In this document: in pieces, positions 1-64,000 of the stretch
How positions within the stretch are numbered: position 1 is the first letter of the stretch
Layout of the letters: every line of letters begins with the position of its first letter
Assembly (NCBI GenBank): GCA_964356225.1
Contig: CAYHGA010000001.1
Location: forward strand, 104,220 to 168,219
Source: an uncultured Gammaproteobacteria bacterium
Lineage (GTDB): Bacteria > Patescibacteriota > Microgenomatia > CAZETR01 > Amesbacteraceae
Direction: 5' to 3'
DNA length: 64,000 nt
Notes under the pieces: generated by a model
What the model was told of the DNA's origin: nothing
The model's database searches: none
The model's input: the letters and a program-made list of their open reading frames with translations, nothing else
Translations under genes and position numbers: made by a program

Positions 1-86
1 ACACAATCTCTTTTCCAATAAATGCCGGCCAATTTTCTTGGCCTGCTCTACACTCTCGCAAGTAATGTAAACCAAAATCATGTCAG

Positions 87-941
87 TCATAATTTTTTTA
101 TCCATTCTAATATAACTTCTGAAAATTCTGCCTCTTTGCCATCGTAGGTGTGGTTGGCGCCGGGGATTATTTTTGTAGTGAATGATTTACAATTTGTGGC
201 CATTGTTTTTAAGTCGTCTAGGTCTTTTTGGGCCGATTTGACGAACGAGTCGTCATTTTCTCCATAGATGGCGAGGACGGGCTGATGGATTGCTGAAATT
301 TCAGGGAGAATATCTGCTGGCCCGGATTTAGTAAATAGATCTACCGTTGTTTGAGAACTCAAATAATACCAGTTATAAATCTTGTGAGAAACAATTTTCA
401 AAGGATTACCTTGCGAAATATTTTTGTTGGCTTCTTCCAAAATCTCTGTAGGATTTGTTTCATATCTTTCGAATAATCCAACCATGTCTGCCGGAGAGGC
501 AAGAACGACCCCAACTACATTGGCTGGTGATTTCTTAGACATATAGTGAATAACCTTTGGTCCTCCTAGGCTATGTCCGGCTAGAATAATTTTTGAATAT
601 CCCAAATCAATCGCTGATTTAATCCAGGCGTCGATGTCAAAAACGCTTTCCTCGAACCTTTCATATGTTGTGCCAATCCGACGATATCTTTTTTGTTCGT
701 CTGAGATGGGCTGGTCTGCAACAATGAAGTCACTTATGTGGCCACTTCCTCTGTTGTGTCCGTAGAGAAAATTTATGTCGTTTTGTTGCAGAACTTTTCC
801 AAGGACATTTGCAAACTGGTTTTCTAAAATTGTCCCAGCCATTCCGTGGACAAAGACAACACACAAATCCTTTTCGCTTGAAGAATAGTAGGCTCCAGGG
901 AGAATCAGTTTGTCTTCGGTTGTGGTATAGATGAGATCCAT
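87..941 (-). CDS. alpha/beta-fold hydrolase
   Basis: 284 aa ORF. A GHSLGG nucleophile-elbow (GXSXG) motif follows an HGMAG oxyanion region. No close gene-level identification. Confidence 0.55.
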   Translation of the reverse strand: MDLIYTTTEDKLILPGAYYSSSEKDLCVVFVHGMAGTILENQFANVLGKVLQQNDINFLYGHNRGSGHISDFIVADQPISDEQKRYRRIGTTYERFEESVFDIDAWIKSAIDLGYSKIILAGHSLGGPKVIHYMSKKSPANVVGVVLASPADMVGLFERYETNPTEILEEANKNISQGNPLKIVSHKIYNWYYLSSQTTVDLFTKSGPADILPEISAIHQPVLAIYGENDDSFVKSAQKDLDDLKTMATNCKSFTTKIIPGANHTYDGKEAEFSEVILEWIKKL

Positions 942-942
942 A

Positions 943-1875
943 TTATTCTTCTAACTCCTTTACTTCTTCCAATTCACCGAGAGATTTAGTTTGGGAAAGT
1001 TTTTGGCCCATGAGAGTGAAGGATTGGTTGACGCTGCTCATGGTGTTGTAGGAATTGGTGACGTGGCGGCCGAGAGTGCCGAGATTTTCTTCCACTTTAG
1101 AGTAATCTTTTTGAATAGCGCGCAGGAGCTGGAAAACCTGGCGAGATTTGGTTTCCAGCTCTTTGCCCTGAAAAGATTGCAAAAGAACCTGGAGATGGGC
1201 GTATAAAGTATTTGGGGAAACCGGGTAAACACGAGAGTTGCGGGCGGCGACGCTTAATTCGCGGATATTGACGACTTCGTAATAAACTGATTCCGAAGGA
1301 ATATACATGAGAGCAAAATCCATGGTACCTTCGTCCGGGAGAATGTATTTTTTGGAAATATCGGTGATATGTTTTTTGACGTCCGCGATGAAGTCTTTTT
1401 TGGCGCCGTCTTCGCCTTTGACCATGCGGTTGAAATTTTCCATGGGGAATTTGGAGTCTATACACAGCAGGCCGGCGTCGGTTTTGAGAACTGCATCCAC
1501 AATACCTCCGGTTTTGAAACGGTATTGGAGATGGAAAGCGTTTTTGGGGAAAGTCTGGCCGATCATTTCCTTAAGAACTTCTTCACCGATGCCGCCCCGC
1601 AATTTAGGCGACTGTAAAAATTCCTGGAGGGATTTTATGCCCCGGCCGACTTCGGACATCTCTCCGAGGCTTTTATGGACGTCGGAAATTACTCTAGCGG
1701 CATTGTCTAGTCTGTCGTTAAGTTGCGAAGAAGTAGATTTAAGCCAATCAGTGAGAATGGGGTCGGCGGTAGGCTTTTGATTTAACCATTGGCGGAGTAA
1801 AAATAAAGTGATAGTAAAACCCGCTATAATTACTGCAATGACGAGAAGAAAAAGACCCATATTGAGTCTAATCAT
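943..1875 (-). CDS. rmuC: DNA recombination protein RmuC family
   Basis: N-terminal TM helix (MGLFLLVIAVIIAGF) followed by a long coiled-coil region. The C-terminal region (YILPDEGTMDFALMYIPSESVYYE, KFPMENF) is typical of RmuC. The track ORF extends upstream to 2130 with no plausible N-terminus, so I trimmed the start to the Met preceding the TM helix. Confidence 0.55.
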   Translation of the reverse strand: MIRLNMGLFLLVIAVIIAGFTITLFLLRQWLNQKPTADPILTDWLKSTSSQLNDRLDNAARVISDVHKSLGEMSEVGRGIKSLQEFLQSPKLRGGIGEEVLKEMIGQTFPKNAFHLQYRFKTGGIVDAVLKTDAGLLCIDSKFPMENFNRMVKGEDGAKKDFIADVKKHITDISKKYILPDEGTMDFALMYIPSESVYYEVVNIRELSVAARNSRVYPVSPNTLYAHLQVLLQSFQGKELETKSRQVFQLLRAIQKDYSKVEENLGTLGRHVTNSYNTMSSVNQSFTLMGQKLSQTKSLGELEEVKELEE

Positions 1876-2151
1876 AGCACTTCTGACCTGGATTGGGGTA
1901 GGGTTTATTGTTTGGAAACTTCCGCCCACCTGGTGGAGCGAGCTGTTGGTCGTCAGTCTTTTGTCGCTGGCGTTGATTTTGACGGTGGCATGGGGAATCG
2001 GAAAAAGAAAGCTGGGAGTGATGCTAGCGTTAGCAATAGTGGGACTGATTTTAATGCAGAGGTTTAGAATCTTGGAATGGACGACAATGGGACTGTGGCT
2101 GGTGGTAGTGGGGTTGATCTCTTTGGTCAATTAAAGTAGAATCCGAAACTG

Positions 2152-2511
2152 ATGCAAGTGTCTAAGAAAAAGGTTAATTCAGTTTTGGAAAAGCAGTTGT
2201 TCGCAATGCTGTGGCAATTAGTGGTGGATTTGAAGAATCCAAAAGAGGCGGAGGTTGTTTTATCTGATTTACTATCCACTACAGAGATTGCAACGGTGGC
2301 CAAAAGACTAGCGGTGGCGTATTGGCTGTCTAAAAAACGCAGCTATGAAAACATAAAACAGAATTTGAAAGTGTCTTCAGCTACAGTGGCGGAGGTGCAA
2401 AAAAATATGAAAAAGCCAGGATGGAAATTGGCGATGGTTAAAGTTACAGCTGATGAATGGGCTAATGTGTGGGAAGCGAAGATAAAGAAGTTAATAGTTC
2501 ATAGTTCATAG
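2152..2511 (+). CDS. TrpR/YerC-like helix-turn-helix protein
   Basis: 119 aa. The segment LSDLLSTTEIATVAKRLAVAYWLSKKRSYENIKQNLKVSSATVAEV matches the TrpR-related YerC/YecD pattern (LLTPxEixaLaqRlqva, SYreIaeetGvStATIsRV). Confidence 0.45.
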   Translation: MQVSKKKVNSVLEKQLFAMLWQLVVDLKNPKEAEVVLSDLLSTTEIATVAKRLAVAYWLSKKRSYENIKQNLKVSSATVAEVQKNMKKPGWKLAMVKVTADEWANVWEAKIKKLIVHSS

Positions 2512-3711
2512 TAAAAACACCCCATTTAGATAAATAACTTTTGAAGACCCATTGGACAAATATGCAGTAACGGTGCGGCGGGTGGTAGAAATAATATCGG
2601 TGTGGACTACAGAATCATTAAATCCCCAGCTGGTCCATTGGGATTTGGTGATTTTGGCAGGATTGCCGGTATACGAATCCTGGTAGGCCCGACCCAGAGC
2701 AATGTGAGTATTGCCGAAGGGACCGGAAATATTTTCATCGAAAAGGGTCTCGGCCATGAATTTATTAATCCGGGATAATCTTTTGTCGGTTAAAGAAAAT
2801 TCGCCGATTTTATCGGCATTGGGATTTTTTAACATGGCTTGAAGAACAGAATAATTTTTGGTGGCTAAACTTTTGACGACCAAGCCGTTTTGAAAATCTA
2901 ATTTAATGCTTTCAATTAAGCTGCCATATCTATAGAGGGGTTGATCAAATTCAATATGACCTTGGGTCCCCCGCCAGTCGGGGGAAATAAAAACTTCGAA
3001 GCTGGGAATATTGCGGCCTGACCCGCCTAACCATTTACGGTTGGGGCCAATCTTGACCCAGAGATCAATTGTGTCTGCCTGGATATGCAGTTTGTCGATC
3101 TTTAAGGAATTTAATTTTTTGAGAATTTGGGAATTTTGGGCAAAGACCTCCTTCCACTTTTTAATAGGATCCTGTTCGTCCAGAAAGCAGGCTTTAATAA
3201 TTTGGTCCCAATACCCTTTTTGGGAGAGTCCAGCCTCTTTGGCCATGACGGGAGTGCCATAAAGGGCCAGCGTCCAGGTGTACTTTCCGGCATTTTCTTT
3301 AGTATCTAACCATTCGATGTATGGTTTGGCGGAGGCACTTTTGGACATGATTTTGGCGGGATCTATGCCTTCAAGTTCGTGTTTATTGGTTTCGGAAATG
3401 ATAGAAATGGAGTGGTCGATCTGGTCAGCCAGTCCTTTGAGGTATTTGCGGGGAAAAAATTTCAGTTGGTCTGACGTGGCGAGTTCGAAAAATTCTCGAG
3501 AAATATCGTCTGCTATATAATTTGAGATGACGTGGCCACCGGAACGGAGAATCTGATTACGGACTTCTATATATAGAGGTTTGGCGGATTCGGAAACATT
3601 CAGACGAATAACGTCACCCTTTTTGATGCCTTTTCCGGAATTAAGAGCGAAGTTGACCAGGACTTGGGCGTATTTTTCGAGAATGGCTTTCGGGGGCGTG
3701 AAGTTTGTCAT
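2506..3711 (-). CDS. M29 family aminopeptidase (AmpS/PepS-like)
   Basis: The N-terminus MTNFTPPKAILEKYAQVLVNFALNSGKGIKKGDVIRLNV resembles M29 aminopeptidase starts. Length is about 400 aa. Start set to the internal Met so the gene does not overlap the metG start. Confidence 0.65.
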   Translation of the reverse strand: MTNFTPPKAILEKYAQVLVNFALNSGKGIKKGDVIRLNVSESAKPLYIEVRNQILRSGGHVISNYIADDISREFFELATSDQLKFFPRKYLKGLADQIDHSISIISETNKHELEGIDPAKIMSKSASAKPYIEWLDTKENAGKYTWTLALYGTPVMAKEAGLSQKGYWDQIIKACFLDEQDPIKKWKEVFAQNSQILKKLNSLKIDKLHIQADTIDLWVKIGPNRKWLGGSGRNIPSFEVFISPDWRGTQGHIEFDQPLYRYGSLIESIKLDFQNGLVVKSLATKNYSVLQAMLKNPNADKIGEFSLTDKRLSRINKFMAETLFDENISGPFGNTHIALGRAYQDSYTGNPAKITKSQWTSWGFNDSVVHTDIISTTRRTVTAYLSNGSSKVIYLNGVFLL

Positions 3712-3739
3712 GGGCGGGACTATAGCATAAAATACGCAT

Positions 3740-5173
3740 ATGGACAAAAAGTTTTACATTACTGCAGCTATTCCGTATGTCAATGCTAAACCGCATATTG
3801 GGCACGTTCTGGAATTTGTGCAAACGGATACTGTTGCACGGTACCACAAATTGCTAGGTGAAGAAGTGCTGGCATTGTCCGGCGGGGATGAAAATGCCTT
3901 GAAAAATGTGCAGGCGGCGGAGAAGGCCGGGGAGCCAATTAAAGAATTTATTGACAGAAATACGCAGCTTTTTTATGAACTGACAAAAAAACTGAATGTG
4001 CAATTTAACGTGTGGCAAAAAGGCAGCGACCAAAAAACACATTTTCCTTCCAGCCAGAAATTATGGAAACTGTGCAAGAAAGATATCTATACGAAAAAAT
4101 ATAAAGGCTTGTACTGCGTAGGGTGTGAGACGTTTTATGAGAAAGAAGAATTAAATGAAAACGGAGAATGTTTTGAGCATCCCGGGAAAAAATTAGACGA
4201 GGTGGAAGAAGAAAATTATTTTTTCCGGTTGTCCAAGTATCAAGAACAATTAATGAAACTTATTGAATCCGGTGGGTTGGAAATTGTTCCTGAAGAGAGA
4301 AAAAACGAAGTATTGGCTTTTTTGAAAGGCGGTTTGCAAGATATCAGCATTTCCAGATCAAACGAAAGGGCTAAAAATTGGGGAGTGCCAGTGCCGGGAG
4401 ACGACAAGCAGAGAATTTATGTGTGGTTTGATGCTTTAAATATTTACCAGTCGGGAATTGGGTTTGGGTGGGATGAAGAAAAATATACTAAATGGTGGCC
4501 GGCAGATGTACATGTGATAGGTAAAGGAATTATCCGCTTCCACGCAGTATACTGGCCTGCGTTTTTACTTTCCGCCGGACTGAAGCTACCCAAAAAAATC
4601 TTCGTACATGGATATTACACAGTGAATGGACAAAAAATGTCCAAAACACTGGGAAACGTGTATGATCCCCTACCGCTTTTAGAGAAATACGGAGCCGACC
4701 CACTGCGATATTATTGCCTAGCCAAAACTCCGCCGTTTACGGACGGGGATTTTTCAGAAGAAAAATTCATCGAGGCTTATAATTCGGATCTTGCTAATGG
4801 ATTAGGAAATTTGGTGGCCAGGGTGGCGAAACTTGCGGAGCGGGTGAATATTCAATATTCAATATTCAATATCCAATATCCAGATAATAGATTTAAAGAT
4901 ATTAAAAACTTGTTGGATAAATTTAGATTTGATGAAGCGTTAAAAACGATTTGGGGATGGATTTCTGAATTGGATCAACAAATTGAGAAAGACCAGCCGT
5001 GGAAATTGGAGGGGAAGGATCTGGAACAAATTCTGGCGGGCTACCGGGAGAATATTTTGAAAATTGCGACTGCATTACAACCATTCTTACCCCAGACGGC
5101 TGAAAAAGTGCTTAAACAGTTTTCGGGGCCGGAGATTAAAAGTGAATCTCCTTTGTTTCCGAGAATCAAATGA
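3740..5173 (+). CDS. metG: methionyl-tRNA synthetase (short form)
   Basis: Class I HIGH motif (AKPHIGHVLEF) and KMSKS motif (KMSKTLGNV). Overall MetRS architecture including the CxxC zinc knuckle region (CVGCETF). Confidence 0.85.
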   Translation: MDKKFYITAAIPYVNAKPHIGHVLEFVQTDTVARYHKLLGEEVLALSGGDENALKNVQAAEKAGEPIKEFIDRNTQLFYELTKKLNVQFNVWQKGSDQKTHFPSSQKLWKLCKKDIYTKKYKGLYCVGCETFYEKEELNENGECFEHPGKKLDEVEEENYFFRLSKYQEQLMKLIESGGLEIVPEERKNEVLAFLKGGLQDISISRSNERAKNWGVPVPGDDKQRIYVWFDALNIYQSGIGFGWDEEKYTKWWPADVHVIGKGIIRFHAVYWPAFLLSAGLKLPKKIFVHGYYTVNGQKMSKTLGNVYDPLPLLEKYGADPLRYYCLAKTPPFTDGDFSEEKFIEAYNSDLANGLGNLVARVAKLAERVNIQYSIFNIQYPDNRFKDIKNLLDKFRFDEALKTIWGWISELDQQIEKDQPWKLEGKDLEQILAGYRENILKIATALQPFLPQTAEKVLKQFSGPEIKSESPLFPRIK

Positions 5174-5940
5174 TTGACGCCCACTGCCATTTGCAGGAGT
5201 TTGAGGATATACAGGCAATCGTAAGCAGCGCAGGCAAGGCAGGCATTGCGGGCATGATTTGTTGTGGAGCTGATCTGGAAAGTTCAAAAAAAGCTATCGA
5301 AATAGCTGAAAAGTTTGAGCAAGTCTATGCGACTGTTGGATGTCATCCTGACCAAATTTTTAATTTTAAATTTTTAATATCGAGCCCCCTCTCGCGCTTC
5401 GCGAATAATCAATTTTTAAAATTGGCAAAATCTAAAAAAGTCGTGGCTATTGGAGAGTGCGGGCTGGATTTTTTACCAGAGACAAGAAAAGAAGAGAAAA
5501 GTGCTCAGAGAGAATTGCTGAAATTTAATATTGATTTGGCGAAAAAGGCGAGGTTGCCATTAGTGGTGCATTGTAGGAACGCCTTCGCAGATATATTTGA
5601 GATAGTGGATTATGACAAGGTGCAAATGCATTGCTTTACGGGGAATATGGAACAAATGCAGGAATGTGTGAGGCGGGGATGGTATATAAGTTTCGGGGGA
5701 ATTGTGACTTTTAAAAGCAGTCAGGAATTACGAGAGGTGGCGAAGGCGGTGCCGGAGGATAAATTGCTGGTTGAGACAGACGCGCCATATTTGGCTCCAG
5801 AGCCGGTGCGGGGTTCGCGAAACATGCCTACAAATGTTAAAATTGTGGCGGCCAAAATAGCTGAAGTGCGAGGTACTTCAATTAATCAAATTGAAGAAGT
5901 TACTACCGAGAACGCCCGGTTATTTTTTGGATTGAGATGA
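5170..5940 (+). CDS. tatD: TatD family hydrolase
   Basis: MIDAHCHL start, AIGECGLD motif, and HCRNA / ETDAPYL motifs, all typical of TatD DNases. The start overlaps the metG stop (ATGA). Confidence 0.8.
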   Translation: MIDAHCHLQEFEDIQAIVSSAGKAGIAGMICCGADLESSKKAIEIAEKFEQVYATVGCHPDQIFNFKFLISSPLSRFANNQFLKLAKSKKVVAIGECGLDFLPETRKEEKSAQRELLKFNIDLAKKARLPLVVHCRNAFADIFEIVDYDKVQMHCFTGNMEQMQECVRRGWYISFGGIVTFKSSQELREVAKAVPEDKLLVETDAPYLAPEPVRGSRNMPTNVKIVAAKIAEVRGTSINQIEEVTTENARLFFGLR

Positions 5941-7397
5941 CCAAAAGGAGATTATTAGAAATCGTGCCGGGGTTTTTGAGCTGGAACATTATTTTATTTT
6001 TGTTTTGGGGCGGATATTTTTTTCCGGAAATTACTGCGTACTCCATTCTATTATTCGAGGTCTTTTGGGTATACAAGGGAATTTCGCTGGTAGCCGCCGC
6101 CGGTGTGTCTTATATTAAAATCCAGGCGGCGGAAAAATTGAACTGGATGGAAGAGGTGAAAGGGTTCGGAGACTTTAAAAAGGTGAGACACATTGTGCTT
6201 GTGATGGTGGCCAATGAACCCGTAGAAGTCTATAAGAGGACTCTCGAGGCTTTGGCACAACAAACCTTTCCTTTAAGACAATTAGCGGTGGTGATGGCCA
6301 CTGAAGAAAGGTTTCCTAACGGGGCTGTGGAATGTGAAGAGTTAAGAAAAACCTTAGGAAAAAAATTTGGAGACTATATTGTCTCGGTTCATCCCGCAGA
6401 TATCGCGGGAGAAATTAAGGGCAAATCTTCAAACGAGGCTTGGGCCGCCCGGGAAGCCAAAAGGGTTCTGGTAGATAAGAAAAAGTATGACATTAAATAC
6501 ATCACAATTACTTCAAACGACGCAGATGCGATTTTACACCGTCAATACTTCGCGTATTTAACTTTTAAGTTTCTGGACGATCCCAATAGGTATCTGAAAT
6601 TCTGGCAACCGGCAATCGTTTTCTATAACAATATTTGGAGACTGCCGGCCCCCAGCCGGGTGGTAAATACTTTTTCGAATATTTGGCAAGTGGGCTTGCT
6701 GTCCCGTAAAGACCGATTGGTTAATTTTTCCAATTATTCGGCGTCGCTGTCTATGATAGACAAGGTGGGGTACTGGGATACGGACGTGATCCCGGAAGAC
6801 TATAGAATATTTTTTAAAGCCTTTTTCAAATTAGATGGGCAAGTGGAAGTGGAACCGATCTTTTTGCCGTCTTCGGCTGACGCGGCAGAGTCGACTTCTA
6901 TCTGGAAAACATTTATAAACGACTACGAACAGAAAAAAAGATGGGCGTGGGGAGTTTCTGATCTGCCGTTGTTTATCCGCTGGTACCTGAAGGAGCCCAA
7001 GGTTTCATTTTTTAACAAATCTATCCGCATCTTTAGATTACTGGAAGATCATATTATGTGGCCGGTGTATTGGTTTTTTATCACCATGGGGGTAACTATC
7101 TCAACACTGGTTAATCCTAATTTCAGCAGGACATCAATAGGATATATGCTACCAAAGTTTTCATCCACCATTTTGTCAGTTACGACTATTTTTCTTTTGT
7201 TTCTGCTAATTTTTGAGTTTAGGTTGCGGCCAAAACCTGCGAAAAAGAAATTTTTGAGAATGTTAGTGGCCCCGTTAGAATTAATATGGATGCCGGTGGT
7301 AGGATTTTTCTTCGGGGCCTTGCCTGGATTGGACGCCCATACAAGGCTTATGCTTGGGCGCTATCTTGAATACCGGGTCACGGAAAAGGTAGGATAA
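5937..7397 (+). CDS. membrane glycosyltransferase, family 2-like
   Basis: N-terminal TM helices. GT-A-like core (HIVLVMVANEP...ALAQQTFP, TSNDADAIL as a DxD-like motif). C-terminal multi-TM region. Translationally coupled to tatD. Confidence 0.55.
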   Translation: MTKRRLLEIVPGFLSWNIILFLFWGGYFFPEITAYSILLFEVFWVYKGISLVAAAGVSYIKIQAAEKLNWMEEVKGFGDFKKVRHIVLVMVANEPVEVYKRTLEALAQQTFPLRQLAVVMATEERFPNGAVECEELRKTLGKKFGDYIVSVHPADIAGEIKGKSSNEAWAAREAKRVLVDKKKYDIKYITITSNDADAILHRQYFAYLTFKFLDDPNRYLKFWQPAIVFYNNIWRLPAPSRVVNTFSNIWQVGLLSRKDRLVNFSNYSASLSMIDKVGYWDTDVIPEDYRIFFKAFFKLDGQVEVEPIFLPSSADAAESTSIWKTFINDYEQKKRWAWGVSDLPLFIRWYLKEPKVSFFNKSIRIFRLLEDHIMWPVYWFFITMGVTISTLVNPNFSRTSIGYMLPKFSSTILSVTTIFLLFLLIFEFRLRPKPAKKKFLRMLVAPLELIWMPVVGFFFGALPGLDAHTRLMLGRYLEYRVTEKVG

Positions 7398-7401
7398 GGT
7401 T

Positions 7402-8805
7402 ATGCGCAGGTGGTTGGTGGTACATGAGGCAATATTGATGATTTTGGCAGGAGTGGTTTTTTTGCGAATCCCCAGCCTGTTTGAGCCGTATTGGTATGGA
7501 GACGAAGGAATATATCTGACGATCGGGCGGGCGATGCGACACGGGGTGGAACTATATAAAGGAATTCACGACAACAAGCCGCCTTTGATATATACACTGG
7601 CGGCGGTAGCTGACGGGAAGCAATTTTGGTTTAAATTTATTCTGCTGCTGTGGGGTGTGGCTACAGTGGCCGTATTTTGGAATGTATCCCGATACAAGAT
7701 CTGGCCAACGGTGATTTTTGCTGCACTGACTACTTTACCGTTACTGGAAGGCAACATCGCCAATGCAGAATTGTTTTTCTTGTTGTTGACGGTAAGCGCG
7801 TTTGGCCTGGTGTGGAAAAATGACAGCCTGAAAAATATATTCGGAGCGGGGGTTCTGTATGGGATGGCGGGATTGTTTAAAACGCCAGGACTTTTGGAGG
7901 TAGCGGTATGGCCTACTATATGGCTAGTTACCCGGGACCGGGGATGGTTTAAAAAATCGTTTTGGATGGGGGTGGGGGCAGTCATACCGACGGGGCTAGC
8001 CGTTGTCTATTTTTTGGGACGAGGGACACTTCCAGAATTTATGACGGCAGTGGGAATTAAAATGATCCCCTATTTGTCTAGCTGGAATGTGGGGTTACCC
8101 ATTATTGGATCACTCTCGGGGAGGGCCATGTTATTGGTTGGTTGGTTAGGTGTTTTATGGTTAGTGGGAAGAAAAGTACCGAGAACGGTAGTAATTATGG
8201 GAGTGTGGTGGGGGATAGCGCTGTTTTCGGCTTTGCTTTCCGGCCGGCCGTATCCACATTACCTGCTGCAGTTGGTGCCGGTGGTGAGTCTGGTGGCGGG
8301 GGCCGTAGTTTGGGAAGAGAAGAGGGGGAAAATTTTGTGGCTAACAATGGTGGTGACAACAGTTGCGGCTGTGAGCTTATTTAAATTTTATGCGTACCCG
8401 GTGGTGAGCTACTACCAAAATTGGGGCAAGTGGGTAGTGGGGGGGCAGAGCTATGAAACATACACACAATGGTTTAATCCCCAAGTGAAAAACAATTATG
8501 AGATAGCGAAACTGGTAATGGCGGGGAGCCGAGAGAATGAGAAAATTTTTGTGTGGGGAGATCAGCCCATGATTTACGCATTGGCACGCAGGCTACCGGC
8601 AACTAAATACACGGTGGCATATCATGTTAAAGAGTTTGGGGCAGAAAAAGAGACTATAGAAAAATTGCAGCAGACTCCGCCGCGGTATGTAGTGTTGTGG
8701 GGAAACGGAGAAGATCTTCCGGGCTTGACGGAACTATTGAGGCAAGATTACATCCGGGAACAAAAAGAGGGAGAAGCCCAAATATATAGTCTATGGAAAA
8801 TCTGA
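7402..8805 (+). CDS. GT-C glycosyltransferase of PMT/ArnT (GT39/GT83) type
   Basis: Polytopic protein whose first loop has the characteristic YWYGDEGIYLTIGRAM motif of ArnT/PMT-like polyprenyl-phosphate-sugar-dependent transferases. About 10 TM helices, then a soluble C-terminal domain. Confidence 0.6.
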   Translation: MRRWLVVHEAILMILAGVVFLRIPSLFEPYWYGDEGIYLTIGRAMRHGVELYKGIHDNKPPLIYTLAAVADGKQFWFKFILLLWGVATVAVFWNVSRYKIWPTVIFAALTTLPLLEGNIANAELFFLLLTVSAFGLVWKNDSLKNIFGAGVLYGMAGLFKTPGLLEVAVWPTIWLVTRDRGWFKKSFWMGVGAVIPTGLAVVYFLGRGTLPEFMTAVGIKMIPYLSSWNVGLPIIGSLSGRAMLLVGWLGVLWLVGRKVPRTVVIMGVWWGIALFSALLSGRPYPHYLLQLVPVVSLVAGAVVWEEKRGKILWLTMVVTTVAAVSLFKFYAYPVVSYYQNWGKWVVGGQSYETYTQWFNPQVKNNYEIAKLVMAGSRENEKIFVWGDQPMIYALARRLPATKYTVAYHVKEFGAEKETIEKLQQTPPRYVVLWGNGEDLPGLTELLRQDYIREQKEGEAQIYSLWKI

Positions 8806-9128
8806 AGAAAAAATTGGGGCTGTGGAATTGGCGGGTGGTGGCTGCCGGAATAGTGGTGGGGTGGGGACTGACGGTTATATATTGGAAGAGCTTGCCACCA
8901 GAAGTGCCGCTGTTATATAGCCGGCCCTGGGGGCAGGACCAGCTGGTCAGCCCTTATTTTTTGGTAATTCCGCCGATATTTTCGGCCGGGGTGGGGATAC
9001 TTTTGGGCTGGGTAGCTAATAAGTCAGAGGAAGAAAAACTGCTGCCGATTATCATTTTGGTATCGAGCATGGTAGTGCAGATAATTACTGTTTTGGGGTT
9101 AGTGAGAATTGTAATGCTGGTTGTATGA
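8793..9128 (+). CDS. small membrane protein (2-3 TM), function unknown
   Basis: 111 aa hydrophobic ORF. It is translationally coupled between the GT-C gene and the WecA-like gene. Confidence 0.35.
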   Translation: MENLKKKLGLWNWRVVAAGIVVGWGLTVIYWKSLPPEVPLLYSRPWGQDQLVSPYFLVIPPIFSAGVGILLGWVANKSEEEKLLPIIILVSSMVVQIITVLGLVRIVMLVV

Positions 9129-10186
9129 TTGCCTTCCTGATGGCGGCTGCTATTTCCTGGATAGTAACCAGGTGGGTAGTTCAGAATGGCAAAATTTTAG
9201 GAATCATTGACGATCCCAAACAGCACAAACATCCCAAGGTGGTGCACGAGCGTCCCGTACCGCGAGGTGGGGGGATACCCATTTTTGCGGCCCTGATGAC
9301 TATTCTGGTATTTTCCGGCGGAAGTAAACAAATCTGGGGGGTAATTATTGGCGCAGCGATCTTGGCTATAGTGGGTTTCCTGGACGACAGGTATGAGGAA
9401 AAAATATCGCCGTATGTCCGGTTGGGAGTAAATATCCTGGCGGCTCTAGTGGTTATCGGATCCGGAATTGGCATTGCCTATATTACTAGCCCTTGGGGAG
9501 GAGTGATCGATTTATCGTGGCCAAGATGGTGCCTGGGAACACACTGTGTGTGGATTTGGGCAGATGTGTTCGCCTTGATATGGCTGGTGGCGATGCAAAA
9601 TATTGTGGGTTGGAGCAGCGGCGTGGACGGGCAGTTGCCGGGGTTTGTAATAATTGCGGCTATTACTATTGCCCTTTTGGGGTGGAAATTTAACGCGGAT
9701 TTCGGGCAGTGGCCGGTGATTATACTGGCGGCGGTAGTAGCCGGAGCCTACGCGGGATTTTTGCCGTGGAATTGGTATCCACAAAAAATTATGCCGGGGT
9801 ATGGAGGAAAAAGTCTAGCGGGGTTTCTTTTGGGAGTACTGGCCATTATGTCCGGGGCTAAAGTAGGAGCGATGATGCTGGTGCTAGGAATTCCCTTTAT
9901 CGACGCCGCTCTAGTCATAATTAAGCGGTTGCGGGAAGGACGAAGTCCGGTGTGGGGGGGGGACGAACACCTGCACCATTACTTGCTGAAACGGGGGTGG
10001 GGAAAAAGAAGGATCGCCTTGTTCTATTGGATGGCTGCGGCATTAATGGCAGTGGCCGTTTTGCGATTGAATAGTGAATGGAAGTACTTTACAATGGCCA
10101 CAGCTATCCTAGTAATTGGGGGAGTGATTTTATGGTTGCAAGGATTTTTGACTTATTCAAAACGGCCCGACCCCGACAGTGGGTGA
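9125..10186 (+). CDS. polyprenyl-phosphate N-acetylhexosamine-1-phosphate transferase (MraY/WecA family, GT4)
   Basis: Multi-TM protein carrying the DDxxE/D motif (FLDDRYEEK) and overall MraY/WecA topology, with a VWGGDEHLHHY-like C-terminal loop. Confidence 0.65.
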   Translation: MIAFLMAAAISWIVTRWVVQNGKILGIIDDPKQHKHPKVVHERPVPRGGGIPIFAALMTILVFSGGSKQIWGVIIGAAILAIVGFLDDRYEEKISPYVRLGVNILAALVVIGSGIGIAYITSPWGGVIDLSWPRWCLGTHCVWIWADVFALIWLVAMQNIVGWSSGVDGQLPGFVIIAAITIALLGWKFNADFGQWPVIILAAVVAGAYAGFLPWNWYPQKIMPGYGGKSLAGFLLGVLAIMSGAKVGAMMLVLGIPFIDAALVIIKRLREGRSPVWGGDEHLHHYLLKRGWGKRRIALFYWMAAALMAVAVLRLNSEWKYFTMATAILVIGGVILWLQGFLTYSKRPDPDSG

Positions 10187-11076
10187 AGAACTTAACGTTG
10201 TACGCGGGGCTAATTTTTACGGGAAACGTGGCTTCCAGTCTTTTGTGGTGGAGCAATTTTTGGATGGTAACTGAGGCGATATTGGCTTTTACGCTGGTGG
10301 CGATTTCAGTTTACTTTTTGAATGATCTGGTGGACATTAAGGGTGATCAGGCACACCCATTTAAAAAATTTCGGCCGGTGGCAATGGGGAGAATTTCCAA
10401 ATCGACGGCGATGGTGGTATTTCTAGCGGCGGGGGCAGTGGGTTTGGGATGGGCCAGGTCCCTATCTCCCCTTTTTTTCCTGATTGTTTTAGGGTATTGG
10501 GCGCTGCAGATTTTATATTCGCTAGTACTGAAAAACATGGAAGTGGTCGATGTGTTTGTTATCGCTTTGGGTTTCTTTTTGCGGGTGCTGGCGGGAGCGA
10601 TTGTAATTAACGCCCATCTGTCCATTTGGTTTTTGCTATGCGTAATTTCTGTGTCACTCTTTTTGGCAGCGGGAAAACGCCGGGCAGAGTTGGCTATTCT
10701 CACGGAGAAAAATGCTGCGGCCCACCGTAAAGTGATGGGGAAATATACAACAGATATCCTGGACCAATACGTAGGGATGTTTGCTACATCTTCTTATCTT
10801 TCCTGGGCGCTGTATACCTTTAATTTTTACGAGCAGGCACCGTCACTTGTACCGTCGTCTTTGATATTGCTGTCACGAACTTTAACTATAAATAAATGGC
10901 TGATGGCAACAATCCCGGTGGTGATTTTTGGCATTATGCGCTATATCCGCATCATATATGACGGAGCGCGGGCGGAAACTCCAGAGAAAGTGATCTTGTC
11001 TGATTTGCCACTACTAATGTCAGTGGCGATATGGGGAGCGATGGTGGTAGCGGTGTTATATTTGGGACCAATCTAA
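10132..11076 (+). CDS. UbiA-family prenyltransferase, decaprenyl-phosphate phosphoribosyltransferase (DPPR synthase)-like
   Basis: The RPRQWVKNLTLYAGLIFTG motif is diagnostic of the DPPR-synthase branch of the UbiA superfamily. The NDLVDIKGDQAHP region serves as its Asp-rich motif. 8-9 TM helices. Start chosen at MVARIF, which overlaps the upstream gene by about 55 bp. Confidence 0.6.
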   Translation: MVARIFDLFKTARPRQWVKNLTLYAGLIFTGNVASSLLWWSNFWMVTEAILAFTLVAISVYFLNDLVDIKGDQAHPFKKFRPVAMGRISKSTAMVVFLAAGAVGLGWARSLSPLFFLIVLGYWALQILYSLVLKNMEVVDVFVIALGFFLRVLAGAIVINAHLSIWFLLCVISVSLFLAAGKRRAELAILTEKNAAAHRKVMGKYTTDILDQYVGMFATSSYLSWALYTFNFYEQAPSLVPSSLILLSRTLTINKWLMATIPVVIFGIMRYIRIIYDGARAETPEKVILSDLPLLMSVAIWGAMVVAVLYLGPI

Positions 11077-11079
11077 AGA

Positions 11080-11928
11080 TTATTCAAACTTGTCGGCGTA
11101 CTGGGCTGAAATCCAACCGGAGGAAGTGGCGTTAAGATCGACCTTGATGCGATACCAACTGGGAATTTTTTCCAAGAGCGGATACTTTTCTCCGGGCTTG
11201 ACTCGACCTATCTCTTTGGCGCCGGTATTGGGTTCCTGGCGGACCCGCAAGAATCCGGTGGGCGTGTCTTTGATCTCTACGTATGGTTTTTTCAAAGTGG
11301 CGGAGGCGGTGCCTTCTGGTGTGGGAGAGGGAGATGGTGTAGATAGGCTGGCTAGTTTGACGTTGACGTTGAGCTTGTAACCTAAGACCGCTTTGGCGGA
11401 AACGGTGCGGGTGGTAAAACCGGGGGCTGAAACATTAATCTGGTGGTCGCCGGCGGGGATAGAAGGAATAAGAAGCGGAGAAAATCCTTGGGGCTGACCA
11501 TCAAGAGTAACTGAAGCGGAATCCGGACTGGAGGTAATGACGGCCAGACTTGCCACCCGCCTGCCGGCAGGCAGGGATTGGGGTTCAAGGTTGACCACTT
11601 CGCCTGAAGAAGTGAGATCGGAGCCACTAAAATCCCGTTTGACCACGGTATAAGTATTGGCGGTGAGGCGAACTTTGGTTTGGTATGAGGTCAGAGATAA
11701 GGAGGTTGAAGTGGGAATCAGTTTAAGAGTTATTTCGCCAGGCATAAAAATTTTCTCCAGGGGTGCCTGGCCTAGCTGGACATTGTCTACATAAACTAAG
11801 GAGGTGGGAGTAGATTCGACACGCAGGCCAGCGTTGGGCTTCTTGCTCTGGAAGTAGCTAAAAACACCAAAGCCGATGGCGCCGGCCCCGGCCAGGATTA
11901 AAATTATGGCAATGATTTTCTTTCCCAC
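11080..11928 (-). CDS. membrane-anchored surface protein, PEGA/SH3b-like C-terminus
   Basis: N-terminal TM anchor (IIAIILILAGAGAIGFGVF), beta-rich Ser/Thr-rich ectodomain. The C-terminal IPSWYRIKVDLNATSSGWISAQY resembles bacterial SH3 domains. Confidence 0.35.
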   Translation of the reverse strand: MGKKIIAIILILAGAGAIGFGVFSYFQSKKPNAGLRVESTPTSLVYVDNVQLGQAPLEKIFMPGEITLKLIPTSTSLSLTSYQTKVRLTANTYTVVKRDFSGSDLTSSGEVVNLEPQSLPAGRRVASLAVITSSPDSASVTLDGQPQGFSPLLIPSIPAGDHQINVSAPGFTTRTVSAKAVLGYKLNVNVKLASLSTPSPSPTPEGTASATLKKPYVEIKDTPTGFLRVRQEPNTGAKEIGRVKPGEKYPLLEKIPSWYRIKVDLNATSSGWISAQYADKFE

Positions 11929-11970
11929 GCGTAAATAATACCATAACTGATGGTAAAATTAGGCAGTTTT

Positions 11971-12044
11971 GATCCGGTGGTGAAGTAGTCTAACACGACG
12001 GTCCGCAAAACCGTTATCCGCGGGTGCGAATCCCGCCCGGATCT
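11971..12044 (+). tRNA. tRNA-Cys (anticodon GCA)
   Basis: Manual fold. Acceptor GATCCGG/CCGGATC, anticodon stem ACGGT/ACCGT with loop CCGCAAA, T-arm GCGGG-TGCGAAT-CCCGC, discriminator T. The D-stem is short. Confidence 0.55.
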
Positions 12045-12080
12045 CAAATAATATATACTTCGTGCTTTCTTCGGTTCGAG

Positions 12081-12109
12081 TTGACATAGGGCATTCTATA
12101 GGTTATACT
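12081..12109 (+). promoter_or_regulatory. sigma70-like promoter: TTGACA-N17-TATACT
   Basis: A perfect -35 hexamer and a near-consensus -10 hexamer with a 17-nt spacer, about 60 bp upstream of the M23 peptidase start. Confidence 0.45.
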
Positions 12110-12169
12110 GCAAAGCAGTTCTCCCCAGTATATGAGGGAGAATTTTTTTTGGGCTAAAGGCCCACTAAT

Positions 12170-12760
12170 ATGTGGAAGAAGCTGACAAATTGGGCGACAG
12201 GCGTGCTGGCAAAGATGAGTCGGCTGGCTAGACCGTGGGCGGCCCACAAGGGCTTGAAGCGAAGTTTGGGGCTGGCGATAGCAGTTTTGGCTATAATTGC
12301 GGCCGTTTGGGGACCTTTTCCGTCTTCGGCTGAGGGGACTGGAGGGAAACTGGAATTGGCCGTTTTACCTGAAGGGGAAGTGGAAGTGCAAACCGTGGAG
12401 GCGGCGCATGTGCCTGTAGAGGATTACCGCGTGTCTCAAGGTTACTGGTGGTTGCATCCGGGGATGGATTTGGCAGCTAAGATGGGCGAACCGGTGTATG
12501 CGGTAGCGGCCGGCAAAGTGGAATATGTGGGCCGGGATAGATTTGGCTATGGAAATCACGTGATTATCAACCACGGAGAATACCAATCTTTGTATGGTCA
12601 TTTGTCTAAAATTGAAGTGGTGGAGGGCCAAGAAGTGACTAAAGACACGAAAATTGGATTAGTGGGTTCTACCGGACATTCTACAGGGCCACATTTGCAT
12701 TTGGAAATCCGGGAGGGAAACAAAACCGTCAATCCCCGCTCCGTGCTGGAGATTAAGTAA
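12170..12760 (+). CDS. M23 family metallopeptidase (LytM domain)
   Basis: Signal/TM segment. HPGMDLAA (HxxxD), GNHVIINHG and GPHLHLEIRE (HxH) motifs are typical of the M23 family. Confidence 0.75.
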   Translation: MWKKLTNWATGVLAKMSRLARPWAAHKGLKRSLGLAIAVLAIIAAVWGPFPSSAEGTGGKLELAVLPEGEVEVQTVEAAHVPVEDYRVSQGYWWLHPGMDLAAKMGEPVYAVAAGKVEYVGRDRFGYGNHVIINHGEYQSLYGHLSKIEVVEGQEVTKDTKIGLVGSTGHSTGPHLHLEIREGNKTVNPRSVLEIK

Positions 12761-12910
12761 AACGGCAACTTTTTGTTATTCTTAAGGTCTTTTCTCCATG
12801 AGCCGCTTCAAAAAGTAATTTATCCCCTGGTACAACTCCCAACAGCGTTCTAGCCTCTCTAGGAATGGTGACTCTTCCCTTGGAAGTAAGAATCTACGTT
12901 CTTGTCGTGT

Positions 12911-13471
12911 TCATGTTGTAGCTTTTATTTTATCAAGTAATTGAGGAAATTGGGTATAGCCGGATTCGGCGTTGAAATGACCAGCGTTGGGGACAAGAAT
13001 AAACTCTGCTGAAAGCCGGTCGGCAAAGTCGCGAGCGATATCTAACGGCACATAAGGATCGTTGTCACTAGCAAAACAAACAAATTTTTGGCAATTTTTC
13101 TTGACTTTGTCCCAATCTGCTCCCAAGTCATCAAAGGGGTCGTTTAAAGTTGGGAATGGTTCTTCTGTTACTGGAAGATGCCTAACAAAACCGGCCACGA
13201 AAAAACAGGCACAAATGGGTGATGTGCGGGTCTGGATGTATTGGCAGACGGCTAAGGGCGAACGACTGTGGGCAACAAAGATGAGATCTGTGCCAGCCAA
13301 ATTCTCTACTAAATCGGCAATGACTTTAACCCAATTTTGGGGAGTTTGGCCCTCAGGGGTAGGAAGCTGGGGACGAATGGTTGTATGGCCCAGTTTTTCT
13401 AACTCCCCGACCAACCAAGGAAACCAGTTTTCATTTGGAGACCCTAAGGTACCGTGAAGGATAACAAATTT
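12911..13471 (-). CDS. alpha/beta hydrolase, YdeN/RBBP9-like serine hydrolase
   Basis: MKFVILHGTLGSPNENWFPWL start. Nucleophile elbow in FVAHSRSPL. About 186 aa, typical of this family. Confidence 0.5.
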   Translation of the reverse strand, partial: KFVILHGTLGSPNENWFPWLVGELEKLGHTTIRPQLPTPEGQTPQNWVKVIADLVENLAGTDLIFVAHSRSPLAVCQYIQTRTSPICACFFVAGFVRHLPVTEEPFPTLNDPFDDLGADWDKVKKNCQKFVCFASDNDPYVPLDIARDFADRLSAEFILVPNAGHFNAESGYTQFPQLLDKIKATT

Positions 13472-14067
13472 CATTCTTGAGGCAATTTTAGCACTGCGGA
13501 TTTGGCAGAAGTCAAATCGATCCATTTCTCAACATAAATTCCAAGAGTTTGAGCTACTTTGATATTCTCGTCTGAGTCATCGAAATAAATGCATTCTTCC
13601 GGTTTGAGATGATTTTCGGATAAAATAAGTTGCAAGGCTTCTATCGATGGTTTGACAAGACCGGTTTCCCAGGAAAAATAGGCTTTATCCACGCATTGAA
13701 AAATTTGGGGAAAATTCTTTCTGTAAAATTCCGTTCTTTCTTTGAAATTATTAGAGAGAATAAAAACTTTAATCCCCTTGTTTCGAAGACACACAGCATA
13801 TTCGACCAATTCGGGCACTAGATGTTCTCCGGAAAACCAGAAGTCAAAAAATTGCTGTTCGGTTAGGGGAACTTGCCATTGATCTAAGTACGGTTTCCAA
13901 AGAGAGAAAGCTGCTGGGGCATCTGGCTGTCTAACAACAACCATTATTTCTTTGAGAGCGGGAAGAAATAAATCTTTGGCTACGTCAAACTTTTCTTCAA
14001 ATCTGCTACTCAGCGGTTCACTTAGCAGAAAAACGCCATTGAGGTCGAAGATGACGGCTTTAAACAT
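13471..14067 (-). CDS. HAD superfamily hydrolase
   Basis: Motif I at the N-terminus (MFKAVIFDLNGVF). The C-terminal YFDDSDENI is motif IV. Confidence 0.6.
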   Translation of the reverse strand: MFKAVIFDLNGVFLLSEPLSSRFEEKFDVAKDLFLPALKEIMVVVRQPDAPAAFSLWKPYLDQWQVPLTEQQFFDFWFSGEHLVPELVEYAVCLRNKGIKVFILSNNFKERTEFYRKNFPQIFQCVDKAYFSWETGLVKPSIEALQLILSENHLKPEECIYFDDSDENIKVAQTLGIYVEKWIDLTSAKSAVLKLPQE

Positions 14068-14130
14068 GAGATAATTTTAGCACGATGGGTTTGGTATCAA
14101 ACTAGATCAAAAAGGCGTGGCCTTTCGAGG

Positions 14131-14409
14131 CTAGGCGAGGCGGGCGCGGTGGGTAAGAATGTTGGCCCAAGTGAAGGCGGTTTCTGCCCAATCCGGGTCG
14201 CTGGGAGGAGTGGATTTAAGGCGGGAATAGTCTTTAATAAAACTCTCATAAGTAGAGGTAAAACCGGGATTAAACCCGTGAAGTTGGTCGAGATAGTTTT
14301 GAGTATCGGCTAAAAATTGGGGAATGCGGTCAGTTTTGGCTTCGTGACTCCATCTGCCCAAACGCCCTAAATTGACGGCGATGTTTAAGACTAAATCCCG
14401 AGCGGTCAT
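14131..14409 (-). CDS. hypothetical protein
   Basis: 92 aa ORF coupled to the upstream ORF by an ATGA overlap. No recognisable motif. Confidence 0.3.
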   Translation of the reverse strand: MTARDLVLNIAVNLGRLGRWSHEAKTDRIPQFLADTQNYLDQLHGFNPGFTSTYESFIKDYSRLKSTPPSDPDWAETAFTWANILTHRARLA

Positions 14410-14735
14410 AGAGGTAAGAATTTCTTGATGATTACTTCGATCTTCTGGCGCAAGGTGAGGTCAAGAACTTCCCGGCTGGAGTTTTGGGGAGGGCGGATGT
14501 TGATCATGGAATCAAAATCTGTTTCTTTGGATAAAGTATCAAATCCCCCGCCCCACAAATCCGCTTGATGGCTACCATTTGTTAATAACAATTGCTCGCC
14601 TTCGAAGTGGCGCAAGCCTCCGATGGTCACAACTTGACGGACGGTGTCTACCACGAACTTAATATAGCCATTTAAGTCTTGGGCTGCCTCCTTGATCTGA
14701 TCGGAAGTGGCCGGCTGTGTAAGCAAAATCACCAT
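14406..14735 (-). CDS. hypothetical protein
   Basis: 109 aa ORF with a compact hydrophilic fold. No family recognised. Confidence 0.3.
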   Translation of the reverse strand: MVILLTQPATSDQIKEAAQDLNGYIKFVVDTVRQVVTIGGLRHFEGEQLLLTNGSHQADLWGGGFDTLSKETDFDSMINIRPPQNSSREVLDLTLRQKIEVIIKKFLPL

Positions 14736-14760
14736 GAGACGATTTTAACACCAGGAGTGA

Positions 14761-16700
<1,940 letters not shown>

Positions 16701-16734
16701 AGATTGCTAGCAATATATACCAAATGAGGCTAAA

Positions 16735-16755
16735 GGTTGTCAAGGGGGAAGATGA
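16735..16755. repeat. direct repeat copy 1 (GTTGTCAAGRGGGAWGATGA) flanking the RelE cassette
   Basis: The sequence ggttgtcaagggggaagatga appears again at 17324-17346 as agttgtcaagagggatgatatgg. Its reverse complement carries a TTGACA -35 hexamer for the minus-strand groES promoter (TTGACA-N18-TATATA). Confidence 0.5.
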
Positions 16756-16759
16756 AAAA

Positions 16760-17032
16760 TTATTTCCGATAGACCTCGTCGTGGGTGCCAAGTTTGTAGA
16801 AATAAGCTTTTCCGGGCGGAGTCAGGGTATAAATTAAGCGGAGATTTGGACCTACGGATATGCTCCATGAATCATCTAGACTTCCTGCAAGCTTATGCAG
16901 CCTTAATCCCGGGTGCCGGGGATTTACCATAAAAATATCGAGTTGTTTATAAATTTTGTTGGCTAACTTAGCATCTCTGGCCACAAATTCTTTCAGTTTT
17001 TGCTTAACCTTTTCAGATAAAACTAATTCCAT
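16760..17032 (-). CDS. RelE/ParE-family type II toxin
   Basis: 90 aa. The C-terminal LHKLAGSLDDSWSISVGPNLRLIYTL...YFYKLGTHDEVY matches the RelE/ParE core. It is adjacent to a small upstream partner ORF. Confidence 0.5.
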   Translation of the reverse strand: MELVLSEKVKQKLKEFVARDAKLANKIYKQLDIFMVNPRHPGLRLHKLAGSLDDSWSISVGPNLRLIYTLTPPGKAYFYKLGTHDEVYRK

Positions 17033-17034
17033 TT

Positions 17035-17298
17035 TTAGAGAGAAGCGAAGAATTTCTTTAGGTCCTTTTGGGTACTGATGGTTGTGGCCTTGCCAATATT
17101 AGCCATGGCTTCTTTATAGGCCTCTTCTGTTCTAGTGGAAGCATGAAAGACAGGATATTCTTCTTTTTGGGCTTTTTCGACGATTAGGTGTTTGACTACT
17201 TGGGTTACGGGTAAACCCAGCCTGCTGGACTGACCTAGTAAGAAATCGTAGAGTTGACTGCTGAGACTCAGTCTTAACTGTATCTGGCCTGTGTTCAT
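17035..17298 (-). CDS. putative antitoxin partner of the RelE-like toxin
   Basis: 87 aa ORF lying 2 bp upstream of the toxin on the same strand. It has its own TTGACA/TACAAT-like promoter. Identified by gene order only. Confidence 0.4.
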   Translation of the reverse strand: MNTGQIQLRLSLSSQLYDFLLGQSSRLGLPVTQVVKHLIVEKAQKEEYPVFHASTRTEEAYKEAMANIGKATTISTQKDLKKFFASL

Positions 17299-17323
17299 AC
17301 TTACATTGTACTTACTTTAGCCT

Positions 17324-17346
17324 AGTTGTCAAGAGGGATGATATGG
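17324..17346. repeat. direct repeat copy 2 flanking the RelE cassette
   Basis: See copy 1. The sequence is agttgtcaagagggatgatatgg. Confidence 0.5.
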
Positions 17347-17365
17347 TTTATAAGAAAAGTTACAA

Positions 17366-17689
17366 ATGGCAAGAGAGTTTAATAGTCCCGAGGAAGCCCA
17401 ACTGGCTGCCGCGTGGGAAAAGGAATTTGAAAATGAGAAACGCAATGGGGGGGGAAATCTGTTGGTAGAGCTTTTAGTTTATTCCAGATTTTGGAGCAGA
17501 CGAGAGTTTGGTAAGAAGAGAAAAACGGCAATACTAGTTGAGCTTGTAGGCGAGCGTGGGAACGGAAGACGGTATACGCTTAAAAATGGGGAGTTACCAC
17601 GACAGTTGCAACAATTTGTTGAGTGGGAGTTAAAAACTGATGATTACGATAAGGTCGTGGAAAATTTAAGAAGAGTGGGAAAGAGATAA
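17366..17689 (+). CDS. hypothetical protein
   Basis: 107 aa basic protein with no recognisable motif. A TTGTCA-N17-TATAAG promoter-like element lies upstream. Confidence 0.3.
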   Translation: MAREFNSPEEAQLAAAWEKEFENEKRNGGGNLLVELLVYSRFWSRREFGKKRKTAILVELVGERGNGRRYTLKNGELPRQLQQFVEWELKTDDYDKVVENLRRVGKR

Positions 17690-17712
17690 AAGAGAGATTG
17701 ACCAGGAGGGAC

Positions 17713-18507
17713 TTATTGTTTGTGGGGGTGAAAGAAGGCGAAGCCGGGACCGACTTTTTCAGAGGTCATTTTGGGTTTCATATACAGATACTGTGGGACA
17801 AAAAATAAGAAATTGATTGGCCACAGTATCCAATTTTTAATTTTTAATTTTAAATTTTTAATCAAATTCAAATTTTTAATTTTTAGACTTTCCCGATATG
17901 CTACCGGCAAATATTTTTTGACCCAGGAGTTTTGAGTTAAAAATTGATTATGAATATCGGAGCGATCCCATAAGACTTTGGCTTGAAGAATTTCGTGAGC
18001 AATATACAAATTTTTAGTTTTTAATTTTAAGTTTTCAGTGTCTAGCCAGAGATTGTCGCAAATTTGGTTATTAGTTAATAGTTCATAGTTCATAGTAGAC
18101 GGATGACGCCGGATACCCAGAAGTTTTAAATAAATTACTACGAAAAAGCGGGTGAGCCAGAGAGTGTGGGGATAAGTCACTATCATTAAATCTATATCGT
18201 CGTTTTCCGGGCAATTGTTCATGGTCAAGGCACCGGTGACAAAAATTGCTGCGATAGGGGGAAATTTTTTTAGTTGCTCTCCTACTCTCTTGGCAATTAG
18301 CCATTTCTTCCTACTGAACCGCTCTCGTTGCTTACGGGTTTTCCAATTTTTAATTTTTAATTTACAATTTTTAATCAAATTCAAAATCTTAATTTTCGAA
18401 AACGAGGTGCTGTGTTGCCAATACCAGAGCTCGTCTGCGGTTAGAGGATAATCGTATTTGTCAAAATAGGAGAGGGTTTTACTTAGAGATGGGGGAAGCG
18501 AGGCCAT
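17713..18507 (-). CDS. nucleotidyltransferase-domain protein
   Basis: A GS...DIDLMIV minimal nucleotidyltransferase signature (VTGALTMNNCPENDDIDLMIV). Several TTTTTAA heptamer micro-repeats lie in frame, encoding K/I/N-rich stretches. Confidence 0.4.
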   Translation of the reverse strand: MASLPPSLSKTLSYFDKYDYPLTADELWYWQHSTSFSKIKILNLIKNCKLKIKNWKTRKQRERFSRKKWLIAKRVGEQLKKFPPIAAIFVTGALTMNNCPENDDIDLMIVTYPHTLWLTRFFVVIYLKLLGIRRHPSTMNYELLTNNQICDNLWLDTENLKLKTKNLYIAHEILQAKVLWDRSDIHNQFLTQNSWVKKYLPVAYRESLKIKNLNLIKNLKLKIKNWILWPINFLFFVPQYLYMKPKMTSEKVGPGFAFFHPHKQ

Positions 18508-19906
18508 ACTGGGATAATACCTGATTTATCCCGGTGCTTAAAGTTTTAACGGCTTCGGAGGGTGAGCGGCCCTGGTTGACTGAATTGACGGCGGTGGCAA
18601 AATGAGCCGAAAGACGGGTATTGATACCAGTGGGGCCGTCGAAGGTGTCACTGGCCAGATACCAGGAACGGGCGTATTGGGCTTGGGAGATGAAGGGGCC
18701 AGCTAATGGGTCAGAAGATAAAGATGAGGCCAGGTCTGTGCGACTGTAGGGCTCGCCGAAAGAACGCCCTGAAATTACAGCTTGCTGGTAGAGCTTGGCC
18801 AATGAATCTTTAGAGGACAAAAACTTTAAGAATTCCCAGGCGGCAGGGGCGGTGGGACTTTTTTTATTGACTCCCTCTACCCAATAACTGGCCCAAGTAA
18901 TGGGCTTTTCACCACGGGCGGGGTCAAGAGGAAGTTGAGGAACCGGATGAATTGAAAATTTAAGTTGGGGGTTGATAGCCTTGAGGTCGAAAGCCCGCCA
19001 GGAAGGGGCGAAGTAGATGGCCAGTTTACCAGTGGCGAAGCTTATGGTGGATGGGGGAAGAGTAGAATCCCAAGTGTGGTCAGAGCGGGTAAAGACGGTG
19101 TAATAAGATAGGGCATCTTCGGCTGATGAGCCGGCCGGAAGGTTGAGGTTGACGTTATTTTGGAGCATGAGGACGGCCAAAATATCCTGCCAATGGTCGA
19201 CGTTGTCAGTGGTGCCTAAGGCCGCTCCGGAAATGAGAATGCGGTCGCCGGTGGAACAGGTGCCGTCTGCAGAATCACAAACAGAAAGGGCTTTGGCGGC
19301 AGAACGTAAATCTTCCCAAGAAGCGGGGACAGACTGGCCAGACTTGGCCAATAAATCATCGTTCACAAACATAGCCAAGCCGTCAATTTCTAAAGGAACT
19401 GCCATATAATTTCCGGAGAGCCGGAGGTCGGATTTGGCTGTGGGATAAAAGGTGGACTCGAATTCGGAAGCCGAATAAACCGTGGGGGGGACGGGAGAAA
19501 GGTCGTTTTTAAACATAGGGATCCACGAATTATGAATACGGAAAATATCCGGACCTTTCGACATGCTGAGAGCTGTCTGCAGACGCTCACGGTACTCGCG
19601 GGGAGATTGAAAAACATAATTAATTTTAATTTTAGGATGGGCTGTTTGATATTCGTCGATTAAAGGTTTAATGATCGATTCTGATTCCCAAAGGCCCCAG
19701 TAAGTAAGTTCAACCTTTTGGGATTTCTTGCTCAGTTGGAGAAAAAACCTGGCTGCAAAAAGGCCGGCGACGATGAGTACTAAAATTACGATTATGGGTA
19801 TTATCTTTCCAGCAAGGGAGGATTTCTTGGGCGGGAGCGGGGAGGGGGTGGCAGGTGGAGGGACTAGTGGCTGGGAAGGAAGATCCATGAGTCCAGTATA
19901 ATACAA
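18479..19906 (-). CDS. extracellular solute-binding protein (ABC-type, family 1), membrane-anchored
   Basis: N-terminal TM anchor. The LTYWGLWESE...HPKIKINYV region is typical of sugar-binding SBPs. No adjacent permease. Confidence 0.5.
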   Translation of the reverse strand: MYYTGLMDLPSQPLVPPPATPSPLPPKKSSLAGKIIPIIVILVLIVAGLFAARFFLQLSKKSQKVELTYWGLWESESIIKPLIDEYQTAHPKIKINYVFQSPREYRERLQTALSMSKGPDIFRIHNSWIPMFKNDLSPVPPTVYSASEFESTFYPTAKSDLRLSGNYMAVPLEIDGLAMFVNDDLLAKSGQSVPASWEDLRSAAKALSVCDSADGTCSTGDRILISGAALGTTDNVDHWQDILAVLMLQNNVNLNLPAGSSAEDALSYYTVFTRSDHTWDSTLPPSTISFATGKLAIYFAPSWRAFDLKAINPQLKFSIHPVPQLPLDPARGEKPITWASYWVEGVNKKSPTAPAAWEFLKFLSSKDSLAKLYQQAVISGRSFGEPYSRTDLASSLSSDPLAGPFISQAQYARSWYLASDTFDGPTGINTRLSAHFATAVNSVNQGRSPSEAVKTLSTGINQVLSQYGLASPISK

Positions 19907-19908
19907 AT

Positions 19909-21459
19909 GTGCAATTTAAGCATTTAGCTATTTTGTCATTGATCGCTTTGGGGATTGGGGCGGGGGTGTATGTCAAAAGCAAGCAAGAGCAGGCAAGGCA
20001 AGTATTGCAGGCGTTGCGAGCAAGGCAAACAATAAGTTTATATTGGGGGACGAGCCGATGGGAGATTAAGACGGCTGATATTGGGGTAGAATATGACGCC
20101 CGGGCGGCGCTGACGCTGGACGAGAACCGGCTGACCGAAAGAATGGCCAGTATTTCGGCGCAAGTTAATATTCCGGCCCGGGAACCAGAAGTGAGCATAA
20201 AGTCCGGACAGGTTGAGGTATCTTTGGGGGAAAACGGGCAGGAGATGGATGAAAGAGAGTTGATGCAAAGAATCAGGCGGTTTTTGAATTTGCCAGAGGA
20301 AGCGGGAGTAGAGATGCCGGTAAGAAAATTGCTGCCCAAGATAACTGCGGAACAAGCTGGACAGTTGAAATTGCGGGCAGAAAAATTGGCGGGAAAAACT
20401 ATCATAGTGAAAAATAGTGAGGAAGAATGGAGGATTGGGGCAGAACAAATAATTACCTGGTTGGAAGTAGACGAATGGAAAAAAATGGACATTGAGGGAT
20501 GGGTGGCGACATTGGCAGCCGGCGTAGACCGTTTGCCTCAAAACGCGCATTTCCGATACATAAATGGGCGGGTGGAAGAATTCGCACCTGCTAAAAATGG
20601 AGTGGTGGTGAAGCAAGGGGAACTGGTTAGTTTGTTAGTTGGTTACCTAGTTAGTTTGGAGAATGATGGGCAAAAGGAAATTACAATTGACATCCCGTCT
20701 GTGGCGGCTGAACCGGCGATTAAAACAGGTGAGGTTAACACTTTAGGGATAAAAGAGTTGGTCGGGAGAGGAGAATCTAACTTTGCAGGATCCATTCCGA
20801 ACAGAATATTTAATATTAAAAAAGCGGCGGGGTATATGAATGGAATACTGGTGGGCCCTGGAGAAATTTTTTCATTTAATAAATATGTAGGAGATATTTC
20901 GGCGGCGGGGGGATATCGGCAAGCATATGTAATTAAAGAAGGGCGGACGGTATTGGGAGACGGGGGCGGGGTGTGCCAGGTATCGACGACCTTATTCCGG
21001 GCAATTTTGGCGGCCGGAGTACCGATAGAAGAACGGACGGCGCATGCATACCGGGTGCATTATTATGAGAAAGATAGCCAGCCGGGATTTGACGCTACTA
21101 TTTTTACTCCGGAAGTAGATTTAAAATTCAAAAACGACACTCCGGCATATATTTTAATTCAGACAACGGTAGACGAAGCGCGAAATAAGTTGACATTTGA
21201 ATTGTATGGGGCTGGCGACGGAAGAAAAGTGGAGATTTCGAAATCCAGAGTGTGGGACGTGACTCCCCCACCCCCGGCTCTGTATCAGGATGATCCAACT
21301 TTGTCCAAGGGAGTAGTAAAGCAGGTTGACTGGGCGGCATGGGGAGCTAAGGCGGCGTTTGACTGGAAAGTTACCCGCGGAGCGGACGTGCTGCAGGAAC
21401 GAACGTTTTATTCTAATTACAGACCATGGCAAGCAGTATTTTTAAAAGGAACGAAATAA
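19909..21459 (+). CDS. VanW family protein
   Basis: N-terminal TM anchor. The core GEIFSFNKYVGDISAAGGYRQAYVIKEGRTVLGDGGGVCQVSTTLFRAILAAG is the VanW signature. Confidence 0.7.
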   Translation: MQFKHLAILSLIALGIGAGVYVKSKQEQARQVLQALRARQTISLYWGTSRWEIKTADIGVEYDARAALTLDENRLTERMASISAQVNIPAREPEVSIKSGQVEVSLGENGQEMDERELMQRIRRFLNLPEEAGVEMPVRKLLPKITAEQAGQLKLRAEKLAGKTIIVKNSEEEWRIGAEQIITWLEVDEWKKMDIEGWVATLAAGVDRLPQNAHFRYINGRVEEFAPAKNGVVVKQGELVSLLVGYLVSLENDGQKEITIDIPSVAAEPAIKTGEVNTLGIKELVGRGESNFAGSIPNRIFNIKKAAGYMNGILVGPGEIFSFNKYVGDISAAGGYRQAYVIKEGRTVLGDGGGVCQVSTTLFRAILAAGVPIEERTAHAYRVHYYEKDSQPGFDATIFTPEVDLKFKNDTPAYILIQTTVDEARNKLTFELYGAGDGRKVEISKSRVWDVTPPPPALYQDDPTLSKGVVKQVDWAAWGAKAAFDWKVTRGADVLQERTFYSNYRPWQAVFLKGTK

Positions 21460-21863
21460 AAAAAATCGCCAGAGAAATATTGGCGATGCATCCAGATATA
21501 ATTGCTATGGAGGGGCCGCTGGGAGCGGGAAAGACGACACTTGCTAAAGCAATTGCGAAGGAGCTGGGGATCAAAGACGTGGTGGTGTCCCCTACTTTCG
21601 TACTCAGTGCTCAATACCCAGTACTCAGTACTCAGTTGGATCATATTGACGCGTGGAGAGTTGACAGTTTTGACGAGATTGAAAGGTTGGGGCTGGCCGA
21701 AATGATTAAAAACAATCACCTTGTAATTATTGAGTGGGCGGATAAATTTGCCGAAGAGATCAAGAGATTAAGTAATGAAGATACTAAGATTGTGTGGGTA
21801 AAAATAGAGTACGCCGACAGTGACGACGAAAGGAGGATAACTTATGAAAATATTGGCAATTGA
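21426..21863 (+). CDS. tsaE: tRNA threonylcarbamoyladenosine biosynthesis protein TsaE
   Basis: P-loop GPLGAGKTTLAK and a VVSPTFVL motif. Translationally coupled to tsaD. Confidence 0.75.
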   Translation: MASSIFKRNEIKKIAREILAMHPDIIAMEGPLGAGKTTLAKAIAKELGIKDVVVSPTFVLSAQYPVLSTQLDHIDAWRVDSFDEIERLGLAEMIKNNHLVIIEWADKFAEEIKRLSNEDTKIVWVKIEYADSDDERRITYENIGN

Positions 21864-22881
21864 GACGAGTTGTGATGAGACGTGTGCGGCCGTGGTTGAA
21901 GGCACAAAAATATTATCTAATGTGGTGTATTCACAAATTGATCTGCATAAAGAATTTGGAGGAGTAGTGCCTTCGGTGGCTAGAAGGGCCCACGAAGAGA
22001 GAATTGGCTTTGTTGTTGATAAAGCCCTCCGAACAGGGTTGCACCTTTCGCTGGCTGATGCCCGCAAAAGGAACAACCCTATTGATGCGGTAGCGGTGAC
22101 GGCGGGACCGGGGTTGGCGATTGCGTTAGAAGTAGGCATTAGACATGCCAAGGATTTGGCTAAGAAATTAGATAAACCACTGATTGCCGTTAATCATATT
22201 GAAGGACATGTGCTTAGCGGGTTAACACCGGAAGTAAAATTTCCTGCTCTGGCTTTGGTAGTTTCTGGAGGACACACGGAACTAATATGGGTTGAGAAAA
22301 ATGGGCAATATAAAATCGTGGCCAGAACGATGGATGACGCGTTGGGAGAAGCGCTGGATAAAGCGGCCAGGATGCTGGGGTTGGGATATCCGGGCGGGGC
22401 AGAACTAGAAAAAAGGGCTGCTTTGGGAAATCCTAAGAAATATCCCCTGCCTTTGCCTATGTCTCGCAGTAAGAAGTTAGCTTTTAGCTATTCGGGACTA
22501 AAAACGGCATTTTTTAGATTGGTAAATAGTGCTCAGTGCTCAGAAATAAGTACTCAGACGATTAATGACTTGGCGGCGGCGTTCCAAAAGAGAGCCTTTG
22601 AACATTTGCTGCGCGTGACCCGCGCAACGCTCAACTCTCAACCCACCATGCCCAATGATTTTCTGGTTGGCGGAGGGGTGGCGGCAAATACTAAGTTGAG
22701 AGAAGAGATTAAGAGATTAAGTGATGAAGTTGGGATAAATGTTTATTTTCCGGCGAAAGGATTGTATGGAGATAACGCGGCCATGATTGGGCTGGCGGCT
22801 GGCTTTAAAGCCCAGCGGGGGGAATTTGCTGACCCGGACAAAATTGACCGGCTTCCCCGTTGGAAAGTGGATGAGAAGTAA
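21844..22881 (+). CDS. tsaD: tRNA N6-adenosine threonylcarbamoyltransferase TsaD
   Basis: MKILAIETSCDETCAAVV start. HIEGH motif. Kae1/Gcp architecture. Confidence 0.9.
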   Translation: MKILAIETSCDETCAAVVEGTKILSNVVYSQIDLHKEFGGVVPSVARRAHEERIGFVVDKALRTGLHLSLADARKRNNPIDAVAVTAGPGLAIALEVGIRHAKDLAKKLDKPLIAVNHIEGHVLSGLTPEVKFPALALVVSGGHTELIWVEKNGQYKIVARTMDDALGEALDKAARMLGLGYPGGAELEKRAALGNPKKYPLPLPMSRSKKLAFSYSGLKTAFFRLVNSAQCSEISTQTINDLAAAFQKRAFEHLLRVTRATLNSQPTMPNDFLVGGGVAANTKLREEIKRLSDEVGINVYFPAKGLYGDNAAMIGLAAGFKAQRGEFADPDKIDRLPRWKVDEK

Positions 22882-22895
22882 AGTAAAATTGCCTC

Positions 22896-24860
22896 GTGGA
22901 CAAAAATTACGATCATCTGAAATATGAAAAGGAGATTTACAAGAGGTGGGAGGAAAGTGGGGCGTTTCAACCTACGGGAGAAGGAAAACCTTTCATTATT
23001 GTTATGCCGCCACCGAATGCGAATGATAATTTGCATATTGGCCACGCCAGATTTGTAGCTATTGAAGACATTTTGATCCGTTATCACAGAATGAAGGGTG
23101 ACTCTACACTATGGCTGCCGGGGGCGGACCACGCTGGAATCGAAACTCAATTTGTGTTTGAAAAAAAACTTAAGGAACAAGGCAAAAGTCGGTTTGATTA
23201 TGATCGGGAAACTTTATATCAAATGCTGTGGGACTATGTACAGAAAAATAAATCTAACATGGAAGACCAATTAAGAGCGTTAGGAGCCAGTTGTGATTGG
23301 AGCCGAAATAAATTTACCCTTGACCCAGACATTATAAAAATTGTTTATCAAACTTTCGAAAAATTGCAGAAAGATGGTTTGGTGTATAAAGGAGAAAGGC
23401 TAGTTAACTATTGTACGGTGTGCGGAACGGGATATTCGGAACTGGAAGTGGATCGGATAGAAAGAGTCGACCCGCTTTATTACATAAGATATGCCGAAGA
23501 TGTAGTTGTGGCAACGACTAGGCCGGAGCCGATTTGGGCTGACACCCATCTGGCAGTGAATCCTAAAGACAAAAAACATAAATATTTAATCGGTAAAAAA
23601 ATACTCAATCCCCTAACGGGTAAAGATATGGAAATTATCGGAGACGAGATGGTGGACCCAGACTTTGGAACCGGGATTGTAAAATTAACACCTGCTCATG
23701 ATTTTGCCGATTTCGAAGCGGCGCAAAGACATGGTTTGCCGTTAGTGCGGGCGATTGATGAAACAGGAAAAGATATCCGGACGGGAATGAGAGTTAAGAT
23801 GGCCCGCTTAAAAACGGTTGAAGAATTGAGAGAAAAAGGGGCCATTGAGAGAGTAGATGAAAATTATAAACATGTGATTGGGGTATGTTACCGGTGTAAA
23901 AATGTGATCGAACCGATGCCGAGCAAACAATGGTTTGTGAAAGTGGCCCCGTTGGTAAAACTGACGAAGGAAGCTGTGAAATCGGGCAAAACAAAATTCC
24001 CGGCAAAACGTTATGAGAAAATATATATGCATTGGCTGGAAAACTTAAGAGACTGGAATATTTCCAGACAAATTGTGTGGGGTATAAAAATTCCAATCGA
24101 GGGAGAAACGGACACTTTTGATACCTGGTTTTCTTCCGGCCAATGGCCCTTCGCTACTCTTATGGCAAATCAACCGGGAGATTTTGAAAAGTTTTACCCT
24201 ACAACAGTTGTGAATACGGGATATGACATACTCCCCTTCTGGGTAATGCGGATGATGATGTTGGGATTGTACGTCACCGGTGAAGTTCCATTTGAAACGG
24301 TTTTAATTCATGGATTAGTTAGGGATAAAGAGGGACAAAAGATTTCCAAGTCTAAAGGAAACGTGATTGATCCGATCACCATGACGGATAGGTACGGGGC
24401 GGATGCGTTGAGAATGGCCCTGGTGTGGGGAGCGAATGTGGATAATGATATTTCTTTGTCTGAAAATAATGTCCGGGGAATGAGAAATTTGGCTAATAAA
24501 ATTTGGAATGCGGCACGCTTTGTTCAACAAAGCGAATTCAAAAGTCAAAAATCAAAAGTCAAAATTGATATTGAATTAAACAAGATAACGAAACTTGTGA
24601 CGAATCATCTAGAAAAGTTTAGGTTAAATCAGGCTGCGGAATTAATTTACGACAAGTTTTGGCATTGGTACTGCGATGAAATTATTGAGAAGGCCAAAAA
24701 TGGAAAAGTGAGAAAAGAAGACTTGAGATATGGGTTGGAAGTCTTTCTGAAACTACTGCACCCGTTTATGCCGTTTGTGACGGAGGCGGTGTGGCGGGAG
24801 TTGGGGTTTCGGGAGCAGCTGATTCTTCAGCCTTGGCCGGGGCTTCAGCCTCGGGAGTAG
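22896..24860 (+). CDS. valS: valyl-tRNA synthetase (C-terminally short form)
   Basis: PPPNANDNLHIGHARFVAIEDILIRYHRMKGDSTLWLPGADHAGIETQ is ValRS-type HIGH context. KISKSKGNVIDP is the KMSKS motif. The anticodon-domain motif LHPFMPFVTEAVWREL is present. Only 654 aa, with no C-terminal coiled coil. Confidence 0.75.
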   Translation: MDKNYDHLKYEKEIYKRWEESGAFQPTGEGKPFIIVMPPPNANDNLHIGHARFVAIEDILIRYHRMKGDSTLWLPGADHAGIETQFVFEKKLKEQGKSRFDYDRETLYQMLWDYVQKNKSNMEDQLRALGASCDWSRNKFTLDPDIIKIVYQTFEKLQKDGLVYKGERLVNYCTVCGTGYSELEVDRIERVDPLYYIRYAEDVVVATTRPEPIWADTHLAVNPKDKKHKYLIGKKILNPLTGKDMEIIGDEMVDPDFGTGIVKLTPAHDFADFEAAQRHGLPLVRAIDETGKDIRTGMRVKMARLKTVEELREKGAIERVDENYKHVIGVCYRCKNVIEPMPSKQWFVKVAPLVKLTKEAVKSGKTKFPAKRYEKIYMHWLENLRDWNISRQIVWGIKIPIEGETDTFDTWFSSGQWPFATLMANQPGDFEKFYPTTVVNTGYDILPFWVMRMMMLGLYVTGEVPFETVLIHGLVRDKEGQKISKSKGNVIDPITMTDRYGADALRMALVWGANVDNDISLSENNVRGMRNLANKIWNAARFVQQSEFKSQKSKVKIDIELNKITKLVTNHLEKFRLNQAAELIYDKFWHWYCDEIIEKAKNGKVRKEDLRYGLEVFLKLLHPFMPFVTEAVWRELGFREQLILQPWPGLQPRE

Positions 24861-25455
24861 GAGCTGCGGCGGGAACTTCTTTGGGTTCTTCTTTAGCCAG
24901 AGGTTCAATCTTTACAACAATGGCTTCGGGGTCGGACTTGACGGTCAGTTTGTCAGACAACTGGATATCCTTGATCTGGAGAGTATCTCCTTCTGCGGCC
25001 AAGGATTCGATAGATATTTCAACTGATTCTGGCATATCCGCAGGTAAGGCTTCGATTTCTAGTTCGCTAAGCTGTTGAACCAAAATCCCCTGTTTCTCTT
25101 TTTCAGCCGGAGCCTCTCCGATGAGCTTTATAACTACCGGAGCGGTAGTTTTTTCTTTGAGGTTAACCTGGTGAAAATCGACGTGAAGAATTTGGTCTGT
25201 GACGGGATGAAGGGCTACGTCGTGAACCATGACGGGGCGGTTTTCTTTTTCTCCCTCAACTGTTAAGTAAATGAGGGTGGACTCCCCTACTTCTTTATAG
25301 AGCTTGGTGAAATCAACCGTCTTTATTTGAAGAGAGAGAGATTTTAAATCCTTGCCAAAAACGTTTGCGGGGATAAATCCCTGAGTACGCAGGGACTTGA
25401 TCTTGCGACCAGTTATCTTACGAGGTTCGACTTTTAGGGTGTGTTTAGTTGACAT
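24766..25455 (-). CDS. rplY: 50S ribosomal protein L25 / general stress protein Ctc
   Basis: MSTKHTLKVEPRKITGRKIKSLRTQGFIPANVFGKD N-terminus. The low-complexity AP/E-rich tail overlaps the valS 3' end. Confidence 0.8.
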   Translation of the reverse strand: MSTKHTLKVEPRKITGRKIKSLRTQGFIPANVFGKDLKSLSLQIKTVDFTKLYKEVGESTLIYLTVEGEKENRPVMVHDVALHPVTDQILHVDFHQVNLKEKTTAPVVIKLIGEAPAEKEKQGILVQQLSELEIEALPADMPESVEISIESLAAEGDTLQIKDIQLSDKLTVKSDPEAIVVKIEPLAKEEPKEVPAAAPTPEAEAPAKAEESAAPETPTPATPPPSQTA

Positions 25456-27526
25456 TTAGTACTCCTTGGGCAAAGTCTACGTCGAAATGCAAATAGTGCG
25501 ACAGGCGTTCATTATACTGGAGCCGGCCGGCAGAGGCAAGGGCGGGTGTGGTGATGGTAGTGGCAAACCACCATTTGGGATAAGTAACCGTGACTGAAAG
25601 TGGATATGGCAACTGGCCGGGTTGATTGGGAATATCCAGTTGATAGTGAAAACGAGAAGGGGCGACGAGCGGCTGGTGCCAACGAACAACAAGTTGGGCG
25701 ATGGTGGCGGGTGGAGTGTCAACGAGAACCCCCAATACTGTCAGGCCGTGCTCTGTGGTAACGTGATAAGCGGCAACAGGTTGGTCATTAATTGTAACTG
25801 CGTCAGGTAGGGACTGGGGGGAGAGATATAAGCGAATATAATTTTTGTTGTGCCCGGAAGGCCAATTAGTTTGGGAAGAGGTGTGGGTAAAATTAGCTTG
25901 GTATTGAAAGTCCGCCCTGGAGGTATTAAGTTGAATTGCCAGCTGGGCTGTGGGTTGAATAGAAACATTAGTTTTGTTGATGCCAACGTTACTACTGACA
26001 GCATAGAAATATAATTCCAAACAAGGGAGCGAGGAACGGCAAGGGGGAGGTGCGACTCCCCCATCCCACACAGTAGAGGTGATAAAGGTTTGACGGGATT
26101 CAAGAGAGTTGATCATTACTCCAATTGCGGTAGACAGTTGGCTTAAATTTAGGGAGCGAAGCTGGTCGAAGAAATGTTGATAAAAAATAGTTAGAAAATC
26201 CGGGTGGGCTAGATATTGAGAAAAAAAGTTTTGTTTAGTAACTGTGAGATTAAGCTCTGAAAGCCGGAGAGGGCCGACTTCGGAAAGGAGTTCAACCAAA
26301 GTTCCCAAGTGAACACTGGCAACCCGATCCGGAGTAAGAGAGAGCTCTTTGTTAACAAACCAAATTGCGCGGGCAGCGGAAGAAGGAAAATCCGGATCCC
26401 AATTTGAGTCACGGAGAAACCAGGTTGACTCCCCCATTGCTCTGGCCAGGTCTGCGGGGGGAGAAATTTGACCACGCAGTTGGCTGTCGGTGGCAGCGGT
26501 GTCGTAAATTTGAATGTTAGTTAGACGACCACTGTCTATATTTAGGAGCGCGAAGTGACTGAGGAACCCACCTGTGGAACGTAATTCAGTGGGATCTTGC
26601 AGTAATAAAAGAACGGTGCTTTTACCATTTAACGACAAAAGGTCCGGCAATGAAGAGACGAGGGGAGAAATTTTTTGGGTAAAAATCCGGGCGGTGTTTA
26701 CACGGGCCAGAAGAGGACCCAGACGAGGAAGTGATTGGAGACTAGCCTGAAGAAAGGCCAGGGAGTCTGTGAGACGAGACAACGTAAAAGCCAATTCAGC
26801 TACGTCTGAAGACGGGGGTTGGCCATGACCAAAAAACGATTGGAGATATGGAAGTGAACGAGAGGCGAATTGGTTGGCAAGAATTAAGGTGTCAGATAAT
26901 TGATGAGAGACAACTAAATACGGTGAAATTTGTGGAGACAAGCGTAAAAGTCCGGATGATAATTTTGCACAAGTAAGCGATGTGGAGAAATTTCCGCGCA
27001 GGAATTGAGACGCCGAGCAGCGGAGAAGGCTGTAGAGAACAAGGGGGTACAAGAGAATAAGAACAAAGGCTAAGAGGGGAACGGTCGACCTGGCTTTGGC
27101 GATGTGTTTGGGCGGGGGCTGATAGTAAGGAAGAAAAGAGCGGATAACTTCCGCAGCCGCGGACGAATCGTCTAAGCCGGCAGGAATTTCTAGAATCCGG
27201 TAGTCTAAATGAAAGTTGCGGCTAAATTGAGTGACTAAGGAAACGGCTCCTTCTTGAAGTGGGGTTGTATTTTGATTTACGACGAGAAGAAGTTTTGCTT
27301 GTTGCTGTAGTGTTTGATCTAGGTGGGCATGAAGATGGCCAAGAGGTGTGGAGCTGGTTAGATAAATAATTATATTGGCTGGTTTTGTATCTTGGGTGGA
27401 GATTGTCTCGATCTCTGGCAGTGTCTGTAACTGGGAAATGATTTCCGCAGACAGAGGGAGATGGGGGTGGGTAACCAGAATCCGGGTACGGGCAGATGTT
27501 TGTTCGATTAATAGTCTAAGTGACAT
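25445..27526 (-). CDS. large membrane-anchored extracytoplasmic protein, function unknown
   Basis: 693 aa with a single TM segment (LLAFVLILLYPLVLYSLL) and a long extracellular region. No catalytic motif recognised. Confidence 0.35.
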   Translation of the reverse strand: MSLRLLIEQTSARTRILVTHPHLPLSAEIISQLQTLPEIETISTQDTKPANIIIYLTSSTPLGHLHAHLDQTLQQQAKLLLVVNQNTTPLQEGAVSLVTQFSRNFHLDYRILEIPAGLDDSSAAAEVIRSFLPYYQPPPKHIAKARSTVPLLAFVLILLYPLVLYSLLRCSASQFLRGNFSTSLTCAKLSSGLLRLSPQISPYLVVSHQLSDTLILANQFASRSLPYLQSFFGHGQPPSSDVAELAFTLSRLTDSLAFLQASLQSLPRLGPLLARVNTARIFTQKISPLVSSLPDLLSLNGKSTVLLLLQDPTELRSTGGFLSHFALLNIDSGRLTNIQIYDTAATDSQLRGQISPPADLARAMGESTWFLRDSNWDPDFPSSAARAIWFVNKELSLTPDRVASVHLGTLVELLSEVGPLRLSELNLTVTKQNFFSQYLAHPDFLTIFYQHFFDQLRSLNLSQLSTAIGVMINSLESRQTFITSTVWDGGVAPPPCRSSLPCLELYFYAVSSNVGINKTNVSIQPTAQLAIQLNTSRADFQYQANFTHTSSQTNWPSGHNKNYIRLYLSPQSLPDAVTINDQPVAAYHVTTEHGLTVLGVLVDTPPATIAQLVVRWHQPLVAPSRFHYQLDIPNQPGQLPYPLSVTVTYPKWWFATTITTPALASAGRLQYNERLSHYLHFDVDFAQGVLNVN

Positions 27527-27775
27527 ATGACTAATTCTAATTATTGATTTTCAAATCATATTTATCAATGACCCTTTGCGGAAAACCTATAGCTAATTTG
27601 GGAGTATAACAATGCGGAGTACATACAATTGTTCACGTGCGTGGTTGATAATTTATTTATGCTTGGTTGTTTGTACTTTTTGTATGTACATAAAAAACGT
27701 GAAACCTCCGCACGCGCCGAATTTTAAATTTTTAATTTTTAATTTTAAGTTCTGTCCTGTAGTTTTGAAGAGAAG

Positions 27776-28183
27776 TTATGAGATTTTATCAAGAGTCTGG
27801 TTGACAAGATGGTCGGCGGCGGAATTTTGCTCCCGAGGTATGTATGTAAAATTTTTAATTTTTAATTTATAATTTTTAATTAATTCTTTAATTTCTAAAT
27901 TTTTAATTTTTAGACCTGGGTCTTTGATTTTGAATAGGCCTTTAAGCTGGCTAACAACAAGCTGAGAATCTAGATAATAGTTCACGGTTATTGGTTCATG
28001 GTTCATGGCAGACAACCACTTAAGAGACTCGATGACGGCTTGGTATTCGGCCTGGTTGTTGGTAGCAATTCCTAAATAAAAACCTTGTTGGTGAATTAGG
28101 CGGCCAGAATCATCTGTGGCTACAAAGGCGCAAGCGGCTGGTCCGGGATTACCTCTGGCTCCCCCATCGGTATGAATAAGCAT
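27776..28183 (-). CDS. rnhA: ribonuclease H (type 1, RNase HI-like)
   Basis: IHTDGGARGNPGPAACAFV start, NNQAEYQAVIESL motif, and a C-terminal YIPREQNSAADHL motif. Confidence 0.75.
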   Translation of the reverse strand: MLIHTDGGARGNPGPAACAFVATDDSGRLIHQQGFYLGIATNNQAEYQAVIESLKWLSAMNHEPITVNYYLDSQLVVSQLKGLFKIKDPGLKIKNLEIKELIKNYKLKIKNFTYIPREQNSAADHLVNQTLDKIS

Positions 28184-29321
28184 AGGCCATAAGTATAACT
28201 AATAATAAAATGTTTTGGTGAAGAGTGAGCCAGTAGTGATCGGCGGCGCCGGTGATCGCGATCACGGCGGCCGCAGTTATTAGTTCATAGTTCATAGTTC
28301 GTAGCCATTTTTTACTATGAACCAATAACCAATAACCAATAACTGCCGTGGCGGGAAGGCCGAGCTCGGATGCGATGAGAAGATAAATATTATGAACGGG
28401 CTGATATAAATAGTTATTAGTTATTAGTTCATGGTTCATAGTAGCCGGAATAAAGTTGCCTAGACCGACTCCCAGAATGGGATACTTTTGAACTAATACT
28501 AGTGAATTATGAATTAACGAGAAACGACCGGGGAGAGATTCTATAGAACCTGTGATAGAAACTAGAAAATAGATACTGGAAAACAGGAGGAGCAAACCAG
28601 TGACAATTTTTAATTTTAAGTTTTTAATATCGACTTCGTCGCGCTTCGCGAGTAATAAAATCCAAATGCCTAAAATTAAAATTTCCAAAACGATGGCTGT
28701 GCGGGAGAAAGTAAGCGGGATCGTTAAAAAGGCGGCGAGAAGGGCTGGAGTGATCCGGCGATTTAATGAATAAAGTATTAAGCCAGCGACCAACAAGAAG
28801 CCGGCCAGGGCGTTGGGGTGGGGGGATGTAGCATAGGGGCGCATAAGCAAGTGACCAAAAAAGGAAATTTTGGCGATGAGAAGAGTGGAGACGGAGAGAG
28901 GTCGTTCTCCGAGCCAATACCAAAATCCACCTACAGATCTCTGAAGAATAAATTGCCACCAGGCGAGGATGCTTGTCCACAAAGTGGACAGCGCAAGTGC
29001 ATAGTTCATAGTTCGTCGTTCATAGTAGCTGATCAAATATTTAAAGAGCCAGAAGTATTCGAGGACACGGAGCCACTTATAGATAGTTAATAAAGGAAAC
29101 GAAGAGATTAAGAGATTAAGGACGACGAAGATGATTACCGGAAGAGGGACGCGGACGCGGAGACGAGAAGTAAGAAATAATCCAATGATAATTAGGTCGG
29201 TGAGATAAAGAGTGGGGGAGAGATAGTCGACGCGAATGCCGTTAATAAGTGACCAGGACGGCCAAAAATGAAAAGCGATTTGGGAGGGGAGAAGTAGAAA
29301 TAATAATATTAAAAAGATCAC
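28149..29321 (-). CDS. O-antigen ligase/polymerase-like polytopic membrane protein
   Basis: About 10-12 TM helices with a large periplasmic loop and Wzy_C-like organisation. The call is by topology only. Confidence 0.45.
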   Translation of the reverse strand: MIFLILLFLLLPSQIAFHFWPSWSLINGIRVDYLSPTLYLTDLIIIGLFLTSRLRVRVPLPVIIFVVLNLLISSFPLLTIYKWLRVLEYFWLFKYLISYYERRTMNYALALSTLWTSILAWWQFILQRSVGGFWYWLGERPLSVSTLLIAKISFFGHLLMRPYATSPHPNALAGFLLVAGLILYSLNRRITPALLAAFLTIPLTFSRTAIVLEILILGIWILLLAKRDEVDIKNLKLKIVTGLLLLFSSIYFLVSITGSIESLPGRFSLIHNSLVLVQKYPILGVGLGNFIPATMNHELITNNYLYQPVHNIYLLIASELGLPATAVIGYWLLVHSKKWLRTMNYELITAAAVIAITGAADHYWLTLHQNILLLVILMAYAYSYRWGSQR

Positions 29322-29773
29322 TCCTTTGGAGAGATAACTACGGTTCTAAAACGGCCCTCGCCTTGGGACCCGGTGGTAACTTGGGGGTGGTCGGTGAGAT
29401 AGACATGGATAATGCGGCGTTCGTTGGAAGGGAGGGGGGGGAGGGCTTCTGGTTGATGAGTGGTTACTACCCGACCAACAACGGTGTCTGCCATGGCGTG
29501 AAGGGCCTGCTGGCGGCGTTCCCGATAGTCATTGACGTTTATAGAAATACTGGTCCATTCGGAAGCTTGAGAGTGGAGGTGTTGGGATAGGAGCAACTGC
29601 AAAGAGGAGATGGTGTCCCCGTGATAGCCAACAAGAATGGCCGGGTCAGAAGTATTAATAGTTATTTGATAAATTTTGTTTTCGGGGTCAAAAACTACCG
29701 TGGCCTCGTAAGGAGAAGCGTAACCTAATTGGGTGAGAAATTGAGATAATAATTCCCGAATTTTATCTTCCAT
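29318..29773 (-). CDS. Jag/KhpB RNA-binding protein (KH + R3H)
   Basis: Jag_N-like start. The R3H region is ERRIIHVYL. It sits in the conserved position after yidC. Confidence 0.7.
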   Translation of the reverse strand: MEDKIRELLSQFLTQLGYASPYEATVVFDPENKIYQITINTSDPAILVGYHGDTISSLQLLLSQHLHSQASEWTSISINVNDYRERRQQALHAMADTVVGRVVTTHQPEALPPLPSNERRIIHVYLTDHPQVTTGSQGEGRFRTVVISPKE

Positions 29774-30572
29774 GGATTTTTTTTATGAAAGGAGTTAACC
29801 CGCCCCACCCAGAGGCAAAATATTGCTGGACCACAGAAACGGCAGAAAAAATTAACCAGTAAAGAACCAGGCCGAATTGAAATTGATAGCCAAAGAGAAT
29901 AGTCATTAAAGGAAACATATATAACATTTGGGTTTGGGTGGCGGCCATAATATCGTCGGTGTCTTCGGGGGTTTTGGATGCAACCTTAGCCGTTACTTTG
30001 GCTTCCGGCATCATCATTTTGGAACTGGCAAATTGGATGAGGGCGGATGCAAGCACAAAAATCCCAGGGAGAGGAACGGGGAGACCAGGGAGGCGGATAA
30101 GGTCGGGCTTGGTTAGCTCAAGACCATAAAATGATGTGGAAAGATGAAAGTCGGAGGGGAGTTTGTTAATCGAATAAAGAATGGGGTTAAGATGGTCGAC
30201 TAATGATTGGCCGTTGGGTTTAAGGACGGTATTAAAAGCATTGAAAAGGGCGATAAGGACCAAAATCTGAATTATTTGGGGAAGGCAGCCGGCGGCGGGA
30301 TTAAGCCCGTTCTTTTTGTACAATTCGGCTTGGGCGGCCACTAAGCCCTGTTTATTGTCTTTGAATTTTGTTTTAAGTGCAGCCAATTCCGGAGCCAGAT
30401 CCTGCATTTTTTTGCTGGATTTAAGCGAGGGGATAACTAAGGGAGTCATAACCAGGCGCAAACCAATAGTGAGAAGAATAATGGACCAGCCCAGGTCGCC
30501 GGTAAGACGGGCCAATCCGATTAAGGCATTAAGTAGGGGGTGAAACAATAATAAATTCCAAAGATTAGCCAT
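29763..30572 (-). CDS. yidC: membrane protein insertase YidC (short form)
   Basis: MANLWNLLLFHPLLNALI...GWSIILLTIGLRLVMTPL start. 5-TM 60 kDa-IMP core. Confidence 0.85.
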   Translation of the reverse strand: MANLWNLLLFHPLLNALIGLARLTGDLGWSIILLTIGLRLVMTPLVIPSLKSSKKMQDLAPELAALKTKFKDNKQGLVAAQAELYKKNGLNPAAGCLPQIIQILVLIALFNAFNTVLKPNGQSLVDHLNPILYSINKLPSDFHLSTSFYGLELTKPDLIRLPGLPVPLPGIFVLASALIQFASSKMMMPEAKVTAKVASKTPEDTDDIMAATQTQMLYMFPLMTILFGYQFQFGLVLYWLIFSAVSVVQQYFASGWGGLTPFIKKIHGR

Positions 30573-30753
30573 GACTGAATGGGTGACAGTGTAAAATGCG
30601 CCAGCTACCCATCAAAACGCCTCTCAGGATACCATATTTATCTATAGCTTGGTAGGTGTATTCGCTGCAGGTGGGGTGGAAACGGCAAGAAGAGTGCAGG
30701 CTAGTGGGAAAGTTTTGATACCAGCGAATTAAGCGCAGTACTAATTTCTTCAT
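30565..30753 (-). CDS. yidD: membrane protein insertion efficiency factor YidD
   Basis: 62 aa. Carries CRFHPTCSEYT...HCHPF motifs. Confidence 0.8.
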   Translation of the reverse strand: MKKLVLRLIRWYQNFPTSLHSSCRFHPTCSEYTYQAIDKYGILRGVLMGSWRILHCHPFSHG

Positions 30754-31012
30754 GGCTTAATTTTAGCATCGTGCTCTTCGGGAAGAGGATAATGTCGAAA
30801 GAAATTTTCGGGAAACAAGAATAAATTTGGCGGCGGAGCCGGTTACGAATTACGGCGGATTTAGAAAGTTTGGCAGAGGTTACTATAGCGACGCGACCGG
30901 GAACGCGGGGAGTATAGAGAGTTGAGAAATGGGGGAAAAATAAAGACTTACCAAGTTTTTTGGTTTGTAAAAAGTCTAGGCGGGCCAGGCGGAGTGATTT
31001 AGGAAGCATCAA
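30701..31012 (-). CDS. rnpA: ribonuclease P protein component
   Basis: LPKSLRLARLDFLQTKKLGKS plus the RNR motif (VIRNRLRRQI). It precedes yidD. Confidence 0.75.
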   Translation of the reverse strand: MMLPKSLRLARLDFLQTKKLGKSLFFPHFSTLYTPRVPGRVAIVTSAKLSKSAVIRNRLRRQIYSCFPKISFDIILFPKSTMLKLSHEEISTALNSLVSKLSH

Positions 31013-31021
31013 ACGATTTTA

Positions 31022-31930
31022 CTATACTCCATACTTTCTTTGTCTTTTCCTTTCTGTTTCTCTTATTGCGTTCACCCTTCCATAGAACCCTCCTTGAGGG
31101 TCTCTTCCTTCATGTTGGGCCAGGGAGTCAGGTTTGGGAGCCATTGAATGGACGACCCCCATTTGAACCACCTTGTCTATCACCCCAAACCTTTTCTCAA
31201 CTTGGGGAACAATGTTTCCTTCCATTCCTCCACAAAGTACAAGCCAGAAGCCGTCAATGTCTTGGGCGGCTGGTTTATCGCCTCTTTGTTTTAAACGAGC
31301 TGGAAATTCTCTGGTAAAAGCTTTACCTCCGGATGAATCCGAGGGAACGAGCTGGTTAAATATATTTAACGACGGACTAAATCTATGGTCGGGTTTAATT
31401 GTGTTTTGACCTTGCTTCAAGGAACCACCCTCCCTCAAATTGTCGATTGCTGTTACCAAAATGTCGGGAAGCCGGGGGTCGATTTCTTTTCCCTGCCGTT
31501 TTAATTCTCGGGCAGAGAGCATAAGTTTAGCAATAATTAGGGATTGTAATTCCAGTAGTAGTATTTTGCCGTTAGGGGCAGTTTTTTCGGAATTTCCCGT
31601 AAGGACCACTAAAAGTGAGGCCATTTGAACCACCTTGGTCCGGTCACTGTTTGAAGAGGGGGTCTCACCGGGATATCCAACTGGTCCCATCAGAGCCAGA
31701 AACTCCCGCGATTGTTTGTATTTTTGGTCTAAGTTGGAAGAATAATCTGGAGACGGGATTTGTACGGCCCCATTTTCGAGGACAAGTTTTGTAAAGTAAC
31801 GGCTTTCTCCTAGTTTCAGAGTCCTATTTTTGATATTGGGACTTTTTAACTTATCGTCCAAAAAAGATTCTAGCGGAGGTTTTATTGATCCTCCATCAAA
31901 CCCTTGCTCCATTGTCGAGTCTGCGCTCAT
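31022..31930 (-). CDS. hypothetical protein (302 aa, soluble), inserted between rpmH and rnpA
   Basis: Long ORF with no recognisable motif. It interrupts the otherwise universally adjacent rpmH-rnpA pair. Confidence 0.35.
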   Translation of the reverse strand: MSADSTMEQGFDGGSIKPPLESFLDDKLKSPNIKNRTLKLGESRYFTKLVLENGAVQIPSPDYSSNLDQKYKQSREFLALMGPVGYPGETPSSNSDRTKVVQMASLLVVLTGNSEKTAPNGKILLLELQSLIIAKLMLSARELKRQGKEIDPRLPDILVTAIDNLREGGSLKQGQNTIKPDHRFSPSLNIFNQLVPSDSSGGKAFTREFPARLKQRGDKPAAQDIDGFWLVLCGGMEGNIVPQVEKRFGVIDKVVQMGVVHSMAPKPDSLAQHEGRDPQGGFYGRVNAIRETERKRQRKYGV

Positions 31931-31951
31931 GTTTTGTTTATGGTACTAAAA

Positions 31952-32485
31952 CTAGTGGTGTTTAACAAGAGGAATCAATATTTTTTCTGCTTGCCATGCT
32001 TTAACCACCCGAGCGTTAAATTTTAGTGCTCCCGTTTGATCTCCACGACTAAGGGCTTCGTTTCTAGCACGAACGGCTTGTTCTTTTAATTGGTGGGTTT
32101 TCCCTAAAGCGTAAGTCTTATCGTTGGGACAACTTATTAGAGCATAATACGTTCTAAGAAACTCGTGCTTTCTTTGTTTGAGAGAACGTTGTTGTGACAA
32201 CTCCACCGCTGCTGTGGGGTGTAATCTATGAAGATTTGACAAAAGGGTTTCTGTTAATAAATCTGCTAGTGGTAAATTTGTTGTTTTTAAGTTCTCAACT
32301 GTTTGTTGAGCGGTTAAAATAAGTCTAGTTGCTTTTGCACTAGTTAACGTCGGGGCTTCTCGCTTTGCGTCGTGGGCGATCCCCACATCTTGTAGGGCGG
32401 TTGATAGTCTGATTATTTGTTTGTTGATCGGACCAAGGGATTCCTGTGCTTCTGTTTGTGGGGGGGTGTTTTCAGACATATACAA
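31952..32485 (-). CDS. hypothetical alpha-helical protein (177 aa), inserted between rpmH and rnpA
   Basis: ORF ending 3 bp after the rpmH stop. Predicted helical. No motif. Confidence 0.35.
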   Translation of the reverse strand: MYMSENTPPQTEAQESLGPINKQIIRLSTALQDVGIAHDAKREAPTLTSAKATRLILTAQQTVENLKTTNLPLADLLTETLLSNLHRLHPTAAVELSQQRSLKQRKHEFLRTYYALISCPNDKTYALGKTHQLKEQAVRARNEALSRGDQTGALKFNARVVKAWQAEKILIPLVKHH

Positions 32486-32487
32486 AA

Positions 32488-32628
32488 TTAGACTGTTAAC
32501 TTTCGGCGGCCGGCGAGGCGGCGGCGTTTGAGAACGTTGCGGCCGGTGCGGGTGGACATACGGGATCTAAACCCATGTTTGCGAATTCTTTTCAACTTTT
32601 TGGGCTGCCAGGTGCGTTTAGTGGCCAT
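32488..32628 (-). CDS. rpmH: 50S ribosomal protein L34
   Basis: Hand translation of the minus strand gives [46 protein letters not shown], a canonical L34. It is below the 60-aa cutoff and so absent from the ORF track. Confidence 0.85.
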
Positions 32629-32665
32629 GCGTGAAATTATATCACAAAGAGGTACTTGACGAATT

Positions 32666-32674
32666 GTGGATAAG
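32666..32674 (-). promoter_or_regulatory. perfect DnaA box (TTATCCACA) in the rpmH-dnaA spacer
   Basis: The plus strand reads tgtggataa. It lies 20 bp upstream of the dnaA start, suggesting an autoregulated dnaA promoter. Confidence 0.5.
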
Positions 32675-32693
32675 TTGTTAAATCAGGGATGTA

Positions 32694-34055
32694 ATGGACA
32701 GAGATGTAAAAAGAATTTGGAAAGCCGTATTAGAAGGAATGAAAGTGATGGTGTCTGCGGGGACTTTTAATACTGTAGTCCGACAAACGGAGCTGGTGGC
32801 AATAACGGAGAGCGGTAACCGGTGGATATGTGATGTGGCCTGCTCTTCAGGAATGACGAAAACTCTTTTGGAACAGCGCTTCCGGGGACAACTGGCAGAA
32901 GAGTTGAAAAGAGTGACAGAGAAAGATTGCGAGATACGATTTACAATCAACGCGCAACGCGCAAGGCTCAATACTCAAGAAGAAAACTTGCCTTTATTTA
33001 CGGAAAGAGATACTAACGCAGAAGTGCGGCGGGCCAGATTAAGGCCGGATTTTACTTTTGACAATTATGCTGTGTCGGGATCGAATCAAATGGCGCATGC
33101 GGCGGCGATGGCCGTGGCCCGCAAGCCGGGAACGGCTTACAACCCGCTATTTATCTATGGCGGTGTGGGGGTAGGAAAAACCCATTTAATGCAGGCGGTG
33201 GGACACGCGGTGATTGAAAGGGGGGAGGGGCCGGTGCTGTTTTGTACAGGGGAAGAGTTTACCAATGACTTAGTGATGGGCATCCGGAACAAAGATACGG
33301 ACCGGGTGCGGGGCAAATACCGAAAAGTGAAGGCCTTGTTGATTGACGACGTGCAATTTATTGCCGGTAAAGCTTCCGTGCAGGAAGAATTTTTCCATAC
33401 TTTCAATTCTATTGGCCGGGAGGGGGGGCAGGTGGTGATGACGTCGGATAAACCGCCGGGGGAAATCGCCAAATTGGAGGAGAGATTGCGCAGCCGGTTT
33501 GGAGCAGGAATGATTGTGGATGTGGGGCCGGCGGATTTTGAACTGCGAACGGCGATTCTGTTAATTAAAGCGAAACAAAAAGGAAAAGAGCTGGCGATGG
33601 ACGTGGCTCAAGTCATTGCAACACACATCGAGGGAGTGCGGGAGCTGGAGGGGTTCCTGATGAGAGTTGCTTCTGAAGCAGAGTTTAAAAAGGAGCCGGT
33701 GTCGGTAGAAATGGTAGAGCGGTTGCTAAAAATTGGCAGGCCGGCTGATGGACGATCTAAAATTGTGACCCCAAACGAGGTCATCAACCTAGTAGCTGAA
33801 TATTTCGGGGTAGGGGTGCAACAATTAAAAGGAGAGAGAAGAACCCAAACGATTGTCTGGCCGAGACAAATATTGATGCATTTGCTACGGACGGACTTAA
33901 AACTGCCCCTGGAAGAGGTGGGGCGCTTGATTGGGGGAAGGGACCATACAACGGTCATGCATGCTGATAAGAAAGTGTTGACAGCGATGCGGGAAGACGC
34001 CTTTGTCCACAACCAAATTGGGGATATCAAGAAAAAATTGTTGACAAGCCAATGA
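32694..34055 (+). CDS. dnaA: chromosomal replication initiator DnaA
   Basis: Walker A GGVGVGKTHLMQAVG. AAA+ core and a C-terminal DNA-binding HTH region. Confidence 0.95.
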   Translation: MDRDVKRIWKAVLEGMKVMVSAGTFNTVVRQTELVAITESGNRWICDVACSSGMTKTLLEQRFRGQLAEELKRVTEKDCEIRFTINAQRARLNTQEENLPLFTERDTNAEVRRARLRPDFTFDNYAVSGSNQMAHAAAMAVARKPGTAYNPLFIYGGVGVGKTHLMQAVGHAVIERGEGPVLFCTGEEFTNDLVMGIRNKDTDRVRGKYRKVKALLIDDVQFIAGKASVQEEFFHTFNSIGREGGQVVMTSDKPPGEIAKLEERLRSRFGAGMIVDVGPADFELRTAILLIKAKQKGKELAMDVAQVIATHIEGVRELEGFLMRVASEAEFKKEPVSVEMVERLLKIGRPADGRSKIVTPNEVINLVAEYFGVGVQQLKGERRTQTIVWPRQILMHLLRTDLKLPLEEVGRLIGGRDHTTVMHADKKVLTAMREDAFVHNQIGDIKKKLLTSQ

Positions 34056-34210
34056 CAATTGTATACAACTGGAGACGCTTATGCACTTGAAGTCAGATAT
34101 ACAGAAGTTGTCCACAAACTTATACACAAAACAATCCCCCGGCTGGCAGGTGGCTATTATCAACATATCCACAAGACCTACTACGGTTACTACTAGTTAG
34201 TAAAAGAAAA
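34056..34210. promoter_or_regulatory. candidate oriC (DnaA-box cluster plus AT-rich stretch) between dnaA and dnaN
   Basis: Same-orientation DnaA-box variants: TTGTCCACA (34108-34116), TTATACACA (34120-34128), TTATCAACA (34157-34165) and TATCCACA (34166-34173). An AT-rich run lies just before dnaN. Confidence 0.5.
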
Positions 34211-35317
34211 ATGCATGCAACTGTTTTACAGCAAGATCTAAATAAAGGGCTGGGGATAACCGGACGGGTGGTGGCCTCCCGAGGGCAAATGCCGATTTTG
34301 GCAAACATTCTGATTGAGGCGACTAAAGACGGAATAACGCTGGCGGCGACGAATTTAGAAATTGGTTTGAGGGTGGAGGTGGGAGGAAAAGTAATGGAAC
34401 CGGGGTCGATAACTATTCCGGGGAGGAACTTGGGAGAACTAGTGGGATCTCTTTCAGGGGAGAGTTTAGATTTACAAACCGAGGGGGAAAAATTAAAAAT
34501 TAAGTCTGGAAAGTCAGCGGGGGTGTTGGTGGGGATTGCTGCGAGCGAATTCCCGCCAATGCCGAGAGCGGGACAGGGGGGAAAAGGAGAGGGAGTAAAA
34601 ATTGACAAGAACATAATATTGGAAATAGCGAGCCAGGTGGCGTTTGCGGCGGCCGTGGACGAGAGCAGGCCGGTGCTTACTGGTTGTCGGTTTTCGGTGG
34701 TCGGTGATCGGTTAGTGGTGGTGGCGACGGATGGATTTCGCTTATCGCGAAAAATCCTCAATGCTCAATCCTCAATGCTCAAAGATAATTTGATTTTGCC
34801 GGCGAGGACGATACTGGAGCTGGCGAGAGTAGTAGGGGACGCGGGGGAAGTAACAATGGAGAACGTAAAAGAAAATAACCAGACGATTTTTAGCTGTGAT
34901 GGTGTGCAGTTAATATCAAGGGTGTTGGAAGGAAATTTTCCGGAAGTAGATAAAATAATTCCCCAGAGTTTTAAAACAGAGATTGGAGTGGACAGAGAAG
35001 AGCTACGGTCCTCTCTAAGAGTGGCGGGGATTTTTGCCAGAGAAAACAGCAATATTGTCAAGTTCATCGTTCATGGTTCACGGTTCATAGTAAAAGCTCA
35101 GGCGGGGCAGGTGGGGGAAAACGAGAGTGAGATGGAGATTGAAAAGGAGGGGGAGGACGGGGAGATTGCGTTTAACTACAAATTTGTGCAGGATTTTTTG
35201 GAGAGTGTAACAGAAGAAAGAGTAAAACTAAAAATAAACGACAGTTTATCACCGGGGGTGTGGGCGGGAGAAAAGGACAAGAGTTTGATTCATTTGATAA
35301 TGCCGGTGAGAGTTTAA
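34211..35317 (+). CDS. dnaN: DNA polymerase III beta sliding clamp
   Basis: MHATVLQQDLNKGL...MPILANILIEA start. Three-domain length of 368 aa. Confidence 0.9.
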   Translation: MHATVLQQDLNKGLGITGRVVASRGQMPILANILIEATKDGITLAATNLEIGLRVEVGGKVMEPGSITIPGRNLGELVGSLSGESLDLQTEGEKLKIKSGKSAGVLVGIAASEFPPMPRAGQGGKGEGVKIDKNIILEIASQVAFAAAVDESRPVLTGCRFSVVGDRLVVVATDGFRLSRKILNAQSSMLKDNLILPARTILELARVVGDAGEVTMENVKENNQTIFSCDGVQLISRVLEGNFPEVDKIIPQSFKTEIGVDREELRSSLRVAGIFARENSNIVKFIVHGSRFIVKAQAGQVGENESEMEIEKEGEDGEIAFNYKFVQDFLESVTEERVKLKINDSLSPGVWAGEKDKSLIHLIMPVRV

Positions 35318-35796
35318 TATACATTTGGCGCGGAGGTAAATTCGGTGGGCTCAAATTCATAGTTGATAGGCGCCTCTAAAGGCAGACCGCTAAAGGGTTT
35401 AACCATGACAGACATTTGATACTTTGTGTTGTAGATCCAATCTGACTTGGGGATAACGTGTAAAAGGGAGCGGTCTTTAGCGTCGATTTCGACAGAGATT
35501 TTAGTTTTCGGTTGAATATCGACCATGGCTGTACCGATCCTTAGTTCTTGGTTGAAAACGAAGGTAATAGCTGTATTGCGGAAAGCGACAGGCGATTTAC
35601 CCGGGAGAGGAAAGACGCTAACCAGTTCGAGTTTAATTGGCGCGGGGGTGGGGAAAACATTAACATTCTCAGATGGTTTTTTGGATTTAGATAACAAATA
35701 AACCATTGAAACGACAGAGATTGCCAGCAATACCAAAAACATACGGGCCCCCCTGTTTTTTAATAGATCGGACATTGCTTCTTGTTTTACTGGCAT
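35314..35796 (-). CDS. small membrane-anchored beta-rich protein (first gene of the T4SS-like cluster)
   Basis: N-terminal TM helix (MFLVLLAISVVSMVYLL) and a beta-rich ectodomain. ATGA-type coupling to the upstream giant gene. Confidence 0.35.
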   Translation of the reverse strand: MPVKQEAMSDLLKNRGARMFLVLLAISVVSMVYLLSKSKKPSENVNVFPTPAPIKLELVSVFPLPGKSPVAFRNTAITFVFNQELRIGTAMVDIQPKTKISVEIDAKDRSLLHVIPKSDWIYNTKYQMSVMVKPFSGLPLEAPINYEFEPTEFTSAPNVY

Positions 35797-38045
35797 AAGT
35801 AATTTTCAGGTTTTACAAAAAGGCCACTAACCTGCATTTCTAAGTGCAGATGGGTATTGCCTCCTTGATTATATAATTTTCCAACGGGCTTGCCAGAGTC
35901 GAGTGATTTCGTAAAATCAACTGTTGTTTGATCCATGTGCGTAAACGTTATGACATGTTTTCCAGTCTGGTCCCGATATAAGTAACTGAATCCGGAGCCT
36001 GGATTTGGAAACGACGTAGTGGGGTTCCAGGTGGTTGGGTTGCCATCAACTGACGGCGCGTAAACCCAAGCGTTGTCTCCTGGAAAAAGATCGGCGGCGT
36101 ATCCATAAAAAGGACACTTGGAAGAGGGGTGGGTTTGCTGACATTTGTTTCCGGTATTGCTGTTGGGAGCCTGACAGCCGATTAAAGTTTGCGGCAGGGG
36201 ATATGTGCAATCTTGGTGGGCGACATTGTTCCAATAATAGTTTGATCCGTGGCCGCCAGCGATGTCGTTTTCGTGCGAAGAATCGTATGATTTTTGTTTA
36301 TATACGCCATTCAAAATGGGACAAGAAATATTACGGGGGGCGTCTTGGGGTGGTTGGTTGTTTGTGGAAAACGGATTAGGGGGGACGACGAGGGCGGAGG
36401 AGTTGATGATGAAGAGAATTAGGGCGATGCCGATGGGAATACTTATGATAATGATGATTATGGGGGCGGCGATTTCGGTGGCCACAAGTCCGACCATGGC
36501 GGTGGAAGCGGTGGCAATGGCGTTACCGGTCTTGGTAAGAGCCCCGGCAACTCCGCCGGATCCTTGAATAGCAGCGCCGGCGACAGCCCCCGTAAGTCCG
36601 AGTGCGGAAGTGCCAATAAGACCCAGCCCGCCGATGACTCCACCGACTATTCCCGCCAGTCCCAGGAAAATAGCCGGAAGATATTCTTTGATGAGGATCT
36701 TGGCTTTCGACCAGAGAGTTTTGACGGCTTCGATGGCAAGGGGAATAAGAAGGGAAAGACCTAGTGTTTCCGGAGCCAAAGCGGCTCCGGCGGCGGCTTC
36801 GGCCCCGACAGCGGCAGCTTCGGTGGCAGCGGCGGTGGCGGCTTTGGTTCCTAAGGAAGTGAGAACTTTTTTACCGACTTCGGAGGCGGCGAATTTTTCC
36901 CAGGCGGCAGAGGCCACTTTGTCTTGAATTTTGTTTTTGCCGAAACCGACGAGACAATTGAACCAACCAGATTGATCTGGGGATAGAGGTTGGCCGGGGA
37001 CATGGTCCGATTGAGATGAATAAAACTGGAGCGGGCGGGTGAAATAAACAGTGCGGTAGTTGAGATATTCAATTACTTGATTTGAAAAGTAGATTTGAAC
37101 TCCGGAAACGCGCTGGGAATGCTGCGGGGGAGAGTCTGAGAGCCGGTGAGGTGTGAAAGAGGCAATGGTATTGATAAGGGGGACGAAGTGGGTGGCAAAT
37201 TGGGAAGCGAGGGACAGGGCCTGCGGGGTGGGATAACCGGCCTTGAGAAATTGGTTGTGAAGAGACAGGGTTAGGGGGGGGGTGGTAGGGGAGGGAGCTT
37301 GAATTTGGGAAATGCTGGATGCAGCAGTTTGGGGAATATTGAGAGGTTTACCAATGGCTTCTGAAGCTAGAGTTAGACGCTCAAGGAGTTGTTGGATTTG
37401 GGGGACCGTAACCTGGGGGGTGGCGATTTTGAGAACAGTGACGGCGGCGGCGGCCGGCTGGGGAAGAACTTGAATGGTTTGAAGATAAATATTTTCAATG
37501 ACGGGGTGGGAAACTTCGGGAATAAGGGGAGCTAAAATTTCAGGGAGAACAATGCTGGCAAGTTTTTCGATGGTGCCGACGGGTTCAAGAATAAGGCTGG
37601 GGGCAATATCGGGGATAGATTTTTCCAGCCCGGGAACATTTTGGGAAAGTTTTTTTAGAAGATCCAGGTGTTTTTGATAACTTTCCGCCCCAATTTTTTT
37701 TATGGCTTCGTCTTGACGGGCAAGACGCTCCTGATCTCTTTTTTCTTCTAAAAGCCTGACGTTTTCCTGGAGGTTGTCTATGGCCATGTTACTGGTGGCG
37801 TCGAGGTTGAGGGTACGAATTACATCAATGAGGGAAACAATACGGTCAAGCAGGTCTGGGTTGTTTTTTATTTGGTTGATGATGTTTTCGGCCGCGGCCC
37901 CCTTTTTTTGACGAATGGTGCTTTCGTATGCAGTCCACAGGCTGGTTTCGGTTTGGGCCAGAAACTGATAATCGTGGGGATGGAGACCGACGAGGCGAAG
38001 GGTTTCTTGAAGAACGGCGGCTTGTTTTTGAGCGAGATCGGCCAT
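35787..38045 (-). CDS. large membrane protein with C-terminal M23-like peptidase domain (T4SS-associated cell-wall hydrolase candidate)
   Basis: Helical/coiled-coil N-terminal half. Central Gly/Ala-rich multi-TM block. The C-terminus carries HENDIAGGHG and GNTHLHLEMQ motifs, which are LytM-like HxxxD and HxH. Confidence 0.45.
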   Translation of the reverse strand: MADLAQKQAAVLQETLRLVGLHPHDYQFLAQTETSLWTAYESTIRQKKGAAAENIINQIKNNPDLLDRIVSLIDVIRTLNLDATSNMAIDNLQENVRLLEEKRDQERLARQDEAIKKIGAESYQKHLDLLKKLSQNVPGLEKSIPDIAPSLILEPVGTIEKLASIVLPEILAPLIPEVSHPVIENIYLQTIQVLPQPAAAAVTVLKIATPQVTVPQIQQLLERLTLASEAIGKPLNIPQTAASSISQIQAPSPTTPPLTLSLHNQFLKAGYPTPQALSLASQFATHFVPLINTIASFTPHRLSDSPPQHSQRVSGVQIYFSNQVIEYLNYRTVYFTRPLQFYSSQSDHVPGQPLSPDQSGWFNCLVGFGKNKIQDKVASAAWEKFAASEVGKKVLTSLGTKAATAAATEAAAVGAEAAAGAALAPETLGLSLLIPLAIEAVKTLWSKAKILIKEYLPAIFLGLAGIVGGVIGGLGLIGTSALGLTGAVAGAAIQGSGGVAGALTKTGNAIATASTAMVGLVATEIAAPIIIIIISIPIGIALILFIINSSALVVPPNPFSTNNQPPQDAPRNISCPILNGVYKQKSYDSSHENDIAGGHGSNYYWNNVAHQDCTYPLPQTLIGCQAPNSNTGNKCQQTHPSSKCPFYGYAADLFPGDNAWVYAPSVDGNPTTWNPTTSFPNPGSGFSYLYRDQTGKHVITFTHMDQTTVDFTKSLDSGKPVGKLYNQGGNTHLHLEMQVSGLFVKPENYLCQ

Positions 38046-38048
38046 AGA

Positions 38049-40424
38049 CTAGGGGGTGGTTTCAGGAACTAGACGAACTTTCTCTTCTTTTTGAGCACTG
38101 AGTATTTCTGAAGGCTTGGTGGTAATGAGCTTGTGTTCGTCGGGAGAGGCGACGACGCGGATGGCGACGTGATTATTGCCGGCAAAAAACAGACCTTCGC
38201 CCACCTCGCTACTTAATAGTAAATGCTTCTCCCCCTCGGAAAGATAGAAGACCTGGGCGACTTTGTCGATGGCGGCGGGGGATTGTTTCATGAGAACTTG
38301 GATACTGGAATTGGTGACGATGGCCTTGCCGTAATCCGTGCTCAAGAAATCTTCCACGTCCTGGGTAATAGTGGTCAGCCCCAGGAAATACTTGCGGGCG
38401 CGTTTAGCAATGCCGTATAAAAAGGCGGCGGAGTCGGGGGAGCGCATCAGATACCAGGCTTCATCGACAATTAGCAGTCTCTTTTTTAAATCCCGGCGCA
38501 TTTTGGTCCAAATATAATCCAAAATAATAAAAATGGCGATGGGCTTGAGGGAGTCTTCCAAATCGCGGACGGAAAAAACAGTGAAAGGATTTTTGAGATT
38601 GACGTTGCTGGGCTGGTCGATGATGCCGCGGAAGCTGCCTTTGACGAATTTTTCAATGCGGTCGGCCAGGGCCCCGGCCTGGGGTTCTTCCATACCCACC
38701 AGGGCTTTGTAGAGGTCCTCCATGAGGGGTGGAGGGAGTTTTTGGGTTTGGGGATCTGGGGTGATGCCTTTCATTTTGTAGGTGGCAACCAGGGCCCGGT
38801 CCAAAATAGCTTCTTCGGCGGGAGACAAGACGCCCATAATGACCTTAAACAGGGAATGCAGAGAGAGAATTTTTAAGTTTAGTTCGTTTTCATCGGAAGT
38901 GTCGGTGAGGGCAGAGAGGTCGAAGGGGTTGAGGCGGCAGGGAGAATTGAAAGAAAAGTTGATATATTCGCCGCCGACGGCGTCGGAAAGAGTTTTGTAT
39001 TCGTTTTCAGGGTCGATGATAATAATTTCGGTGCCAAACATGAGGGAGCGGAGGATTTCCAGCTTGACCAGGTAGCTTTTTCCGGCGCCAGCTTTGGCAA
39101 AGACAACGGTGTTGGCGTTTTCTAAACTGAACCTGTCAAAAATTACTAAACTGCCGTTGTGCTCGTTGAGTCCATACAGCACGCCTTCGTTGCTGGTGAG
39201 TTCAGAGGAGGTAAAAGGAAAAGTAGTAGCCAGAGAAGTGGTGTCCATGTTGCGGGTGACCATGAGGTGGTCAATACAGGCAGGGAGAGTGGTTTTGAAA
39301 CCGTCGGCCTGTTGGAGAAGGGCGGGGGCGGTGGTGATAAGCAAAGAACCTAAGGTGCTGGAAACCTGTTTGGTGACCTGATTAAGTTCGCTCTCGGATT
39401 TGGCAGGAATGGTGACATACAACCCAAACTGAAAGAAGCGTTCGGCACCTTTGACCAATTGGTCTTGGAGGGAGAGGGCGTCTTCGAGTTTGGCTTGGGT
39501 GCTGGGGTCGACCACCCGGCCACGCTGCAAGTCGGTGGAGATTTCGGCCTCCATTTCGGCAATTTTCCTGCGCAGATCATCGAGAGTGGATTTGCTTTCT
39601 ACGGGGTAGACGAACATAGAGATATTTAAAGAGTGGTCAAAATTAATGAGGGGAGCCAGCCAGTTGGCGGTGACAAAACGGGGATAGCCGGCCACAAAAA
39701 GGGAGCGGAAATACCAGTCGTCGATTTTGAGGGTGTTGAAATCAACTGTAATTACTTGAGGAGCGATGGAGGAGGCGGCTGTGACTTTGGTTTCAACCTG
39801 GGAGCGGTGATAGGAGCTAAAGAAAAACTGAATAAGTTCGGGGGAAGTAAGCTGGCGGGCGCGGAGGCCGATGCGAGCCAACAATCTGGCAAGATGATCA
39901 CGCTTAGGAGAGAGAGCCAGGGCGGCGCGGGCCAGGATTTCGGCTTGGGGTTTGGGCGGAGTTGGGGACTTTTTATTGATAGAAATCAGGGATTTGAAAT
40001 TAGAGGAGATACCAAGCTCCAGAGAAGAGAAGGGAATGGCCACGTAGAACTTTTTGTCCAGGACGTTGCCCTGGCGGACGACGGTTTTAATAAAGTCGCG
40101 ATATTTGGCAAGCTGGTCATGTAAAAGAGAGTTGGCAGTTTTTCCCAGCTGCAGATCCAGGAGGGAAAGATAATCAGAAATATCCTTTTGTTTGGAGGAA
40201 ACGACGATTTGAATGGAAAAAGTGAGAGAGTTAAGAAGCTGGGCGTAGGCATAGATGGTGGCGTCCTGCTCTTTTTCGGACAATAAGCCGAAGTTAAGGG
40301 CGGAAACTTCTAACACTAAGCAAGCGGAGCCGTCTTTGAGAACGACTAAATCTTGAGCGATATCCTGGACGTCAAGATGGTCTTGGGTTGTGGATTTGAT
40401 AATGTGATTAGTTAGTTGGTTCAT
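38049..40424 (-). CDS. VirB4/TrbE/CagE-family type IV secretion ATPase
   Basis: 791 aa. Walker A VVFAKAGAGKSYLV and Walker B LLIVDEAWYLM. The overall VirB4 architecture has a long N-terminal domain. Confidence 0.8.
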   Translation of the reverse strand: MNQLTNHIIKSTTQDHLDVQDIAQDLVVLKDGSACLVLEVSALNFGLLSEKEQDATIYAYAQLLNSLTFSIQIVVSSKQKDISDYLSLLDLQLGKTANSLLHDQLAKYRDFIKTVVRQGNVLDKKFYVAIPFSSLELGISSNFKSLISINKKSPTPPKPQAEILARAALALSPKRDHLARLLARIGLRARQLTSPELIQFFFSSYHRSQVETKVTAASSIAPQVITVDFNTLKIDDWYFRSLFVAGYPRFVTANWLAPLINFDHSLNISMFVYPVESKSTLDDLRRKIAEMEAEISTDLQRGRVVDPSTQAKLEDALSLQDQLVKGAERFFQFGLYVTIPAKSESELNQVTKQVSSTLGSLLITTAPALLQQADGFKTTLPACIDHLMVTRNMDTTSLATTFPFTSSELTSNEGVLYGLNEHNGSLVIFDRFSLENANTVVFAKAGAGKSYLVKLEILRSLMFGTEIIIIDPENEYKTLSDAVGGEYINFSFNSPCRLNPFDLSALTDTSDENELNLKILSLHSLFKVIMGVLSPAEEAILDRALVATYKMKGITPDPQTQKLPPPLMEDLYKALVGMEEPQAGALADRIEKFVKGSFRGIIDQPSNVNLKNPFTVFSVRDLEDSLKPIAIFIILDYIWTKMRRDLKKRLLIVDEAWYLMRSPDSAAFLYGIAKRARKYFLGLTTITQDVEDFLSTDYGKAIVTNSSIQVLMKQSPAAIDKVAQVFYLSEGEKHLLLSSEVGEGLFFAGNNHVAIRVVASPDEHKLITTKPSEILSAQKEEKVRLVPETTP

Positions 40425-40783
40425 GGTTCATTGTTCATGGTTAACGATTTCTTTAGGGCACTAATCATTTTGGATAGGGATTCTAGTTTAGTGTAATAGA
40501 TGCTTAAGTTTTGAGGGTTAATGTATCCTTGGCTTTTTGCAATTGTTAATATGGCGACACATTCATAACATGAACCACGGGACAGGTCCAAGAAATGACG
40601 AAAGTCGTTGATTTTTCTACTGCTTCCTTCGGCGATGTTTAGAGCAATAGATACAACAGCTCTTCTTAATTGGTCGGTTAGGCCATAGGTTTCTTGTTTG
40701 GGCCATGAATTTGTAATGCTGTAAATCTCTGAAGCAATGCTTAATGCTTCTTGATAGACACGCAATTCTTCAAATTTGAACAT
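40421..40783 (-). CDS. four-helix-bundle protein (23S rRNA IVS-protein family)
   Basis: 120 aa. The sequence FEELRVYQEALSIASEIY...YGLTDQLRRAVVSIALNIAEGSSR...FLDLSRGSCYECVAIL matches the family consensus. An ATGA overlap couples it to virB4. Confidence 0.7.
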   Translation of the reverse strand: MFKFEELRVYQEALSIASEIYSITNSWPKQETYGLTDQLRRAVVSIALNIAEGSSRKINDFRHFLDLSRGSCYECVAILTIAKSQGYINPQNLSIYYTKLESLSKMISALKKSLTMNNEP

Positions 40784-40792
40784 TTCTATGAA

Positions 40793-41623
40793 CTATGAAC
40801 TAACTAACCGTGAACTTTCAAGTTGGGCTTTGATGACTATGGGGGAAATAATTTTATTTTCGGCTTGGAGAGTGAGGGGGGAAAATTGTAGGCCCTCCTT
40901 CTCGGCTATTAGAGTGTAGGTTCCTTGGGGTAGTGGGGTAGCAGTCATAAACTGGCCGAGTTTGTTGGAGCGGAGAGCCCGGACAGGAACACCTGCGGCA
41001 TCGGATAATTCTAAAATTACTCCTTCTAAGTACGATCCGGCGGAATCAAGAACTTGGCCAGTGAGAAGGTTGGGGTAGTCGGGAGAGGGAATTGAGTTAT
41101 TGGTTACTTGGTTACTTGGTTCATGGTTCATAGCGGCCGGAGGTTTGATGACTGGTGTTTGGTATTCAGTATTCAATATTCGGTGTTCGGTTGAGGGTTG
41201 AATGGCCGAGAAGGCCAGGTTGGGGTGGGAGAAGATTTGGGAGAAACGAGCAAAAAGCTGGCCTTCGATTACGTCAAGAGTAGTTTTTTTAGTTATTTGG
41301 TTAGTTGGTTCATGGTTCATGGTAGCCGGGGGTTGGGAAGTTTCGGACCAGTGAAATTCTGTGGGAGAGTAGATGGCTTTGATAAAAGCCATGATCCATT
41401 GGGAAAAAGGGCGGCCGGAGACGGGAACAAAAGCCAACATGATACCCATTAAAACCGACAGGGCCATGACGGGCCATTTAATGAAAAAAGGGAGGGGAAG
41501 GCGGTATAAAACCGCAGCAACGGCAATGCCGCCGGCTAATTGGAAAAATTGCTTGAGGGTCATGTCACCCACGAGGTGAAATTCGTATGAAGAAATATTT
41601 TGTGGTACAGGGTGCTGATCCAT
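40793..41623 (-). CDS. membrane protein with C-terminal carboxypeptidase-regulatory-like beta domain
   Basis: Two or three N-terminal TM helices. Two in-frame ATGAACCATGAACC-type micro-repeat patches (MNHEPTNQ, MNHEPSNQ). The C-terminal Ig-like GQVLDSAGSYLEGVILELSDAAGVPV region. Confidence 0.35.
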   Translation of the reverse strand: MDQHPVPQNISSYEFHLVGDMTLKQFFQLAGGIAVAAVLYRLPLPFFIKWPVMALSVLMGIMLAFVPVSGRPFSQWIMAFIKAIYSPTEFHWSETSQPPATMNHEPTNQITKKTTLDVIEGQLFARFSQIFSHPNLAFSAIQPSTEHRILNTEYQTPVIKPPAAMNHEPSNQVTNNSIPSPDYPNLLTGQVLDSAGSYLEGVILELSDAAGVPVRALRSNKLGQFMTATPLPQGTYTLIAEKEGLQFSPLTLQAENKIISPIVIKAQLESSRLVSS

Positions 41624-41656
41624 TTTAAACAGTGCTCAGATAAAAGAGAAAAGTGC

Positions 41657-41899
41657 TCAGGATTTTAACCCTAAGTTTTTGATAGTTGTTGTAAGTAACT
41701 TGATGACTTCTTTTTTACTGTTTCTTCCGTATCCTTCGGCGATATTTGCACCAATTGAACTAGAGGATCTTAATATTTGTTTGTATAAAACTTCAGACGT
41801 TTTGTTACCAGGAAGATGGCTAAAAAGAAGAACTATTTCTTTTGTCCCCTGTTTGGCTTTCTGAAAATAGATGAGATTATGATGATCAAAGTAACTCAT
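41657..41899 (-). pseudogene. C-terminally truncated second four-helix-bundle protein (remnant)
   Basis: EVLYKQILRSSSSIGANIAEGYGRNSKKEVIKLL matches the family core, but the ORF stops about 35 aa early. Confidence 0.35.
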
Positions 41900-41986
41900 A
41901 GGCAGGCTAAATCTATACTGAGTACTTCTCTCTGAGCACTGAGTACTAGTCAATAGTACCCCGTGAAGTCTTTTGTGCAAGTTGCG

Positions 41987-42004
41987 GGCTTTTTCACACA
42001 AAAG
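41987..42004. repeat. 18-bp direct repeat GGCTTTTTCACACAAAAG, copy 1, upstream of mntA
   Basis: An identical 18-mer recurs at 42884-42901 immediately after the hepT stop. Both copies lie upstream of a TTGTAG...TATAAT-like promoter. Confidence 0.55.
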
Positions 42005-42031
42005 TTTTGTAGCCGATGGTATAATTTTATT

Positions 42032-42463
42032 ATGGTTAAGTTGGACATCAATAGAAAAGGGCTGGAAAAAATTTGTCGCAAATACGGCGTGATTGCGGTG
42101 TATGTGCATGGGTCGCAAGTTAAGGGTTATGCCGCACCGGATTCAGATACTGACGTGGCGGTGGTAGTGAGAGATAGAAATAAGTTGGAACGAGGACATT
42201 TCGGTAGCTATAACGTTGTAAATGAAATGGAAGGAGTGTTGAGTATAAAAAACCCCGACGTGAGAGTAGTTGACAAAGACAGTTCGCCAGTGTTTCTATT
42301 CGAGATTATTTCTGATGGAAAAATCGTTTATCAGGAGAACGAAAGTTCTAGGCTTGGATTTGAAGAGAGAGTTTTGCGAACTTATTATGATGCTGAATAT
42401 ATGAGAGAAGTTTATGGAGATTATTTATACAGAGATATTAAAGCGAGGGCCTATGCCAATTAA
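42032..42463 (+). CDS. mntA: MntA-type minimal nucleotidyltransferase (antitoxin of a HepT/MntA module)
   Basis: The NTase signature is YVHGSQVKGYAAPDSDTDVAVVV. It is followed by an overlapping HEPN gene. Confidence 0.6.
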   Translation: MVKLDINRKGLEKICRKYGVIAVYVHGSQVKGYAAPDSDTDVAVVVRDRNKLERGHFGSYNVVNEMEGVLSIKNPDVRVVDKDSSPVFLFEIISDGKIVYQENESSRLGFEERVLRTYYDAEYMREVYGDYLYRDIKARAYAN

Positions 42464-42884
42464 AGAAGAGGTGGTTCGGGAAAAATTAATCAAAATCCGA
42501 AAAATGGTAGACAGGATTGGAAACATGGATTTTACGGAAGAGGAATTTGACGAAGACGTAGATGTGCAAGATTTACTGGTTTTTCGTCTAGAGCAAGCGG
42601 TGGAACAGGCGATTGATATTGCTACTCATCTGGTTTCTGCCAAAGGTCTACCAAGGCCAGGAACTTTAAAAGAATTATTTGGAGCGTTGGGTAAAGCCAA
42701 AATGTTACCTGAAGAAATCACTAAGGCCATGACTAAAGCCGTAGGTTTCAGGAATATTGCGGTACATGAATACGACGATGTTAAATTTGATATTAAAAAG
42801 GTCTACAGAGATTATAAAGATGATGTCCGGGACTTGAAGAAATTTTGTGCAGAAGTGGTGAGGCTTTTGGAAAAAGAGAGGTAG
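42453..42884 (+). CDS. hepT: HepT-type HEPN toxin (DUF86)
   Basis: The C-terminal R-x4-6-H HEPN motif is FRNIAVHEY. The start overlaps the mntA end. About 143 aa. Confidence 0.6.
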   Translation: MPIKEEVVREKLIKIRKMVDRIGNMDFTEEEFDEDVDVQDLLVFRLEQAVEQAIDIATHLVSAKGLPRPGTLKELFGALGKAKMLPEEITKAMTKAVGFRNIAVHEYDDVKFDIKKVYRDYKDDVRDLKKFCAEVVRLLEKER

Positions 42885-42901
42885 GCTTTTTCACACAAAA
42901 G
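42884..42901. repeat. 18-bp direct repeat GGCTTTTTCACACAAAAG, copy 2
   Basis: See copy 1. It lies 26 bp upstream of the 827-aa ORF. Confidence 0.55.
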
Positions 42902-42926
42902 GGAGTGGATGTTGTAGAATTGTGGT

Positions 42927-45410
42927 ATGGCAGATCCTCCAACTGAGACCCCACATCCGGAAGCGGACGGTATCGATCCTGGGGTGTTGGCGTTTGCTCG
43001 GATGTTAATGGCGGCTGGCCAGTCTGGGGTTGGGGGCGAGTTTAGTGGCCCAGTTGATCCGTTGCACCCAGAAAAAGGGATGGCTAGGTATAGGATGTCG
43101 GAGCTGGAAATGGACTTATATAACGAAAAGGACTCGGATAAATTGAAGGCTGCAATAAGAAGGGGAATAGATATTTTGGATGGGATTCCAGACGCATTAC
43201 ACACGGGAGATACTCCTTTGATTATGAGCAGTTTTATTAATCCGCAAGTTAAACCACTTCAAAATACTGATTACGGTTTGTGGGTGGTTATTCATAGCAG
43301 AGTAGCAAAAGCTGCCGCTGACTTGAGAACTAGAGCTGAAAGGGCGGGGGTGAAGGTGGAGCATGAAACCGCAGAACTGATGAGGCAGGATATGGAGACG
43401 GCAAAGGCAGAAAAAGAAGATCCGCGGTATAAAGATCCGCTAATTTGGTTGTACTTGAAGAGGAAAGAGGAGAGTGTGGCTAGGGCGGCGGACGTCGAAC
43501 AAATTAGTGTGCAGAAGTATGAGGAAAAACATCCAGAAACTCTGGATCCGGAGATTGCTTTAATTAGAGAAGGAATTTGGGCAGAGTTTCAGGCGAGAGA
43601 ACGGCTACACAACGCGTGGGTGGACCGGATGACCACGACTGGTTCAAGTGGTAACCAACGGGGGGAAGCCGCGAGTTTATTTGTGGACCCGAACCACACC
43701 GACATTAAAGGTTCAGACTGGATCTTGTTATTTAGGGACCCGGTTCAAACAGAACATGAAGATGAGGCGATGAGGGCAATGGTAGATGTGGCGTTGGGTC
43801 AAGAGATGTTGTGGAAAAATAAAAAAACTCCCGGAGATTTAAGTGTGGACAAGAAAGAAATGTGGCAGGTGATGCTTGAAAGGCGGATACAAAAAAACCC
43901 AGATGTTTTAAAAGATTTAAAAGAATTATTGAAAAGGCCAGGATTTGAAAGTAAGACCTTACAACAAACAAAAGAGGCTTTGAAGCAAAAGATAAGTTTG
44001 TATGGAGATTTGAAAAAAGCGTATGACAGGGAGCTAGAAGCTGTTTCAAAAAAGATGGACCCAAGACACGGAAAACTGGCGGAAGCGATGGTACAAATGG
44101 CCGGGACTACGCCTAGCAAGTGGACTACCTTGGGACAGGGTGAAAGCAATTTGTTTGTGAGTGACGTCCCGGAATTTGATTTGGGTGAAAGAACGGGAAC
44201 TTGGATGCCGAGAATGGAAACGACTCTGGCAGAATATACCAGGCTGTACAAATATTTTGAGTGGAAGAATCCGTATCCAGACAACTTTAAGACATCAGAA
44301 GTGTTTGGGGAGTGGTTTAACTACGTGCTTTCTAGGGCGAAAGGAGACGTGCGAGCGGTGTATTTGGCCTGGAGAAAGTTTCAGTTGTGGGAGGTCGTCT
44401 CGAGGCCAGAGATCGGGTCTGTGAGCGACGAAGAAAGAGGGCCCAATATAGGGGACCCGACGATGGTGGGCGATATTGCGGCGTGGCATTATGGTTTTGA
44501 AAAAAAAAGGGAAAAAGAGTTTGGCCGGATCTTACGGTCTGACGGGACACATAAGGACTTGAGAGGTGAGAGTGGAGTAGTGGGGTCGCAGACGAGATAT
44601 GCAGCAGGACCGCCGGTGACAATTGACCACATTAATGTGTTGGGAGTGCCGTTTTTGGATCATGCCACAGGAACTATGAAGGGAAAACAAGGGAAGAGAA
44701 GTTTGTGGGAACTGTGGTACGAGAAAGGGACGGGATTAAAAGATTTACCCTGGATGGACATAGAAGATCCTAAGGACTGGGTGGGCGTGGACCAGGAGGT
44801 GGCACCCCACAGCTTTAATGGATGGTTATATCAGAGGTTTAATGCGGCGACAGTCATGGGATGGTTGACAAAGTGGTCGGTAACGGTGCCAGATCTGCTG
44901 AAAGTGGGCGATGATGGAAAGTTGGTTATGGAGAAGGTGGTTAAGGCGTTTGATAAGACATTTGGAGATATGGAACACGATGCGTTTAAGAGAGCTAAAA
45001 AAAGATTAGAAGAAGGGGATAGGTGGAATCAATTTGAGCCGTTTACGGTTGAGAATATGGAAAATCCCAAGCTAAGAGGAAAAATCGACCCAAGGGCGAT
45101 TGCAGTAATGGGATGGATAACCCAAAGACACCCTGACGGGTCGGGGAGAACTTCGGGGGATGATAGTAATAGACCCCTCCCAGAATATTTAAGATTTGTT
45201 CCGGGTGATTCGGAAAAGAACAACATTGGTAGAGGGTTGTCTTCAGCTTTTCAAGACTCAACAGTTGATTTACTCAGAGCCTGTTTATTTCACGGGTTTC
45301 TGGATAAAAATACCGTGGTTGAATTGATTAAATATTGTCATCTGGGAGAGGGAGCTGAAATGGAGGAGGCGAGGAATATTTACAAGAGCTTGGGTGTGGT
45401 GAAAAAATAA
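42927..45410 (+). CDS. large soluble protein of unknown function (827 aa) inside the T4SS-like cluster
   Basis: Long uninterrupted ORF with no TM segment, Walker motif or HUH motif that I can see. Charged and helical. Confidence 0.4.
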   Translation: MADPPTETPHPEADGIDPGVLAFARMLMAAGQSGVGGEFSGPVDPLHPEKGMARYRMSELEMDLYNEKDSDKLKAAIRRGIDILDGIPDALHTGDTPLIMSSFINPQVKPLQNTDYGLWVVIHSRVAKAAADLRTRAERAGVKVEHETAELMRQDMETAKAEKEDPRYKDPLIWLYLKRKEESVARAADVEQISVQKYEEKHPETLDPEIALIREGIWAEFQARERLHNAWVDRMTTTGSSGNQRGEAASLFVDPNHTDIKGSDWILLFRDPVQTEHEDEAMRAMVDVALGQEMLWKNKKTPGDLSVDKKEMWQVMLERRIQKNPDVLKDLKELLKRPGFESKTLQQTKEALKQKISLYGDLKKAYDRELEAVSKKMDPRHGKLAEAMVQMAGTTPSKWTTLGQGESNLFVSDVPEFDLGERTGTWMPRMETTLAEYTRLYKYFEWKNPYPDNFKTSEVFGEWFNYVLSRAKGDVRAVYLAWRKFQLWEVVSRPEIGSVSDEERGPNIGDPTMVGDIAAWHYGFEKKREKEFGRILRSDGTHKDLRGESGVVGSQTRYAAGPPVTIDHINVLGVPFLDHATGTMKGKQGKRSLWELWYEKGTGLKDLPWMDIEDPKDWVGVDQEVAPHSFNGWLYQRFNAATVMGWLTKWSVTVPDLLKVGDDGKLVMEKVVKAFDKTFGDMEHDAFKRAKKRLEEGDRWNQFEPFTVENMENPKLRGKIDPRAIAVMGWITQRHPDGSGRTSGDDSNRPLPEYLRFVPGDSEKNNIGRGLSSAFQDSTVDLLRACLFHGFLDKNTVVELIKYCHLGEGAEMEEARNIYKSLGVVKK

Positions 45411-45420
45411 TTTAGGAATT

Positions 45421-47211
45421 TTATCCCCTTCTTATTTTTCCGCTTAGACTGTCCACAAAGTCTGAATAGCCTTTGCCGAGTCTGCCGGCAGGGATAAACA
45501 CGCCAGGTTTGGATGGGTCTGGAATCATTAACCCAGAGCGAATACCTATTTGGGTACCTACATATGATGCTCCAGTACCGGCGCCCTCTCTGAATGGCAT
45601 GGTGGCTTCTCCGAATGCTGCCCCATACTTAAAGGCGGGAATCTTGAGGGCGTCACGGATCATATCTGCAATCTTGGGGGTGAGAGAAAAAATTACGAAT
45701 CCCGTGCCTAGAGATATTAAAACACTAATTTCTCCTGAACCGCCCATATAGGGGAGAGATAGATTTATTCCACCTAAGTCCCAAAAAGACTTAAGCCCAA
45801 GCATATTGTTTAAAAAAATATTTCCTGACAAGATATTTTGGAGCAGGAACATAATGGGTACGACCGCAAAAACAGAAGCGTTGGCGATTAAATTTCGGAG
45901 CCATGGCCCGAATCCCTGTTGGCCAGGAACGAGATCAAGCATGATTTGGAGGGGGGCTATAACTATTTGAAGGACGATCATTACATAGGCCTTGATAAGC
46001 ATCCAGAGTATTTTCCAGAGAATGATCAAGAAATATATAAAAATTATTGCAATGATGACGGCCCCCAACAATAGACTGCCCCCGGCCGTGAAACCAGCTA
46101 GGGCTATGGAAAATATACCTACTATTAACAAGGAAAAGAACAGGGTGGGAAGGGTTTGAACTGCTGCATAGAGAGCAAAGGGAATGTTGGTAGTAATGTT
46201 TATAGTTCCAGGGAGATTGGTTGTCAGTTGATTTAGACCAAGCATGCCAATAAAGGCCACAATAATCACATAAACAAGGTCAATGACAAAGCCGGCGATG
46301 GCGAAGGAGAAAGTGACTAAAAGCATAGTGATGATGAGCTTGGGGATCATGGTTTGGAGAGAGACGACGGTTTGGGGATTGATTTTGACCCGGAACATAA
46401 TTAGGAAACCAGAGGCGACTAGAAGGATAACCATGACCAGATAGGCCATGTTGCGGGAAGCGGTCCAGAGAGCGCGGACGGCGGAGCCGGAATTGCCGCC
46501 CAAACCACTGAAGCCGTATCCACCGGACTGGGCATAGGCGGGCTGGACGCCAGTGCCAAGGTCAAATAGGCGGGTGGCCATATATTTGATTTCGCCGATA
46601 CCAGAGGCGGGAGGGTTAGAGTAGAGAGCAGAAATGCCGCCGGCGAAAAGACCGGCGGGGCCGAGCTTGGCATAATCTTGGATGGTGGGGAGTTGGCCAG
46701 AGACAGCATCCTTGATAACTTTTTCAATGGCAGTAATAAAATCGAAAAAATCTGTAGCCGTATGAATATTGGCAGCGGGGTTTAACATAGTGGCGATGCT
46801 ATTGATGATCCAGTTAATTTGAGCGTAGGTGTAACGTTCGCCAAAGATATCCGATTCGTTGGTAGGATCTAAAACTTTTTTGGAAAATTGAGAGGGGTTT
46901 TGACTATACCATGGTCCGTCGGTCTGGTTCTCAAAAAGTTTAGAAATTGCCTGGCAAGTTTGTAATGACATCCCTGGGGGAAGAACGGCACAAAAATCGG
47001 CGGAGGCGGGAGGTGGAGCGGTGGAACAGTCGGAAGCTGGAGAACAGCAAGCAAGGGGATTGCTCGTGCCACACGTGACACCGCCGGAAATTGAACAAGT
47101 TCCCCCCGTGACATTAATCGTTCCACAGGCGGCAAAAGTGGGGGTAGCGGATGAGAGCAGGAGAGTAAAAGAGTAGAAGAGTGTAAGTAAAAACAGGGCA
47201 GATTTTTTCAT
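45421..47211 (-). CDS. TrbL/VirB6-like polytopic membrane protein with Cys-rich secreted N-terminal module
   Basis: Signal peptide, then CGT...C..SGG..CG..NPLACCSP..DCS, then at least 6 TM helices with Gly-rich loops. Confidence 0.45.
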   Translation of the reverse strand: MKKSALFLLTLFYSFTLLLSSATPTFAACGTINVTGGTCSISGGVTCGTSNPLACCSPASDCSTAPPPASADFCAVLPPGMSLQTCQAISKLFENQTDGPWYSQNPSQFSKKVLDPTNESDIFGERYTYAQINWIINSIATMLNPAANIHTATDFFDFITAIEKVIKDAVSGQLPTIQDYAKLGPAGLFAGGISALYSNPPASGIGEIKYMATRLFDLGTGVQPAYAQSGGYGFSGLGGNSGSAVRALWTASRNMAYLVMVILLVASGFLIMFRVKINPQTVVSLQTMIPKLIITMLLVTFSFAIAGFVIDLVYVIIVAFIGMLGLNQLTTNLPGTINITTNIPFALYAAVQTLPTLFFSLLIVGIFSIALAGFTAGGSLLLGAVIIAIIFIYFLIILWKILWMLIKAYVMIVLQIVIAPLQIMLDLVPGQQGFGPWLRNLIANASVFAVVPIMFLLQNILSGNIFLNNMLGLKSFWDLGGINLSLPYMGGSGEISVLISLGTGFVIFSLTPKIADMIRDALKIPAFKYGAAFGEATMPFREGAGTGASYVGTQIGIRSGLMIPDPSKPGVFIPAGRLGKGYSDFVDSLSGKIRRG

Positions 47212-47242
47212 TGATATTACTTTAGCATAAATTTATCGAATA

Positions 47243-49162
47243 TTATTGGGCCAGACTGGCGGATTTGATGATGAGCTGGAGGGGGGCGGTGTTTTTTTTG
47301 ACAACCGAGCTGTATACCTGATCACCCAATCCTTCCACTTGTTGATCGTTGGCAGGATCACGGAAGACGGACATGGTATATTCGCCGGCGGTGTCTTCCA
47401 GAGATGAGAAAGGAATGTTTTGAAATAACTGTTTCCACCAATCACCATTTTTAACATAAACGGGGGTGCCCTTGTTGGGATCGAAATCGTCTAGACGTTT
47501 TTTGAAGACGGCAGGGTCGGAACAGGGTTTGGCAGACGTACCCAGAGCGTCATTGCAGCCTACAATTGTGTTGTGAACGTCCTGTTGTCTGGATTCGATG
47601 ACGACGTTTTTGAGAGTGGTGGCCAAGTCGAAAGGGAGAAGTTTGCGCAGGGGGCCGGAATAGTTGACTACGCGGCTGATAGCGGCGGGGTTATTGGAAT
47701 CAATGGGCAGCTGGTCGCCGATTTGGGGAGTGCCGGTGAGGTACCAGGACAAATATTCGTTGACTTTTTGGGCGTCGGTGAGGGTGGTGTCCTGGGTGTT
47801 ACTTAAAACGCCTAAATTGGCGTGAGAGAGATCGACGGTAACGTCAAAAGCTGACGAGCGCCAGCAGGTGACGGTTCCACCATTTTGGAGCATGTTTTTG
47901 AAGTCTCTTTTTTCTTGGTCCGATGTTCCGAATTCGCTGGGATAACAAACGGTATGAGCAAAACCCTTTGTTGTTCTCCTTTCGTATAACCCGTTTTTGC
48001 CATAGGGATCAAAGCGTTCAATTGCCGATGGCGTCAGCGATGTGCCACAAGCAAAAGTATTAAATTTCTTTTCGGAAGTAAGCGGAGCTTCGGGAACGGA
48101 GCGGGAGATTAGGGGATCGCAAGGAGAGCCGGGATATGGGCGCAGAGGATGATATTCAGGGTCGGCAGGATTACCACTACAGGGATAATATTTGAGGGGG
48201 TTAAACCCTTCTTCTAATGGGCCTTTTTTCTGGGGGAGAGGAGGACCAGTGGGAATTTCATCAAACTTATAACCAACTTCACCAAGATAAAAGGGCTTAC
48301 CAAGCTGATTAGATTGATCTTGGGCTTGGGACGCAAGGGACTTTTCCGAGGGATTATAGTAGTGAGCAGAAGTAAGGTCAATGGACGAAGAATTATTACT
48401 GTTTTTAAAGTCACCATTGCCTGGGCTGTCGCCTAAAGTAGTATTTTCGTTCGATTTTTGGCCGATACTGACTTTGGCATCGGAATCGATACGTTTTATT
48501 TGTTGGGCAACATCGTTAGCCCAAAGTTTGTAAGGTCCACGACAAGCGTCAATACCACTACAATGCGGCTCGTTGGCGAGTTCATAGCCAAAGAGCGACG
48601 GATTTCCTTTCAATTTACTAACGACGGATTTTATATATGGAAGATAAGCCGTTTTATAGTCGGAAAGATACCAAGATGTGGGATCGGATCTGATATCACC
48701 AGGGAGAATATCCCCACTACTGTTACTGTAATCTGCGAGAACGACGATGGTTTTGACACCATATTTTTCGGCAGAGTCCAATACTAATTTTGGGTCTCCC
48801 CGGTCGGGACTGCCCCAAACGCGGACAACGGAAACTCCACACTCCTTTGATAAATAAGAAAATGTGTCGTCTGTTTGAGTAGGATGATTGGCCAAACTAT
48901 GAATGTTAACACCGATGAATTTGCCGGAATATTTATCGGCGGCTTGTTTGAGAATGCCACAAACAGGACTTCCTTTGTAAAATGAATAGGGATCGTTTTC
49001 GAAATACTTGTCTTTTGGGCCGGAGTATTGCCAGACAAGAAAACCGGCAGCACCGGAGCCAAACCACTGGTCGAGGTCAGATTGTAAATCGTCGAGTGGA
49101 CCGGCCAAAACGGCGGGAGCCGTAATTAAAATTATGCACAAAAATAGTAAAAGTTTTTTCAT
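47243..49162 (-). CDS. secreted glycoside hydrolase family 5 enzyme
   Basis: Signal peptide MKKLLLFLCIILITAPAVLA. GH5 acid/base motif ELANEPHC and nucleotide-side nucleophile motif YLGEVGY. A long extra C-terminal domain follows. Confidence 0.55.
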   Translation of the reverse strand: MKKLLLFLCIILITAPAVLAGPLDDLQSDLDQWFGSGAAGFLVWQYSGPKDKYFENDPYSFYKGSPVCGILKQAADKYSGKFIGVNIHSLANHPTQTDDTFSYLSKECGVSVVRVWGSPDRGDPKLVLDSAEKYGVKTIVVLADYSNSSGDILPGDIRSDPTSWYLSDYKTAYLPYIKSVVSKLKGNPSLFGYELANEPHCSGIDACRGPYKLWANDVAQQIKRIDSDAKVSIGQKSNENTTLGDSPGNGDFKNSNNSSSIDLTSAHYYNPSEKSLASQAQDQSNQLGKPFYLGEVGYKFDEIPTGPPLPQKKGPLEEGFNPLKYYPCSGNPADPEYHPLRPYPGSPCDPLISRSVPEAPLTSEKKFNTFACGTSLTPSAIERFDPYGKNGLYERRTTKGFAHTVCYPSEFGTSDQEKRDFKNMLQNGGTVTCWRSSAFDVTVDLSHANLGVLSNTQDTTLTDAQKVNEYLSWYLTGTPQIGDQLPIDSNNPAAISRVVNYSGPLRKLLPFDLATTLKNVVIESRQQDVHNTIVGCNDALGTSAKPCSDPAVFKKRLDDFDPNKGTPVYVKNGDWWKQLFQNIPFSSLEDTAGEYTMSVFRDPANDQQVEGLGDQVYSSVVKKNTAPLQLIIKSASLAQ

Positions 49163-51330
49163 GGTGAAACGACACATGAGGCGATATTCAAAACGCTTTG
49201 TTGATAACAAGTGGAAGGATTGGCGACACAAGATGGCCGGGGTGGATATTTGGGGTCGGGATGTTTGGGATCTTCACAATAACCAAGGTATTGTCTGGCG
49301 GCTGTAACAATGTCTGAATTATTCCAATAGCAAGAGGTAGAAGGACCTTGGTTAGTATTGAGCACATAACCAATACATTCAGGAATAGAGTAGCTGGCGG
49401 CTCCACCACGTTCTTGACCAATTTTTTTAGCTGCTGCAAAAGTGGAGTCTAATAGATTACAAATATTGGGGGTACGACCATCGGACACTCCTGCTTCAAC
49501 GACAGCATTGGAATACGAGGACCACGTGCTAGGCAAGAATTGCCAGGGACCTTTAGCGCCGGAACTGCTAATATTACTACCATCACAATTAGTTACTTGA
49601 CAGTTTGGGCCACTGACAGCAAGAACTTTGGATTCATCCCAACCCCATGAAGGGTTAAGGCCTCCCTCATTATAAAATACGCCAACTAGAACAGAGACGG
49701 GAACTTTATAGAATGAGGCAGCTGATTCAAAAATATTTTTCATTGATAATGAAGGAAAAGATATCGAGCAAGTTTGGCATGTAGGGTCGATAATTGGCAG
49801 GGTGGGGAGTGTTGGAGTGCAGGCATTTTGATTGTTGGGAGGAGTAGTAGAAAAACCCAGGGGCCGGAGGGTTTTTTGCAGGCCCTGCAGGAAATATTCA
49901 TACAGACTGCCTAGATGGGGAATATAGATAGTGGGCGTGGCAGAGCCATTTCCGGCCTGAATATTTACTCTGCTACCTTCCTGGTTTACTCCGGTTGCCT
50001 CAGCTAAAAAACTAGCCTGGGAAGGGATTTCCTTAAACTCTTTGGGTAAATTCTTGGGAAAGATTCTTTTTAAGACCGATTGTGATCCTACTACCAGCGA
50101 ATCGTAAATATATTCTATAAGGGGAGTTTTGGTATACACCACGGCCCGGCCCTTGGTAGGATAATCGTTACCAGCGCGGGTGGCGCATTTGTAATAAACA
50201 TCCTCAGTTCCGATTAAGTTAGGGACGACCGTGACTTGCGGAGTCAAAGAATAATAACCATTCCCCTCATATTCCGAACAACATTTGGTGCCGGACCGCC
50301 GTTCTGTCTCGGATATATTGTAATTGTCTTCTTTACATCCGTCCGGGTGGGGAGCGGTTTCATAGGTATATTTTTGGGTATAAGTCAGACTGGATACAAT
50401 TGTGGGGCCCAGGAGATCGTCTCCGGGGTTGGCGCGGGTATCGGCGATACTGCAAAAACCGGAGGCTTTGTAAGGAAGATTGGGGTCGTTGAAAGAATAG
50501 AGAGGATCGGGAGCGGGGGCATTTACTTTCAAGGAAGAATTATTTTTGTCAGACACGTATTGGGTGTCGTCGTCCAGCCCTTGATGAAGCTGAATGCGGG
50601 TGGTAACGGCGGCGGGATTATCAAGAGAAGCTGATTGGGGAGCGGGGGGCTCGGCGTTTTTATTGAATGAGCCGGGAGCGGGATTGAAAATAGACTGGAG
50701 GAGAGTGGACAGGGCGGAGATATTTCTGAGCTGAGGAAACCAGAGGCGGGATTCGCCGGCGCCACTCCTGGCGATATTGGTGCAGAAGCCATATGGAGGG
50801 GTAACTGAAGGAAGAGAGGGAGAGCAATCATTGGGTTTGGGGGGAATTCCTGTTTGACTGCAAGAGTTTTTTGAACCACAACAAAAGACATTGTCGGAAC
50901 AAACTTTGACAGTGTTTATACCAGGAGAACCAAAAGTTAGTCCGTTAAAGGTGAACGGGCCGGAAGTCTGGGTTTCGATTTGGCCTTTGATGGGGGGGGT
51001 GGGGAGGGAGCTGGCCCCTTGGGCAAAATTGGCACCGTAACAGACCCAAAAATTTTGATTGCCGTCGATACCATACGCGCACCAGGGAATAATTTCGGGG
51101 GAAGTGCCGCAAATAGGGGATTTGAGAGTGTCGTAGGCCAAAGTTTCTTCTTTGGTGTCGCAGTACATTTGGATTCCCTGAAACTGGGCCGGAAATGGGG
51201 ATGTGCCGGTTTTTTGACAACGGCAGAGATCTTTTTGAGGATCATTACACCAGCAAGCCGCCCCCGCCGGAGGCGGGGCGGCAGAGCCCAGAAGGAAGAG
51301 AAAAGTGCTCAGGGCAAGAAATTTCTTCAC
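49159..51330 (-). CDS. secreted Cys-rich protein with C-terminal lytic transglycosylase (SLT-like) domain
   Basis: Signal peptide. N-terminal CWCNDPQKDLCRCQ. The C-terminal FYNEGGLNPS...SSGAKGPWQFLPSTW resembles the SLT E...S...GxMQ..P.TW motifs. Confidence 0.45.
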   Translation of the reverse strand: MKKFLALSTFLFLLGSAAPPPAGAACWCNDPQKDLCRCQKTGTSPFPAQFQGIQMYCDTKEETLAYDTLKSPICGTSPEIIPWCAYGIDGNQNFWVCYGANFAQGASSLPTPPIKGQIETQTSGPFTFNGLTFGSPGINTVKVCSDNVFCCGSKNSCSQTGIPPKPNDCSPSLPSVTPPYGFCTNIARSGAGESRLWFPQLRNISALSTLLQSIFNPAPGSFNKNAEPPAPQSASLDNPAAVTTRIQLHQGLDDDTQYVSDKNNSSLKVNAPAPDPLYSFNDPNLPYKASGFCSIADTRANPGDDLLGPTIVSSLTYTQKYTYETAPHPDGCKEDNYNISETERRSGTKCCSEYEGNGYYSLTPQVTVVPNLIGTEDVYYKCATRAGNDYPTKGRAVVYTKTPLIEYIYDSLVVGSQSVLKRIFPKNLPKEFKEIPSQASFLAEATGVNQEGSRVNIQAGNGSATPTIYIPHLGSLYEYFLQGLQKTLRPLGFSTTPPNNQNACTPTLPTLPIIDPTCQTCSISFPSLSMKNIFESAASFYKVPVSVLVGVFYNEGGLNPSWGWDESKVLAVSGPNCQVTNCDGSNISSSGAKGPWQFLPSTWSSYSNAVVEAGVSDGRTPNICNLLDSTFAAAKKIGQERGGAASYSIPECIGYVLNTNQGPSTSCYWNNSDIVTAARQYLGYCEDPKHPDPKYPPRPSCVANPSTCYQQSVLNIASCVVSP

Positions 51331-51339
51331 CAGTTTATT

Positions 51340-51627
51340 CTAGCAGACGGGGCCGGGGAGGCAGATGGAGAACATGGAGAAATTCAGTCCAAGGAAATTC
51401 CCCAGTAAGTTTAAGATAATCCAGGCAGATAAAACCAAGACCAGGCCACCGATGGCGTAGGTGAGAGTTTTTTGAGCTTTGGCGGCGCCTTCTTTGTCTC
51501 CACCGGCAGTTAAAAACCCAAAACCGCCCACAATCAACATTACTAAGACCGCAATTCCGGCTAAGGTCAAAGCACCGGAGACCACGGATGAAAAGACGGT
51601 TTCGAGATTTTGAATAGTGGCGGGCAT
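51340..51627 (-). CDS. pilin-like small 2-TM protein (VirB2/TrbC-like candidate), paralog 8 (promoter-distal; the array is minus-strand)
   Basis: 95 aa, two TM helices. The family motif is AGGDKEGAAKAQKTLTYAIGGLVLVLSAWII. Confidence 0.5.
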   Translation of the reverse strand: MPATIQNLETVFSSVVSGALTLAGIAVLVMLIVGGFGFLTAGGDKEGAAKAQKTLTYAIGGLVLVLSAWIILNLLGNFLGLNFSMFSICLPGPVC

Positions 51628-51704
51628 GTTTTTATTTTAACACTTCTCATCAAAACCAAATTGTCCCGCTTGCGGCGGGACAATTTAACGTCAACCCTAA
51701 GCAA

Positions 51705-52118
51705 CTATTGGGTAGTAATTGAGGGAATTACGAGGTTTAGAATACTGATGCCGAATATGCTATCGATAAGGAACGCAATGGCGTAGGTAGAAAAGACAAT
51801 CGCAAGGCCCAATAGGGCGGCCGTAATACGCTTGCGAGCTTTTTCGGTCCCTTCTTTGTCGCCGCCGGCCATAATCCATTGGACTCCTCCTATTAAGAGA
51901 AAGAAGAAGGCGACTAAACCTGCGCCCATTAGCACAAGGTTAATGCTGAGGCGAAGGATGTTTTGGGCATTAAACGTTCCCTCAGTGCCGATTGTCTGCC
52001 CTATTCCAGACTTAGGGATTAAGTCTATATTTTCTGCAAGGGCTGTGGTTGGTGATACGGTGAGCATTGTTGCTAGAGCAGAACCGTATTTGATGGCGTT
52101 TTTAATTTTGTTTGTCAA
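51705..52118 (-). CDS. pilin-like small 2-TM protein, paralog 7
   Basis: 137 aa. Contains MAGGDKEGTEKARKRITAALLGLAIVFSTYAI. Confidence 0.5.
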   Translation of the reverse strand: MTNKIKNAIKYGSALATMLTVSPTTALAENIDLIPKSGIGQTIGTEGTFNAQNILRLSINLVLMGAGLVAFFFLLIGGVQWIMAGGDKEGTEKARKRITAALLGLAIVFSTYAIAFLIDSIFGISILNLVIPSITTQ

Positions 52119-52133
52119 AGATGCTCACCTCCT

Positions 52134-52472
52134 TTACTGGATGACAGGAATTGTAAATTTAGTAATAGAAACACCAAATAATGTTTCAACTAAGTAGATT
52201 ATAGCAAAGATGGAGAAGACAATTGCAAGACCTATTAAAGCAGCGGTGAGACGTTTGGAGGCGGATTGGGTGCGTTCTTTGTCTCCTCCGGCGGTGATAT
52301 ATTCTATTCCGCCCCAGAGGAGCATAAAAAAGAAAATAATGCCGGCGGCTCCCAAAGCTAGAGTAATAAAATTGGTGAGAAAGAGCTGGAGGATGTCGAT
52401 GCCGGAACTATAACCAACGCTAGTATTGATTGCGGGGTTTTTAATGACGAAACCTTGGGCAAGTATTCTCAT
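52134..52472 (-). CDS. pilin-like small 2-TM protein, paralog 6
   Basis: 112 aa. Contains TAGGDKERTQSASKRLTAALIGLAIVFSIFAI. Confidence 0.5.
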   Translation of the reverse strand: MRILAQGFVIKNPAINTSVGYSSGIDILQLFLTNFITLALGAAGIIFFFMLLWGGIEYITAGGDKERTQSASKRLTAALIGLAIVFSIFAIIYLVETLFGVSITKFTIPVIQ

Positions 52473-52909
52473 CTTCGTGGAGTGCCACCGCCTCCAGTAC
52501 TACCGGGAATGTTACAAGTAAAGGTTGTGGTTCCGATGGTATTGGAAAAAAGGTCTCCAAATGGACAAAGGATGTTTATTCCGAAGATTAATCCTATGAT
52601 TCCAATTAGGGCGTAGGAAAATACGACTACAAACAGTCCTAAAATAGCATTCACGATTCTTTTTTGGGCGTTTTGCAGGGCTTGTTTTTCTCCTCCACCC
52701 GCTAACCACTGAAAGGCTCCGGCAAATATTTGAATGATAAACCAGACTCCGGCCGCAACAGTGAGAACACCGATTCCCGTGGAAAGAGTGGAGACAAAAA
52801 GGGCAAAGGGCTCTGTTCCTCCTTTGGTCAGGGTCTTGGTAAAATCTCCCAGGGGCCCCACGCCCTCAAAAGTTCCTAAAGGAGCGTCGGCTAAGAATTT
52901 CATGGGCAT
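52469..52909 (-). CDS. pilin-like small 2-TM protein, paralog 5
   Basis: 146 aa. Contains LAGGGEKQALQNAQKRIVNAILGLFVVVFSYAL. Confidence 0.5.
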   Translation of the reverse strand: MPMKFLADAPLGTFEGVGPLGDFTKTLTKGGTEPFALFVSTLSTGIGVLTVAAGVWFIIQIFAGAFQWLAGGGEKQALQNAQKRIVNAILGLFVVVFSYALIGIIGLIFGINILCPFGDLFSNTIGTTTFTCNIPGSTGGGGTPRR

Positions 52910-53256
52910 GATCCGGGCCCGTAAATAACGGGGGAGATAATGGCGGTGGCATCGCCAAAAATTAAATAGCCAAAGATTCCTGCAAGAACAAATGAGCCGG
53001 CGACAAAAGTCAGACCGAGGAGAGATTGGGTGAACTTGCCAAAAGCCTTACCCATGGCTTTGGCATCGTCACCGGCGGACATAAATCCGTAACCGGCGGC
53101 AATGAAATTCCAAAAAGCATATAGGCCGGCCAGGACGATGACCGTTTTAAGCAGGCCATTGCTTAGAGTAATCAATCCAGATCCACATTCACTACCTTTT
53201 AGGGGTGAATTTAATGTTGCAAACGGGTCATAAATTTTACCGAATGGGGAAATCAT
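52900..53256 (-). CDS. pilin-like small 2-TM protein, paralog 4
   Basis: 118 aa. Contains MSAGDDAKAMGKAFGKFTQSLLGLTFVAGSFVL. Confidence 0.5.
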   Translation of the reverse strand: MISPFGKIYDPFATLNSPLKGSECGSGLITLSNGLLKTVIVLAGLYAFWNFIAAGYGFMSAGDDAKAMGKAFGKFTQSLLGLTFVAGSFVLAGIFGYLIFGDATAIISPVIYGPGSCP

Positions 53257-53597
53257 AGTCTTATGTTAAAAAAGTCGATGCCGGTAATGACCCCGACTGC
53301 TTGGAGTATAAAATAAGCGGAGATGACAAGCAAGAATCCGATAACGGAAAATGTGATAGTATTTTTTGCTTGAGCTGCGGCTTTGGCGTCATCTCTGCCG
53401 GCTGACGAAATCATGGAAAATCCGGCGCCAAGCAGTAAAAACAAAAATATGACTCCGGCGCCAATGAGAGCGTTGGGGAGAAGGGAAGTGATAAGAGTAC
53501 CGAGATTGGCGTTGGTCCCGCCCGCAATGCCTGCGGCTTGAGGGGAATTTGTAAAAAACTGTTCATTAATGTCTACTTGGGATAATAATTTGGTCAT
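53253..53597 (-). CDS. pilin-like small 2-TM protein, paralog 3
   Basis: 114 aa. Contains SSAGRDDAKAAAQAKNTITFSVIGFLLVISAYFI. Confidence 0.5.
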   Translation of the reverse strand: MTKLLSQVDINEQFFTNSPQAAGIAGGTNANLGTLITSLLPNALIGAGVIFLFLLLGAGFSMISSAGRDDAKAAAQAKNTITFSVIGFLLVISAYFILQAVGVITGIDFFNIRL

Positions 53598-53899
53598 AAG
53601 ATTTCGATGCCAAAGATGGTTTGTATAACCTGAATTATAAAGTAAGCGGAAATGACAACTAATAAACCAATAAGAGCATTGACAAGTTCTTTAGAGGCGC
53701 TCTGGATTTTGTTTTGATCACCGGCGTTGGTGAGGTAGGTGTATCCGGCGGAAATAAGACGAACGAAGAAAAATAAACCGGAGAGGGCGATGGCAAAAGT
53801 AAGAATGCGGGCTACATAATATCCAAGAAACACATCTGGGGTAAGAAGATTTAGGGGACCAGGTTGGTTAATGCCAGTGATTTGGGCGAGTTGTTTCAT
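53594..53899 (-). CDS. pilin-like small 2-TM protein, paralog 2
   Basis: 101 aa. Contains TNAGDQNKIQSASKELVNALIGLLVVISAYFI. Confidence 0.5.
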   Translation of the reverse strand: MKQLAQITGINQPGPLNLLTPDVFLGYYVARILTFAIALSGLFFFVRLISAGYTYLTNAGDQNKIQSASKELVNALIGLLVVISAYFIIQVIQTIFGIEIL

Positions 53900-54639
53900 A
53901 GGTTGAGACCAGGATTTCCTACGAAGCCGGGTAAATTAAGGATTTTTACTCCAATAAAGTTTAACAGAACGAGGCTTAATGCAATAATGATGAGGCCGGC
54001 GAGGGCGGACATGAGCAGTTCGCGGGCGGCTTGAACCTTTTTCGGGTCGCCACTGGCGGTGGTCATTTGAAAGCCGGCTAAGACGATCATCAAAAAGGCA
54101 ATACCTCCGCCAACCCCTACTCCCCAACCTAAGAGTTGGGAAACCAGCTGTTTGGGATCTCCGGCCATCAAACAACCAATGGCAGTAGAGACTCCAAGAT
54201 TATCTGTGCCACAAAGAGCGCTTGAGCTGGCTGCGGGGGGATTGATGAGAGAAACACACACTCCGCTGCTGCAATTTCCGAAACTGCAGGTGTTTCCGGG
54301 ACAACAAGTTTGTCCTACATTACCGCAAGCTGCACAGTGAATTGTATTGTCGCAGTTCAGGTTGTTGAAGCAGCGAAAACCGCCAGTATATGAACCGCAA
54401 CAAGGATCTCCGACTTTATCACAAGTAGTGGGGGGGGTAGTGGGGGCTGGGATTTTACAATGGATTGTACTATCGCACTCGCTTGCTGGTGGATTGCAAT
54501 ACAAAATACTAGTTATAGAACCACAACAGGCATCGCCTACAGCGCTGCAGTTGGTGGCGAGGGAGGGGGACGGCCGGAGGCCGGAATAAACACCAATAAG
54601 TACCAAGGCCGAAATAAATATTAATAATTTACCGTTCAC
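53896..54639 (-). CDS. pilin-like protein with N-terminal triple Cys-rich module, paralog 1
   Basis: 247 aa with a signal peptide. It has three repeats of GDxCCGS...C.N...C..TIHC, then the family 2-TM core (TASGDPKKVQAARELLMSALAGLIIIALSL). Confidence 0.5.
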   Translation of the reverse strand: MNGKLLIFISALVLIGVYSGLRPSPSLATNCSAVGDACCGSITSILYCNPPASECDSTIHCKIPAPTTPPTTCDKVGDPCCGSYTGGFRCFNNLNCDNTIHCAACGNVGQTCCPGNTCSFGNCSSGVCVSLINPPAASSSALCGTDNLGVSTAIGCLMAGDPKQLVSQLLGWGVGVGGGIAFLMIVLAGFQMTTASGDPKKVQAARELLMSALAGLIIIALSLVLLNFIGVKILNLPGFVGNPGLNL

Positions 54640-54649
54640 CGTCTCAAGT

Positions 54650-55210
54650 TTAGCACAATTTTTGCAGCCAGAGTTTTTTCAGGCGGGAGAATTGATGGGG
54701 GTTGAGATTGAGTTCGGGGACGGAGGTTTGAGAGTTGAAAAGGCTTATCACACCGGTGGGGATTTGAGACCAGTCAAGAGATGGAAGTAAGAGGAGGCTG
54801 ATAATGTCAATTAAGTCTTTGTGGCCTTTGCCGCTGCCTTGACGGGCGCGGTAAGCGGTGAGCTTGAGGGCGATGAGAGTTTCAGGCGGGGGGACGGTGA
54901 AACCGTCAACAATGACGGTCCGGTCAATGTCGGGGCCCAGCTGGGAGTAGTGGGGAACGTAAACGTCAATTTGGACTTCGTCCCGGGCGATCTCGTATTT
55001 TTTGAGGCGCTCGTTTTTGGTTAGGGGAAAGTCGTAGCGAAGTTTTTCTAAAGTATCGAATTTGACTAACAAATCAATGTCTTTGGATTTGAGCTGGTGG
55101 GTGTAGAGCCAGACTGCCCAGCCGCCAATTAGAATAAATTGGTATTTTTTGGCCAGCTGTTGTAAAAGTTCCCAGCTCTTGGTGGTGACTTGGTCACGGT
55201 AATAGTTCAT
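54650..55210 (-). CDS. AbiEii/AbiGii-like nucleotidyltransferase (putative type IV TA toxin)
   Basis: FILIGGWAVWLYTHQLKSKDIDLLV matches the GG...R.S.DIDL NTase pattern of AbiEii toxins. It overlaps the upstream wHTH gene by 17 bp. Confidence 0.4.
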   Translation of the reverse strand: MNYYRDQVTTKSWELLQQLAKKYQFILIGGWAVWLYTHQLKSKDIDLLVKFDTLEKLRYDFPLTKNERLKKYEIARDEVQIDVYVPHYSQLGPDIDRTVIVDGFTVPPPETLIALKLTAYRARQGSGKGHKDLIDIISLLLLPSLDWSQIPTGVISLFNSQTSVPELNLNPHQFSRLKKLWLQKLC

Positions 55211-55796
55211 CGATTTTAGACTTGACTAAAGTAACAAAATCTTTGGCGTACCAATCGGACAGGCCCCAGAGGTCGACGAAGAGTTGAGATAGAGAAATGG
55301 ATTCCTTCGGAAAGAGAGATTTGAGGAAAGGGTTGGCCTGGAGAACAAAGAGATTTGGGGGGCCAGGGAGGGTTTCGGGAGCGAAGCGGTCAATGACGGA
55401 TTGGGGTTGTGGGTGGTAACAATAGACTTTGTCGTAATCGGTCGGGGGTTCGCCGAAGCGCTCGCGGACCGCGGAGTAGGCGGTAGTGAGGGAGCCGTCG
55501 GGCAGACGCCCCTCGATTTCCATTACCGGTAGATTAACGCGGATTTGGGCGACCAGATCGGCGGACAAACGACGATGATTGGCCCAGTGGTAAAGGATCT
55601 TGTGGAAGTCAGTGATTTCGAACCCGCGTTTGTGGACGCGGACGGCGCCTAGTTCACGCAGGGGTTTGAGGGCGAGATTGGCGGTGGAAGAGGAAAGGTG
55701 AAAATGGCTGGCTAAGTCCTGCTGGCGGAAAGCCGAGAGACGGCTATCCAGGTAGGAGTCAAGGAGATGGCGCCAGATGAATTCGATTTTCTTCAT
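55194..55796 (-). CDS. AbiEi-like winged-HTH protein (putative cognate antitoxin/regulator)
   Basis: The N-terminal wHTH is FRQQDLASHFHLSSSTANLALKPLRELGAV. It is co-oriented and overlapping with the NTase gene. Confidence 0.35.
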   Translation of the reverse strand: MKKIEFIWRHLLDSYLDSRLSAFRQQDLASHFHLSSSTANLALKPLRELGAVRVHKRGFEITDFHKILYHWANHRRLSADLVAQIRVNLPVMEIEGRLPDGSLTTAYSAVRERFGEPPTDYDKVYCYHPQPQSVIDRFAPETLPGPPNLFVLQANPFLKSLFPKESISLSQLFVDLWGLSDWYAKDFVTLVKSKIDELLP

Positions 55797-55865
55797 ATAA
55801 ATATCGGTTGAATTCGATAATACTCGAATCCGGGGAATTTGTCAAGATGATGGTAAGATAAAAAG

Positions 55866-57620
55866 GTGAAGAAGTTCATAGTTATTAGTTCATGGTTCAT
55901 GGTAATTTTGGTGGCGGCGACGGAGGTAAAAGCGGACGAGTGTGATAATCCGGGGAGTTTGACGGATTCAGTGCAAATTTCTCAATGTATAGGGAAATTT
56001 AGCGGGATTGCGGATGCAATTTCCAGAGCTAATTCAACAAATCAGAGTGAATTAAATTCGCTCAATGCGCAAATCGCAAAGCTCAAAGCGCAAATAACCA
56101 ATATGAATCTGCAGATTCAGAAATTGCAGGCAGATGTGTTTGAGAGGCAGGTAAAGATTGGGGTGAGGGAGACACTATTGGCGGCGCGGGTAAAGCAGGA
56201 TTATTTGCGTAAACGGGACCAGACGGTGCTGATGACGTTGTTTGCAGCGGATACTGCCCAAGAACTGTTTGCCGATCTGGCTTATAGAGAAAAGTTGGCT
56301 AGGGACGATCGGGAGGTCATTTCGTCTGTTTTGGCCGAAATTACAACGCTCAATGCTCAAAGCTCAATGCTCAATAGCCAAAAGAGTAATTTAGATGCGT
56401 TAAAGAAACGGGTGGATGATCAAGCCACGTGGCTGGCGGGGGAGGTGGCCAAGGCAAACGCTTATGTATCTGATTTATCGGGGAAAATTGCCTCGCTGAC
56501 GGCGCGACAAAACGAATTATTGGCAGCCAAGACGGGAACATATCAAACATCTGTGGGAGATGTGCCTTTGGCTGACGATGCCAACGCCCGACCCACTTTT
56601 GATCCTGGGTTTAGGCCTGCTTTTGCTGCTTTTTCCTTTGGGGTGCCCCATTTTAAAGGTATGAGCCAGTATGGGGCGTTTGGGAGAGCTAAAAACGGCC
56701 AGAGTGCGGAGACTATTTTGCACGCTTATTACGGAGATGTGGAGATTAAGAAAGATTATGACGCAGGTAGGCTGATAAGCGTTGCCGGCTATGGGCGGAT
56801 GGATATTGAAACGTATGTAAAAAGAATTTACGAAATGCCCAGTTCCTGGGGAGATGAGGGAGGAATTGAGGCTTTGAAAGCACAATCCGTAGCGGCGAGA
56901 TCGTACGCTCTAGCGTGGACCAGGGAGGGAACGGGAGGAGCAATTTGTACAACCGAAGCTTGTCAGGTTTATAAAAATGCCAACAAGGGAGGAAAATGGG
57001 AGGAAGCGGTTAACGCAACCAGGGGATGGGTACTGATGAAAGGCGGAAAGATAATTAGTGCCTGGTATGCTTCAACTTCGGGAGGGTATCAGGAATCTTA
57101 TAACGCATTGGCATATTTGCAAGACGGAAGCAGCTATAGTACGCCGGGTTTTTGGGATACTACTTCCGACTGGACCAGGTGGGCGGATGGGGCGTGGGAG
57201 GTTAAAGGAGGCAGCCCCTGGTTTTATAAAGGCTGGTATAAAGGTCGATCGGGAACCGCCTGTGGAAGAAGTCATCCTTGGTTGTCTGAAAACGAGTTTG
57301 CAGATATTGTGAATGCGGCGTTGGTATATAGCAATGGTGGGGATGCCAGTGGAATTTTTCCTACCGATGGATGTTTGGGCCAAACGGGATGGGATAAAGC
57401 CAGAATGGCTGTGGAGGCCGATAAATATGGAGGTCGGGTGAGTAGTGTGAGTAGTGTGCGGGTGGACCACGGCAACAATGGGGTGACCAACAAAGTAATT
57501 CTGTCTACCAATAGAGGAAACGTAGAAATTTCGGGAACGAATTTTTACAAAGTATTTAATTTGCGGGCGCCGGGGGCAATTCATCTGACCAGTGGATTAT
57601 TTAATGTGGAGAAGAAGTGA
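55866..57620 (+). CDS. SpoIID/LytB domain protein with N-terminal coiled coil
   Basis: Signal anchor and a long coiled coil. The C-terminal AQSVAARSYALAWTREGTGGAICTTEACQVYK matches the SpoIID motifs (AQAVAARTYAl ... CdTthCQvY). Confidence 0.6.
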   Translation: MKKFIVISSWFMVILVAATEVKADECDNPGSLTDSVQISQCIGKFSGIADAISRANSTNQSELNSLNAQIAKLKAQITNMNLQIQKLQADVFERQVKIGVRETLLAARVKQDYLRKRDQTVLMTLFAADTAQELFADLAYREKLARDDREVISSVLAEITTLNAQSSMLNSQKSNLDALKKRVDDQATWLAGEVAKANAYVSDLSGKIASLTARQNELLAAKTGTYQTSVGDVPLADDANARPTFDPGFRPAFAAFSFGVPHFKGMSQYGAFGRAKNGQSAETILHAYYGDVEIKKDYDAGRLISVAGYGRMDIETYVKRIYEMPSSWGDEGGIEALKAQSVAARSYALAWTREGTGGAICTTEACQVYKNANKGGKWEEAVNATRGWVLMKGGKIISAWYASTSGGYQESYNALAYLQDGSSYSTPGFWDTTSDWTRWADGAWEVKGGSPWFYKGWYKGRSGTACGRSHPWLSENEFADIVNAALVYSNGGDASGIFPTDGCLGQTGWDKARMAVEADKYGGRVSSVSSVRVDHGNNGVTNKVILSTNRGNVEISGTNFYKVFNLRAPGAIHLTSGLFNVEKK

Positions 57621-57632
57621 TACAATTTAGCT

Positions 57633-58289
57633 ATGGTGGAGGTGTATAAAGCAGGAGGGCAGGGCGAGAAGATGGGAGTAAGGGCTTGGTGGAAGGAGTT
57701 GGTGGACGAGGTGCTGGCCAAAGTGGGAGAAGAGCCCAGGAGGGCGCTGTTGGGGGCGTTTTGCGTACGGCCGGATCAGAGATTTATGACTCAGCAGGAG
57801 GATGAGGAGATTGTGTTGCTACTGCGAGCGCATCCGATTACTAATATAGGATGGGTGCTGATCGTGATTTTGACATTGATACTACCGGGGGTTATTTTGG
57901 GAACAGGAGTGTTTGCGGCGGTACCGGGAAAATTCGTATTAGTGGGTAAACTGGTGTGGTACCTGGTGACATTAATGTACGCCATGGAGCGATTTTTATT
58001 TTGGTATTACTCGATATTTATTGTGACTAACGAGCGGTTGGTGGATATAGATTTTTATAATCTTATGCATCGGGTGGTGACATATGCAAATTTAAACCAT
58101 ATCGAAGAGCCGGCTTCGGTCGTGGGGGGCTTTATCCGTTCGTTGTTTCAATATGGCAATGTTTGGGTAACCACTGCTTCGGAAAAACCCACGGTCGAAG
58201 CATTAAGAGTACCTTATCCGGATAAAGTGGTAGATATCATTAGCAGGCTCTCGGAAGAGCTGGAGAAGCGAAGGGAGAGGGGTGAATAG
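57633..58289 (+). CDS. membrane protein with bacterial PH (YdbS/T-like) domain
   Basis: A two-TM hairpin is followed by FIVTNERLVDIDF, which is characteristic of the bPH_2 family. Confidence 0.35.
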   Translation: MVEVYKAGGQGEKMGVRAWWKELVDEVLAKVGEEPRRALLGAFCVRPDQRFMTQQEDEEIVLLLRAHPITNIGWVLIVILTLILPGVILGTGVFAAVPGKFVLVGKLVWYLVTLMYAMERFLFWYYSIFIVTNERLVDIDFYNLMHRVVTYANLNHIEEPASVVGGFIRSLFQYGNVWVTTASEKPTVEALRVPYPDKVVDIISRLSEELEKRRERGE

Positions 58290-58521
58290 TTCAGAGTTCA
58301 TAGTTAATAGTTTGGAGAAAATTACCCTGTTTGGGATGGTGAAGTGGATGTTTGTGGCGGGATTGGTGATGTATGTAGCTTTCTCGGTAATAATTGTAAG
58401 GCAGGTGGGAGTGATGACGGAGGCGATAGAGGATGATATAAACGGGATAATTTCGTTGTTTGCCTGGGTGCATCTGCTCTTGGCTATCGCATTGGTAGTT
58501 TTGGCCATTGCGGTGCTGTAA
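58282..58521 (+). CDS. small membrane protein
   Basis: 79 aa, two hydrophobic helices. Coupled to the flanking genes. Confidence 0.25.
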   Translation: MNSSEFIVNSLEKITLFGMVKWMFVAGLVMYVAFSVIIVRQVGVMTEAIEDDINGIISLFAWVHLLLAIALVVLAIAVL

Positions 58522-58526
58522 CCTAA

Positions 58527-60368
58527 ATGGAAGTATTTATTGGCAAAATAGTGGGAAGGATTAGCCAGAAACGGTGGGCGCAGGTGTACGATTTTGCGCA
58601 CGAAACCCGGGGAAGATTAATAGTGGCGGCCAGTTTGGCGGAAAGAGAAGGAAAAACGGAGATGGAAATGGTGGAAATGGGCCGGGAATTGCTGGCCCGG
58701 ATACACGAAATATACTTTGGCAGCTTGGAAGAAGAGGCGATGAAAAATCTGAAATTGGCAATGGAGACGGTAGAGACCGAGTTTGAGGGGGCAGAAATGG
58801 CGGCGTTGGCGGTGGCGGGCGAGGCGTTATATGTGATGGTGAATGCGGGCGGGGCGTGGGCGAAGGTGGGGGGAAAAGAAGGATGGGTGATGAACCCGAA
58901 TGACAAATCACAAATGACAAATGACAAAACAAAAGTGTTGAGCAGCTGGGCGAAAGACCAGGAGACGATAGTTTTTGGGAACGGCCGGTTTTGGGAAGAG
59001 TTGCCGCTGGGTACAGTAAGAGCGGCGGTGGAAAATGGGGATATGGAGGCGGCGGTAGAAACATTGGGGGCGGTGGTGCATGGGGGAGAAAAAGGAGAAG
59101 GAGCGGCGGGAGTAATTGTAAAAATATCCAAGGTTCAAAGTTCAATGCCCAATAAAGCTCCAGAACCGGAACTGCCCAAAAAAATAAAAAGACCCTTTAA
59201 ATTGCCGGAGATTAAGCTGCCGAAGATAAAGTGGCCCAGTTTGCCAAACCGGGGGCCGGTGTATGTGGTGAGGGGGAATAAAGAATTGAACCGGAAGAGG
59301 ACAATGTGGGCGGGGATAGGGTTTTTGGTGGTGCTGGTACTTTTGGTTAGCGGTTGGATGTGGAGTGAGCGGAACAAGGCTATTAAGCAGAGTGTCCAGA
59401 ACAAGCAGATTGAGACTATCCAGGAAAAATTTAATGAGGCCAAAGCAGTAGTGACGCTGAATCCAGCCAGAAGTAGGGAATTGTTGAAAGAAGTAGAGCC
59501 GGAAGTGCAAAAATTTAAAGGGACAAAAAAAATTGACCAGAGAATGACAGCAATATTAGGAGAATGGGATGGAGTATGGAATCAGGCGATGGGAACTAAG
59601 CCGGTGAATCCGGAGTTGATAATAGACTTAGGGCTTGTGAGGGAAGGGATGACAGGAGAAAAGCTAGAGATGAGAGATGGGAAACTAGAGGTGCTGGACA
59701 CTCAAGGTGGGAGGCTAGTGGAAGTTGATGCGGAGAAGAAAAGCGCTGAAGTGGTAGCGGGGAAAGGAGATTTGGGTGAAGTCAGGCTAATGGCTACATA
59801 TCCGGGGAAAACCACGATCCTTTCGGAGAAAGGGATAATCGAATGTCAAATGTCAAATGTCAAATGTCAAATCGTTGTAAAAGCGGATGATGAGTGGGGA
59901 GAGATTGTGGATATGGGGATGTGGGGGGGAAATATTTATCTGCTGTCTAAAACGGGGATATGGAAGCTCCAGGGAGGAGAGAGCGGATATGGAACCAAAC
60001 AAGCGTGGTTAGCTAAGGCGGAAGACACAACCAGTCTAAGTCTAAGTCAAAGTATGGCGATTGATGGAAGTGTTTGGGTGACAGCCGGAGGAAAAATACT
60101 GAAATATACAAGAGGGGTGAAAGAGAATTTTGAAATAAGCGGGGTGGAGGGGATGAGCGGAGACGTGATATATACGGATGATGAGACGGAAAAATTATAT
60201 GTGTTGGATGCGGCAAATGGGCGGGTGGTGGTATTGGCTAAAACAGGAGAGTATGAGAGTCAATATATGAGTGAAGAAATGAAGAAAGCGACAGGGCTGG
60301 TGGTGGACGGGAAGGCGGGAAAGATATATTTATTGGCGGGGAGCAAGGTTTATGAAATTAATAAATGA
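58527..60368 (+). CDS. hypothetical membrane-anchored protein with C-terminal beta-rich domain
   Basis: 613 aa with a single TM (GIGFLVVLVLLVSGWMW) mid-protein. Tandem heptamer repeats (AATGACA, GTCAAAT, AGTCTA) lie in frame. Confidence 0.35.
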   Translation: MEVFIGKIVGRISQKRWAQVYDFAHETRGRLIVAASLAEREGKTEMEMVEMGRELLARIHEIYFGSLEEEAMKNLKLAMETVETEFEGAEMAALAVAGEALYVMVNAGGAWAKVGGKEGWVMNPNDKSQMTNDKTKVLSSWAKDQETIVFGNGRFWEELPLGTVRAAVENGDMEAAVETLGAVVHGGEKGEGAAGVIVKISKVQSSMPNKAPEPELPKKIKRPFKLPEIKLPKIKWPSLPNRGPVYVVRGNKELNRKRTMWAGIGFLVVLVLLVSGWMWSERNKAIKQSVQNKQIETIQEKFNEAKAVVTLNPARSRELLKEVEPEVQKFKGTKKIDQRMTAILGEWDGVWNQAMGTKPVNPELIIDLGLVREGMTGEKLEMRDGKLEVLDTQGGRLVEVDAEKKSAEVVAGKGDLGEVRLMATYPGKTTILSEKGIIECQMSNVKCQIVVKADDEWGEIVDMGMWGGNIYLLSKTGIWKLQGGESGYGTKQAWLAKAEDTTSLSLSQSMAIDGSVWVTAGGKILKYTRGVKENFEISGVEGMSGDVIYTDDETEKLYVLDAANGRVVVLAKTGEYESQYMSEEMKKATGLVVDGKAGKIYLLAGSKVYEINK

Positions 60369-60795
60369 CAAAGCGAAGTTTAATTATGAATTGGGGGAAA
60401 GGGTTGAGACGGGGATAGTGCTGACAGGGCCGGAAGTAAAGTCGGTGAAATTGGGGCAAATAGATATGTCGAGCGCGCACGTTCGAATTCAAAATTCAAA
60501 ATTCAAAAGTCAAAATGAAGTTGCGGTAGTTGGTTTGCATATTTATCCTTATAAACACGCGGACAATACTAATTACGATCCGCAAAGGAGCAGAAAATTA
60601 TTGCTGCATCAGAGAGAGATTTTGAGGCTTTTAAGTAAAATGAGACAGGGCCGGTTGATGCTGGTGCCGACGGCGATGTATACCAAAGAAGGCAAAATAA
60701 AGCTGGAAATAGCTTTAGCGAGAGGGAAGAAGAAATATGAGAAAAGAGAAGTGATTAAGAAAAGAGATATAGAGCGGGAAAGCAGGAGAGTATAA
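60352..60795 (+). CDS. smpB: SsrA-binding protein SmpB
   Basis: NDKAKFNYELGERVETGIVLTGPEVKS and IYPYKH...KLLLHQREI are canonical SmpB motifs. Confidence 0.85.
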   Translation: MKLINDKAKFNYELGERVETGIVLTGPEVKSVKLGQIDMSSAHVRIQNSKFKSQNEVAVVGLHIYPYKHADNTNYDPQRSRKLLLHQREILRLLSKMRQGRLMLVPTAMYTKEGKIKLEIALARGKKKYEKREVIKKRDIERESRRV

Positions 60796-60799
60796 ATTG

Positions 60800-61134
60800 T
60801 GGAGGTGGCGGGAATTGAACCCGCGTCCGAAAAAGTTCTTCTAAAGCATCTACAAGCATAGTCTCGGAAAAGCGCCGGACCGCTTGGATTAGTTGATCTT
60901 TCTCCGATGTTGGTTAATCCTAACCTATCGGAGGCATCTCGATTTAATTACACCCTAGCCGGATTCTCGAGATAAATCCGGAAAGAATGCTCACTTTAGC
61001 TTAAGCAAAAGCGTACGCGAAGCGAGAAGTGTCGTATTGATTGACACTTAAGTTTCGAACCTGTTTTACGAGCCTGGTTCAAGCTCGGCTTGCAGCTTTT
61101 CAAAGTACATTTCCCGTCGAATCCTGTCACCCCC
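60800..61134 (-). ncRNA. ssrA: tmRNA (ssrA)
   Basis: The minus-strand 5' end GGGGGUGACAGGAUUCGACGGGAAA matches the tmRNA 5' consensus. The 3' end is a T-arm plus acceptor (CGCGGGTTCAATTCCCGCCACCTCCA). A G3·U70 wobble is kept in the acceptor. The internal ORF ...NQYDTSRFAYAFA* is a plausible tag peptide. Confidence 0.75.
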
Positions 61135-61176
61135 AACTGCCCTGTAGTATAGCATATTTTGGGGTATATTTAAAGA

Positions 61177-61848
61177 ATGTGGCTGTTAGATTTTTTGTGG
61201 CCCAAAAAATGTGTGAATTGTGGGAGATTTGGGAGCTACGTATGTGATTCTTGTAAGGTTGGATTGTGGGAAGAGGAGCAGATTTGCCCGATTTGCACGA
61301 GAAATTCCAGATACGGTTTGCCGCATAAATATTGCCATAAATCCTGGGGATTAGACGGGCTGGTATGTTTGTGGAGCTATGACGGAATAGCGAAGAAAAT
61401 AATTAAGAAAGCCAAGTACAAGTATTTTTATGATGTGCTGGGAGAACTAATAAATTTGCCGGAAGGTGAGGAGTATTTTTACTTTAGGAAGTTCTTGGAA
61501 AATAAGCCGGGGGTGGTGCCGGTGCCGTTGCATGAGAAGAGATATAGGGAGAGGGGGTTTAATCAGGCTGATGTAATCGGCCAGGCATTCGCTACGCGTC
61601 ATAAATTGGCATGCAATAGCCATTTGTTGTTAAGGACTAGAGATACTGGACATCAGGCTGGACGCGAACGCCCCGAAAGGTTGATGGCAGTTAAAGATGC
61701 TTTTCAACTAAAGACTAAAGATCAGTTGCCAAGGACTATTTTATTGGTGGACGACGTGTGGACGACGGGGGCCACCATGTGCGAATGCTGCCGGGTCCTT
61801 AAAATGGCCGGGGTAAAAAATGTGTGGGGGCTAGTTCTAGCCAGATAA
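61177..61848 (+). CDS. comF: ComF family protein (phosphoribosyltransferase domain)
   Basis: N-terminal CxxC...CxxC zinc finger (CVNCGR...CDSC, CPIC). C-terminal PRTase motif LLVDDVWTTGAT. Confidence 0.75.
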   Translation: MWLLDFLWPKKCVNCGRFGSYVCDSCKVGLWEEEQICPICTRNSRYGLPHKYCHKSWGLDGLVCLWSYDGIAKKIIKKAKYKYFYDVLGELINLPEGEEYFYFRKFLENKPGVVPVPLHEKRYRERGFNQADVIGQAFATRHKLACNSHLLLRTRDTGHQAGRERPERLMAVKDAFQLKTKDQLPRTILLVDDVWTTGATMCECCRVLKMAGVKNVWGLVLAR

Positions 61849-61911
61849 AATTTTTAATTTTCAATTTTAAATTTTTAATCAATATCAAATGTTATAGAAT
61901 TTAAATTTCAA

Positions 61912-62877
61912 ATGAATCTTTGGCAAAAACTTGCTAAATCTAAAAAACCATTTTTGGCGTTGGCGCCGATGGAGGAGGTAACGGATACGGTGTTTCGGCA
62001 AATAATCAGCAAGATCAGCAAACCAAATGTGATGTTTACGGAGTTTGCGAATGTAGAAGGACTAATGTCAGTGGGAAGAGATGAAGTGATTAAGAGATTA
62101 AGATATGAAGAAATAGAGCGGCCGATGGTGGCCCAGATTTGGGGGAAAGATCCCAAGAACTTTTGCGAAGCGACTAAGTTGATTAAGAGATTAAGATTTG
62201 ATGGGGTAGACATCAACATGGGGTGTCCGGAGAAGGATGTGGTCAAAAATGGTTGTTGTATAGCCCTTATAAATAATCGGAGCTTGGCAAAGGAGATAAT
62301 TGATGCTGTAAAAAGAGGAGTGGGAAAATTACCAGTGAGTGTAAAAACGAGAATTGGGTTGGATAAAATAGTAACGGAAGACTGGTGCGGATTTTTACTG
62401 GAGCAGAAAATAGATGCCTTGACGATGCATGGGCGGACGGCCAAGGAGAAATCGGATGTGCCGGCGCACTGGGAGGAAATTGCAAAAGTCGTTAGTCTAA
62501 GAGACAAGTCTAAGTCTAAGACGATAATAATTGGCAACGGAGATATACGCAGCGCTCAGGAAGCAGTGCTCAGTGCTCAGAAGTACGGAGTTGATGGAGT
62601 GATGATTGGGAGGGGAGTGTTTGAGAATATTGCCTGCTTCAGTGCTAAGGGCCAAGTGCTAAGTGCTCAGGAGAATATTAATTTACTGCGGGAGCATCTG
62701 GAGTTGTGGGGGAAAACATGGGGGGAGACTAAGAACTTTGCCATTATGAAAAAATTTGTGAAGGTGTATATCAAGGGATGGGAAGGAGCGGGAGAGCTGA
62801 GGGCCAGACTGTTTGAAACTAACTCTTTGGCAGAGATGGCAGAACTGGCGGAGGAGGTGGGATTCGAACCCACGTGA
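61912..62877 (+). CDS. dus: tRNA-dihydrouridine synthase
   Basis: LAPMEEVTDTVFRQI, INMGCPEKDVVKNGCC and TMHGRT are Dus family motifs. Several in-frame heptamer/octamer micro-repeats. The 3' end overlaps a minus-strand tRNA. Confidence 0.8.
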   Translation: MNLWQKLAKSKKPFLALAPMEEVTDTVFRQIISKISKPNVMFTEFANVEGLMSVGRDEVIKRLRYEEIERPMVAQIWGKDPKNFCEATKLIKRLRFDGVDINMGCPEKDVVKNGCCIALINNRSLAKEIIDAVKRGVGKLPVSVKTRIGLDKIVTEDWCGFLLEQKIDALTMHGRTAKEKSDVPAHWEEIAKVVSLRDKSKSKTIIIGNGDIRSAQEAVLSAQKYGVDGVMIGRGVFENIACFSAKGQVLSAQENINLLREHLELWGKTWGETKNFAIMKKFVKVYIKGWEGAGELRARLFETNSLAEMAELAEEVGFEPT

Positions 62878-62938
62878 GCCTTTTACGGCTCAGGAGTTTA
62901 GCAAACTCCCCGAATGGACCAGGCTATCGGACTCCTCC
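62846..62938 (-). tRNA. tRNA-Ser (anticodon GCU)
   Basis: Manual fold of the reverse complement. Acceptor GGAGGAG/CTCCTCC, anticodon stem GGAGT/ACTCC with loop TTGCTAA, long variable arm (GAGCC-GTAAAA-GGCTC), T-arm GTGGG-TTCGAAT-CCCAC, CCA encoded. Confidence 0.7.
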
Positions 62939-63300
62939 AGCTCCCCTATTTTACTTCCTTTTCCCTTTTTTCTCACGAATTGCGTCCGCCCAGTATACCA
63001 AGGCTATTACCAAAAGAATCACAGCCCCAAAAAGATAAAAACTATTCAACCCTACCATCACCCTCGCCCCCCTTCAGACATTCTAGAAAATCTCAGGCTC
63101 AACCATAAACTTGCCAAAGTCAAAATTCCACCCCTTGCTACACTATCTCCATTCAAAACCGACCCTCCAGCAAAAAATGGCACAACTACCGACCCCAGAA
63201 ACAAAACCGAAACATTCCCCATCCATTCAGACAGTCTTTCGTACATTCCACCAGTAAACATATTTTCAGTATAACACCAGAAGCGTATAATTAGCTTCAA

Positions 63301-63388
63301 GGAAGGGTCGCATAGCGGTCTAGTGCGTTGGTCTTGAAAACCAATGTGGGCTTCTTGCTCACCGTGGGTTCGAATCCCACCCCTTCCG
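63301..63388 (+). tRNA. tRNA-Ser (anticodon UGA)
   Basis: Acceptor GGAAGGG/CCCTTCC, anticodon stem TTGGT/ACCAA with loop CTTGAAA, long variable arm, T-arm GTGGG-TTCGAAT-CCCAC. Confidence 0.7.
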
Positions 63389-63409
63389 CAAAAATGGTAT
63401 ATTTGATGC

Positions 63410-63904
63410 ATGGAGCAAGTGCAACAGGAAAAGGAATTAGTGAAGTGGGTAGCCATGGAGCGGCCGTATAAACCACTGGACCGGCAGATGTTTGTGACAG
63501 GGGTAGTAGTGGCTATTCTGGTGGGGGTGATAATGCTTCTGGCGGGGGAATTTATGGCCATTCTGGTGCTGGCGGCGGTGATTTTTGCTTATTATGTGTG
63601 GTCTACGGTACTGCCTCAGCAAGTGGAACATAGGATCACTACCCGGGGAATTCGGACAAGCGGGCAACTGTATTCCTGGGGGGAGATGGCCAGGTGGTGG
63701 GTGGAGGAAAAATGGGGAAGTAAACTACTGGTAGTGGAGACCCCGGTTAGCTGGCCAAAACAATTACATCTGGTGCTGGGGGCGGAAGAGGCAGTTGTGA
63801 GAGGCGTGATGGAAAAATACTTGTTGATGGAAAAACCAACGGAGACGGGAATGGATAAAGTGGGAAGATGGATAGGGGAAAAGTTTCCTCTGCAGGCGAA
63901 GTAA
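63410..63904 (+). CDS. hypothetical membrane protein
   Basis: 164 aa with two TM helices near the N-terminus. Confidence 0.3.
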   Translation: MEQVQQEKELVKWVAMERPYKPLDRQMFVTGVVVAILVGVIMLLAGEFMAILVLAAVIFAYYVWSTVLPQQVEHRITTRGIRTSGQLYSWGEMARWWVEEKWGSKLLVVETPVSWPKQLHLVLGAEEAVVRGVMEKYLLMEKPTETGMDKVGRWIGEKFPLQAK

Positions 63905-63922
63905 GGTAAAATTGGCCTTGTT

Positions 63923-63994
63923 GCTCCCGTAGCTCAATGGATAGAGTAGGACTTTGCGGAAGTTCAGATGACCGTCCGATTCGGTCCGGGAGCA
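63923..63994 (+). tRNA. tRNA (manual fold gives anticodon GCG, Arg)
   Basis: Acceptor GCTCCCG/CGGGAGC, D-arm GCTC-AATGGATA-GAGT, anticodon stem GGACT/AGTTC with loop TTGCGGA. The T-arm GACCG-TCCGATT-CGGTC has an atypical T-loop. Discriminator A. Confidence 0.4.
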
Positions 63995-64000
63995 CAGATT

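Follow-up and report, generated by a model that had tools for sequence, protein, structure and literature searches.

T4SS are widespread in the Patescibacteria, where they are encoded on the chromosome near the origin, lack a relaxase and usually lack a coupling protein (PMC12102498, PMC12857230), and in the one genetically tractable species the system is essential to epibiotic growth (PMC10633639). Their lack of these parts raises the question of what cargo these systems move and how it is selected. The described proteins closest to the subject of this report include SEML1_0011 and SEML1_0013 of Ca. Southlakia epibionticum (Saccharibacteria), which are VirB6-like and carry C-terminal ARM-repeat domains (PMC10633639 Table S2), and the TrsD/TraC-like N-domain proteins, which in MPF-FATA and Patescibacteria systems accompany VirB4 as cytoplasmic accessory proteins (PMC12102498).

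The window, which is the whole 64-kb stretch of DNA that we analyzed, contains a gene cluster with the attributes of a Patescibacteria MPF-FATA-like T4SS (PMC12102498): a VirB4 with TraG P-loop and DUF87 domains, PrgI/VirB3, a VirB2-pilin array, a chromosomal location near dnaA and no relaxase (Table 1). The preliminary description had called this block T4SS-like, and the Pfam matches (VirB4/TraG P-loop, PrgI and the T4SS_pilin array) agree. No T4CP or relaxase domain was found anywhere in the window, which accords with Patescibacteria T4SS clusters in general (PMC12102498, PMC10633639). M23 genes occupy the position of the 752-aa protein in loci L016 and L019, and pilin arrays are also present in L005, L009, L011-L013 and L015-L017. 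A single protein of 1482 aa in L005 is homologous to the two secreted proteins taken together, and L001, L005 and L016 each have a homolog of the truncated IVP gene at the equivalent place. Only its topology and position make the polytopic membrane protein, whose homologs measure 500-600 aa, a candidate for VirB6; Pfam searches with this protein across six orthologs gave no match even at E<=1 (TrbL/VirB6, PrgH), and recognizable VirB6 is scarce in Microgenomatia (PMC12102498). An Rfam scan of the window returned only a tmRNA and three tRNAs, none of them close to the gene for the 827-aa protein described below.

Table 1. Features of the T4SS cluster and adjoining genes, in window positions.
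Feature	Position	Strand	Basis or remark
dnaA	32694-34055		
dnaN	34211-35317		
752-aa membrane-anchored protein, weak C-terminal M23 peptidase match	35787-38045	-	VirB1-like cell-wall hydrolase position
VirB4 ATPase, fusion of TraC-like N-domain and P-loop domain	38049-40424	-	Pfam P-loop_TraG 6e-31, AAA_10, DUF87, TraC_F_IV
23S_rRNA_IVP gene, complete copy	40421-40783		
PrgI/VirB3-like protein, 2 TM segments and CarboxypepD_reg-like domain	40793-41623	-	Pfam; first gene of divergent operon
23S_rRNA_IVP four-helix-bundle gene, truncated, 80 aa	41657-41899	-	Between PrgI and the upstream region of the 827-aa protein gene
18-bp element, copy 1	41987-42004	+	With the DNA upstream of it, native upstream region of the 827-aa protein gene
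MNT/HepT cassette	42032-42884	+	MNT antitoxin (nucleotidyltransferase) 42032-42463; HepT toxin (HEPN RNase) 42414-42884
18-bp element, copy 2	42884-42901	+	Ends 25 nt before the ATG of the 827-aa protein gene; overlaps last base of HepT stop codon
-10-like hexamer TAGAAT	42915-42920	+	6 nt upstream of the same ATG; consensus match only
Gene for 827-aa soluble protein	42927-45410	+	ORF and translation; member of unnamed family
Polytopic membrane protein, 596 aa	45421-47211	-	Convergent; TM scan: signal peptide, about 6-8 TM segments
Two secreted proteins: GH5 cellulase-like (662 aa) and one of 723 aa without assigned identity	47243-51330	-	Signal peptide in each
Eight tandem VirB2-like pilin genes	51340-54639	-	Pfam T4SS_pilin in 7 of 8

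Within this cluster we examined a soluble protein of 827 aa, whose ATG is the earliest possible start because an in-frame stop lies at 42915-42917. It had been described as the largest soluble protein encoded in the block, without TM segment, P-loop or HUH motif, and as the only plus-strand gene there besides the TA cassette. These statements were upheld: VirB4 has 791 aa, and the gene and the MNT/HepT pair are the sole convincing plus-strand genes between 35.3 and 55.8 kb. The highest Kyte-Doolittle mean over 19-residue windows is 1.0, and the protein has neither a TM segment nor a signal peptide; Walker A, HxH/HUH and HExxH were all sought in its sequence and none was found. The same holds for 57 aligned members of its family, none of which has a TM segment (no 19-residue hydropathy value reaches 1.6). 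A Walker A-like string occurs in one of the 57 and HxH in five, none of them conserved, and the family has no conserved Cys or nucleotide-binding motif.

When 1.84 billion representatives were searched exhaustively with HMMER, 64 relatives were recovered at E<1e-3, of which ~55 are full-length (490-760 aa, roughly 20% identity) and align end to end except for insertions. Conserved blocks lie at about 81-120, 214-290, 450-535, 546-680 and 721-800. The window protein matched nothing in Pfam, NCBIfam, PHROGs or PDB sequences, and among the 57 members there was no Pfam domain in any and no consistent NCBIfam match. Two matches below threshold, a PHROG annotated as DNA methyltransferase (E about 0.02, 50 residues) and Pfam DUF2382 (E 0.12), did not recur in other members and are attributed to chance. 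Searches of 72,556 plasmids by tblastn found no homolog of the window protein, of the central member P0019 or of the polytopic protein, and phages (tblastn) and viral contigs likewise held no match to the window protein. Scanning genome contigs with a three-sequence alignment gave nothing and a second scan with distant members gave five loci, while a word-index protein search with the 57-sequence profile returned only two already known close relatives, a limit of the word index. No fusion to a membrane protein was present among the 57 members, and thus there is no Rosetta-stone support. The protein belongs to a distinct, unannotated and previously unnamed family of soluble proteins, which is restricted to T4SS loci of Microgenomates-type Patescibacteria. 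With 64 clusters against the thousands of Patescibacteria VirB4, the family is too narrow to be a universal T4SS part.

A structural model was built with AF2 from the 57 sequences (pLDDT 79.7, pTM 0.81), superseding a three-sequence model that was unusable (pLDDT 40). The protein is predicted to be large and compact. Its N-terminal half is helical and in part like a solenoid, and its C-terminal core (about 445-735) forms a mixed alpha/beta-hairpin domain in the model. This core is rich in conserved Trp, Gly, Pro, Arg, Lys and Glu, and nearly invariant polar residues are E531 (98%), K527, R528, R546, E624, K677, R723 and Y450 (88%). In the subfamily of the window protein, variable helical insertions occur at about residues 140-200 and 300-440. 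Structure searches gave a weak solenoid likeness (90-170 aligned residues, high rmsd) and no RecA-like fold.

The position of the gene was compared across 15 independent loci, comprising the window and 14 others with downstream flank. It is single-copy and in the same position in all 15, and a convergent homolog of the 596-aa polytopic protein lies directly downstream in each. Secreted hydrolases and then the VirB2-pilin array follow beyond this partner, and on the other side the gene diverges from the PrgI(VirB3)-VirB4-hydrolase operon, with a PrgI gap of only 130 bp in L019. Nine loci extend 6.5 kb or more upstream of the gene, and seven of these have PrgI/VirB3 and VirB4 on that side; the exceptions, L009 and L015, retain the polytopic protein and pilin array, which links the gene to the T4SS module and not to the replication origin. 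Identity to the window proteins is 23-45% for the 827-aa protein, 29-59% for the polytopic partner and 63-82% for VirB4 (L005, L007, L012, L013, L016 and L019), and by these figures the divergence of the family appears to follow the polytopic partner rather than VirB4. The check suggested earlier, that homologs should accompany T4SS genes in other CPR genomes, was strongly positive, since wherever the context could be read the gene occupied the same spot in a T4SS locus of this kind, and no search gave the housekeeping identity that had been named as the refuting outcome. Both results support the earlier option of a previously undescribed accessory component. Conserved synteny of this kind is co-inheritance, not function.

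We propose, at about even confidence, that the protein is a lineage-specific cytoplasmic, non-ATPase component or an assembly/adaptor factor of the Microgenomates-type Patescibacteria T4SS (chromosomal, dnaA-proximal, MPF-FATA-like). A part or helper of the machine is likelier than a secreted effector because the gene keeps a fixed position, with one and the same multi-pass membrane protein as its constant neighbor. The protein probably docks on the cytoplasmic face of a membrane platform, which would be formed by the polytopic VirB6 candidate, PrgI and VirB4, and once docked it may serve as a scaffold, an adaptor or a substrate-recruiting platform. Elsewhere this role would be filled by the coupling protein, which is absent here, or by the ARM-like extended parts of VirB6 in Saccharibacteria. 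A bolder form of the proposal, which we hold only tentatively and consider unlikely, is that the protein supplies the substrate-handling module missing from the cytoplasmic side of an essential-type Patescibacteria T4SS, as a nucleotide-independent receptor or gate of new fold in place of the coupling protein, or else that it is a new-fold enzyme (for example an RNA/DNA-handling factor or an unconventional relaxase) by which cargo passing between epibiont and host is prepared.

The proposed component resembles known systems in part. Like the extended VirB6 proteins SEML1_0011 and SEML1_0013, it is predicted to be helical and partly solenoid-like, a likeness by description only. Both are tied to a polytopic VirB6-type protein and a VirB2-pilin array in a cluster without a coupling protein, and the soluble and polytopic parts together reach a comparable size (about 1100-1400 aa). 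Here, however, the soluble part has a gene of its own, which lies on the opposite strand, and its C-terminal core is not a plain ARM repeat. Coupling complexes can also include adaptor subunits, which in Dot/Icm are DotM, DotN and IcmSW. Compared with these and with VirD4/TraG/PcfC and TcpA, the protein could fill a vacant substrate-recruitment niche, an adaptor analogy that is functional speculation, but it has no membrane anchor, NTPase, or sequence or fold similarity. It shares with the TrsD/TraC-like proteins its lineage restriction, solubility and conservation beside core T4SS genes, but is unrelated to them in sequence; the TraC-like domain of this cluster is separate and fused to VirB4, and the family tracks the polytopic protein rather than VirB4.

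The preliminary description also raised the possibility of a translocated T4SS substrate or effector, which might for example enter a host bacterium during epibiotic growth. Export of proteins has been proposed for Patescibacteria T4SS (PMC10633639), and a soluble protein without signal peptide or TM segment, with some 55 disordered N-terminal residues and long disordered loops in the model and with much faster evolution than VirB4, would suit such a role. The C-terminus is slightly more positive than the protein as a whole, the last 30 residues of the 57 members having a mean charge of +1.2 (range -4 to +6) against a protein average of -0.4 per 30 aa (-0.41 to two decimals; the family is acidic overall). 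These 30 residues hold no conserved motif in the 57 members, signals for monoderms and CPR being undefined; alignment occupancy falls to 0.24-0.55 across the final ~27 residues, and in the window protein the C-terminus has a net charge of -1 and is helical in the model (helix 810-821) rather than disordered. The cluster also has no coupling protein to recruit a cytoplasmic substrate. Effectors usually vary in presence, copy number and location, whereas this gene is single-copy and fixed in 15 of 15 loci, is co-inherited with one membrane protein, and keeps its full-length architecture down to about 20% identity. On these grounds the effector reading is disfavored, and we judge it unlikely.

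A new-fold enzyme that processes the transported macromolecule, such as a very different relaxase or a nucleic-acid- or pilin-modifying enzyme, seems to us quite unlikely. Most Patescibacteria T4SS clusters lack a relaxase, and a 'very different relaxase' may await discovery among them (PMC12102498). The alpha/beta-hairpin core with its nearly invariant polar residues and Gly, Pro and Trp positions would suit catalysis, and the invariant E531, K527, R528, R546, K677 and R723 weigh against the component reading to this extent. The family has, however, no conserved HUH/HxH, Cys or nucleotide-binding motif, is acidic (pI 5.8 for the window protein), has homologs on none of the plasmids searched, and has no T4CP nearby. 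An HUH relaxase in particular was rejected from the absence of HxH in the window protein, its unconserved occurrence in the family and the lack of a Pfam or NCBIfam match.

A gene unrelated to secretion, carried along near the origin by vertical inheritance, is very unlikely in our estimate. The region from dnaA and dnaN through the T4SS to SpoIID is syntenic throughout the lineage, and the relatives all come from one related genome group, so that linkage could be phylogenetic inertia. The gene lies, however, within the cluster itself, flanked by PrgI and the polytopic protein, and L009, L015 and L017, where dnaA and VirB4 are not adjacent, keep it with the polytopic-hydrolase-pilin block. Insertions (IVP genes and TA cassettes) have also entered the spot upstream repeatedly without ever displacing the gene. 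Finally, a divergent coupling protein (VirD4/TcpA-type T4CP), one sense of the novel coupling factor first suggested, would match the size and cytoplasmic location and the lack of a recognizable T4CP in the cluster, but has next to no probability and is refuted on the defining features, since there is no N-terminal TM anchor, no Walker A/B or other sign of an NTPase, no match to Pfam T4SS-DNA_transf, TrwB or FtsK in the window protein or family-wide, and no RecA-like fold.

The 18-bp element GGCTTTTTCACACAAAAG occurs in exactly two copies, both upstream of the gene (none in 100 dinucleotide-preserving shuffles). The second copy had been correctly placed just upstream of the gene and interpreted as a possible shared operator. 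With a spacing of 897 bp, the two copies bracket the MNT/HepT cassette (Pfam Polbeta/NTP_transf_2 for MNT, and HepT-like) exactly, which is a signature of insertion-associated duplication and accounts for the element being present twice. Window positions 41880-42004 align with the region directly upstream of the homolog in L001, which is free of the TA cassette, and a related GCGGGTTTTCACAGG is found in L005. The cassette is absent in L001, L005 and L019 and present in L002, where a flanking repeat was looked for and none was found. The second copy is best read as a duplicate of the native upstream element of the gene, which would have been copied when MNT/HepT inserted into this region. The operator proposal thus stands in so far as the element belongs to the native upstream region, as in L001, while its doubling is attributed to the insertion. 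No Shine-Dalgarno sequence precedes the ATG, and in eight other loci an extended -10 (TGnTATAAT) ends 6-9 nt before the start codon of the relatives. This arrangement suggests a leaderless-type transcript, and the gene probably has a promoter of its own that yields such an mRNA. The 18-bp element was rejected as a sigma-70 -35, since the distance of its TTCACA from the -10 hexamer, 19 nt for this gene and 21 nt for MNT, exceeds the permitted 16-18 nt, and a promoter scan made no call.

The family provides a clean marker of this type of T4SS locus, and T4SS profile sets could take in what is now an unannotated gene there. As a soluble protein that is strictly co-inherited with the membrane translocon and matches no known protein or fold, it is also a concrete candidate, open to testing, for the cytoplasmic half that is missing from the T4SS of one major CPR lineage.

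The gene for the 827-aa soluble protein, here called FAM (as is the family that it forms with its relatives), lies in a block that Pfam matches identify as a T4SS-like cluster, and the rest of the window holds housekeeping genes (MetRS, LeuRS, GroEL and YidC). A search of the entire 64-kb window found no domain of a coupling protein or relaxase. The FAM reading frame opens at an ATG with an in-frame stop directly 5' and encodes a protein of pI 5.8. Its top 19-residue hydropathy mean is 1.0 and a motif scan found no Walker A, HxH/HUH or HExxH motif, which confirms the preliminary description of an ORF with no transmembrane segment, P-loop or HUH motif. The plus-strand GC skew is strongly positive throughout window 1-64000 (0.09-0.43), independent of coding strand, and keeps its sign across dnaA/dnaN.

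Features of the T4SS-like cluster and its flanks (window numbering)
Feature	Coordinates	Strand	Remarks
dnaA	32694-34055		abuts T4SS cluster
dnaN	34211-35317		abuts T4SS cluster
Membrane protein	35787-38045		weak M23 match (Pfam)
VirB4	38049-40424	-	P-loop_TraG (Pfam, 6e-31); one 791-aa fusion, TraC-like N-domain plus P-loop domain
23S_rRNA_IVP gene	40421-40783	-	
PrgI/VirB3	40793-41623		Pfam
23S_rRNA_IVP gene	41657-41899	-	beside FAM upstream region; 80 aa covering profile positions 2-64 of 106, thus truncated
18-bp element, copy 1	41987-42004		
MNT/HepT toxin-antitoxin cassette	42032-42884		MNT ATG at 42032
18-bp element, copy 2	42884-42901		overlaps HepT stop codon
FAM	42927-45410	+	827 aa
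Polytopic partner	45421-47211	-	596 aa; signal peptide, 6-8 predicted TM segments
U723, then GH5-like protein	47243-51330	-	both secreted, one signal peptide each; GH5-like (Pfam) 662 aa
Eight small tandem ORFs	51340-54639		T4SS_pilin match in 7/8
Second inserted toxin-antitoxin-like pair	54650-55796	-	AbiEii/DUF6036 nucleotidyltransferase (186 aa) and HTH protein (200 aa), between pilin array and SpoIID

The window protein has no significant match in Pfam, PHROGs, NCBIfam or PDB sequences, and a word-indexed search of 5.8 billion proteins returned only two relatives, both from groundwater metagenomes, at 43-45% identity. A structural model from these three sequences was of no use (pLDDT 40). 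Their profile, searched exhaustively against 1.84 billion representatives, recovered 64 proteins at E<1e-3, 33 of them at E<1e-10. Approximately 55 of the 64 are full-length (490-760 aa, ~20% identity to the window protein) and align throughout except for two helical insertions, at ~140-200 and 300-440, that belong to the subfamily of the window protein. Conserved blocks fall at ~81-120, 214-290, 450-535, 546-680 and 721-800, with G561 and W609 invariant and G86, F460, W482, E531 and G533 conserved at 90% or above. Pfam matched none of 57 members, NCBIfam gave only scattered single-member matches at chance level, and the family profile found nothing among PDB sequences. Transmembrane segments are absent across the family, neither Walker A nor HxH is conserved among the 57 members, and no homologues occur on 72,556 plasmids or in 50,697 phage records. 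P0001 and P0002, the closest two relatives, have database gene calls that are truncated at the N-terminus; at locus L002 the ORF reaches an ATG at 1341, giving ~833 aa versus the 705 aa called, and at L001 a run of N (577-599) lies just upstream, with coding sequence resuming within the N-terminal region.

Modeling from the 57-sequence alignment gave a confident structure, with a mean pLDDT of 79.7 and a pTM of 0.81. For 320 residues pLDDT reaches at least 90, and disorder occurs only in 1-55, 394-422 and 736-769. The predicted structure comprises a helical domain (59-290), a long subfamily-specific helical hairpin (312-392), a mixed core with several beta-hairpins (445-735) and a helical segment (773-821).

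Genomic contexts were read at 14 further independent loci (L001, L002/3, L005/6, L007, L008, L009/10, L011, L012, L013 and L015-L019), one of them from a Candidatus Shapirobacteria MAG of the Microgenomates group, onto which window proteins were mapped by tblastn. FAM homologues do co-occur with T4SS genes, a point the preliminary description had left to be checked: the next gene downstream, convergent with FAM, encodes a homologue of the polytopic partner at all 15 loci including the window, and PrgI, TraC-like and VirB4 genes lie upstream and divergent in seven of the nine loci whose flank extends 6.5 kb or more. On the far side of the partner lie large secreted hydrolase-like proteins, one or two per locus (GH5/U723-like, GDSL or SLT), and after them the pilin array. 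Locus L019 has the plain layout, in which YidC-YidD-RnpA and DnaA-DnaN are followed by a minus-strand run (333 aa, M23, VirB4, TraC-like, PrgI), 130 bp, FAM(+), polytopic(-), a 163-aa protein, an SLT-like protein and pilins. L009 and L015 have no VirB4 nearby, yet FAM remains beside the polytopic protein and pilins. This layout agrees with Microgenomatia-type T4SS loci, which lie near dnaA and carry VirB2 arrays, with recognisable VirB6 scarce, relaxase absent and T4CP rarely near virB4 (PMC12102498). Across loci, FAM shares 23-45% identity with its window counterpart, the partner 29-59% and VirB4 63-82%; FAM divergence thus keeps step with its membrane partner.

Several loci depart in detail from the window. 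The TraC-like and P-loop parts of VirB4 are called as two adjoining genes (~200-315 aa and 570-655 aa) in L005, L007, L016 and L019 and appear as separate tblastn matches in L012 and L013. The U723 and GH5-like pair is jointly homologous to a single 1482-aa L005 protein with the module order reversed, its GH5-like part being N-terminal. In L005, L012 and L016 the pilins are followed directly by SpoIID, with no toxin-antitoxin-like pair between. At L009, the locus of a distant relative, a 564-aa DUF6909 protein (8221-9915(-), E 2e-158) is divergent from FAM in place of PrgI/VirB4, and an intein-bearing FtsH lies farther upstream.

The spacer between PrgI and FAM (41623-42927 in the window) is an insertion hotspot. 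It spans 130 bp in L019. L001, L005 and L016 each have an IVP gene there (23S_rRNA_IVP, a four-helix bundle), the window and L002 have the MNT/HepT cassette, and in L013 the spacer reaches ~4.2 kb and includes IVP and HepT. The duplication of the 18-bp element GGCTTTTTCACACAAAAG directly 5' of FAM is upheld: exactly two copies exist, none was seen in 100 shuffles, and they bracket the cassette exactly at a spacing of 897 bp, with 25 nt from the end of copy 2 to the FAM ATG. The element includes a 5-6-5 dyad (CTTTT-N6-AAAAG), and L005 has a related element, GCGGGTTTTCACAGG. Window 41880-42004, with copy 1, aligns to the DNA directly 5' of the FAM homologue in L001, a locus that lacks the cassette. 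The simplest reading of these sequences is that the cassette inserted upstream of FAM and duplicated 18 bp, which would place cassette and FAM alike behind the same element. In eight other loci (L002, L005, L007, L009 and L016-L019) an extended -10, TGnTATAAT, ends 6-9 nt 5' of the start codon of FAM, which lacks a Shine-Dalgarno sequence, an arrangement that suggests leaderless-type transcripts in this lineage, including that of FAM; the matching window hexamer is TAGAAT (42915-42920). The window MNT gene has TGGTATAAT (42017-42025) 6 nt 5' of its ATG.

Among the roles put forward earlier, that of an undescribed accessory component is favoured. FAM is fixed in position, single-copy, deeply retained and co-inherited with one membrane protein. 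These properties point to a cytoplasmic part of the Microgenomates-type T4SS, or an assembly/adaptor factor for it, that is specific to this lineage, and they disfavour a secreted effector. The conserved polar core may have an enzymatic function. A classical coupling factor (T4CP) was rejected, as was an HUH relaxase, since FAM lacks the defining features of either family. FAM is a new and unannotated family within a known kind of system, and would dock from the cytoplasmic side onto the polytopic/PrgI/VirB4 platform. In Saccharibacteria, two VirB6-like proteins of ~1000 aa, SEML1_0011 and SEML1_0013, have ARM repeats as their C-terminal domains (PMC10633639 Table S2). FAM could correspond to an extension of this kind encoded as a separate protein, or could take the place of the absent coupling protein in recruitment.

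What the first reader, a model, noticed from the sequence alone, without database searches (positions are those of the whole stretch)
45421..54639. Recurrent Cys-rich N-terminal modules on three different secreted components of the cluster
Three secreted components each begin, after a signal peptide, with a short Cys-dense module:
- the TrbL-like protein (CGT..C..CG..CCSP..DCS)
- the SLT-domain protein (CWCNDPQKDLCRCQ)
- the first pilin-like paralog (three repeats of GDxCCGS...C.N...C..IHC)

Disulfide-knotted extracellular modules are unusual for a bacterial T4SS. They might be adhesion or host-recognition knobs, which would be relevant if this organism is an epibiont.
Basis: seen in the sequence. 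Interest (0 to 1): 0.5.

Follow-up and report, generated by a model that had tools for sequence, protein, structure and literature searches.

The report
Swappable cysteine-rich heads on T4SS parts
In this ultra-small (CPR/Microgenomates) bacterium, three surface-exposed parts of a type IV secretion machine carry small, almost certainly disulfide-bonded N-terminal modules that are swapped, gained and lost between related genomes while the rest of each protein stays conserved, which makes them candidates for what the machine uses to touch other cells.

Summary
After Sec-type signal peptides, the first of eight tandem T4SS pilins has 18 Cys in 106 residues. The VirB6-like protein has all 8 of its Cys in 59 residues. 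The VirB1/SLT-like protein starts CWC..CRC and has 31 Cys overall. Background in the window is 0.68 %.

The three modules in this window do not align with each other, so they are not one recurrent module. Homologues from other Microgenomatia show something stronger. At least three module families (A, B, C) sit at the junction between signal peptide and conserved core. Each family occurs on pilin, VirB6-like and SLT-like proteins in different genomes, for example a pilin versus a VirB6-like protein at 67 % identity over 79 aa, E=6e-30.

Cores stay 66-91 % identical while the modules are replaced or absent. Exported Cys counts are even in 68/68 pilins and 109/110 VirB6-like proteins, which argues for disulfides. 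They are odd in 16/16 SLT-like proteins.

No Pfam, NCBIfam or PDB family matches the modules, and AlphaFold2 gives no confident model. The papers I found on Patescibacterial T4SS do not mention them.

Most likely they are exchangeable, disulfide-stabilised surface heads on the pilus and stalk. A role in target-cell binding is inferred, not shown.

The parts
54556..54639 (-). Signal peptide of pilin 1 (res 1-28, MNGKLLIFISALVLIGVYSGLRPSPSLA)
   Evidence: Direct reading and hydrophobicity heuristic. The c-region PSPSLA is conserved in orthologues.
54457..54549 (-). Type-B 6-Cys module, copy 1 (C31-C61: CSAVGDACCGSITSILYCNPPASECDSTIHC)
   Evidence: Homologous to copy 2 (z=11.6).
54334..54423 (-). 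Type-B module, copy 2 (C73-C102: CDKVGDPCCGSYTGGFRCFNNLNCDNTIHC)
   Evidence: It aligns with modules on pilin P0004 (z=8.0), VirB6-like P0119 (z=6.3), distant pilin P0229 (z=7.5) and the non-CPR protein P0227 (z=8.3).
54256..54327 (-). Type-B module, copy 3, short variant (C105-C128: CGNVGQTCCPGNTCSFGNCSSGVC)
   Evidence: Same C-x6-CC framework. The 28-nt unit is in register with copies 1 and 2.
54172..54213 (-). Conserved 2-Cys beta-hairpin (C143-C156, LCG..GVxTAIGCL) just before the first membrane helix
   Evidence: C143 is nearly invariant and C156 invariant in alignment A2. AlphaFold2 models a hairpin at 149-158 with pLDDT about 80.
53896..54222 (-). VirB2-like pilin core of pilin 1 (two long helices joined by the GDPKK loop)
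   Evidence: Pfam PF18895, 43 bits. NCBIfam Mbov_0395 pilin-like, E=7e-6. AF2 helices 162-194 and 199-234. Core is 77-91 % identical in more than 30 clusters.
51340..53899 (-). Seven further tandem pilin paralogues (pil2-pil8), none with an N-terminal Cys module
   Evidence: The same eight-gene array, with the module-bearing pilin first, occurs in L002 and L003; L080 shows the module-bearing pilin first, followed by six called genes.
49159..51330 (-). VirB1/SLT-like secreted protein, 723 aa, 31 Cys. Signal peptide at 51259-51330. CWC..CRC at 51217-51255. Cys-rich N-region at 50761-51258. Lytic-transglycosylase-like motifs (NE555GG, GPWQ597F) at about 49411-49749.
   Evidence: Profile against PDB: Slt35/MltB E=0.03, with the catalytic Glu and GxxQ motif aligned. 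Pfam SLT_2 hits 4/19 homologues. Cys count is odd in 16/16 homologues.
47243..49165 (-). Secreted GH5-family glycoside hydrolase between the SLT-like and VirB6-like genes
   Evidence: Pfam PF00150, 33.8 bits against a cut-off of 23.5. A gene of this size holds the same position in L002, L003 and L080; the L002 and L003 genes match GH5 by tblastn at 39-50 %.
47131..47211 (-). Signal peptide of the VirB6-like protein (res 1-27)
   Evidence: Direct reading and heuristic.
47026..47127 (-). Type-A 6-Cys module (C29-C62: CGTINVTGGTCSISGGVTCGTSNPLACCSPASDC)
   Evidence: An HMM trained only on pilin type-A modules scores it 16.4 bits, above all 4,450 composition-matched decoys. It is 83 % identical to the module of P0102, whose core is only 55 % identical.
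46954..46992 (-). 2-Cys loop (C74-C86) that is the commonest form of this region in the VirB6-like family
   Evidence: 53 of 110 homologues have exactly 2 Cys here.
45421..46953 (-). Helical ectodomain and polytopic membrane domain of the VirB6-like protein
38049..41623 (-). VirB4-like ATPase (38049-40424) and PrgI/VirB3-like protein (40793-41623), which define the T4SS context
   Evidence: Pfam P-loop_TraG 6e-31, AAA_10, TraC_F_IV. PrgI 6.8e-9.

Best explanation
The Cys-dense stretches are small, independently folding, disulfide-stabilised extracellular modules. Each is attached to the mature N-terminus of a surface-exposed T4SS component. In pilin 1 and the VirB6-like protein the attachment runs through a short Pro/Thr/Ser-rich linker.

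The components are the first pilin of an eight-gene VirB2-like array, a highly divergent VirB6-like stalk or channel protein, and a VirB1-like cell-wall hydrolase.

The modules belong to a pool of at least three unannotated module families:
- Type A: C..C..C..CC-x5-C.
- Type B: C-x6-CC..C..C..C.
- Type C: F-x-C-x-W...

During the evolution of Microgenomatia these modules have been inserted, duplicated, replaced and deleted at one fixed position, between the signal peptide and the conserved core. This happened in all three protein families.

In this genome the pilin carries three type-B copies, the VirB6-like protein one type-A copy, and the hydrolase a CxC..CxC start inside a generally disulfide-rich ectodomain.

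Shown here: extracytoplasmic position, Cys pairing, modularity, cross-family sharing, and hypervariability against conserved cores.

Inferred: because a VirB2-type pilin exposes its N-terminus on the outside of the filament, the modules decorate the pilus and stalk surface. There they act as exchangeable contact heads that bind structures on the partner (host) cell envelope, so module turnover tracks partner or enemy specificity.

My confidence is about 0.9 for disulfide-bonded, swappable surface modules and about 0.45 for a binding or recognition function.
For: Cys enrichment and clustering:
- Far above background.

Cys parity:
- The exported N-part has an even Cys count in 68/68 pilin orthologues (2 to 34 Cys) and in 109/110 VirB6-like orthologues.
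- This is repeated in orthologues from named Microgenomatia genomes, 36/38 even; the two exceptions have a Cys in the signal peptide.
- Minor pilins gain and lose Cys only in pairs.
- CPR genomes are reported to be enriched in MdbA-like oxidoreductase with VKOR (10.1101/335083).

Cross-family sharing:
- Pilin P0004 against VirB6-like P0119: 67 % identity over 79 aa, E=6e-30.
- Pilin P0047 against VirB6-like P0120: 52 % over 42 aa, E=2e-11.
- Pattern counts against shuffles: type A in 25/70 pilins (1.1 expected), 8/69 VirB6-like (0.1) and 2/20 SLT-like (0.2). Type C in 6/70, 3/69 and 1/20 (<=0.1 expected).
- A pilin-only type-A HMM finds the window's VirB6-like module and two SLT-family members; the VirB6-like module and the stronger SLT member score above all 4,450 decoys, the second SLT member is reached by one decoy.
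- The window's pilin module aligns with VirB6-like P0119 at z=6.3.

Mosaicism:
- The pilin core is 77-91 % identical in more than 30 clusters while the module is unalignable.
- Against the syntenic locus L002, the pilin core is 79 %, the other pilins 57-89 %, the VirB6-like rest 66 % and SpoIID 75 % identical, but both modules give no hit.
- The VirB6-like module is absent in 29/110 homologues.

Position in the locus:
- The module-bearing pilin is always the first gene of the array in a conserved locus.

Context:
- The T4SS context is established by VirB4, PrgI, pilins and the VirB6 fold.
- In a cultivated Saccharibacterium the T4SS and its pilin array are essential for epibiotic growth (PMC10633639; PMC12102498).
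Against: - No structure: AlphaFold2 gives pLDDT below 50-55 for every module.
- No similarity to any known adhesin, lectin or carbohydrate-binding family.
- Many orthologues lack a module altogether, so it is not needed for the core machine.
- Type B also occurs in a lipoprotein-like protein of an unrelated 61 % GC bacterium, so the modules are not T4SS-specific.
- Within one genome the heads on different components are usually of different types, so they are not a matched set.
- Hypervariability alone cannot separate binding specificity from evasion of phages or from relaxed constraint.
- Signal peptides and pilus assembly are inferred, not demonstrated.
- The homologue sets are related sequences, so the parity counts are not fully independent.
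Confidence: 0.5

Rival explanations
1. The modules are stability caps. They are disulfide-rich plugs that only protect the exposed N-termini of extracellular T4SS parts from proteases and unfolding. Their diversity reflects weak constraint on everything except the cysteines.
For: - Only the Cys columns are invariant in the type-A alignment.
- Modules are dispensable in many orthologues.
- No binding-type residues or known binding fold were recognised.
Against: - Drift does not explain wholesale replacement by a different module family at the same junction.
- It does not explain tandem multiplication (3-5 copies).
- It does not explain the near-identical module on proteins of different families (E=6e-30).
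- It does not explain a module that is more conserved than its carrier (83 % against 55 %).
Confidence: 0.2
2. The variation is driven by evasion. Exposed pilus and stalk tips are receptors for phages or targets of partner defences, and module swapping is antigenic or receptor variation rather than a search for ligands.
For: - The combination of a hypervariable exposed segment and a conserved core is the classic signature of receptor variation.
- Tandem pilin paralogues in Bartonella and Anaplasma are interpreted this way in PMC12102498.
Against: - No silent cassette store or other variation machinery exists in the 64-kb window.
- Variation is seen between species-level genomes, not shown within populations.
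- This explanation is not exclusive of a binding role.
Confidence: 0.15
3. The modules bind the cell's own wall or S-layer. They position the pilin, VirB6-like protein and hydrolase during assembly, in the way carbohydrate-binding or SLH-type anchoring modules do.
For: - All three carriers must cross or act on the producer's own wall.
- A wall hydrolase and a GH5 enzyme sit in the same operon.
- The Pro/Thr-rich linkers resemble those of carbohydrate-binding modules (direct reading).
Against: - A self-ligand should be conserved, whereas the modules are the least conserved parts of the locus and are often absent.
- No CBM, LysM, SLH or PG-binding signature was found.
Confidence: 0.1
4. The cysteines coordinate metals (Zn, Fe or Cu clusters) rather than forming disulfides. 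This would apply especially to the CxC..CxC start of the hydrolase.
For: - CxC pairs occur in metal-binding proteins (general knowledge).
- Even counts are also expected for 4-Cys sites.
Against: - The modules are exported by Sec signal peptides.
- They have CC doublets and 6-Cys frameworks without CxxC pairs.
- Counts range from 2 to 34 in steps of two, which fits disulfide pairs better than tetrahedral sites.
Confidence: 0.04

Closest known systems
Patescibacterial (CPR) T4SS with VirB2-like pilin arrays (Southlakia epibionticum SEML1_0006-0019, Wang et al. 2023, PMC10633639; survey by Quinonero-Coronel et al. 2025, PMC12102498)
   Same: - Chromosomal MPF-FATA-like T4SS next to dnaA.
- VirB4, PrgI/VirB3-like protein and a tandem array of divergent VirB2-like pilins (8 here; 2-11 reported, abundant in Microgenomatia).
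- No relaxase in sight.
   Different: - Those papers do not describe Cys-rich N-terminal modules.
- They report VirB6 as scarce in Microgenomatia. Here a Pfam-negative family with a VirB6 fold fills that place and also carries the modules.
Bartonella Trw and Rickettsiales (rvh) T4SSs with amplified VirB2/VirB5 paralogues and extended VirB6 proteins
   Same: - Tandemly multiplied, divergent surface subunits.
- VirB6 proteins with extra hydrophilic domains, thought to diversify the exposed surface for host interaction or immune evasion (PMC12102498; PMC12857230).
   Different: - Those systems vary whole paralogues or large C-terminal extensions in diderm pathogens of animals.
- Here one fixed junction receives small disulfide-rich cassettes, and the same cassette families are shared between pilin, VirB6-like and hydrolase proteins in a monoderm epibiont lineage.
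Modular type IV pilins (pilin moiety with a grafted functional module, e.g. Streptococcus sanguinis PilB/PilC) and the disulfide-bounded D-region of type IVa pilins (own knowledge, not tested here)
   Same: - A conserved filament-forming core with an added, surface-displayed module that confers adhesion.
- Disulfide loops in the exposed, variable part.
   Different: - An unrelated filament system (type IV pili, not T4SS).
- Those modules are C-terminal and belong to known folds (vWA, lectin).
- No sharing of modules with other machine components is known.
Small disulfide-rich domains: inhibitor cystine knots, hevein-like peptides (CBM18 family), hydrophobins, beta-defensins
   Same: - 30-40 residues, six Cys, a CC doublet, and few conserved non-Cys positions.
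- The best (non-significant) PDB profile matches of type A are a spider knottin (E=0.16), hydrophobins (E about 0.7) and a hevein-like peptide (E=5).
   Different: - The frameworks differ from the canonical ones: type A is C-C-C-CC-C and type B is C-CC-C-C-C, against the cystine-knot C-C-CC-C-C.
- No family reaches significance.
- The aromatic chitin-binding residues of hevein are absent.

Membership tests
T4SS_pilin / VirB2-like pilin (Pfam PF18895) | Profile match above the curated threshold | tested here: met
   43 bits against a cut-off of 26.6 for pilin 1, and 43.6 bits for pil8. NCBIfam Mbov_0395 pilin-like, E=7e-6, which is below its cut-off.
T4SS_pilin / VirB2-like pilin (Pfam PF18895) | Leader peptide followed by a two-helix membrane hairpin with a short basic loop | tested here: met
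   AF2 helices 162-194 and 199-234 with pLDDT 80-88, loop SGDPKK. The signal peptide was judged by its features only.
T4SS_pilin / VirB2-like pilin (Pfam PF18895) | Encoded with a VirB4 ATPase in one T4SS locus | tested here: met
   VirB4-like gene at 38049-40424. Conserved synteny in L002, L003 and L080.
T4SS_pilin / VirB2-like pilin (Pfam PF18895) | Polymerises into an extracellular pilus | not testable with these tools
   Needs microscopy or biochemistry.
VirB6/TrbL (Pfam PF04610) | Sequence profile match | tested here: inconclusive
   No hit for the window protein. 1 of 68 homologues matches TrbL at E=0.006. The profile against PDB sequences finds nothing.
VirB6/TrbL (Pfam PF04610) | Polytopic membrane protein (>=5 helices) with the VirB6 fold | tested here: met
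   [not shown]
Lytic transglycosylase (SLT / SLT_2, VirB1-like) | Profile match above threshold | tested here: not met
   Window protein: none at E<=0.01. SLT_2 gives E=0.25 on a 22-residue stretch. 4/19 homologues match SLT_2, best E=0.0013, below the gathering score.
Lytic transglycosylase (SLT / SLT_2, VirB1-like) | Catalytic Glu followed by the G-x-x-Q(F/L) motif in the right register | tested here: inconclusive
   The family profile aligns IEG/NE555GG and GAxGPxQ597 with the catalytic Glu region and GAMGYGQF of E. coli Slt35/MltB, at E=0.03.
Inhibitor cystine knot / knottin | Six Cys in the framework C-C-CC-C-C with a knotted 1-4, 2-5, 3-6 connectivity | tested here: not met
   The frameworks are C-C-C-CC-C (type A) and C-CC-C-C-C (type B). 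Connectivity is not testable. The best PDB match, purotoxin-6, has E=0.16.
Hevein / chitin-binding CBM18 | C-x4-CC-x5-C-x6-C core with conserved Ser and aromatic sugar-binding residues; Pfam PF00187 match | tested here: not met
   No Pfam hit at E<=10. The CC-x5-C segment is present in type A but without the aromatic residues.
Cassette-based pilin variation (Neisseria pilE/pilS type) | Silent partial copies of the variable segment elsewhere in the genome | tested here: not met
   A six-frame scan of the 64-kb window finds module-like patterns only in the expressed genes. The rest of the genome was not available.

The most novel reading that the evidence does not exclude
The N-terminal modules are the host-range determinants of Microgenomatia. 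They form a combinatorial set of miniature disulfide-rich ligand-binding (or defensin/knottin-like envelope-targeting) heads that are shuffled among the pilin, the VirB6-like stalk protein and the wall hydrolase of the essential T4SS. Swapping a roughly 35-residue cassette would then retarget the epibiont to a new partner cell surface.
Probability: 0.25. Interest if true: 0.85.

Novelty: new variant of a known kind. Interest (0 to 1): 0.6.

Why it matters
What decides which host a CPR/Patescibacteria cell can attach to is an open question. The T4SS with its pilin array is one of the few machines shown to be essential for epibiotic growth in this group (PMC10633639).

A short, sharply delimited, hypervariable and exchangeable segment on the exposed ends of three T4SS components gives concrete, testable candidates for specificity determinants. 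The modules are small enough to synthesise or express and to test for binding. Their types can also be tracked in metagenomes against co-occurring organisms.

The work has three further products:
- A candidate for the VirB6 that a recent survey reported as scarce in Microgenomatia.
- At least two unannotated disulfide-rich domain families.
- Sequence-based evidence (Cys-count parity) that these organisms oxidise exported cysteines.

Tried and rejected
1. Structure of the modules. AlphaFold2 with homologue alignments gave pLDDT below 50 for pilin residues 27-134 and below 55 for VirB6-like residues 21-71. No fold search on the modules was therefore meaningful.
2. Known families. Pfam at E<=10, NCBIfam at E<=1, and PDB profile searches for types A and B gave nothing significant.
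3. One common module in the three window proteins. Rejected: pairwise scores are within shuffled controls, except pil1 repeat 1 against the VirB6-like module (z=3.6, PPASEC/SPASDC), which is marginal after 21 comparisons.
4. Matched heads on pilin and VirB6-like protein of one genome. Not shown. The nearly identical pair P0004/P0119 comes from different samples. Genomes where both genes sit on one contig often carry different types.
5. Silent cassettes for recombination. None in the window.
6. How common type B is. A profile search of 1.84 billion representatives found only 8 proteins. Clustering at 50 % hides module variants, so this is a lower bound.
7. Foldseek of the pilin model against PDB was unspecific, returning helical hairpins; an archaeal conjugation pilin ranked 4 at E=5.
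8. The afdb50 library was not available.
9. Chance or artefact. Rejected by the enrichment statistics and by exact matches of all three proteins in public assemblies.


Full report
**What is in the window**

Region 45421-54639 lies on the minus strand of a conserved chromosomal type IV secretion (T4SS) locus. Reading in the direction of transcription:
- Eight tandem small membrane proteins (54639 down to 51340). Two score above the curated cut-off of Pfam T4SS_pilin (PF18895), and two more match it more weakly, below the cut-off.
- A 723-aa secreted protein (51330-49159).
- A secreted GH5 glycoside hydrolase (49165-47243; PF00150, 33.8 bits).
- A 596-aa polytopic membrane protein (47211-45421).

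Further along the same strand lie a PrgI/VirB3-like protein (41623-40793) and a VirB4-like ATPase (40424-38049; P-loop_TraG 6e-31). They are separated from the first block by toxin-antitoxin-like genes and an 827-aa gene on the other strand. dnaA and dnaN lie at 32694-35317.

Named homologues are from Candidatus Amesbacteria and other Microgenomates. The layout agrees with the published description of Patescibacterial T4SS: MPF-FATA-like, pilin arrays of 2-11 genes that are abundant in Microgenomatia, and often close to dnaA (PMC12102498).

**Check of the observation**

The quoted motifs are present.

- *Pilin 1* (247 aa). After MNGKLLIFISALVLIGVYSGLRPSPSLA it has 18 Cys in residues 31-128, arranged as three six-Cys units, plus two Cys in a conserved hairpin.
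  - Units 1 and 2 are clear repeats (z=11.6 against shuffles).
  - Unit 3 is a shortened variant. It keeps the C-x6-CC start and is in register at DNA level: a 28-nt unit occurs at 54302, 54398 and 54524.
- *The 596-aa protein.* All eight of its Cys lie in residues 29-86 (clustering p=1.3e-8).
- *The 723-aa protein.* It starts ACWCNDPQKDLCRCQ after its signal peptide, but its 31 Cys are spread over the whole chain.

Cys makes up 0.68 % of 38 other ORFs in the window, against 17 %, 13.6 % and 4.4 % here (P from 6e-20 to 8e-9).

All three proteins have a basic n-region, a hydrophobic core and small residues at -3/-1 (and direct reading). SignalP could not be run.

**Identity of the carriers**

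- *The 596-aa protein.* It has no Pfam domain, and neither do the 120 homologues listed.
  - Its AlphaFold2 model is confident over the membrane domain (pLDDT above 90 for residues 250-520).
  - Foldseek ranks four TrwI chains first. One homologue of 68 touches Pfam TrbL (E=0.006).
  - I therefore treat it as a divergent VirB6-like protein. This is relevant because VirB6 was reported as scarce in Microgenomatia.
- *The 723-aa protein.* It is only weakly linked to lytic transglycosylases.
  - Its family profile aligns a conserved Glu and a GAxGPxQ motif with the catalytic region of E. coli Slt35 (E=0.03).
  - 4 of 19 homologues touch SLT_2 (best E=0.0013).

**Are the three modules one thing?**

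Within this window, no. The frameworks are:
- VirB6-like protein: C-x9-C-x7-C-x7-CC-x5-C.
- Pilin: C-x6-CC-x8-C-x5/6-C-x5-C.
- Hydrolase: CxC-x7-CxC.

Pairwise alignment scores do not exceed shuffled controls, apart from one marginal local match (z=3.6).

**What the homologues show**

In the orthologues of pilin 1 (72 clusters) the C-terminal pilin core is highly conserved. This core comprises the hairpin LCG..GVxTAIGCL and two helices, and it is 77-91 % identical in more than 30 clusters. The stretch between signal peptide and core differs in length, sequence and architecture and is usually unalignable.

In the VirB6-like family the conserved core begins at GPWYNQ..EIFGERYTYAQINW. The stretch before it has 0 Cys in 29 proteins, 2 Cys in 53, and 4 to 12 Cys in 27.

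In the hydrolase family the CWC..C.C start is kept in close relatives but is replaced in others.

Three recurrent module kinds can be defined, and each occurs on more than one carrier family.

- *Type A* (C..C..C..CC-x5-C, often CCDxxxEC, starting at the mature N-terminus).
  - Found in 25/70 pilins, 8/69 VirB6-like and 2/20 hydrolase N-regions. Composition-preserving shuffles predict 1.1, 0.1 and 0.2.
  - A profile built from pilin copies alone scores the window's VirB6-like module at 16.4 bits, above all 4,450 decoys (best decoy 13.1). It also finds hydrolase-family members P0205 and P0204.
- *Type B* (the window's pilin repeat).
  - Occurs twice on VirB6-like protein P0119. That region is 67 % identical over 79 residues to pilin P0004 (E=6e-30).
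  - The window's own module aligns with P0119 at z=6.3.
- *Type C* (F-x-C-x-W...).
  - Links pilin P0047 and VirB6-like P0120 (52 % over 42 aa, E=2e-11).
  - It also appears on hydrolase P0212.

**Mosaic pattern in syntenic loci**

Related groundwater contigs keep the same gene order, with the module-bearing pilin always first in the array: SpoIID, then the pilin array (eight genes in L002 and L003), the hydrolase, a GH5-sized gene, the VirB6-like gene, and a large gene on the opposite strand.

Against locus L002:
- Pilin core 79 %, the other pilins 57-89 %, the VirB6-like remainder 66 % and SpoIID 75 % identical.
- Neither module finds any match.

Conversely, the window's type-A module is 83 % identical to that of P0102, whose core is only 55 % identical. 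This discordance points to exchange of the module rather than simple drift.

No silent copies of the modules exist in the window.

**Disulfides**

The number of Cys in the exported N-part is:
- Even in 68 of 68 pilin orthologues (2 to 34 Cys).
- Even in 109 of 110 VirB6-like proteins.
- Even in 36 of 38 pilin orthologues parsed from named species-representative genomes of Amesbacteria, Woesebacteria, Gottesmanbacteria and others. The two exceptions have a Cys inside the signal peptide.

Minor pilins of the array gain or lose Cys in pairs.

This even-number bias is the classical genomic signature of oxidative folding of exported proteins (established knowledge). CPR genomes are reported to be enriched in an MdbA-like oxidoreductase with VKOR (10.1101/335083).

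The hydrolase family is the opposite. All 16 full-length members have an odd count (19 to 39), as do the L002 and L003 orthologues (27 and 41). This implies one conserved unpaired Cys.

**What the modules resemble**

Nothing significant was found:
- Pfam and NCBIfam give no hit.
- A type-B profile finds nothing in PDB sequences.
- A type-A profile finds only sub-threshold matches to a spider knottin, hydrophobins and a hevein-like peptide.
- AlphaFold2 gives no confident model.

A type-B profile search of 1.84 billion representative proteins returns only eight proteins:
- Five pilins, two of which are distant pilins with four tandem copies.
- Three non-pilin proteins. One of these was traced to a 61 % GC contig, where it sits next to aconitase-family genes.

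Type B is thus a rare, unannotated repeat that is not exclusive to T4SS.

**Interpretation**

Firmly supported:
- The stretches are extracytoplasmic, disulfide-bonded modules.
- In pilin 1 and the VirB6-like protein they are joined to their carriers by Pro/Thr/Ser-rich linkers (KIPAPTTPPTT, STAPPPASADF).
- They are drawn from a pool of module families inserted at one junction in three T4SS protein families.
- They turn over much faster than the carriers.

Inferred:
- In VirB2-type pili both termini face outward (established for F-type pili). The pilin modules would therefore be displayed on the filament, and the VirB6-like module on the distal end of its helical ectodomain.
- The most economical functional reading is exchangeable contact heads for the partner cell surface.

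The data do not separate this from stabilising caps, evasion of phages that use the pilus, or anchoring to the producer's own wall.

The papers I found on Patescibacterial T4SS do not mention such modules. I rate this a new variant of a known system.

Noticed in passing
window 49159-51330 (-): The SLT-like hydrolase family always has an odd number of Cys (16/16 full-length homologues, 19-39; the window protein has 31; L002 and L003 orthologues have 27 and 41). One Cys is therefore probably unpaired. The central region (about res 190-500) has invariant H249, Q250, G251, D254, NNSS263-266, C293, N301 and GD303-304 and matches no known family. It could be an unrecognised Cys/His hydrolase domain, by analogy with the SLT+CHAP hydrolases of monoderm T4SSs.
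   Followed up: partly
[not shown]
   Followed up: yes
window 47243-49165 (-): A secreted GH5 glycoside hydrolase (PF00150) sits between the wall hydrolase and the VirB6-like gene. A gene of similar size occupies that slot in three related loci. A polysaccharide-cleaving enzyme as a conserved T4SS neighbour is unusual.
   Followed up: partly
window 52900-53256 (-) and 51340-52909 (-): Minor pilins carry 0 or 2 Cys, and orthologues gain or lose them as pairs. In the window's pil4 the pair is C24 and C117, near the two outward-facing termini. A disulfide there would tie N- and C-terminus together, reminiscent of head-to-tail cyclised T-pilins.
   Followed up: partly
window 1-64000: Very strong strand asymmetry: G 18,252 against C 11,298 on the + strand (GC skew +0.235). 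It is positive in genes of both orientations and shows no sign change at dnaA/dnaN (32694-35317). Related Amesbacteria loci show the same magnitude.
   Followed up: partly
window 40421-45410 and 54650-55796: The T4SS locus is interrupted and flanked by small defence or TA-like genes. These include two 23S-rRNA-IVS four-helix-bundle proteins, a nucleotidyltransferase plus a HEPN-like pair, an AbiEii/DUF6036-like nucleotidyltransferase, and a Crp-type HTH protein. An 827-aa protein without any family match lies on the opposite strand, and a gene of 837-954 aa occupies that position in related loci.
   Followed up: no
window 47161-47181 (-); L002 13524: A nearly identical signal-peptide core, LLTLFYS[SF]TLLLSS, recurs in 15 VirB6-like homologues, one pilin and a minor pilin of L002. 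This suggests a stereotyped leader shared by different exported proteins of this lineage.
   Followed up: partly
P0064, P0062, P0020, P0026, P0038, L015 (not in the window): Other pilin-1 orthologues carry a further module with a beta-defensin-like framework (about C-x6-C-x6-C-x8-C-x5-CC). The second module of P0047 gives a weak Pfam Defensin_beta_2 match (E=0.017). Gottesmanbacteria orthologues (L071, L077) have 4-5 copies of yet another repeat.
   Followed up: partly
L005 3391-4080 (P0227): The type-B repeat also occurs three times in a lipoprotein-like protein on a 61 % GC contig, next to aconitase-family genes. That organism is clearly different from the CPR carriers.
   Followed up: partly

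Follow-up and report, generated by a model that had tools for sequence, protein, structure and literature searches.

A predicted circularly permuted GH5 glycoside hydrolase joined to a conserved module in a type IV secretion locus of Patescibacteria

Background

Why does a type IV secretion system (T4SS) locus of ultra-small groundwater bacteria contain a gene for a secreted GH5 glycoside hydrolase, and is this gene a part of the apparatus or a passenger in its operon? The T4SS of Patescibacteria is essential for the growth of its owner, which has been shown for no other T4SS; it is assumed to underlie the epibiotic lifestyle, and its VirB1-type enzymes have mostly gone undetected. Published descriptions of it name peptidase and lysozyme homologues (PMC10633639; PMC12102498). 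The words "cellulase" and "GH5" are absent from the text of PMC12102498, "glycos" is absent from PMC10633639, and our literature search brought up no publication that places GH5 in a T4SS of Patescibacteria. Here, one such gene was analysed in a stretch of 64,000 nucleotides (hereafter the window, to which all positions refer).

The gene and its product

The target gene (47243..49162, minus strand) encodes a secreted protein of 639 aa. Mechanical calling gave the open reading frame as 47243..49231 with a TTG start; the ATG at 49162 was taken as the start, and the product then begins with MKKLLLFLCIILITAPAVLA, with predicted cleavage before a G, which is a typical Sec signal peptide as judged by sequence reading and a hydropathy scan (aa 1-20; 49103..49162, minus strand), in agreement with the original prediction. 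The signal is followed by a displaced piece of the barrel (aa 22-80; 48923..49099, minus strand) containing GFLVWQYSG..ENDPYSFY with the conserved W44, which was assigned as the equivalent of strand 8/helix 8 from the alignments with the homologue P0029 and with PDB entry 3ziz and which precedes strand 1. Strands 1-7 of the GH5 barrel (aa 81-300; 48263..48922, minus strand) carry R114, the NEP motif at 197-199, and H267/Y269; the codons of the putative acid/base E198 and the putative nucleophile E295 are at 48569-48571 and 48278-48280 (both minus strand). The remainder is a conserved C-terminal module (aa 309-639; 47246..48238, minus strand). The target is thus a Sec-exported two-part protein, namely a GH5 head and a Patescibacteria-specific C-terminal module of 330 residues, and it is Cys-rich (12 Cys residues in the exported protein).

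The surrounding T4SS locus

The surrounding apparatus is a Patescibacteria T4SS, to whose locus the target gene belongs: it comprises an array of eight VirB2-like pilin genes (PF18895; 51340..54639, minus strand), a PrgI (VirB3-like) gene (40793..41623, minus strand), and a VirB4 ATPase gene of the CD1110 family (NF045971, 389 bits against a cut-off of 325; 38049..40424, minus strand). Directly downstream of virB4 is the gene for a 752-aa membrane protein with a weakly M23 peptidase-like C-terminus (35787..38045, minus strand), and a SpoIID-domain protein is encoded divergently from the pilin operon (55866..57620, plus strand), as it is in the equivalent position of the related loci L004, L007, and L009. 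The locus is origin-proximal, with dnaA and dnaN at 32694-35317 of the window. A scan for promoters and terminators gave counts equal to those in shuffled sequence.

The gene downstream of the target (45421..47211, minus strand) encodes a VirB6/TrbL-like polytopic membrane protein (596 aa), in which a signal peptide, roughly 230 aa of ectodomain, and six or more transmembrane segments were recognised. It was syntenic in all loci compared; neither the protein nor its 7-sequence profile matched Pfam, NCBIfam, or PDB, and it is called TrbL-like by its position and topology. The upstream partner (49159..51330, minus strand) encodes a 723-aa Cys-rich secreted protein, and the ATG of the target gene overlaps the stop codon of this gene (ATGA). 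Approximately residues 191-723 of this protein, comprising a middle region and a lysozyme/SLT_3-like domain with the invariant E555, form a "tail" that corresponds to the part fused straight onto the module in most relatives. Direct comparison of the 723-aa protein with Pfam, PDB, and NCBIfam gave no match, and its pairwise match to the SLT domain of P0016 was not significant; however, its relatives match PF18896 (SLT_3) above the cut-off, and a profile gave sub-threshold matches (E 0.2-0.6) to the MltC/EmtA catalytic motif. This remote evidence suggests a lysozyme/SLT-like C-terminus, an assignment at the family level only. The placement of the target gene between a TrbL-like gene and an SLT gene, as first proposed, was therefore confirmed, the former being named by position and topology and the latter by remote similarity.

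GH5 identity and catalytic residues

The target matched Pfam PF00150 with 33.8 bits (cut-off, 23.5; E 3.4e-8), and the head alone matched with 36.4 bits. In a phmmer search against PDB, the target matched GH5 beta-mannanases (1qno, E 1e-14; 3ziz, 1e-12), and a profile built from 16 homologues matched 3ziz at 6e-20. All PDB matches better than 1e-4 were mannanases, with cellulases appearing only at 1e-4 or weaker; PF26410 (GH5_mannosidase) was found as a weak precomputed match only. The nearest solved relatives, fungal, plant, and bacterial beta-mannanases, belong to what we take to be CAZy subfamily GH5_7.

In the alignments, ELANEP of the target (N197, E198) falls on ELGNEP of 1qno and on ELANEP of 3ziz and 3wfl, and GKPFYLGEVGY falls on GKPCLLEEYGY of 3ziz, with E295 on the second Glu. 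Both Glu residues of the NEP and GEVG motifs, which had been proposed as catalytic, therefore occupy positions equivalent to those of the mannanases. Among 16 homologues of 35-82% identity, N197, E198, H267, Y269, W44, and R114 were invariant, and E295 was kept in all homologues whose sequence extends to that column. R114 (strand 2), H267 and Y269 (strand 6), and W44 (strand 8) are hallmark residues, both invariant and aligned; the strand-3 His was not placed, and a D144-Y145-x-N147 motif was found there instead. Judged from these alignments, the head is evidently a retaining beta-glycanase of the GH5 family (clan GH-A) with the beta-mannanases as its nearest relatives; E198, at the end of strand 4, is the predicted acid/base and E295 the predicted nucleophile. 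Since the identity to the mannanases is about 30%, the substrate specificity of the target is not readable from its sequence.

Circular permutation of the barrel

The assignment to GH5 in the original prediction was borne out by PF00150 and by the mannanases as best PDB matches, but the domain is not a standard GH5: the canonical strand order from 1 to 8 was not found in the target, in which the strand-8 "WQ" piece is N-terminal. Comparison with P0029, which has the canonical order, showed two matching segments that had changed places (E 1e-55 and 4e-12), the second of which aligns aa 22-80 of the target to residues 294-355 of P0029, downstream of the P0029 nucleophile; the same swap was visible in the HMM coordinates. 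P0029 itself is colinear with 3ziz through strand 8, and its segment 294-355 matches 3ziz 306-346. When the target was de-permuted, the single colinear alignment with 3ziz grew from 106-292 to 106-343 and the score rose from 50.5 to 60.1 bits. W44 was kept in 15 of 15 aligned permuted homologues. The 59-aa N-terminal peptide alone had no match in PDB. The PF00150 score was barely altered by de-permutation (36.5 vs 36.4 bits), so Pfam alone does not reveal the permutation. The alignments thus consistently indicate a circularly permuted (beta/alpha)8 barrel, which begins with the strand-8/helix-8 piece with its conserved Trp and ends directly after the strand-7 nucleophile, and which would be closed by the N-terminal piece.

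Among the loci of the genome scan, the canonical order was found in L008, L024, and L030, and the permuted order (GH5p) in 18 others. Our literature search found no report of a permuted GH5.

Natural circular permutation of TIM-barrel glycosidases is known from the GH70 glucansucrases as compared with GH13, which is the same kind of event, i.e., the chain of a (beta/alpha)8 catalytic barrel begins at another strand. The present case differs from it in the clan and in the break point, and also in that, here in GH5, both chain orders coexist in close relatives and in the same genomic slot.

The C-terminal module

The module is marked by the motifs HPLRPYPGxPCD, NLGILGNTQ..LTDAQKVNEYLSWYLTG, SGPLRKLLP, and PFSSLEDTAGE. 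It had no match in Pfam or NCBIfam, and its profile found nothing in PDB. AlphaFold modelling gave a pLDDT of 42 with an alignment of 16 sequences and of 72 with 102 sequences; the latter model, of moderate confidence, was mostly helical and had no fold match, so that "no known fold" is a provisional description at pLDDT 72. A carbohydrate-binding module (CBM), for which modelling of this extra domain had been proposed, is disfavoured with some doubt, since no CBM family was matched and the model is mostly helical at this moderate pLDDT.

The module family contained 514 cluster representatives (clusters at 50% identity, E<=1e-3). Among 231 collected proteins, the architectures were module-tail (123), head-2-module (32), SGNH-module (10), and GH5p-module (8). 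The partner of the module is thus most often the lysozyme-like (SLT_3) tail, and otherwise an SGNH esterase, an unclassified head-2, or GH5; among relatives, one head replaces another on an unchanging module, and the order is shuffled. Head-2 compared with the GH5p profile gave an hhalign probability of about 10%, and nothing was found for it in PDB. The permuted GH5 occurs in only about a tenth of the slots and is therefore an optional part, not a core part. None of the other large ORFs of the window, which were checked for a copy of the module, carries one.

The target protein itself consists of the GH5 head and the module, without a lysozyme-like/SLT, CHAP, or LytM domain; the SLT_3-like domain belongs to the product of the neighbouring gene. 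In relatives, GH5p, module, and tail form one polypeptide (L013 (Woesebacteria CP066693), L031, P0143, P0189, P0144, and P0167), and GH5 is fused to SLT in P0016 and P0025. In the window, the GH5 with its module and the protein with the tail are encoded by adjacent, translationally coupled genes.

A conserved hydrolase slot

A T4SS context was found for 18 of the 22 related loci from GTDB-representative Patescibacteria, with GH5 either adjoining virB4 or flanked by the VirB2-like pilin array on one side and the VirB6-like gene on the other; the same slot was filled in L001-L004 and L007-L009. The loci that conserve the slot span genomes labelled Woesebacteria, Shapirobacteria, and WWE3. In L016, L017, L018, and L030, GH5p is part of giant proteins, and T4SS genes are absent from the 9 kb around them. 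A provisional Saccharibacteria label is attached to L015, L016, and L018. The module marks a "hydrolase slot" of a chromosomal, origin-proximal T4SS locus, lying between the pilin array and the VirB6-like gene, and the gene is conserved at the same position in relatives, a point which the original prediction had left to be checked. The alternative raised with it, a passenger gene, is contradicted by this conservation, by the ATGA overlap, and by the natural fusions with SLT/lysozyme-like domains.

Proposed function and alternatives

Since a secreted GH5 enzyme is native to the T4SS locus, the machine probably must cut a sugar layer besides the ordinary cell wall. That the T4SS needs to breach a non-peptidoglycan glycan is plausible from the gene content, and the idea fits because peptidoglycan enzymes (SLT-like, SpoIID, and M23-like) are already in the locus. 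On balance, we lean towards a wall-opening pair serving the T4SS, consisting of the permuted GH5 head on its module and the protein with the lysozyme-like tail, in which GH5 would act on a non-peptidoglycan glycan. The GH5-module protein and the 723-aa protein would work jointly on the outer side of the membrane and open the wall for the T4SS, in the role of VirB1/PrgK; the lytic transglycosylase partner would cut peptidoglycan, and the GH5 head would strip a beta-linked glycan that is not peptidoglycan (such as a secondary wall polymer, an S-layer glycan, or a capsule-type glycan) and that would block the pilus or channel, either in the own envelope or in that of the host. The module may tether the head, either to the wall or to the partner. 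Since the catalytic face is where the permuted barrel ends, the module should adjoin the active-site cleft; gene fusion and neighbourhood suggest a contact between the module and the tail protein, the pilins, or VirB6.

A sharpened form of this explanation, with the target glycan in the host, is a host-directed specificity factor, in which exchangeable heads (GH5p, head-2, and SGNH) are directed at glycans in the envelopes of particular hosts and set the host for attachment or feeding. It is consistent with the exchange and shuffling of heads on a constant module, with the export and the Cys-richness of the enzyme, and with reports that epibiotic growth requires the Patescibacteria T4SS, for which an action on the host has been proposed (PMC10633639; PMC12857230); nevertheless, the lineage has no known host, the Sec signal means that the target is not itself an obvious T4SS substrate, and the classical VirB1/PrgK-type enzymes work on the wall of the producer, and we regard this form as rather unlikely. 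Similarly speculative, and given about the same small chance, is the view of the slot as a modular "drill head", in which the lysozyme-like tail and a docking module that stays constant would be combined with exchangeable heads (permuted GH5, SGNH, or a second head that is likewise permuted and barrel-like) matched to the envelope polymers of particular hosts; the head type would help to set the host range, and repeated permutations would have turned the active-site face to the module.

The GH5-like barrel might instead substitute for VirB1 in the wall of the producer itself, by cutting the glycan strand of peptidoglycan or chitin-like GlcNAc polymers. The head-SLT fusions of P0016 and P0025 agree with this, as does the rarity of VirB1 homologues detected near virB4 in Patescibacteria, where other glycosidases have been suggested to take over (PMC12102498). 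The closest relatives are, however, mannanases, and a further muramidase is not needed since the operon already has the SLT_3-like protein with its invariant catalytic Glu and the SpoIID and M23-like genes. We also know of no GH5 member that cleaves peptidoglycan, and we judge this substitution to be unlikely. Still less probable is an ordinary secreted mannanase or glucanase that scavenges environmental polysaccharide and is in the operon by chance: the Sec signal, the mannanase-like sequence, and the four relatives outside T4SS loci speak for such a nutritional enzyme, but the slot is kept in most loci across differently labelled genomes, the start codon overlaps the upstream stop, and the head recurs covalently fused to the module and the lysozyme-like tail. 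A catalytically dead, lectin-like head that binds glycan for adhesion only is the most improbable of all; nothing specific favours it, although permutation and divergence could in principle go with loss of activity, and the (near-)invariance of R114, N197, E198, H267, Y269, E295, and W44 in the 16 homologues speaks against it. The wall-opening pair thus remains the reading that we prefer.

Significance and comparison with known systems

The conserved slot, in which one shared module carries GH5, SGNH, and lysozyme-like domains, supplies concrete, clonable candidates for the envelope-opening step, and its heads are a possible handle on the envelope polymers attacked and hence on host identity. 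The survival of both chain orders in close relatives offers a clean natural experiment in barrel permutation, and the module, with its many representatives outside any Pfam model, deserves a family definition.

With the GH5 endo-beta-1,4-mannanases (Man5A of Podospora anserina, 3ziz; Man5A of Trichoderma reesei, 1qno), the target shares the clan GH-A residues, i.e., the strand-2 Arg, the Asn-Glu acid/base, the His-x-Tyr, the Glu nucleophile, and the strand-8 Trp (E 1e-14 to 6e-20). It differs from them in the permuted barrel that ends at the nucleophile, in a core identity of only about 30%, and in its fusion to an unrelated 330-aa module, and its gene is part of a T4SS operon.

Like the multidomain, VirB1-like wall hydrolases of monoderm conjugative T4SSs (PrgK of pCF10, TraG of pIP501, and TcpG), the target is exported and modular, has an SLT/lysozyme-like association, and is encoded and conserved within a T4SS cluster (MPF_FATA-like), with a presumed role in opening the wall for the channel (PMC12102498). 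In contrast, those enzymes combine SLT, CHAP, and LytM, all of which act on peptidoglycan, whereas the target group uses GH5, SGNH, or an unclassified head, the heads ride on a module without known counterpart, and two genes can share the functions between them.

The locus as a whole resembles SEML1_0006-0019, the T4SS genes of Southlakia epibionticum, and the loci in the 2025 survey of Quinonero-Coronel et al. in its VirB2-like pilin array, PrgI/VirB3, VirB4, and VirB6-like gene (PMC10633639; PMC12102498), as well as in its origin-proximal position and the peptidase downstream of virB4. VirB6 was reported to be scarce in Microgenomatia, whereas a conserved, divergent candidate is present here.

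Identity of the target gene

The mechanical ORF of the target gene (47243..49231, minus strand) starts at TTG, and with the ATG at 49162 the gene (47243-49162) encodes a 639-aa protein, the N-terminus of which, MKKLLLFLCIILITAPAVLA|G, is a typical Sec signal. The start and the upstream stop codon overlap in an ATGA at 49159-49162, and the gap from the target stop to the downstream gene start is 31 nt; thus, the target, both neighbours and the eight upstream pilin genes form one compact minus-strand block. The protein matched PF00150 (Pfam GH5) with 33.8 bits (curated cut-off, 23.5; E = 3.4e-8), and its top solved relatives were all GH5 beta-mannanases (1qno, E = 1e-14; 3wfl, 7e-13; 3ziz, 1e-12). 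With a 16-sequence profile the mannanase matches improved to 6e-20 and 5e-18, and cellulases were found at 1e-4 or weaker. ELANEP (N197/E198) was aligned with the mannanase acid/base motif, and GKPFYLGEVGY with GKPCLLEEYGY of 3ziz, so that E295 falls on the nucleophile. Across 16 homologues (35-82% identity), R114, N197, E198, H267, Y269 and W44 were invariant, and E295 was kept in all those whose sequence extends to that column. The secreted GH5 enzyme of the original prediction was thus recovered, with its two catalytic glutamates (E198 and E295) at positions equivalent to those of solved mannanases. A protein identical to the target is present on Hainich groundwater contigs, and the homologues are labelled Woesebacteria, Shapirobacteria, Amesbacteria and WWE3.

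In a BLAST analysis of the first 41 homologues, the target divided near residue 305, and its two parts, the GH5 head and a C-terminal module of 330 residues, occurred independently of each other. The module carries conserved cysteines and the motifs HPLRPYPGxPCD, NL(G/P)ILGNTQ..LTDAQKVNEYLSWYL(T/N)G, SGPLRKLLP, HNY and PFSS(L/M)EDTxGE; sequence searches of Pfam, NCBIfam and PDB gave zero matches. The AlphaFold model from 102 sequences (pLDDT, 72; pTM, 0.53) had a confident core, and its secondary structure was mostly helical (pLDDT was 42 with the 16-sequence input). A carbohydrate-binding module, suspected earlier at this end of the protein, is therefore unsupported. An exhaustive scan of 1.84 billion cluster representatives with the module HMM yielded 514 proteins at E<=1e-3, of which 445 also passed E<=1e-10.

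Circular permutation of the GH5 barrel at sequence level

In the family alignment, all GH5 heads of the target type stop no more than a few residues from the nucleophile; at their other end, the signal peptide is followed directly by a conserved segment, GxGFLVWQYSG...ENDPYSFY. P0029, a collected homologue with the normal order, was matched by target residues 81-298 at its residues 47-271 (E = 1e-55) and by target residues 26-85 at its residues 294-355, that is, beyond its nucleophile (E = 4e-12); local HMM coordinates gave the same swap. Because residues 104-339 of P0029 are colinear with 113-346 of 3ziz (P. anserina Man5A), a stretch that includes the nucleophile and the 'FWQW...DGFTIYY' of strand 8, the N-terminal piece of the target corresponds to the strand-8/helix-8 element. 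When target residues 22-78 were placed behind residue 301 and the sequence was aligned to 3ziz, one stretch covered 3ziz 106-343 (native order, 106-292 only), and the score rose from 50.5 to 60.1 bits. The Pfam score was unaltered, and the permutation is therefore not revealed by Pfam alone. Among the loci (L numbers) from species-representative genomes, the chain order was permuted in 18 and canonical in three (L008, which entered the locus set via the contig of P0029, L024 and L030). No permuted GH5 was found in a literature search. The alignments thus show a circularly permuted barrel, which would be closed by the N-terminal piece. The catalytic face of a (beta/alpha)8 barrel is formed by the C-terminal ends of its strands. 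Since the permuted head (GH5p) ends just past strand 7, the chain passes to the module on that face, and this geometry suggests that the module is located beside the GH5p cleft.

Domain architectures and the lysozyme-like partner

The 231 collected proteins (P numbers) were classed by local HMMs. The commonest architecture was module-tail (123), the tail being a stretch of ~400-530 aa, the end of which matches Pfam SLT_3 (lysozyme-like) above the cut-off in P0093, P0110 and P0113. The others were head-2-module (32), module only (23, many of them fragments), GH5p without the module (12), SGNH/GDSL esterase-module (10), GH5p-module (8), head-2-module-tail (8), GH5p-module-tail (2), SGNH-GH5p-module-tail (1) and module-GH5p-tail (1). 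Complete GH5p-module-tail fusions were found in L013 (CP066693, a complete Woesebacteria chromosome) and L031; P0016 and P0025 are GH5p-SLT fusions and P0064 combines SGNH, head-2 and module. Head-2 (~300 aa, with GPNEPD and LTExG motifs) could be assigned to no known family by comparison with the GH5p profile and PDB. It occurs, outside the window, in two chain orders with swapped halves (P0008/P0009/P0012/P0022/P0028 versus P0034/P0037/P0039/P0048/P0049), a pattern that could reflect another, independent permutation of a barrel within the hydrolase slot of the T4SS locus.

The 723-aa protein encoded upstream of the target is such a tail (residues 191-723 versus P0074 236-759; 39% identity, E = 1e-111). 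Its E555 (YNEGG motif) was invariant among 22 relatives, and the family profile was consistent, at a sub-threshold E of 0.2-0.6, with the catalytic-Glu motif of MltC/EmtA. No module of its own was detected; thus, the halves joined in most relatives are split here into an X-tail gene and a GH5p-module gene.

The T4SS locus and conservation of the slot

The T4SS cluster comes after dnaA (32694-34055) and dnaN (34211-35317) on a Patescibacteria chromosome segment, in the order Big_5, M23-like, VirB4 (CD1110 family; 389 bits versus cut-off 325), PrgI with two 23S-IVP genes, an 827-aa gene, VirB6-like, target, SLT-like and pilins. The plus-strand GC skew was positive in all 2-kb bins of window 1-64000 (0.09 to 0.43), and the sign change was absent at dnaA/dnaN (32694-35317), though the T4SS genes are mostly on the minus strand. 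The 23S-IVP genes (40421-40783 and 41657-42118, minus; 23S rRNA intervening-sequence type, PF05635 four-helix bundle, weak bAvd-like match) flank PrgI and have counterparts at equivalent places in related loci, e.g. L004 (11812-12183 and 17736-18053). The 827-aa gene (42927-45410, plus), convergent to the VirB6-like gene, encodes a protein for which no signal peptide, TM segment or family match was found; BLAST detected an orthologue at this position in L005, L006 and L031, and L001, L003, L004, L008 and L009 each have an opposite-strand gene there (680-906 aa). The 827-aa protein is possibly a cytoplasmic component of the T4SS that has so far gone unrecognised. The VirB6-like protein, encoded downstream of the target, has a signal peptide, a ~230-aa ectodomain and at least six TM segments and is orthologous across loci (E = 7e-34); it matched no family model, in line with the 'scarcity' described for VirB6 in Microgenomatia (PMC12102498). 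The pilin array (51340-54639, minus) consists of eight tandem, partly overlapping VirB2-like paralogues (PF18895); one (247 aa) has a long N-terminal extension, and another (52900-53256) is without a Pfam match yet fits the array. Between the array and a divergent SpoIID gene lies a toxin-antitoxin-like pair (54650-55796, minus) of a nucleotidyltransferase (DUF6036/AbiEii-like) and an HTH (Crp-like) protein; L004 has at the equivalent place an HTH_Crp_2 gene, then a PIN-domain gene.

A conserved slot separates the pilin array from the VirB6-like gene; it is occupied by GH5p-SLT in L001/L002, GH5p in L003, an 850-aa protein and GH5p-module in L004, a 663-aa protein and SGNH-module in L007, canonical GH5 in L008, and module-tail in L009. 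With one genome scanned per species, 22 Patescibacteria loci with target-type GH5 were obtained, 16 of them in this slot (some on truncated contigs) and two adjoining virB4; in the other four, where GH5 lies in giant proteins, no T4SS gene was found within 9 kb, HMM search included. In these four (L016, L017, L018 and L030) the head is at the N-terminus of 1300-1730-aa giants, the order in L030 being canonical. L010, L019-L021, L023-L028, L030 and L031 are TPA 'binchicken'/SRP-derived MAGs titled 'uncultured Pseudomonadales' or 'Gammaproteobacteria' with a Patescibacteria-type T4SS locus, and these titles are probably wrong.

Interpretation

The target is a secreted, permuted GH5 head, predicted from sequence to be catalytically intact, on a conserved module at a fixed T4SS-locus position; it is translationally coupled to a lysozyme-like protein here and fused with one elsewhere. 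The placement between SLT and TrbL-like genes noted originally is confirmed for the target. In 18 of the 22 loci the head is in the slot or adjacent to virB4, and this position, the coupling and the fusions contradict the alternative that the gene is a passenger. The target and the lysozyme-like protein together would do the work of VirB1/PrgK as the unit that opens the wall for the T4SS. Peptidoglycan enzymes (SLT-like, SpoIID and M23-like) are already present in the locus, and the other heads carried by the module are an esterase and a second glycosidase-like domain; it is plausible, as the original prediction proposed, that the GH5 head acts by removing some non-peptidoglycan or modifying component from an envelope. 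The envelope could be that of the cell itself or of the host.

In two Patescibacteria T4SS papers, the terms 'cellulase' and 'GH5' are absent from PMC12102498 and 'glycos' from PMC10633639. New here are the T4SS hydrolase slot in its GH5 form, the circular permutation of GH5 and the orphan module family. The Patescibacteria T4SS is monoderm-conjugation-like, piliated and essential for epibiotic growth, and that of Southlakia is without relaxase and coupling proteins (PMC10633639; PMC12857230). The 752-aa M23-like membrane protein of the window (35787-38045, minus; three hydrophobic segments, weak M23 C-terminus with E = 0.003), encoded directly downstream of virB4, is reminiscent of an essential peptidase reported for Southlakia, the gene of which also follows virB4.
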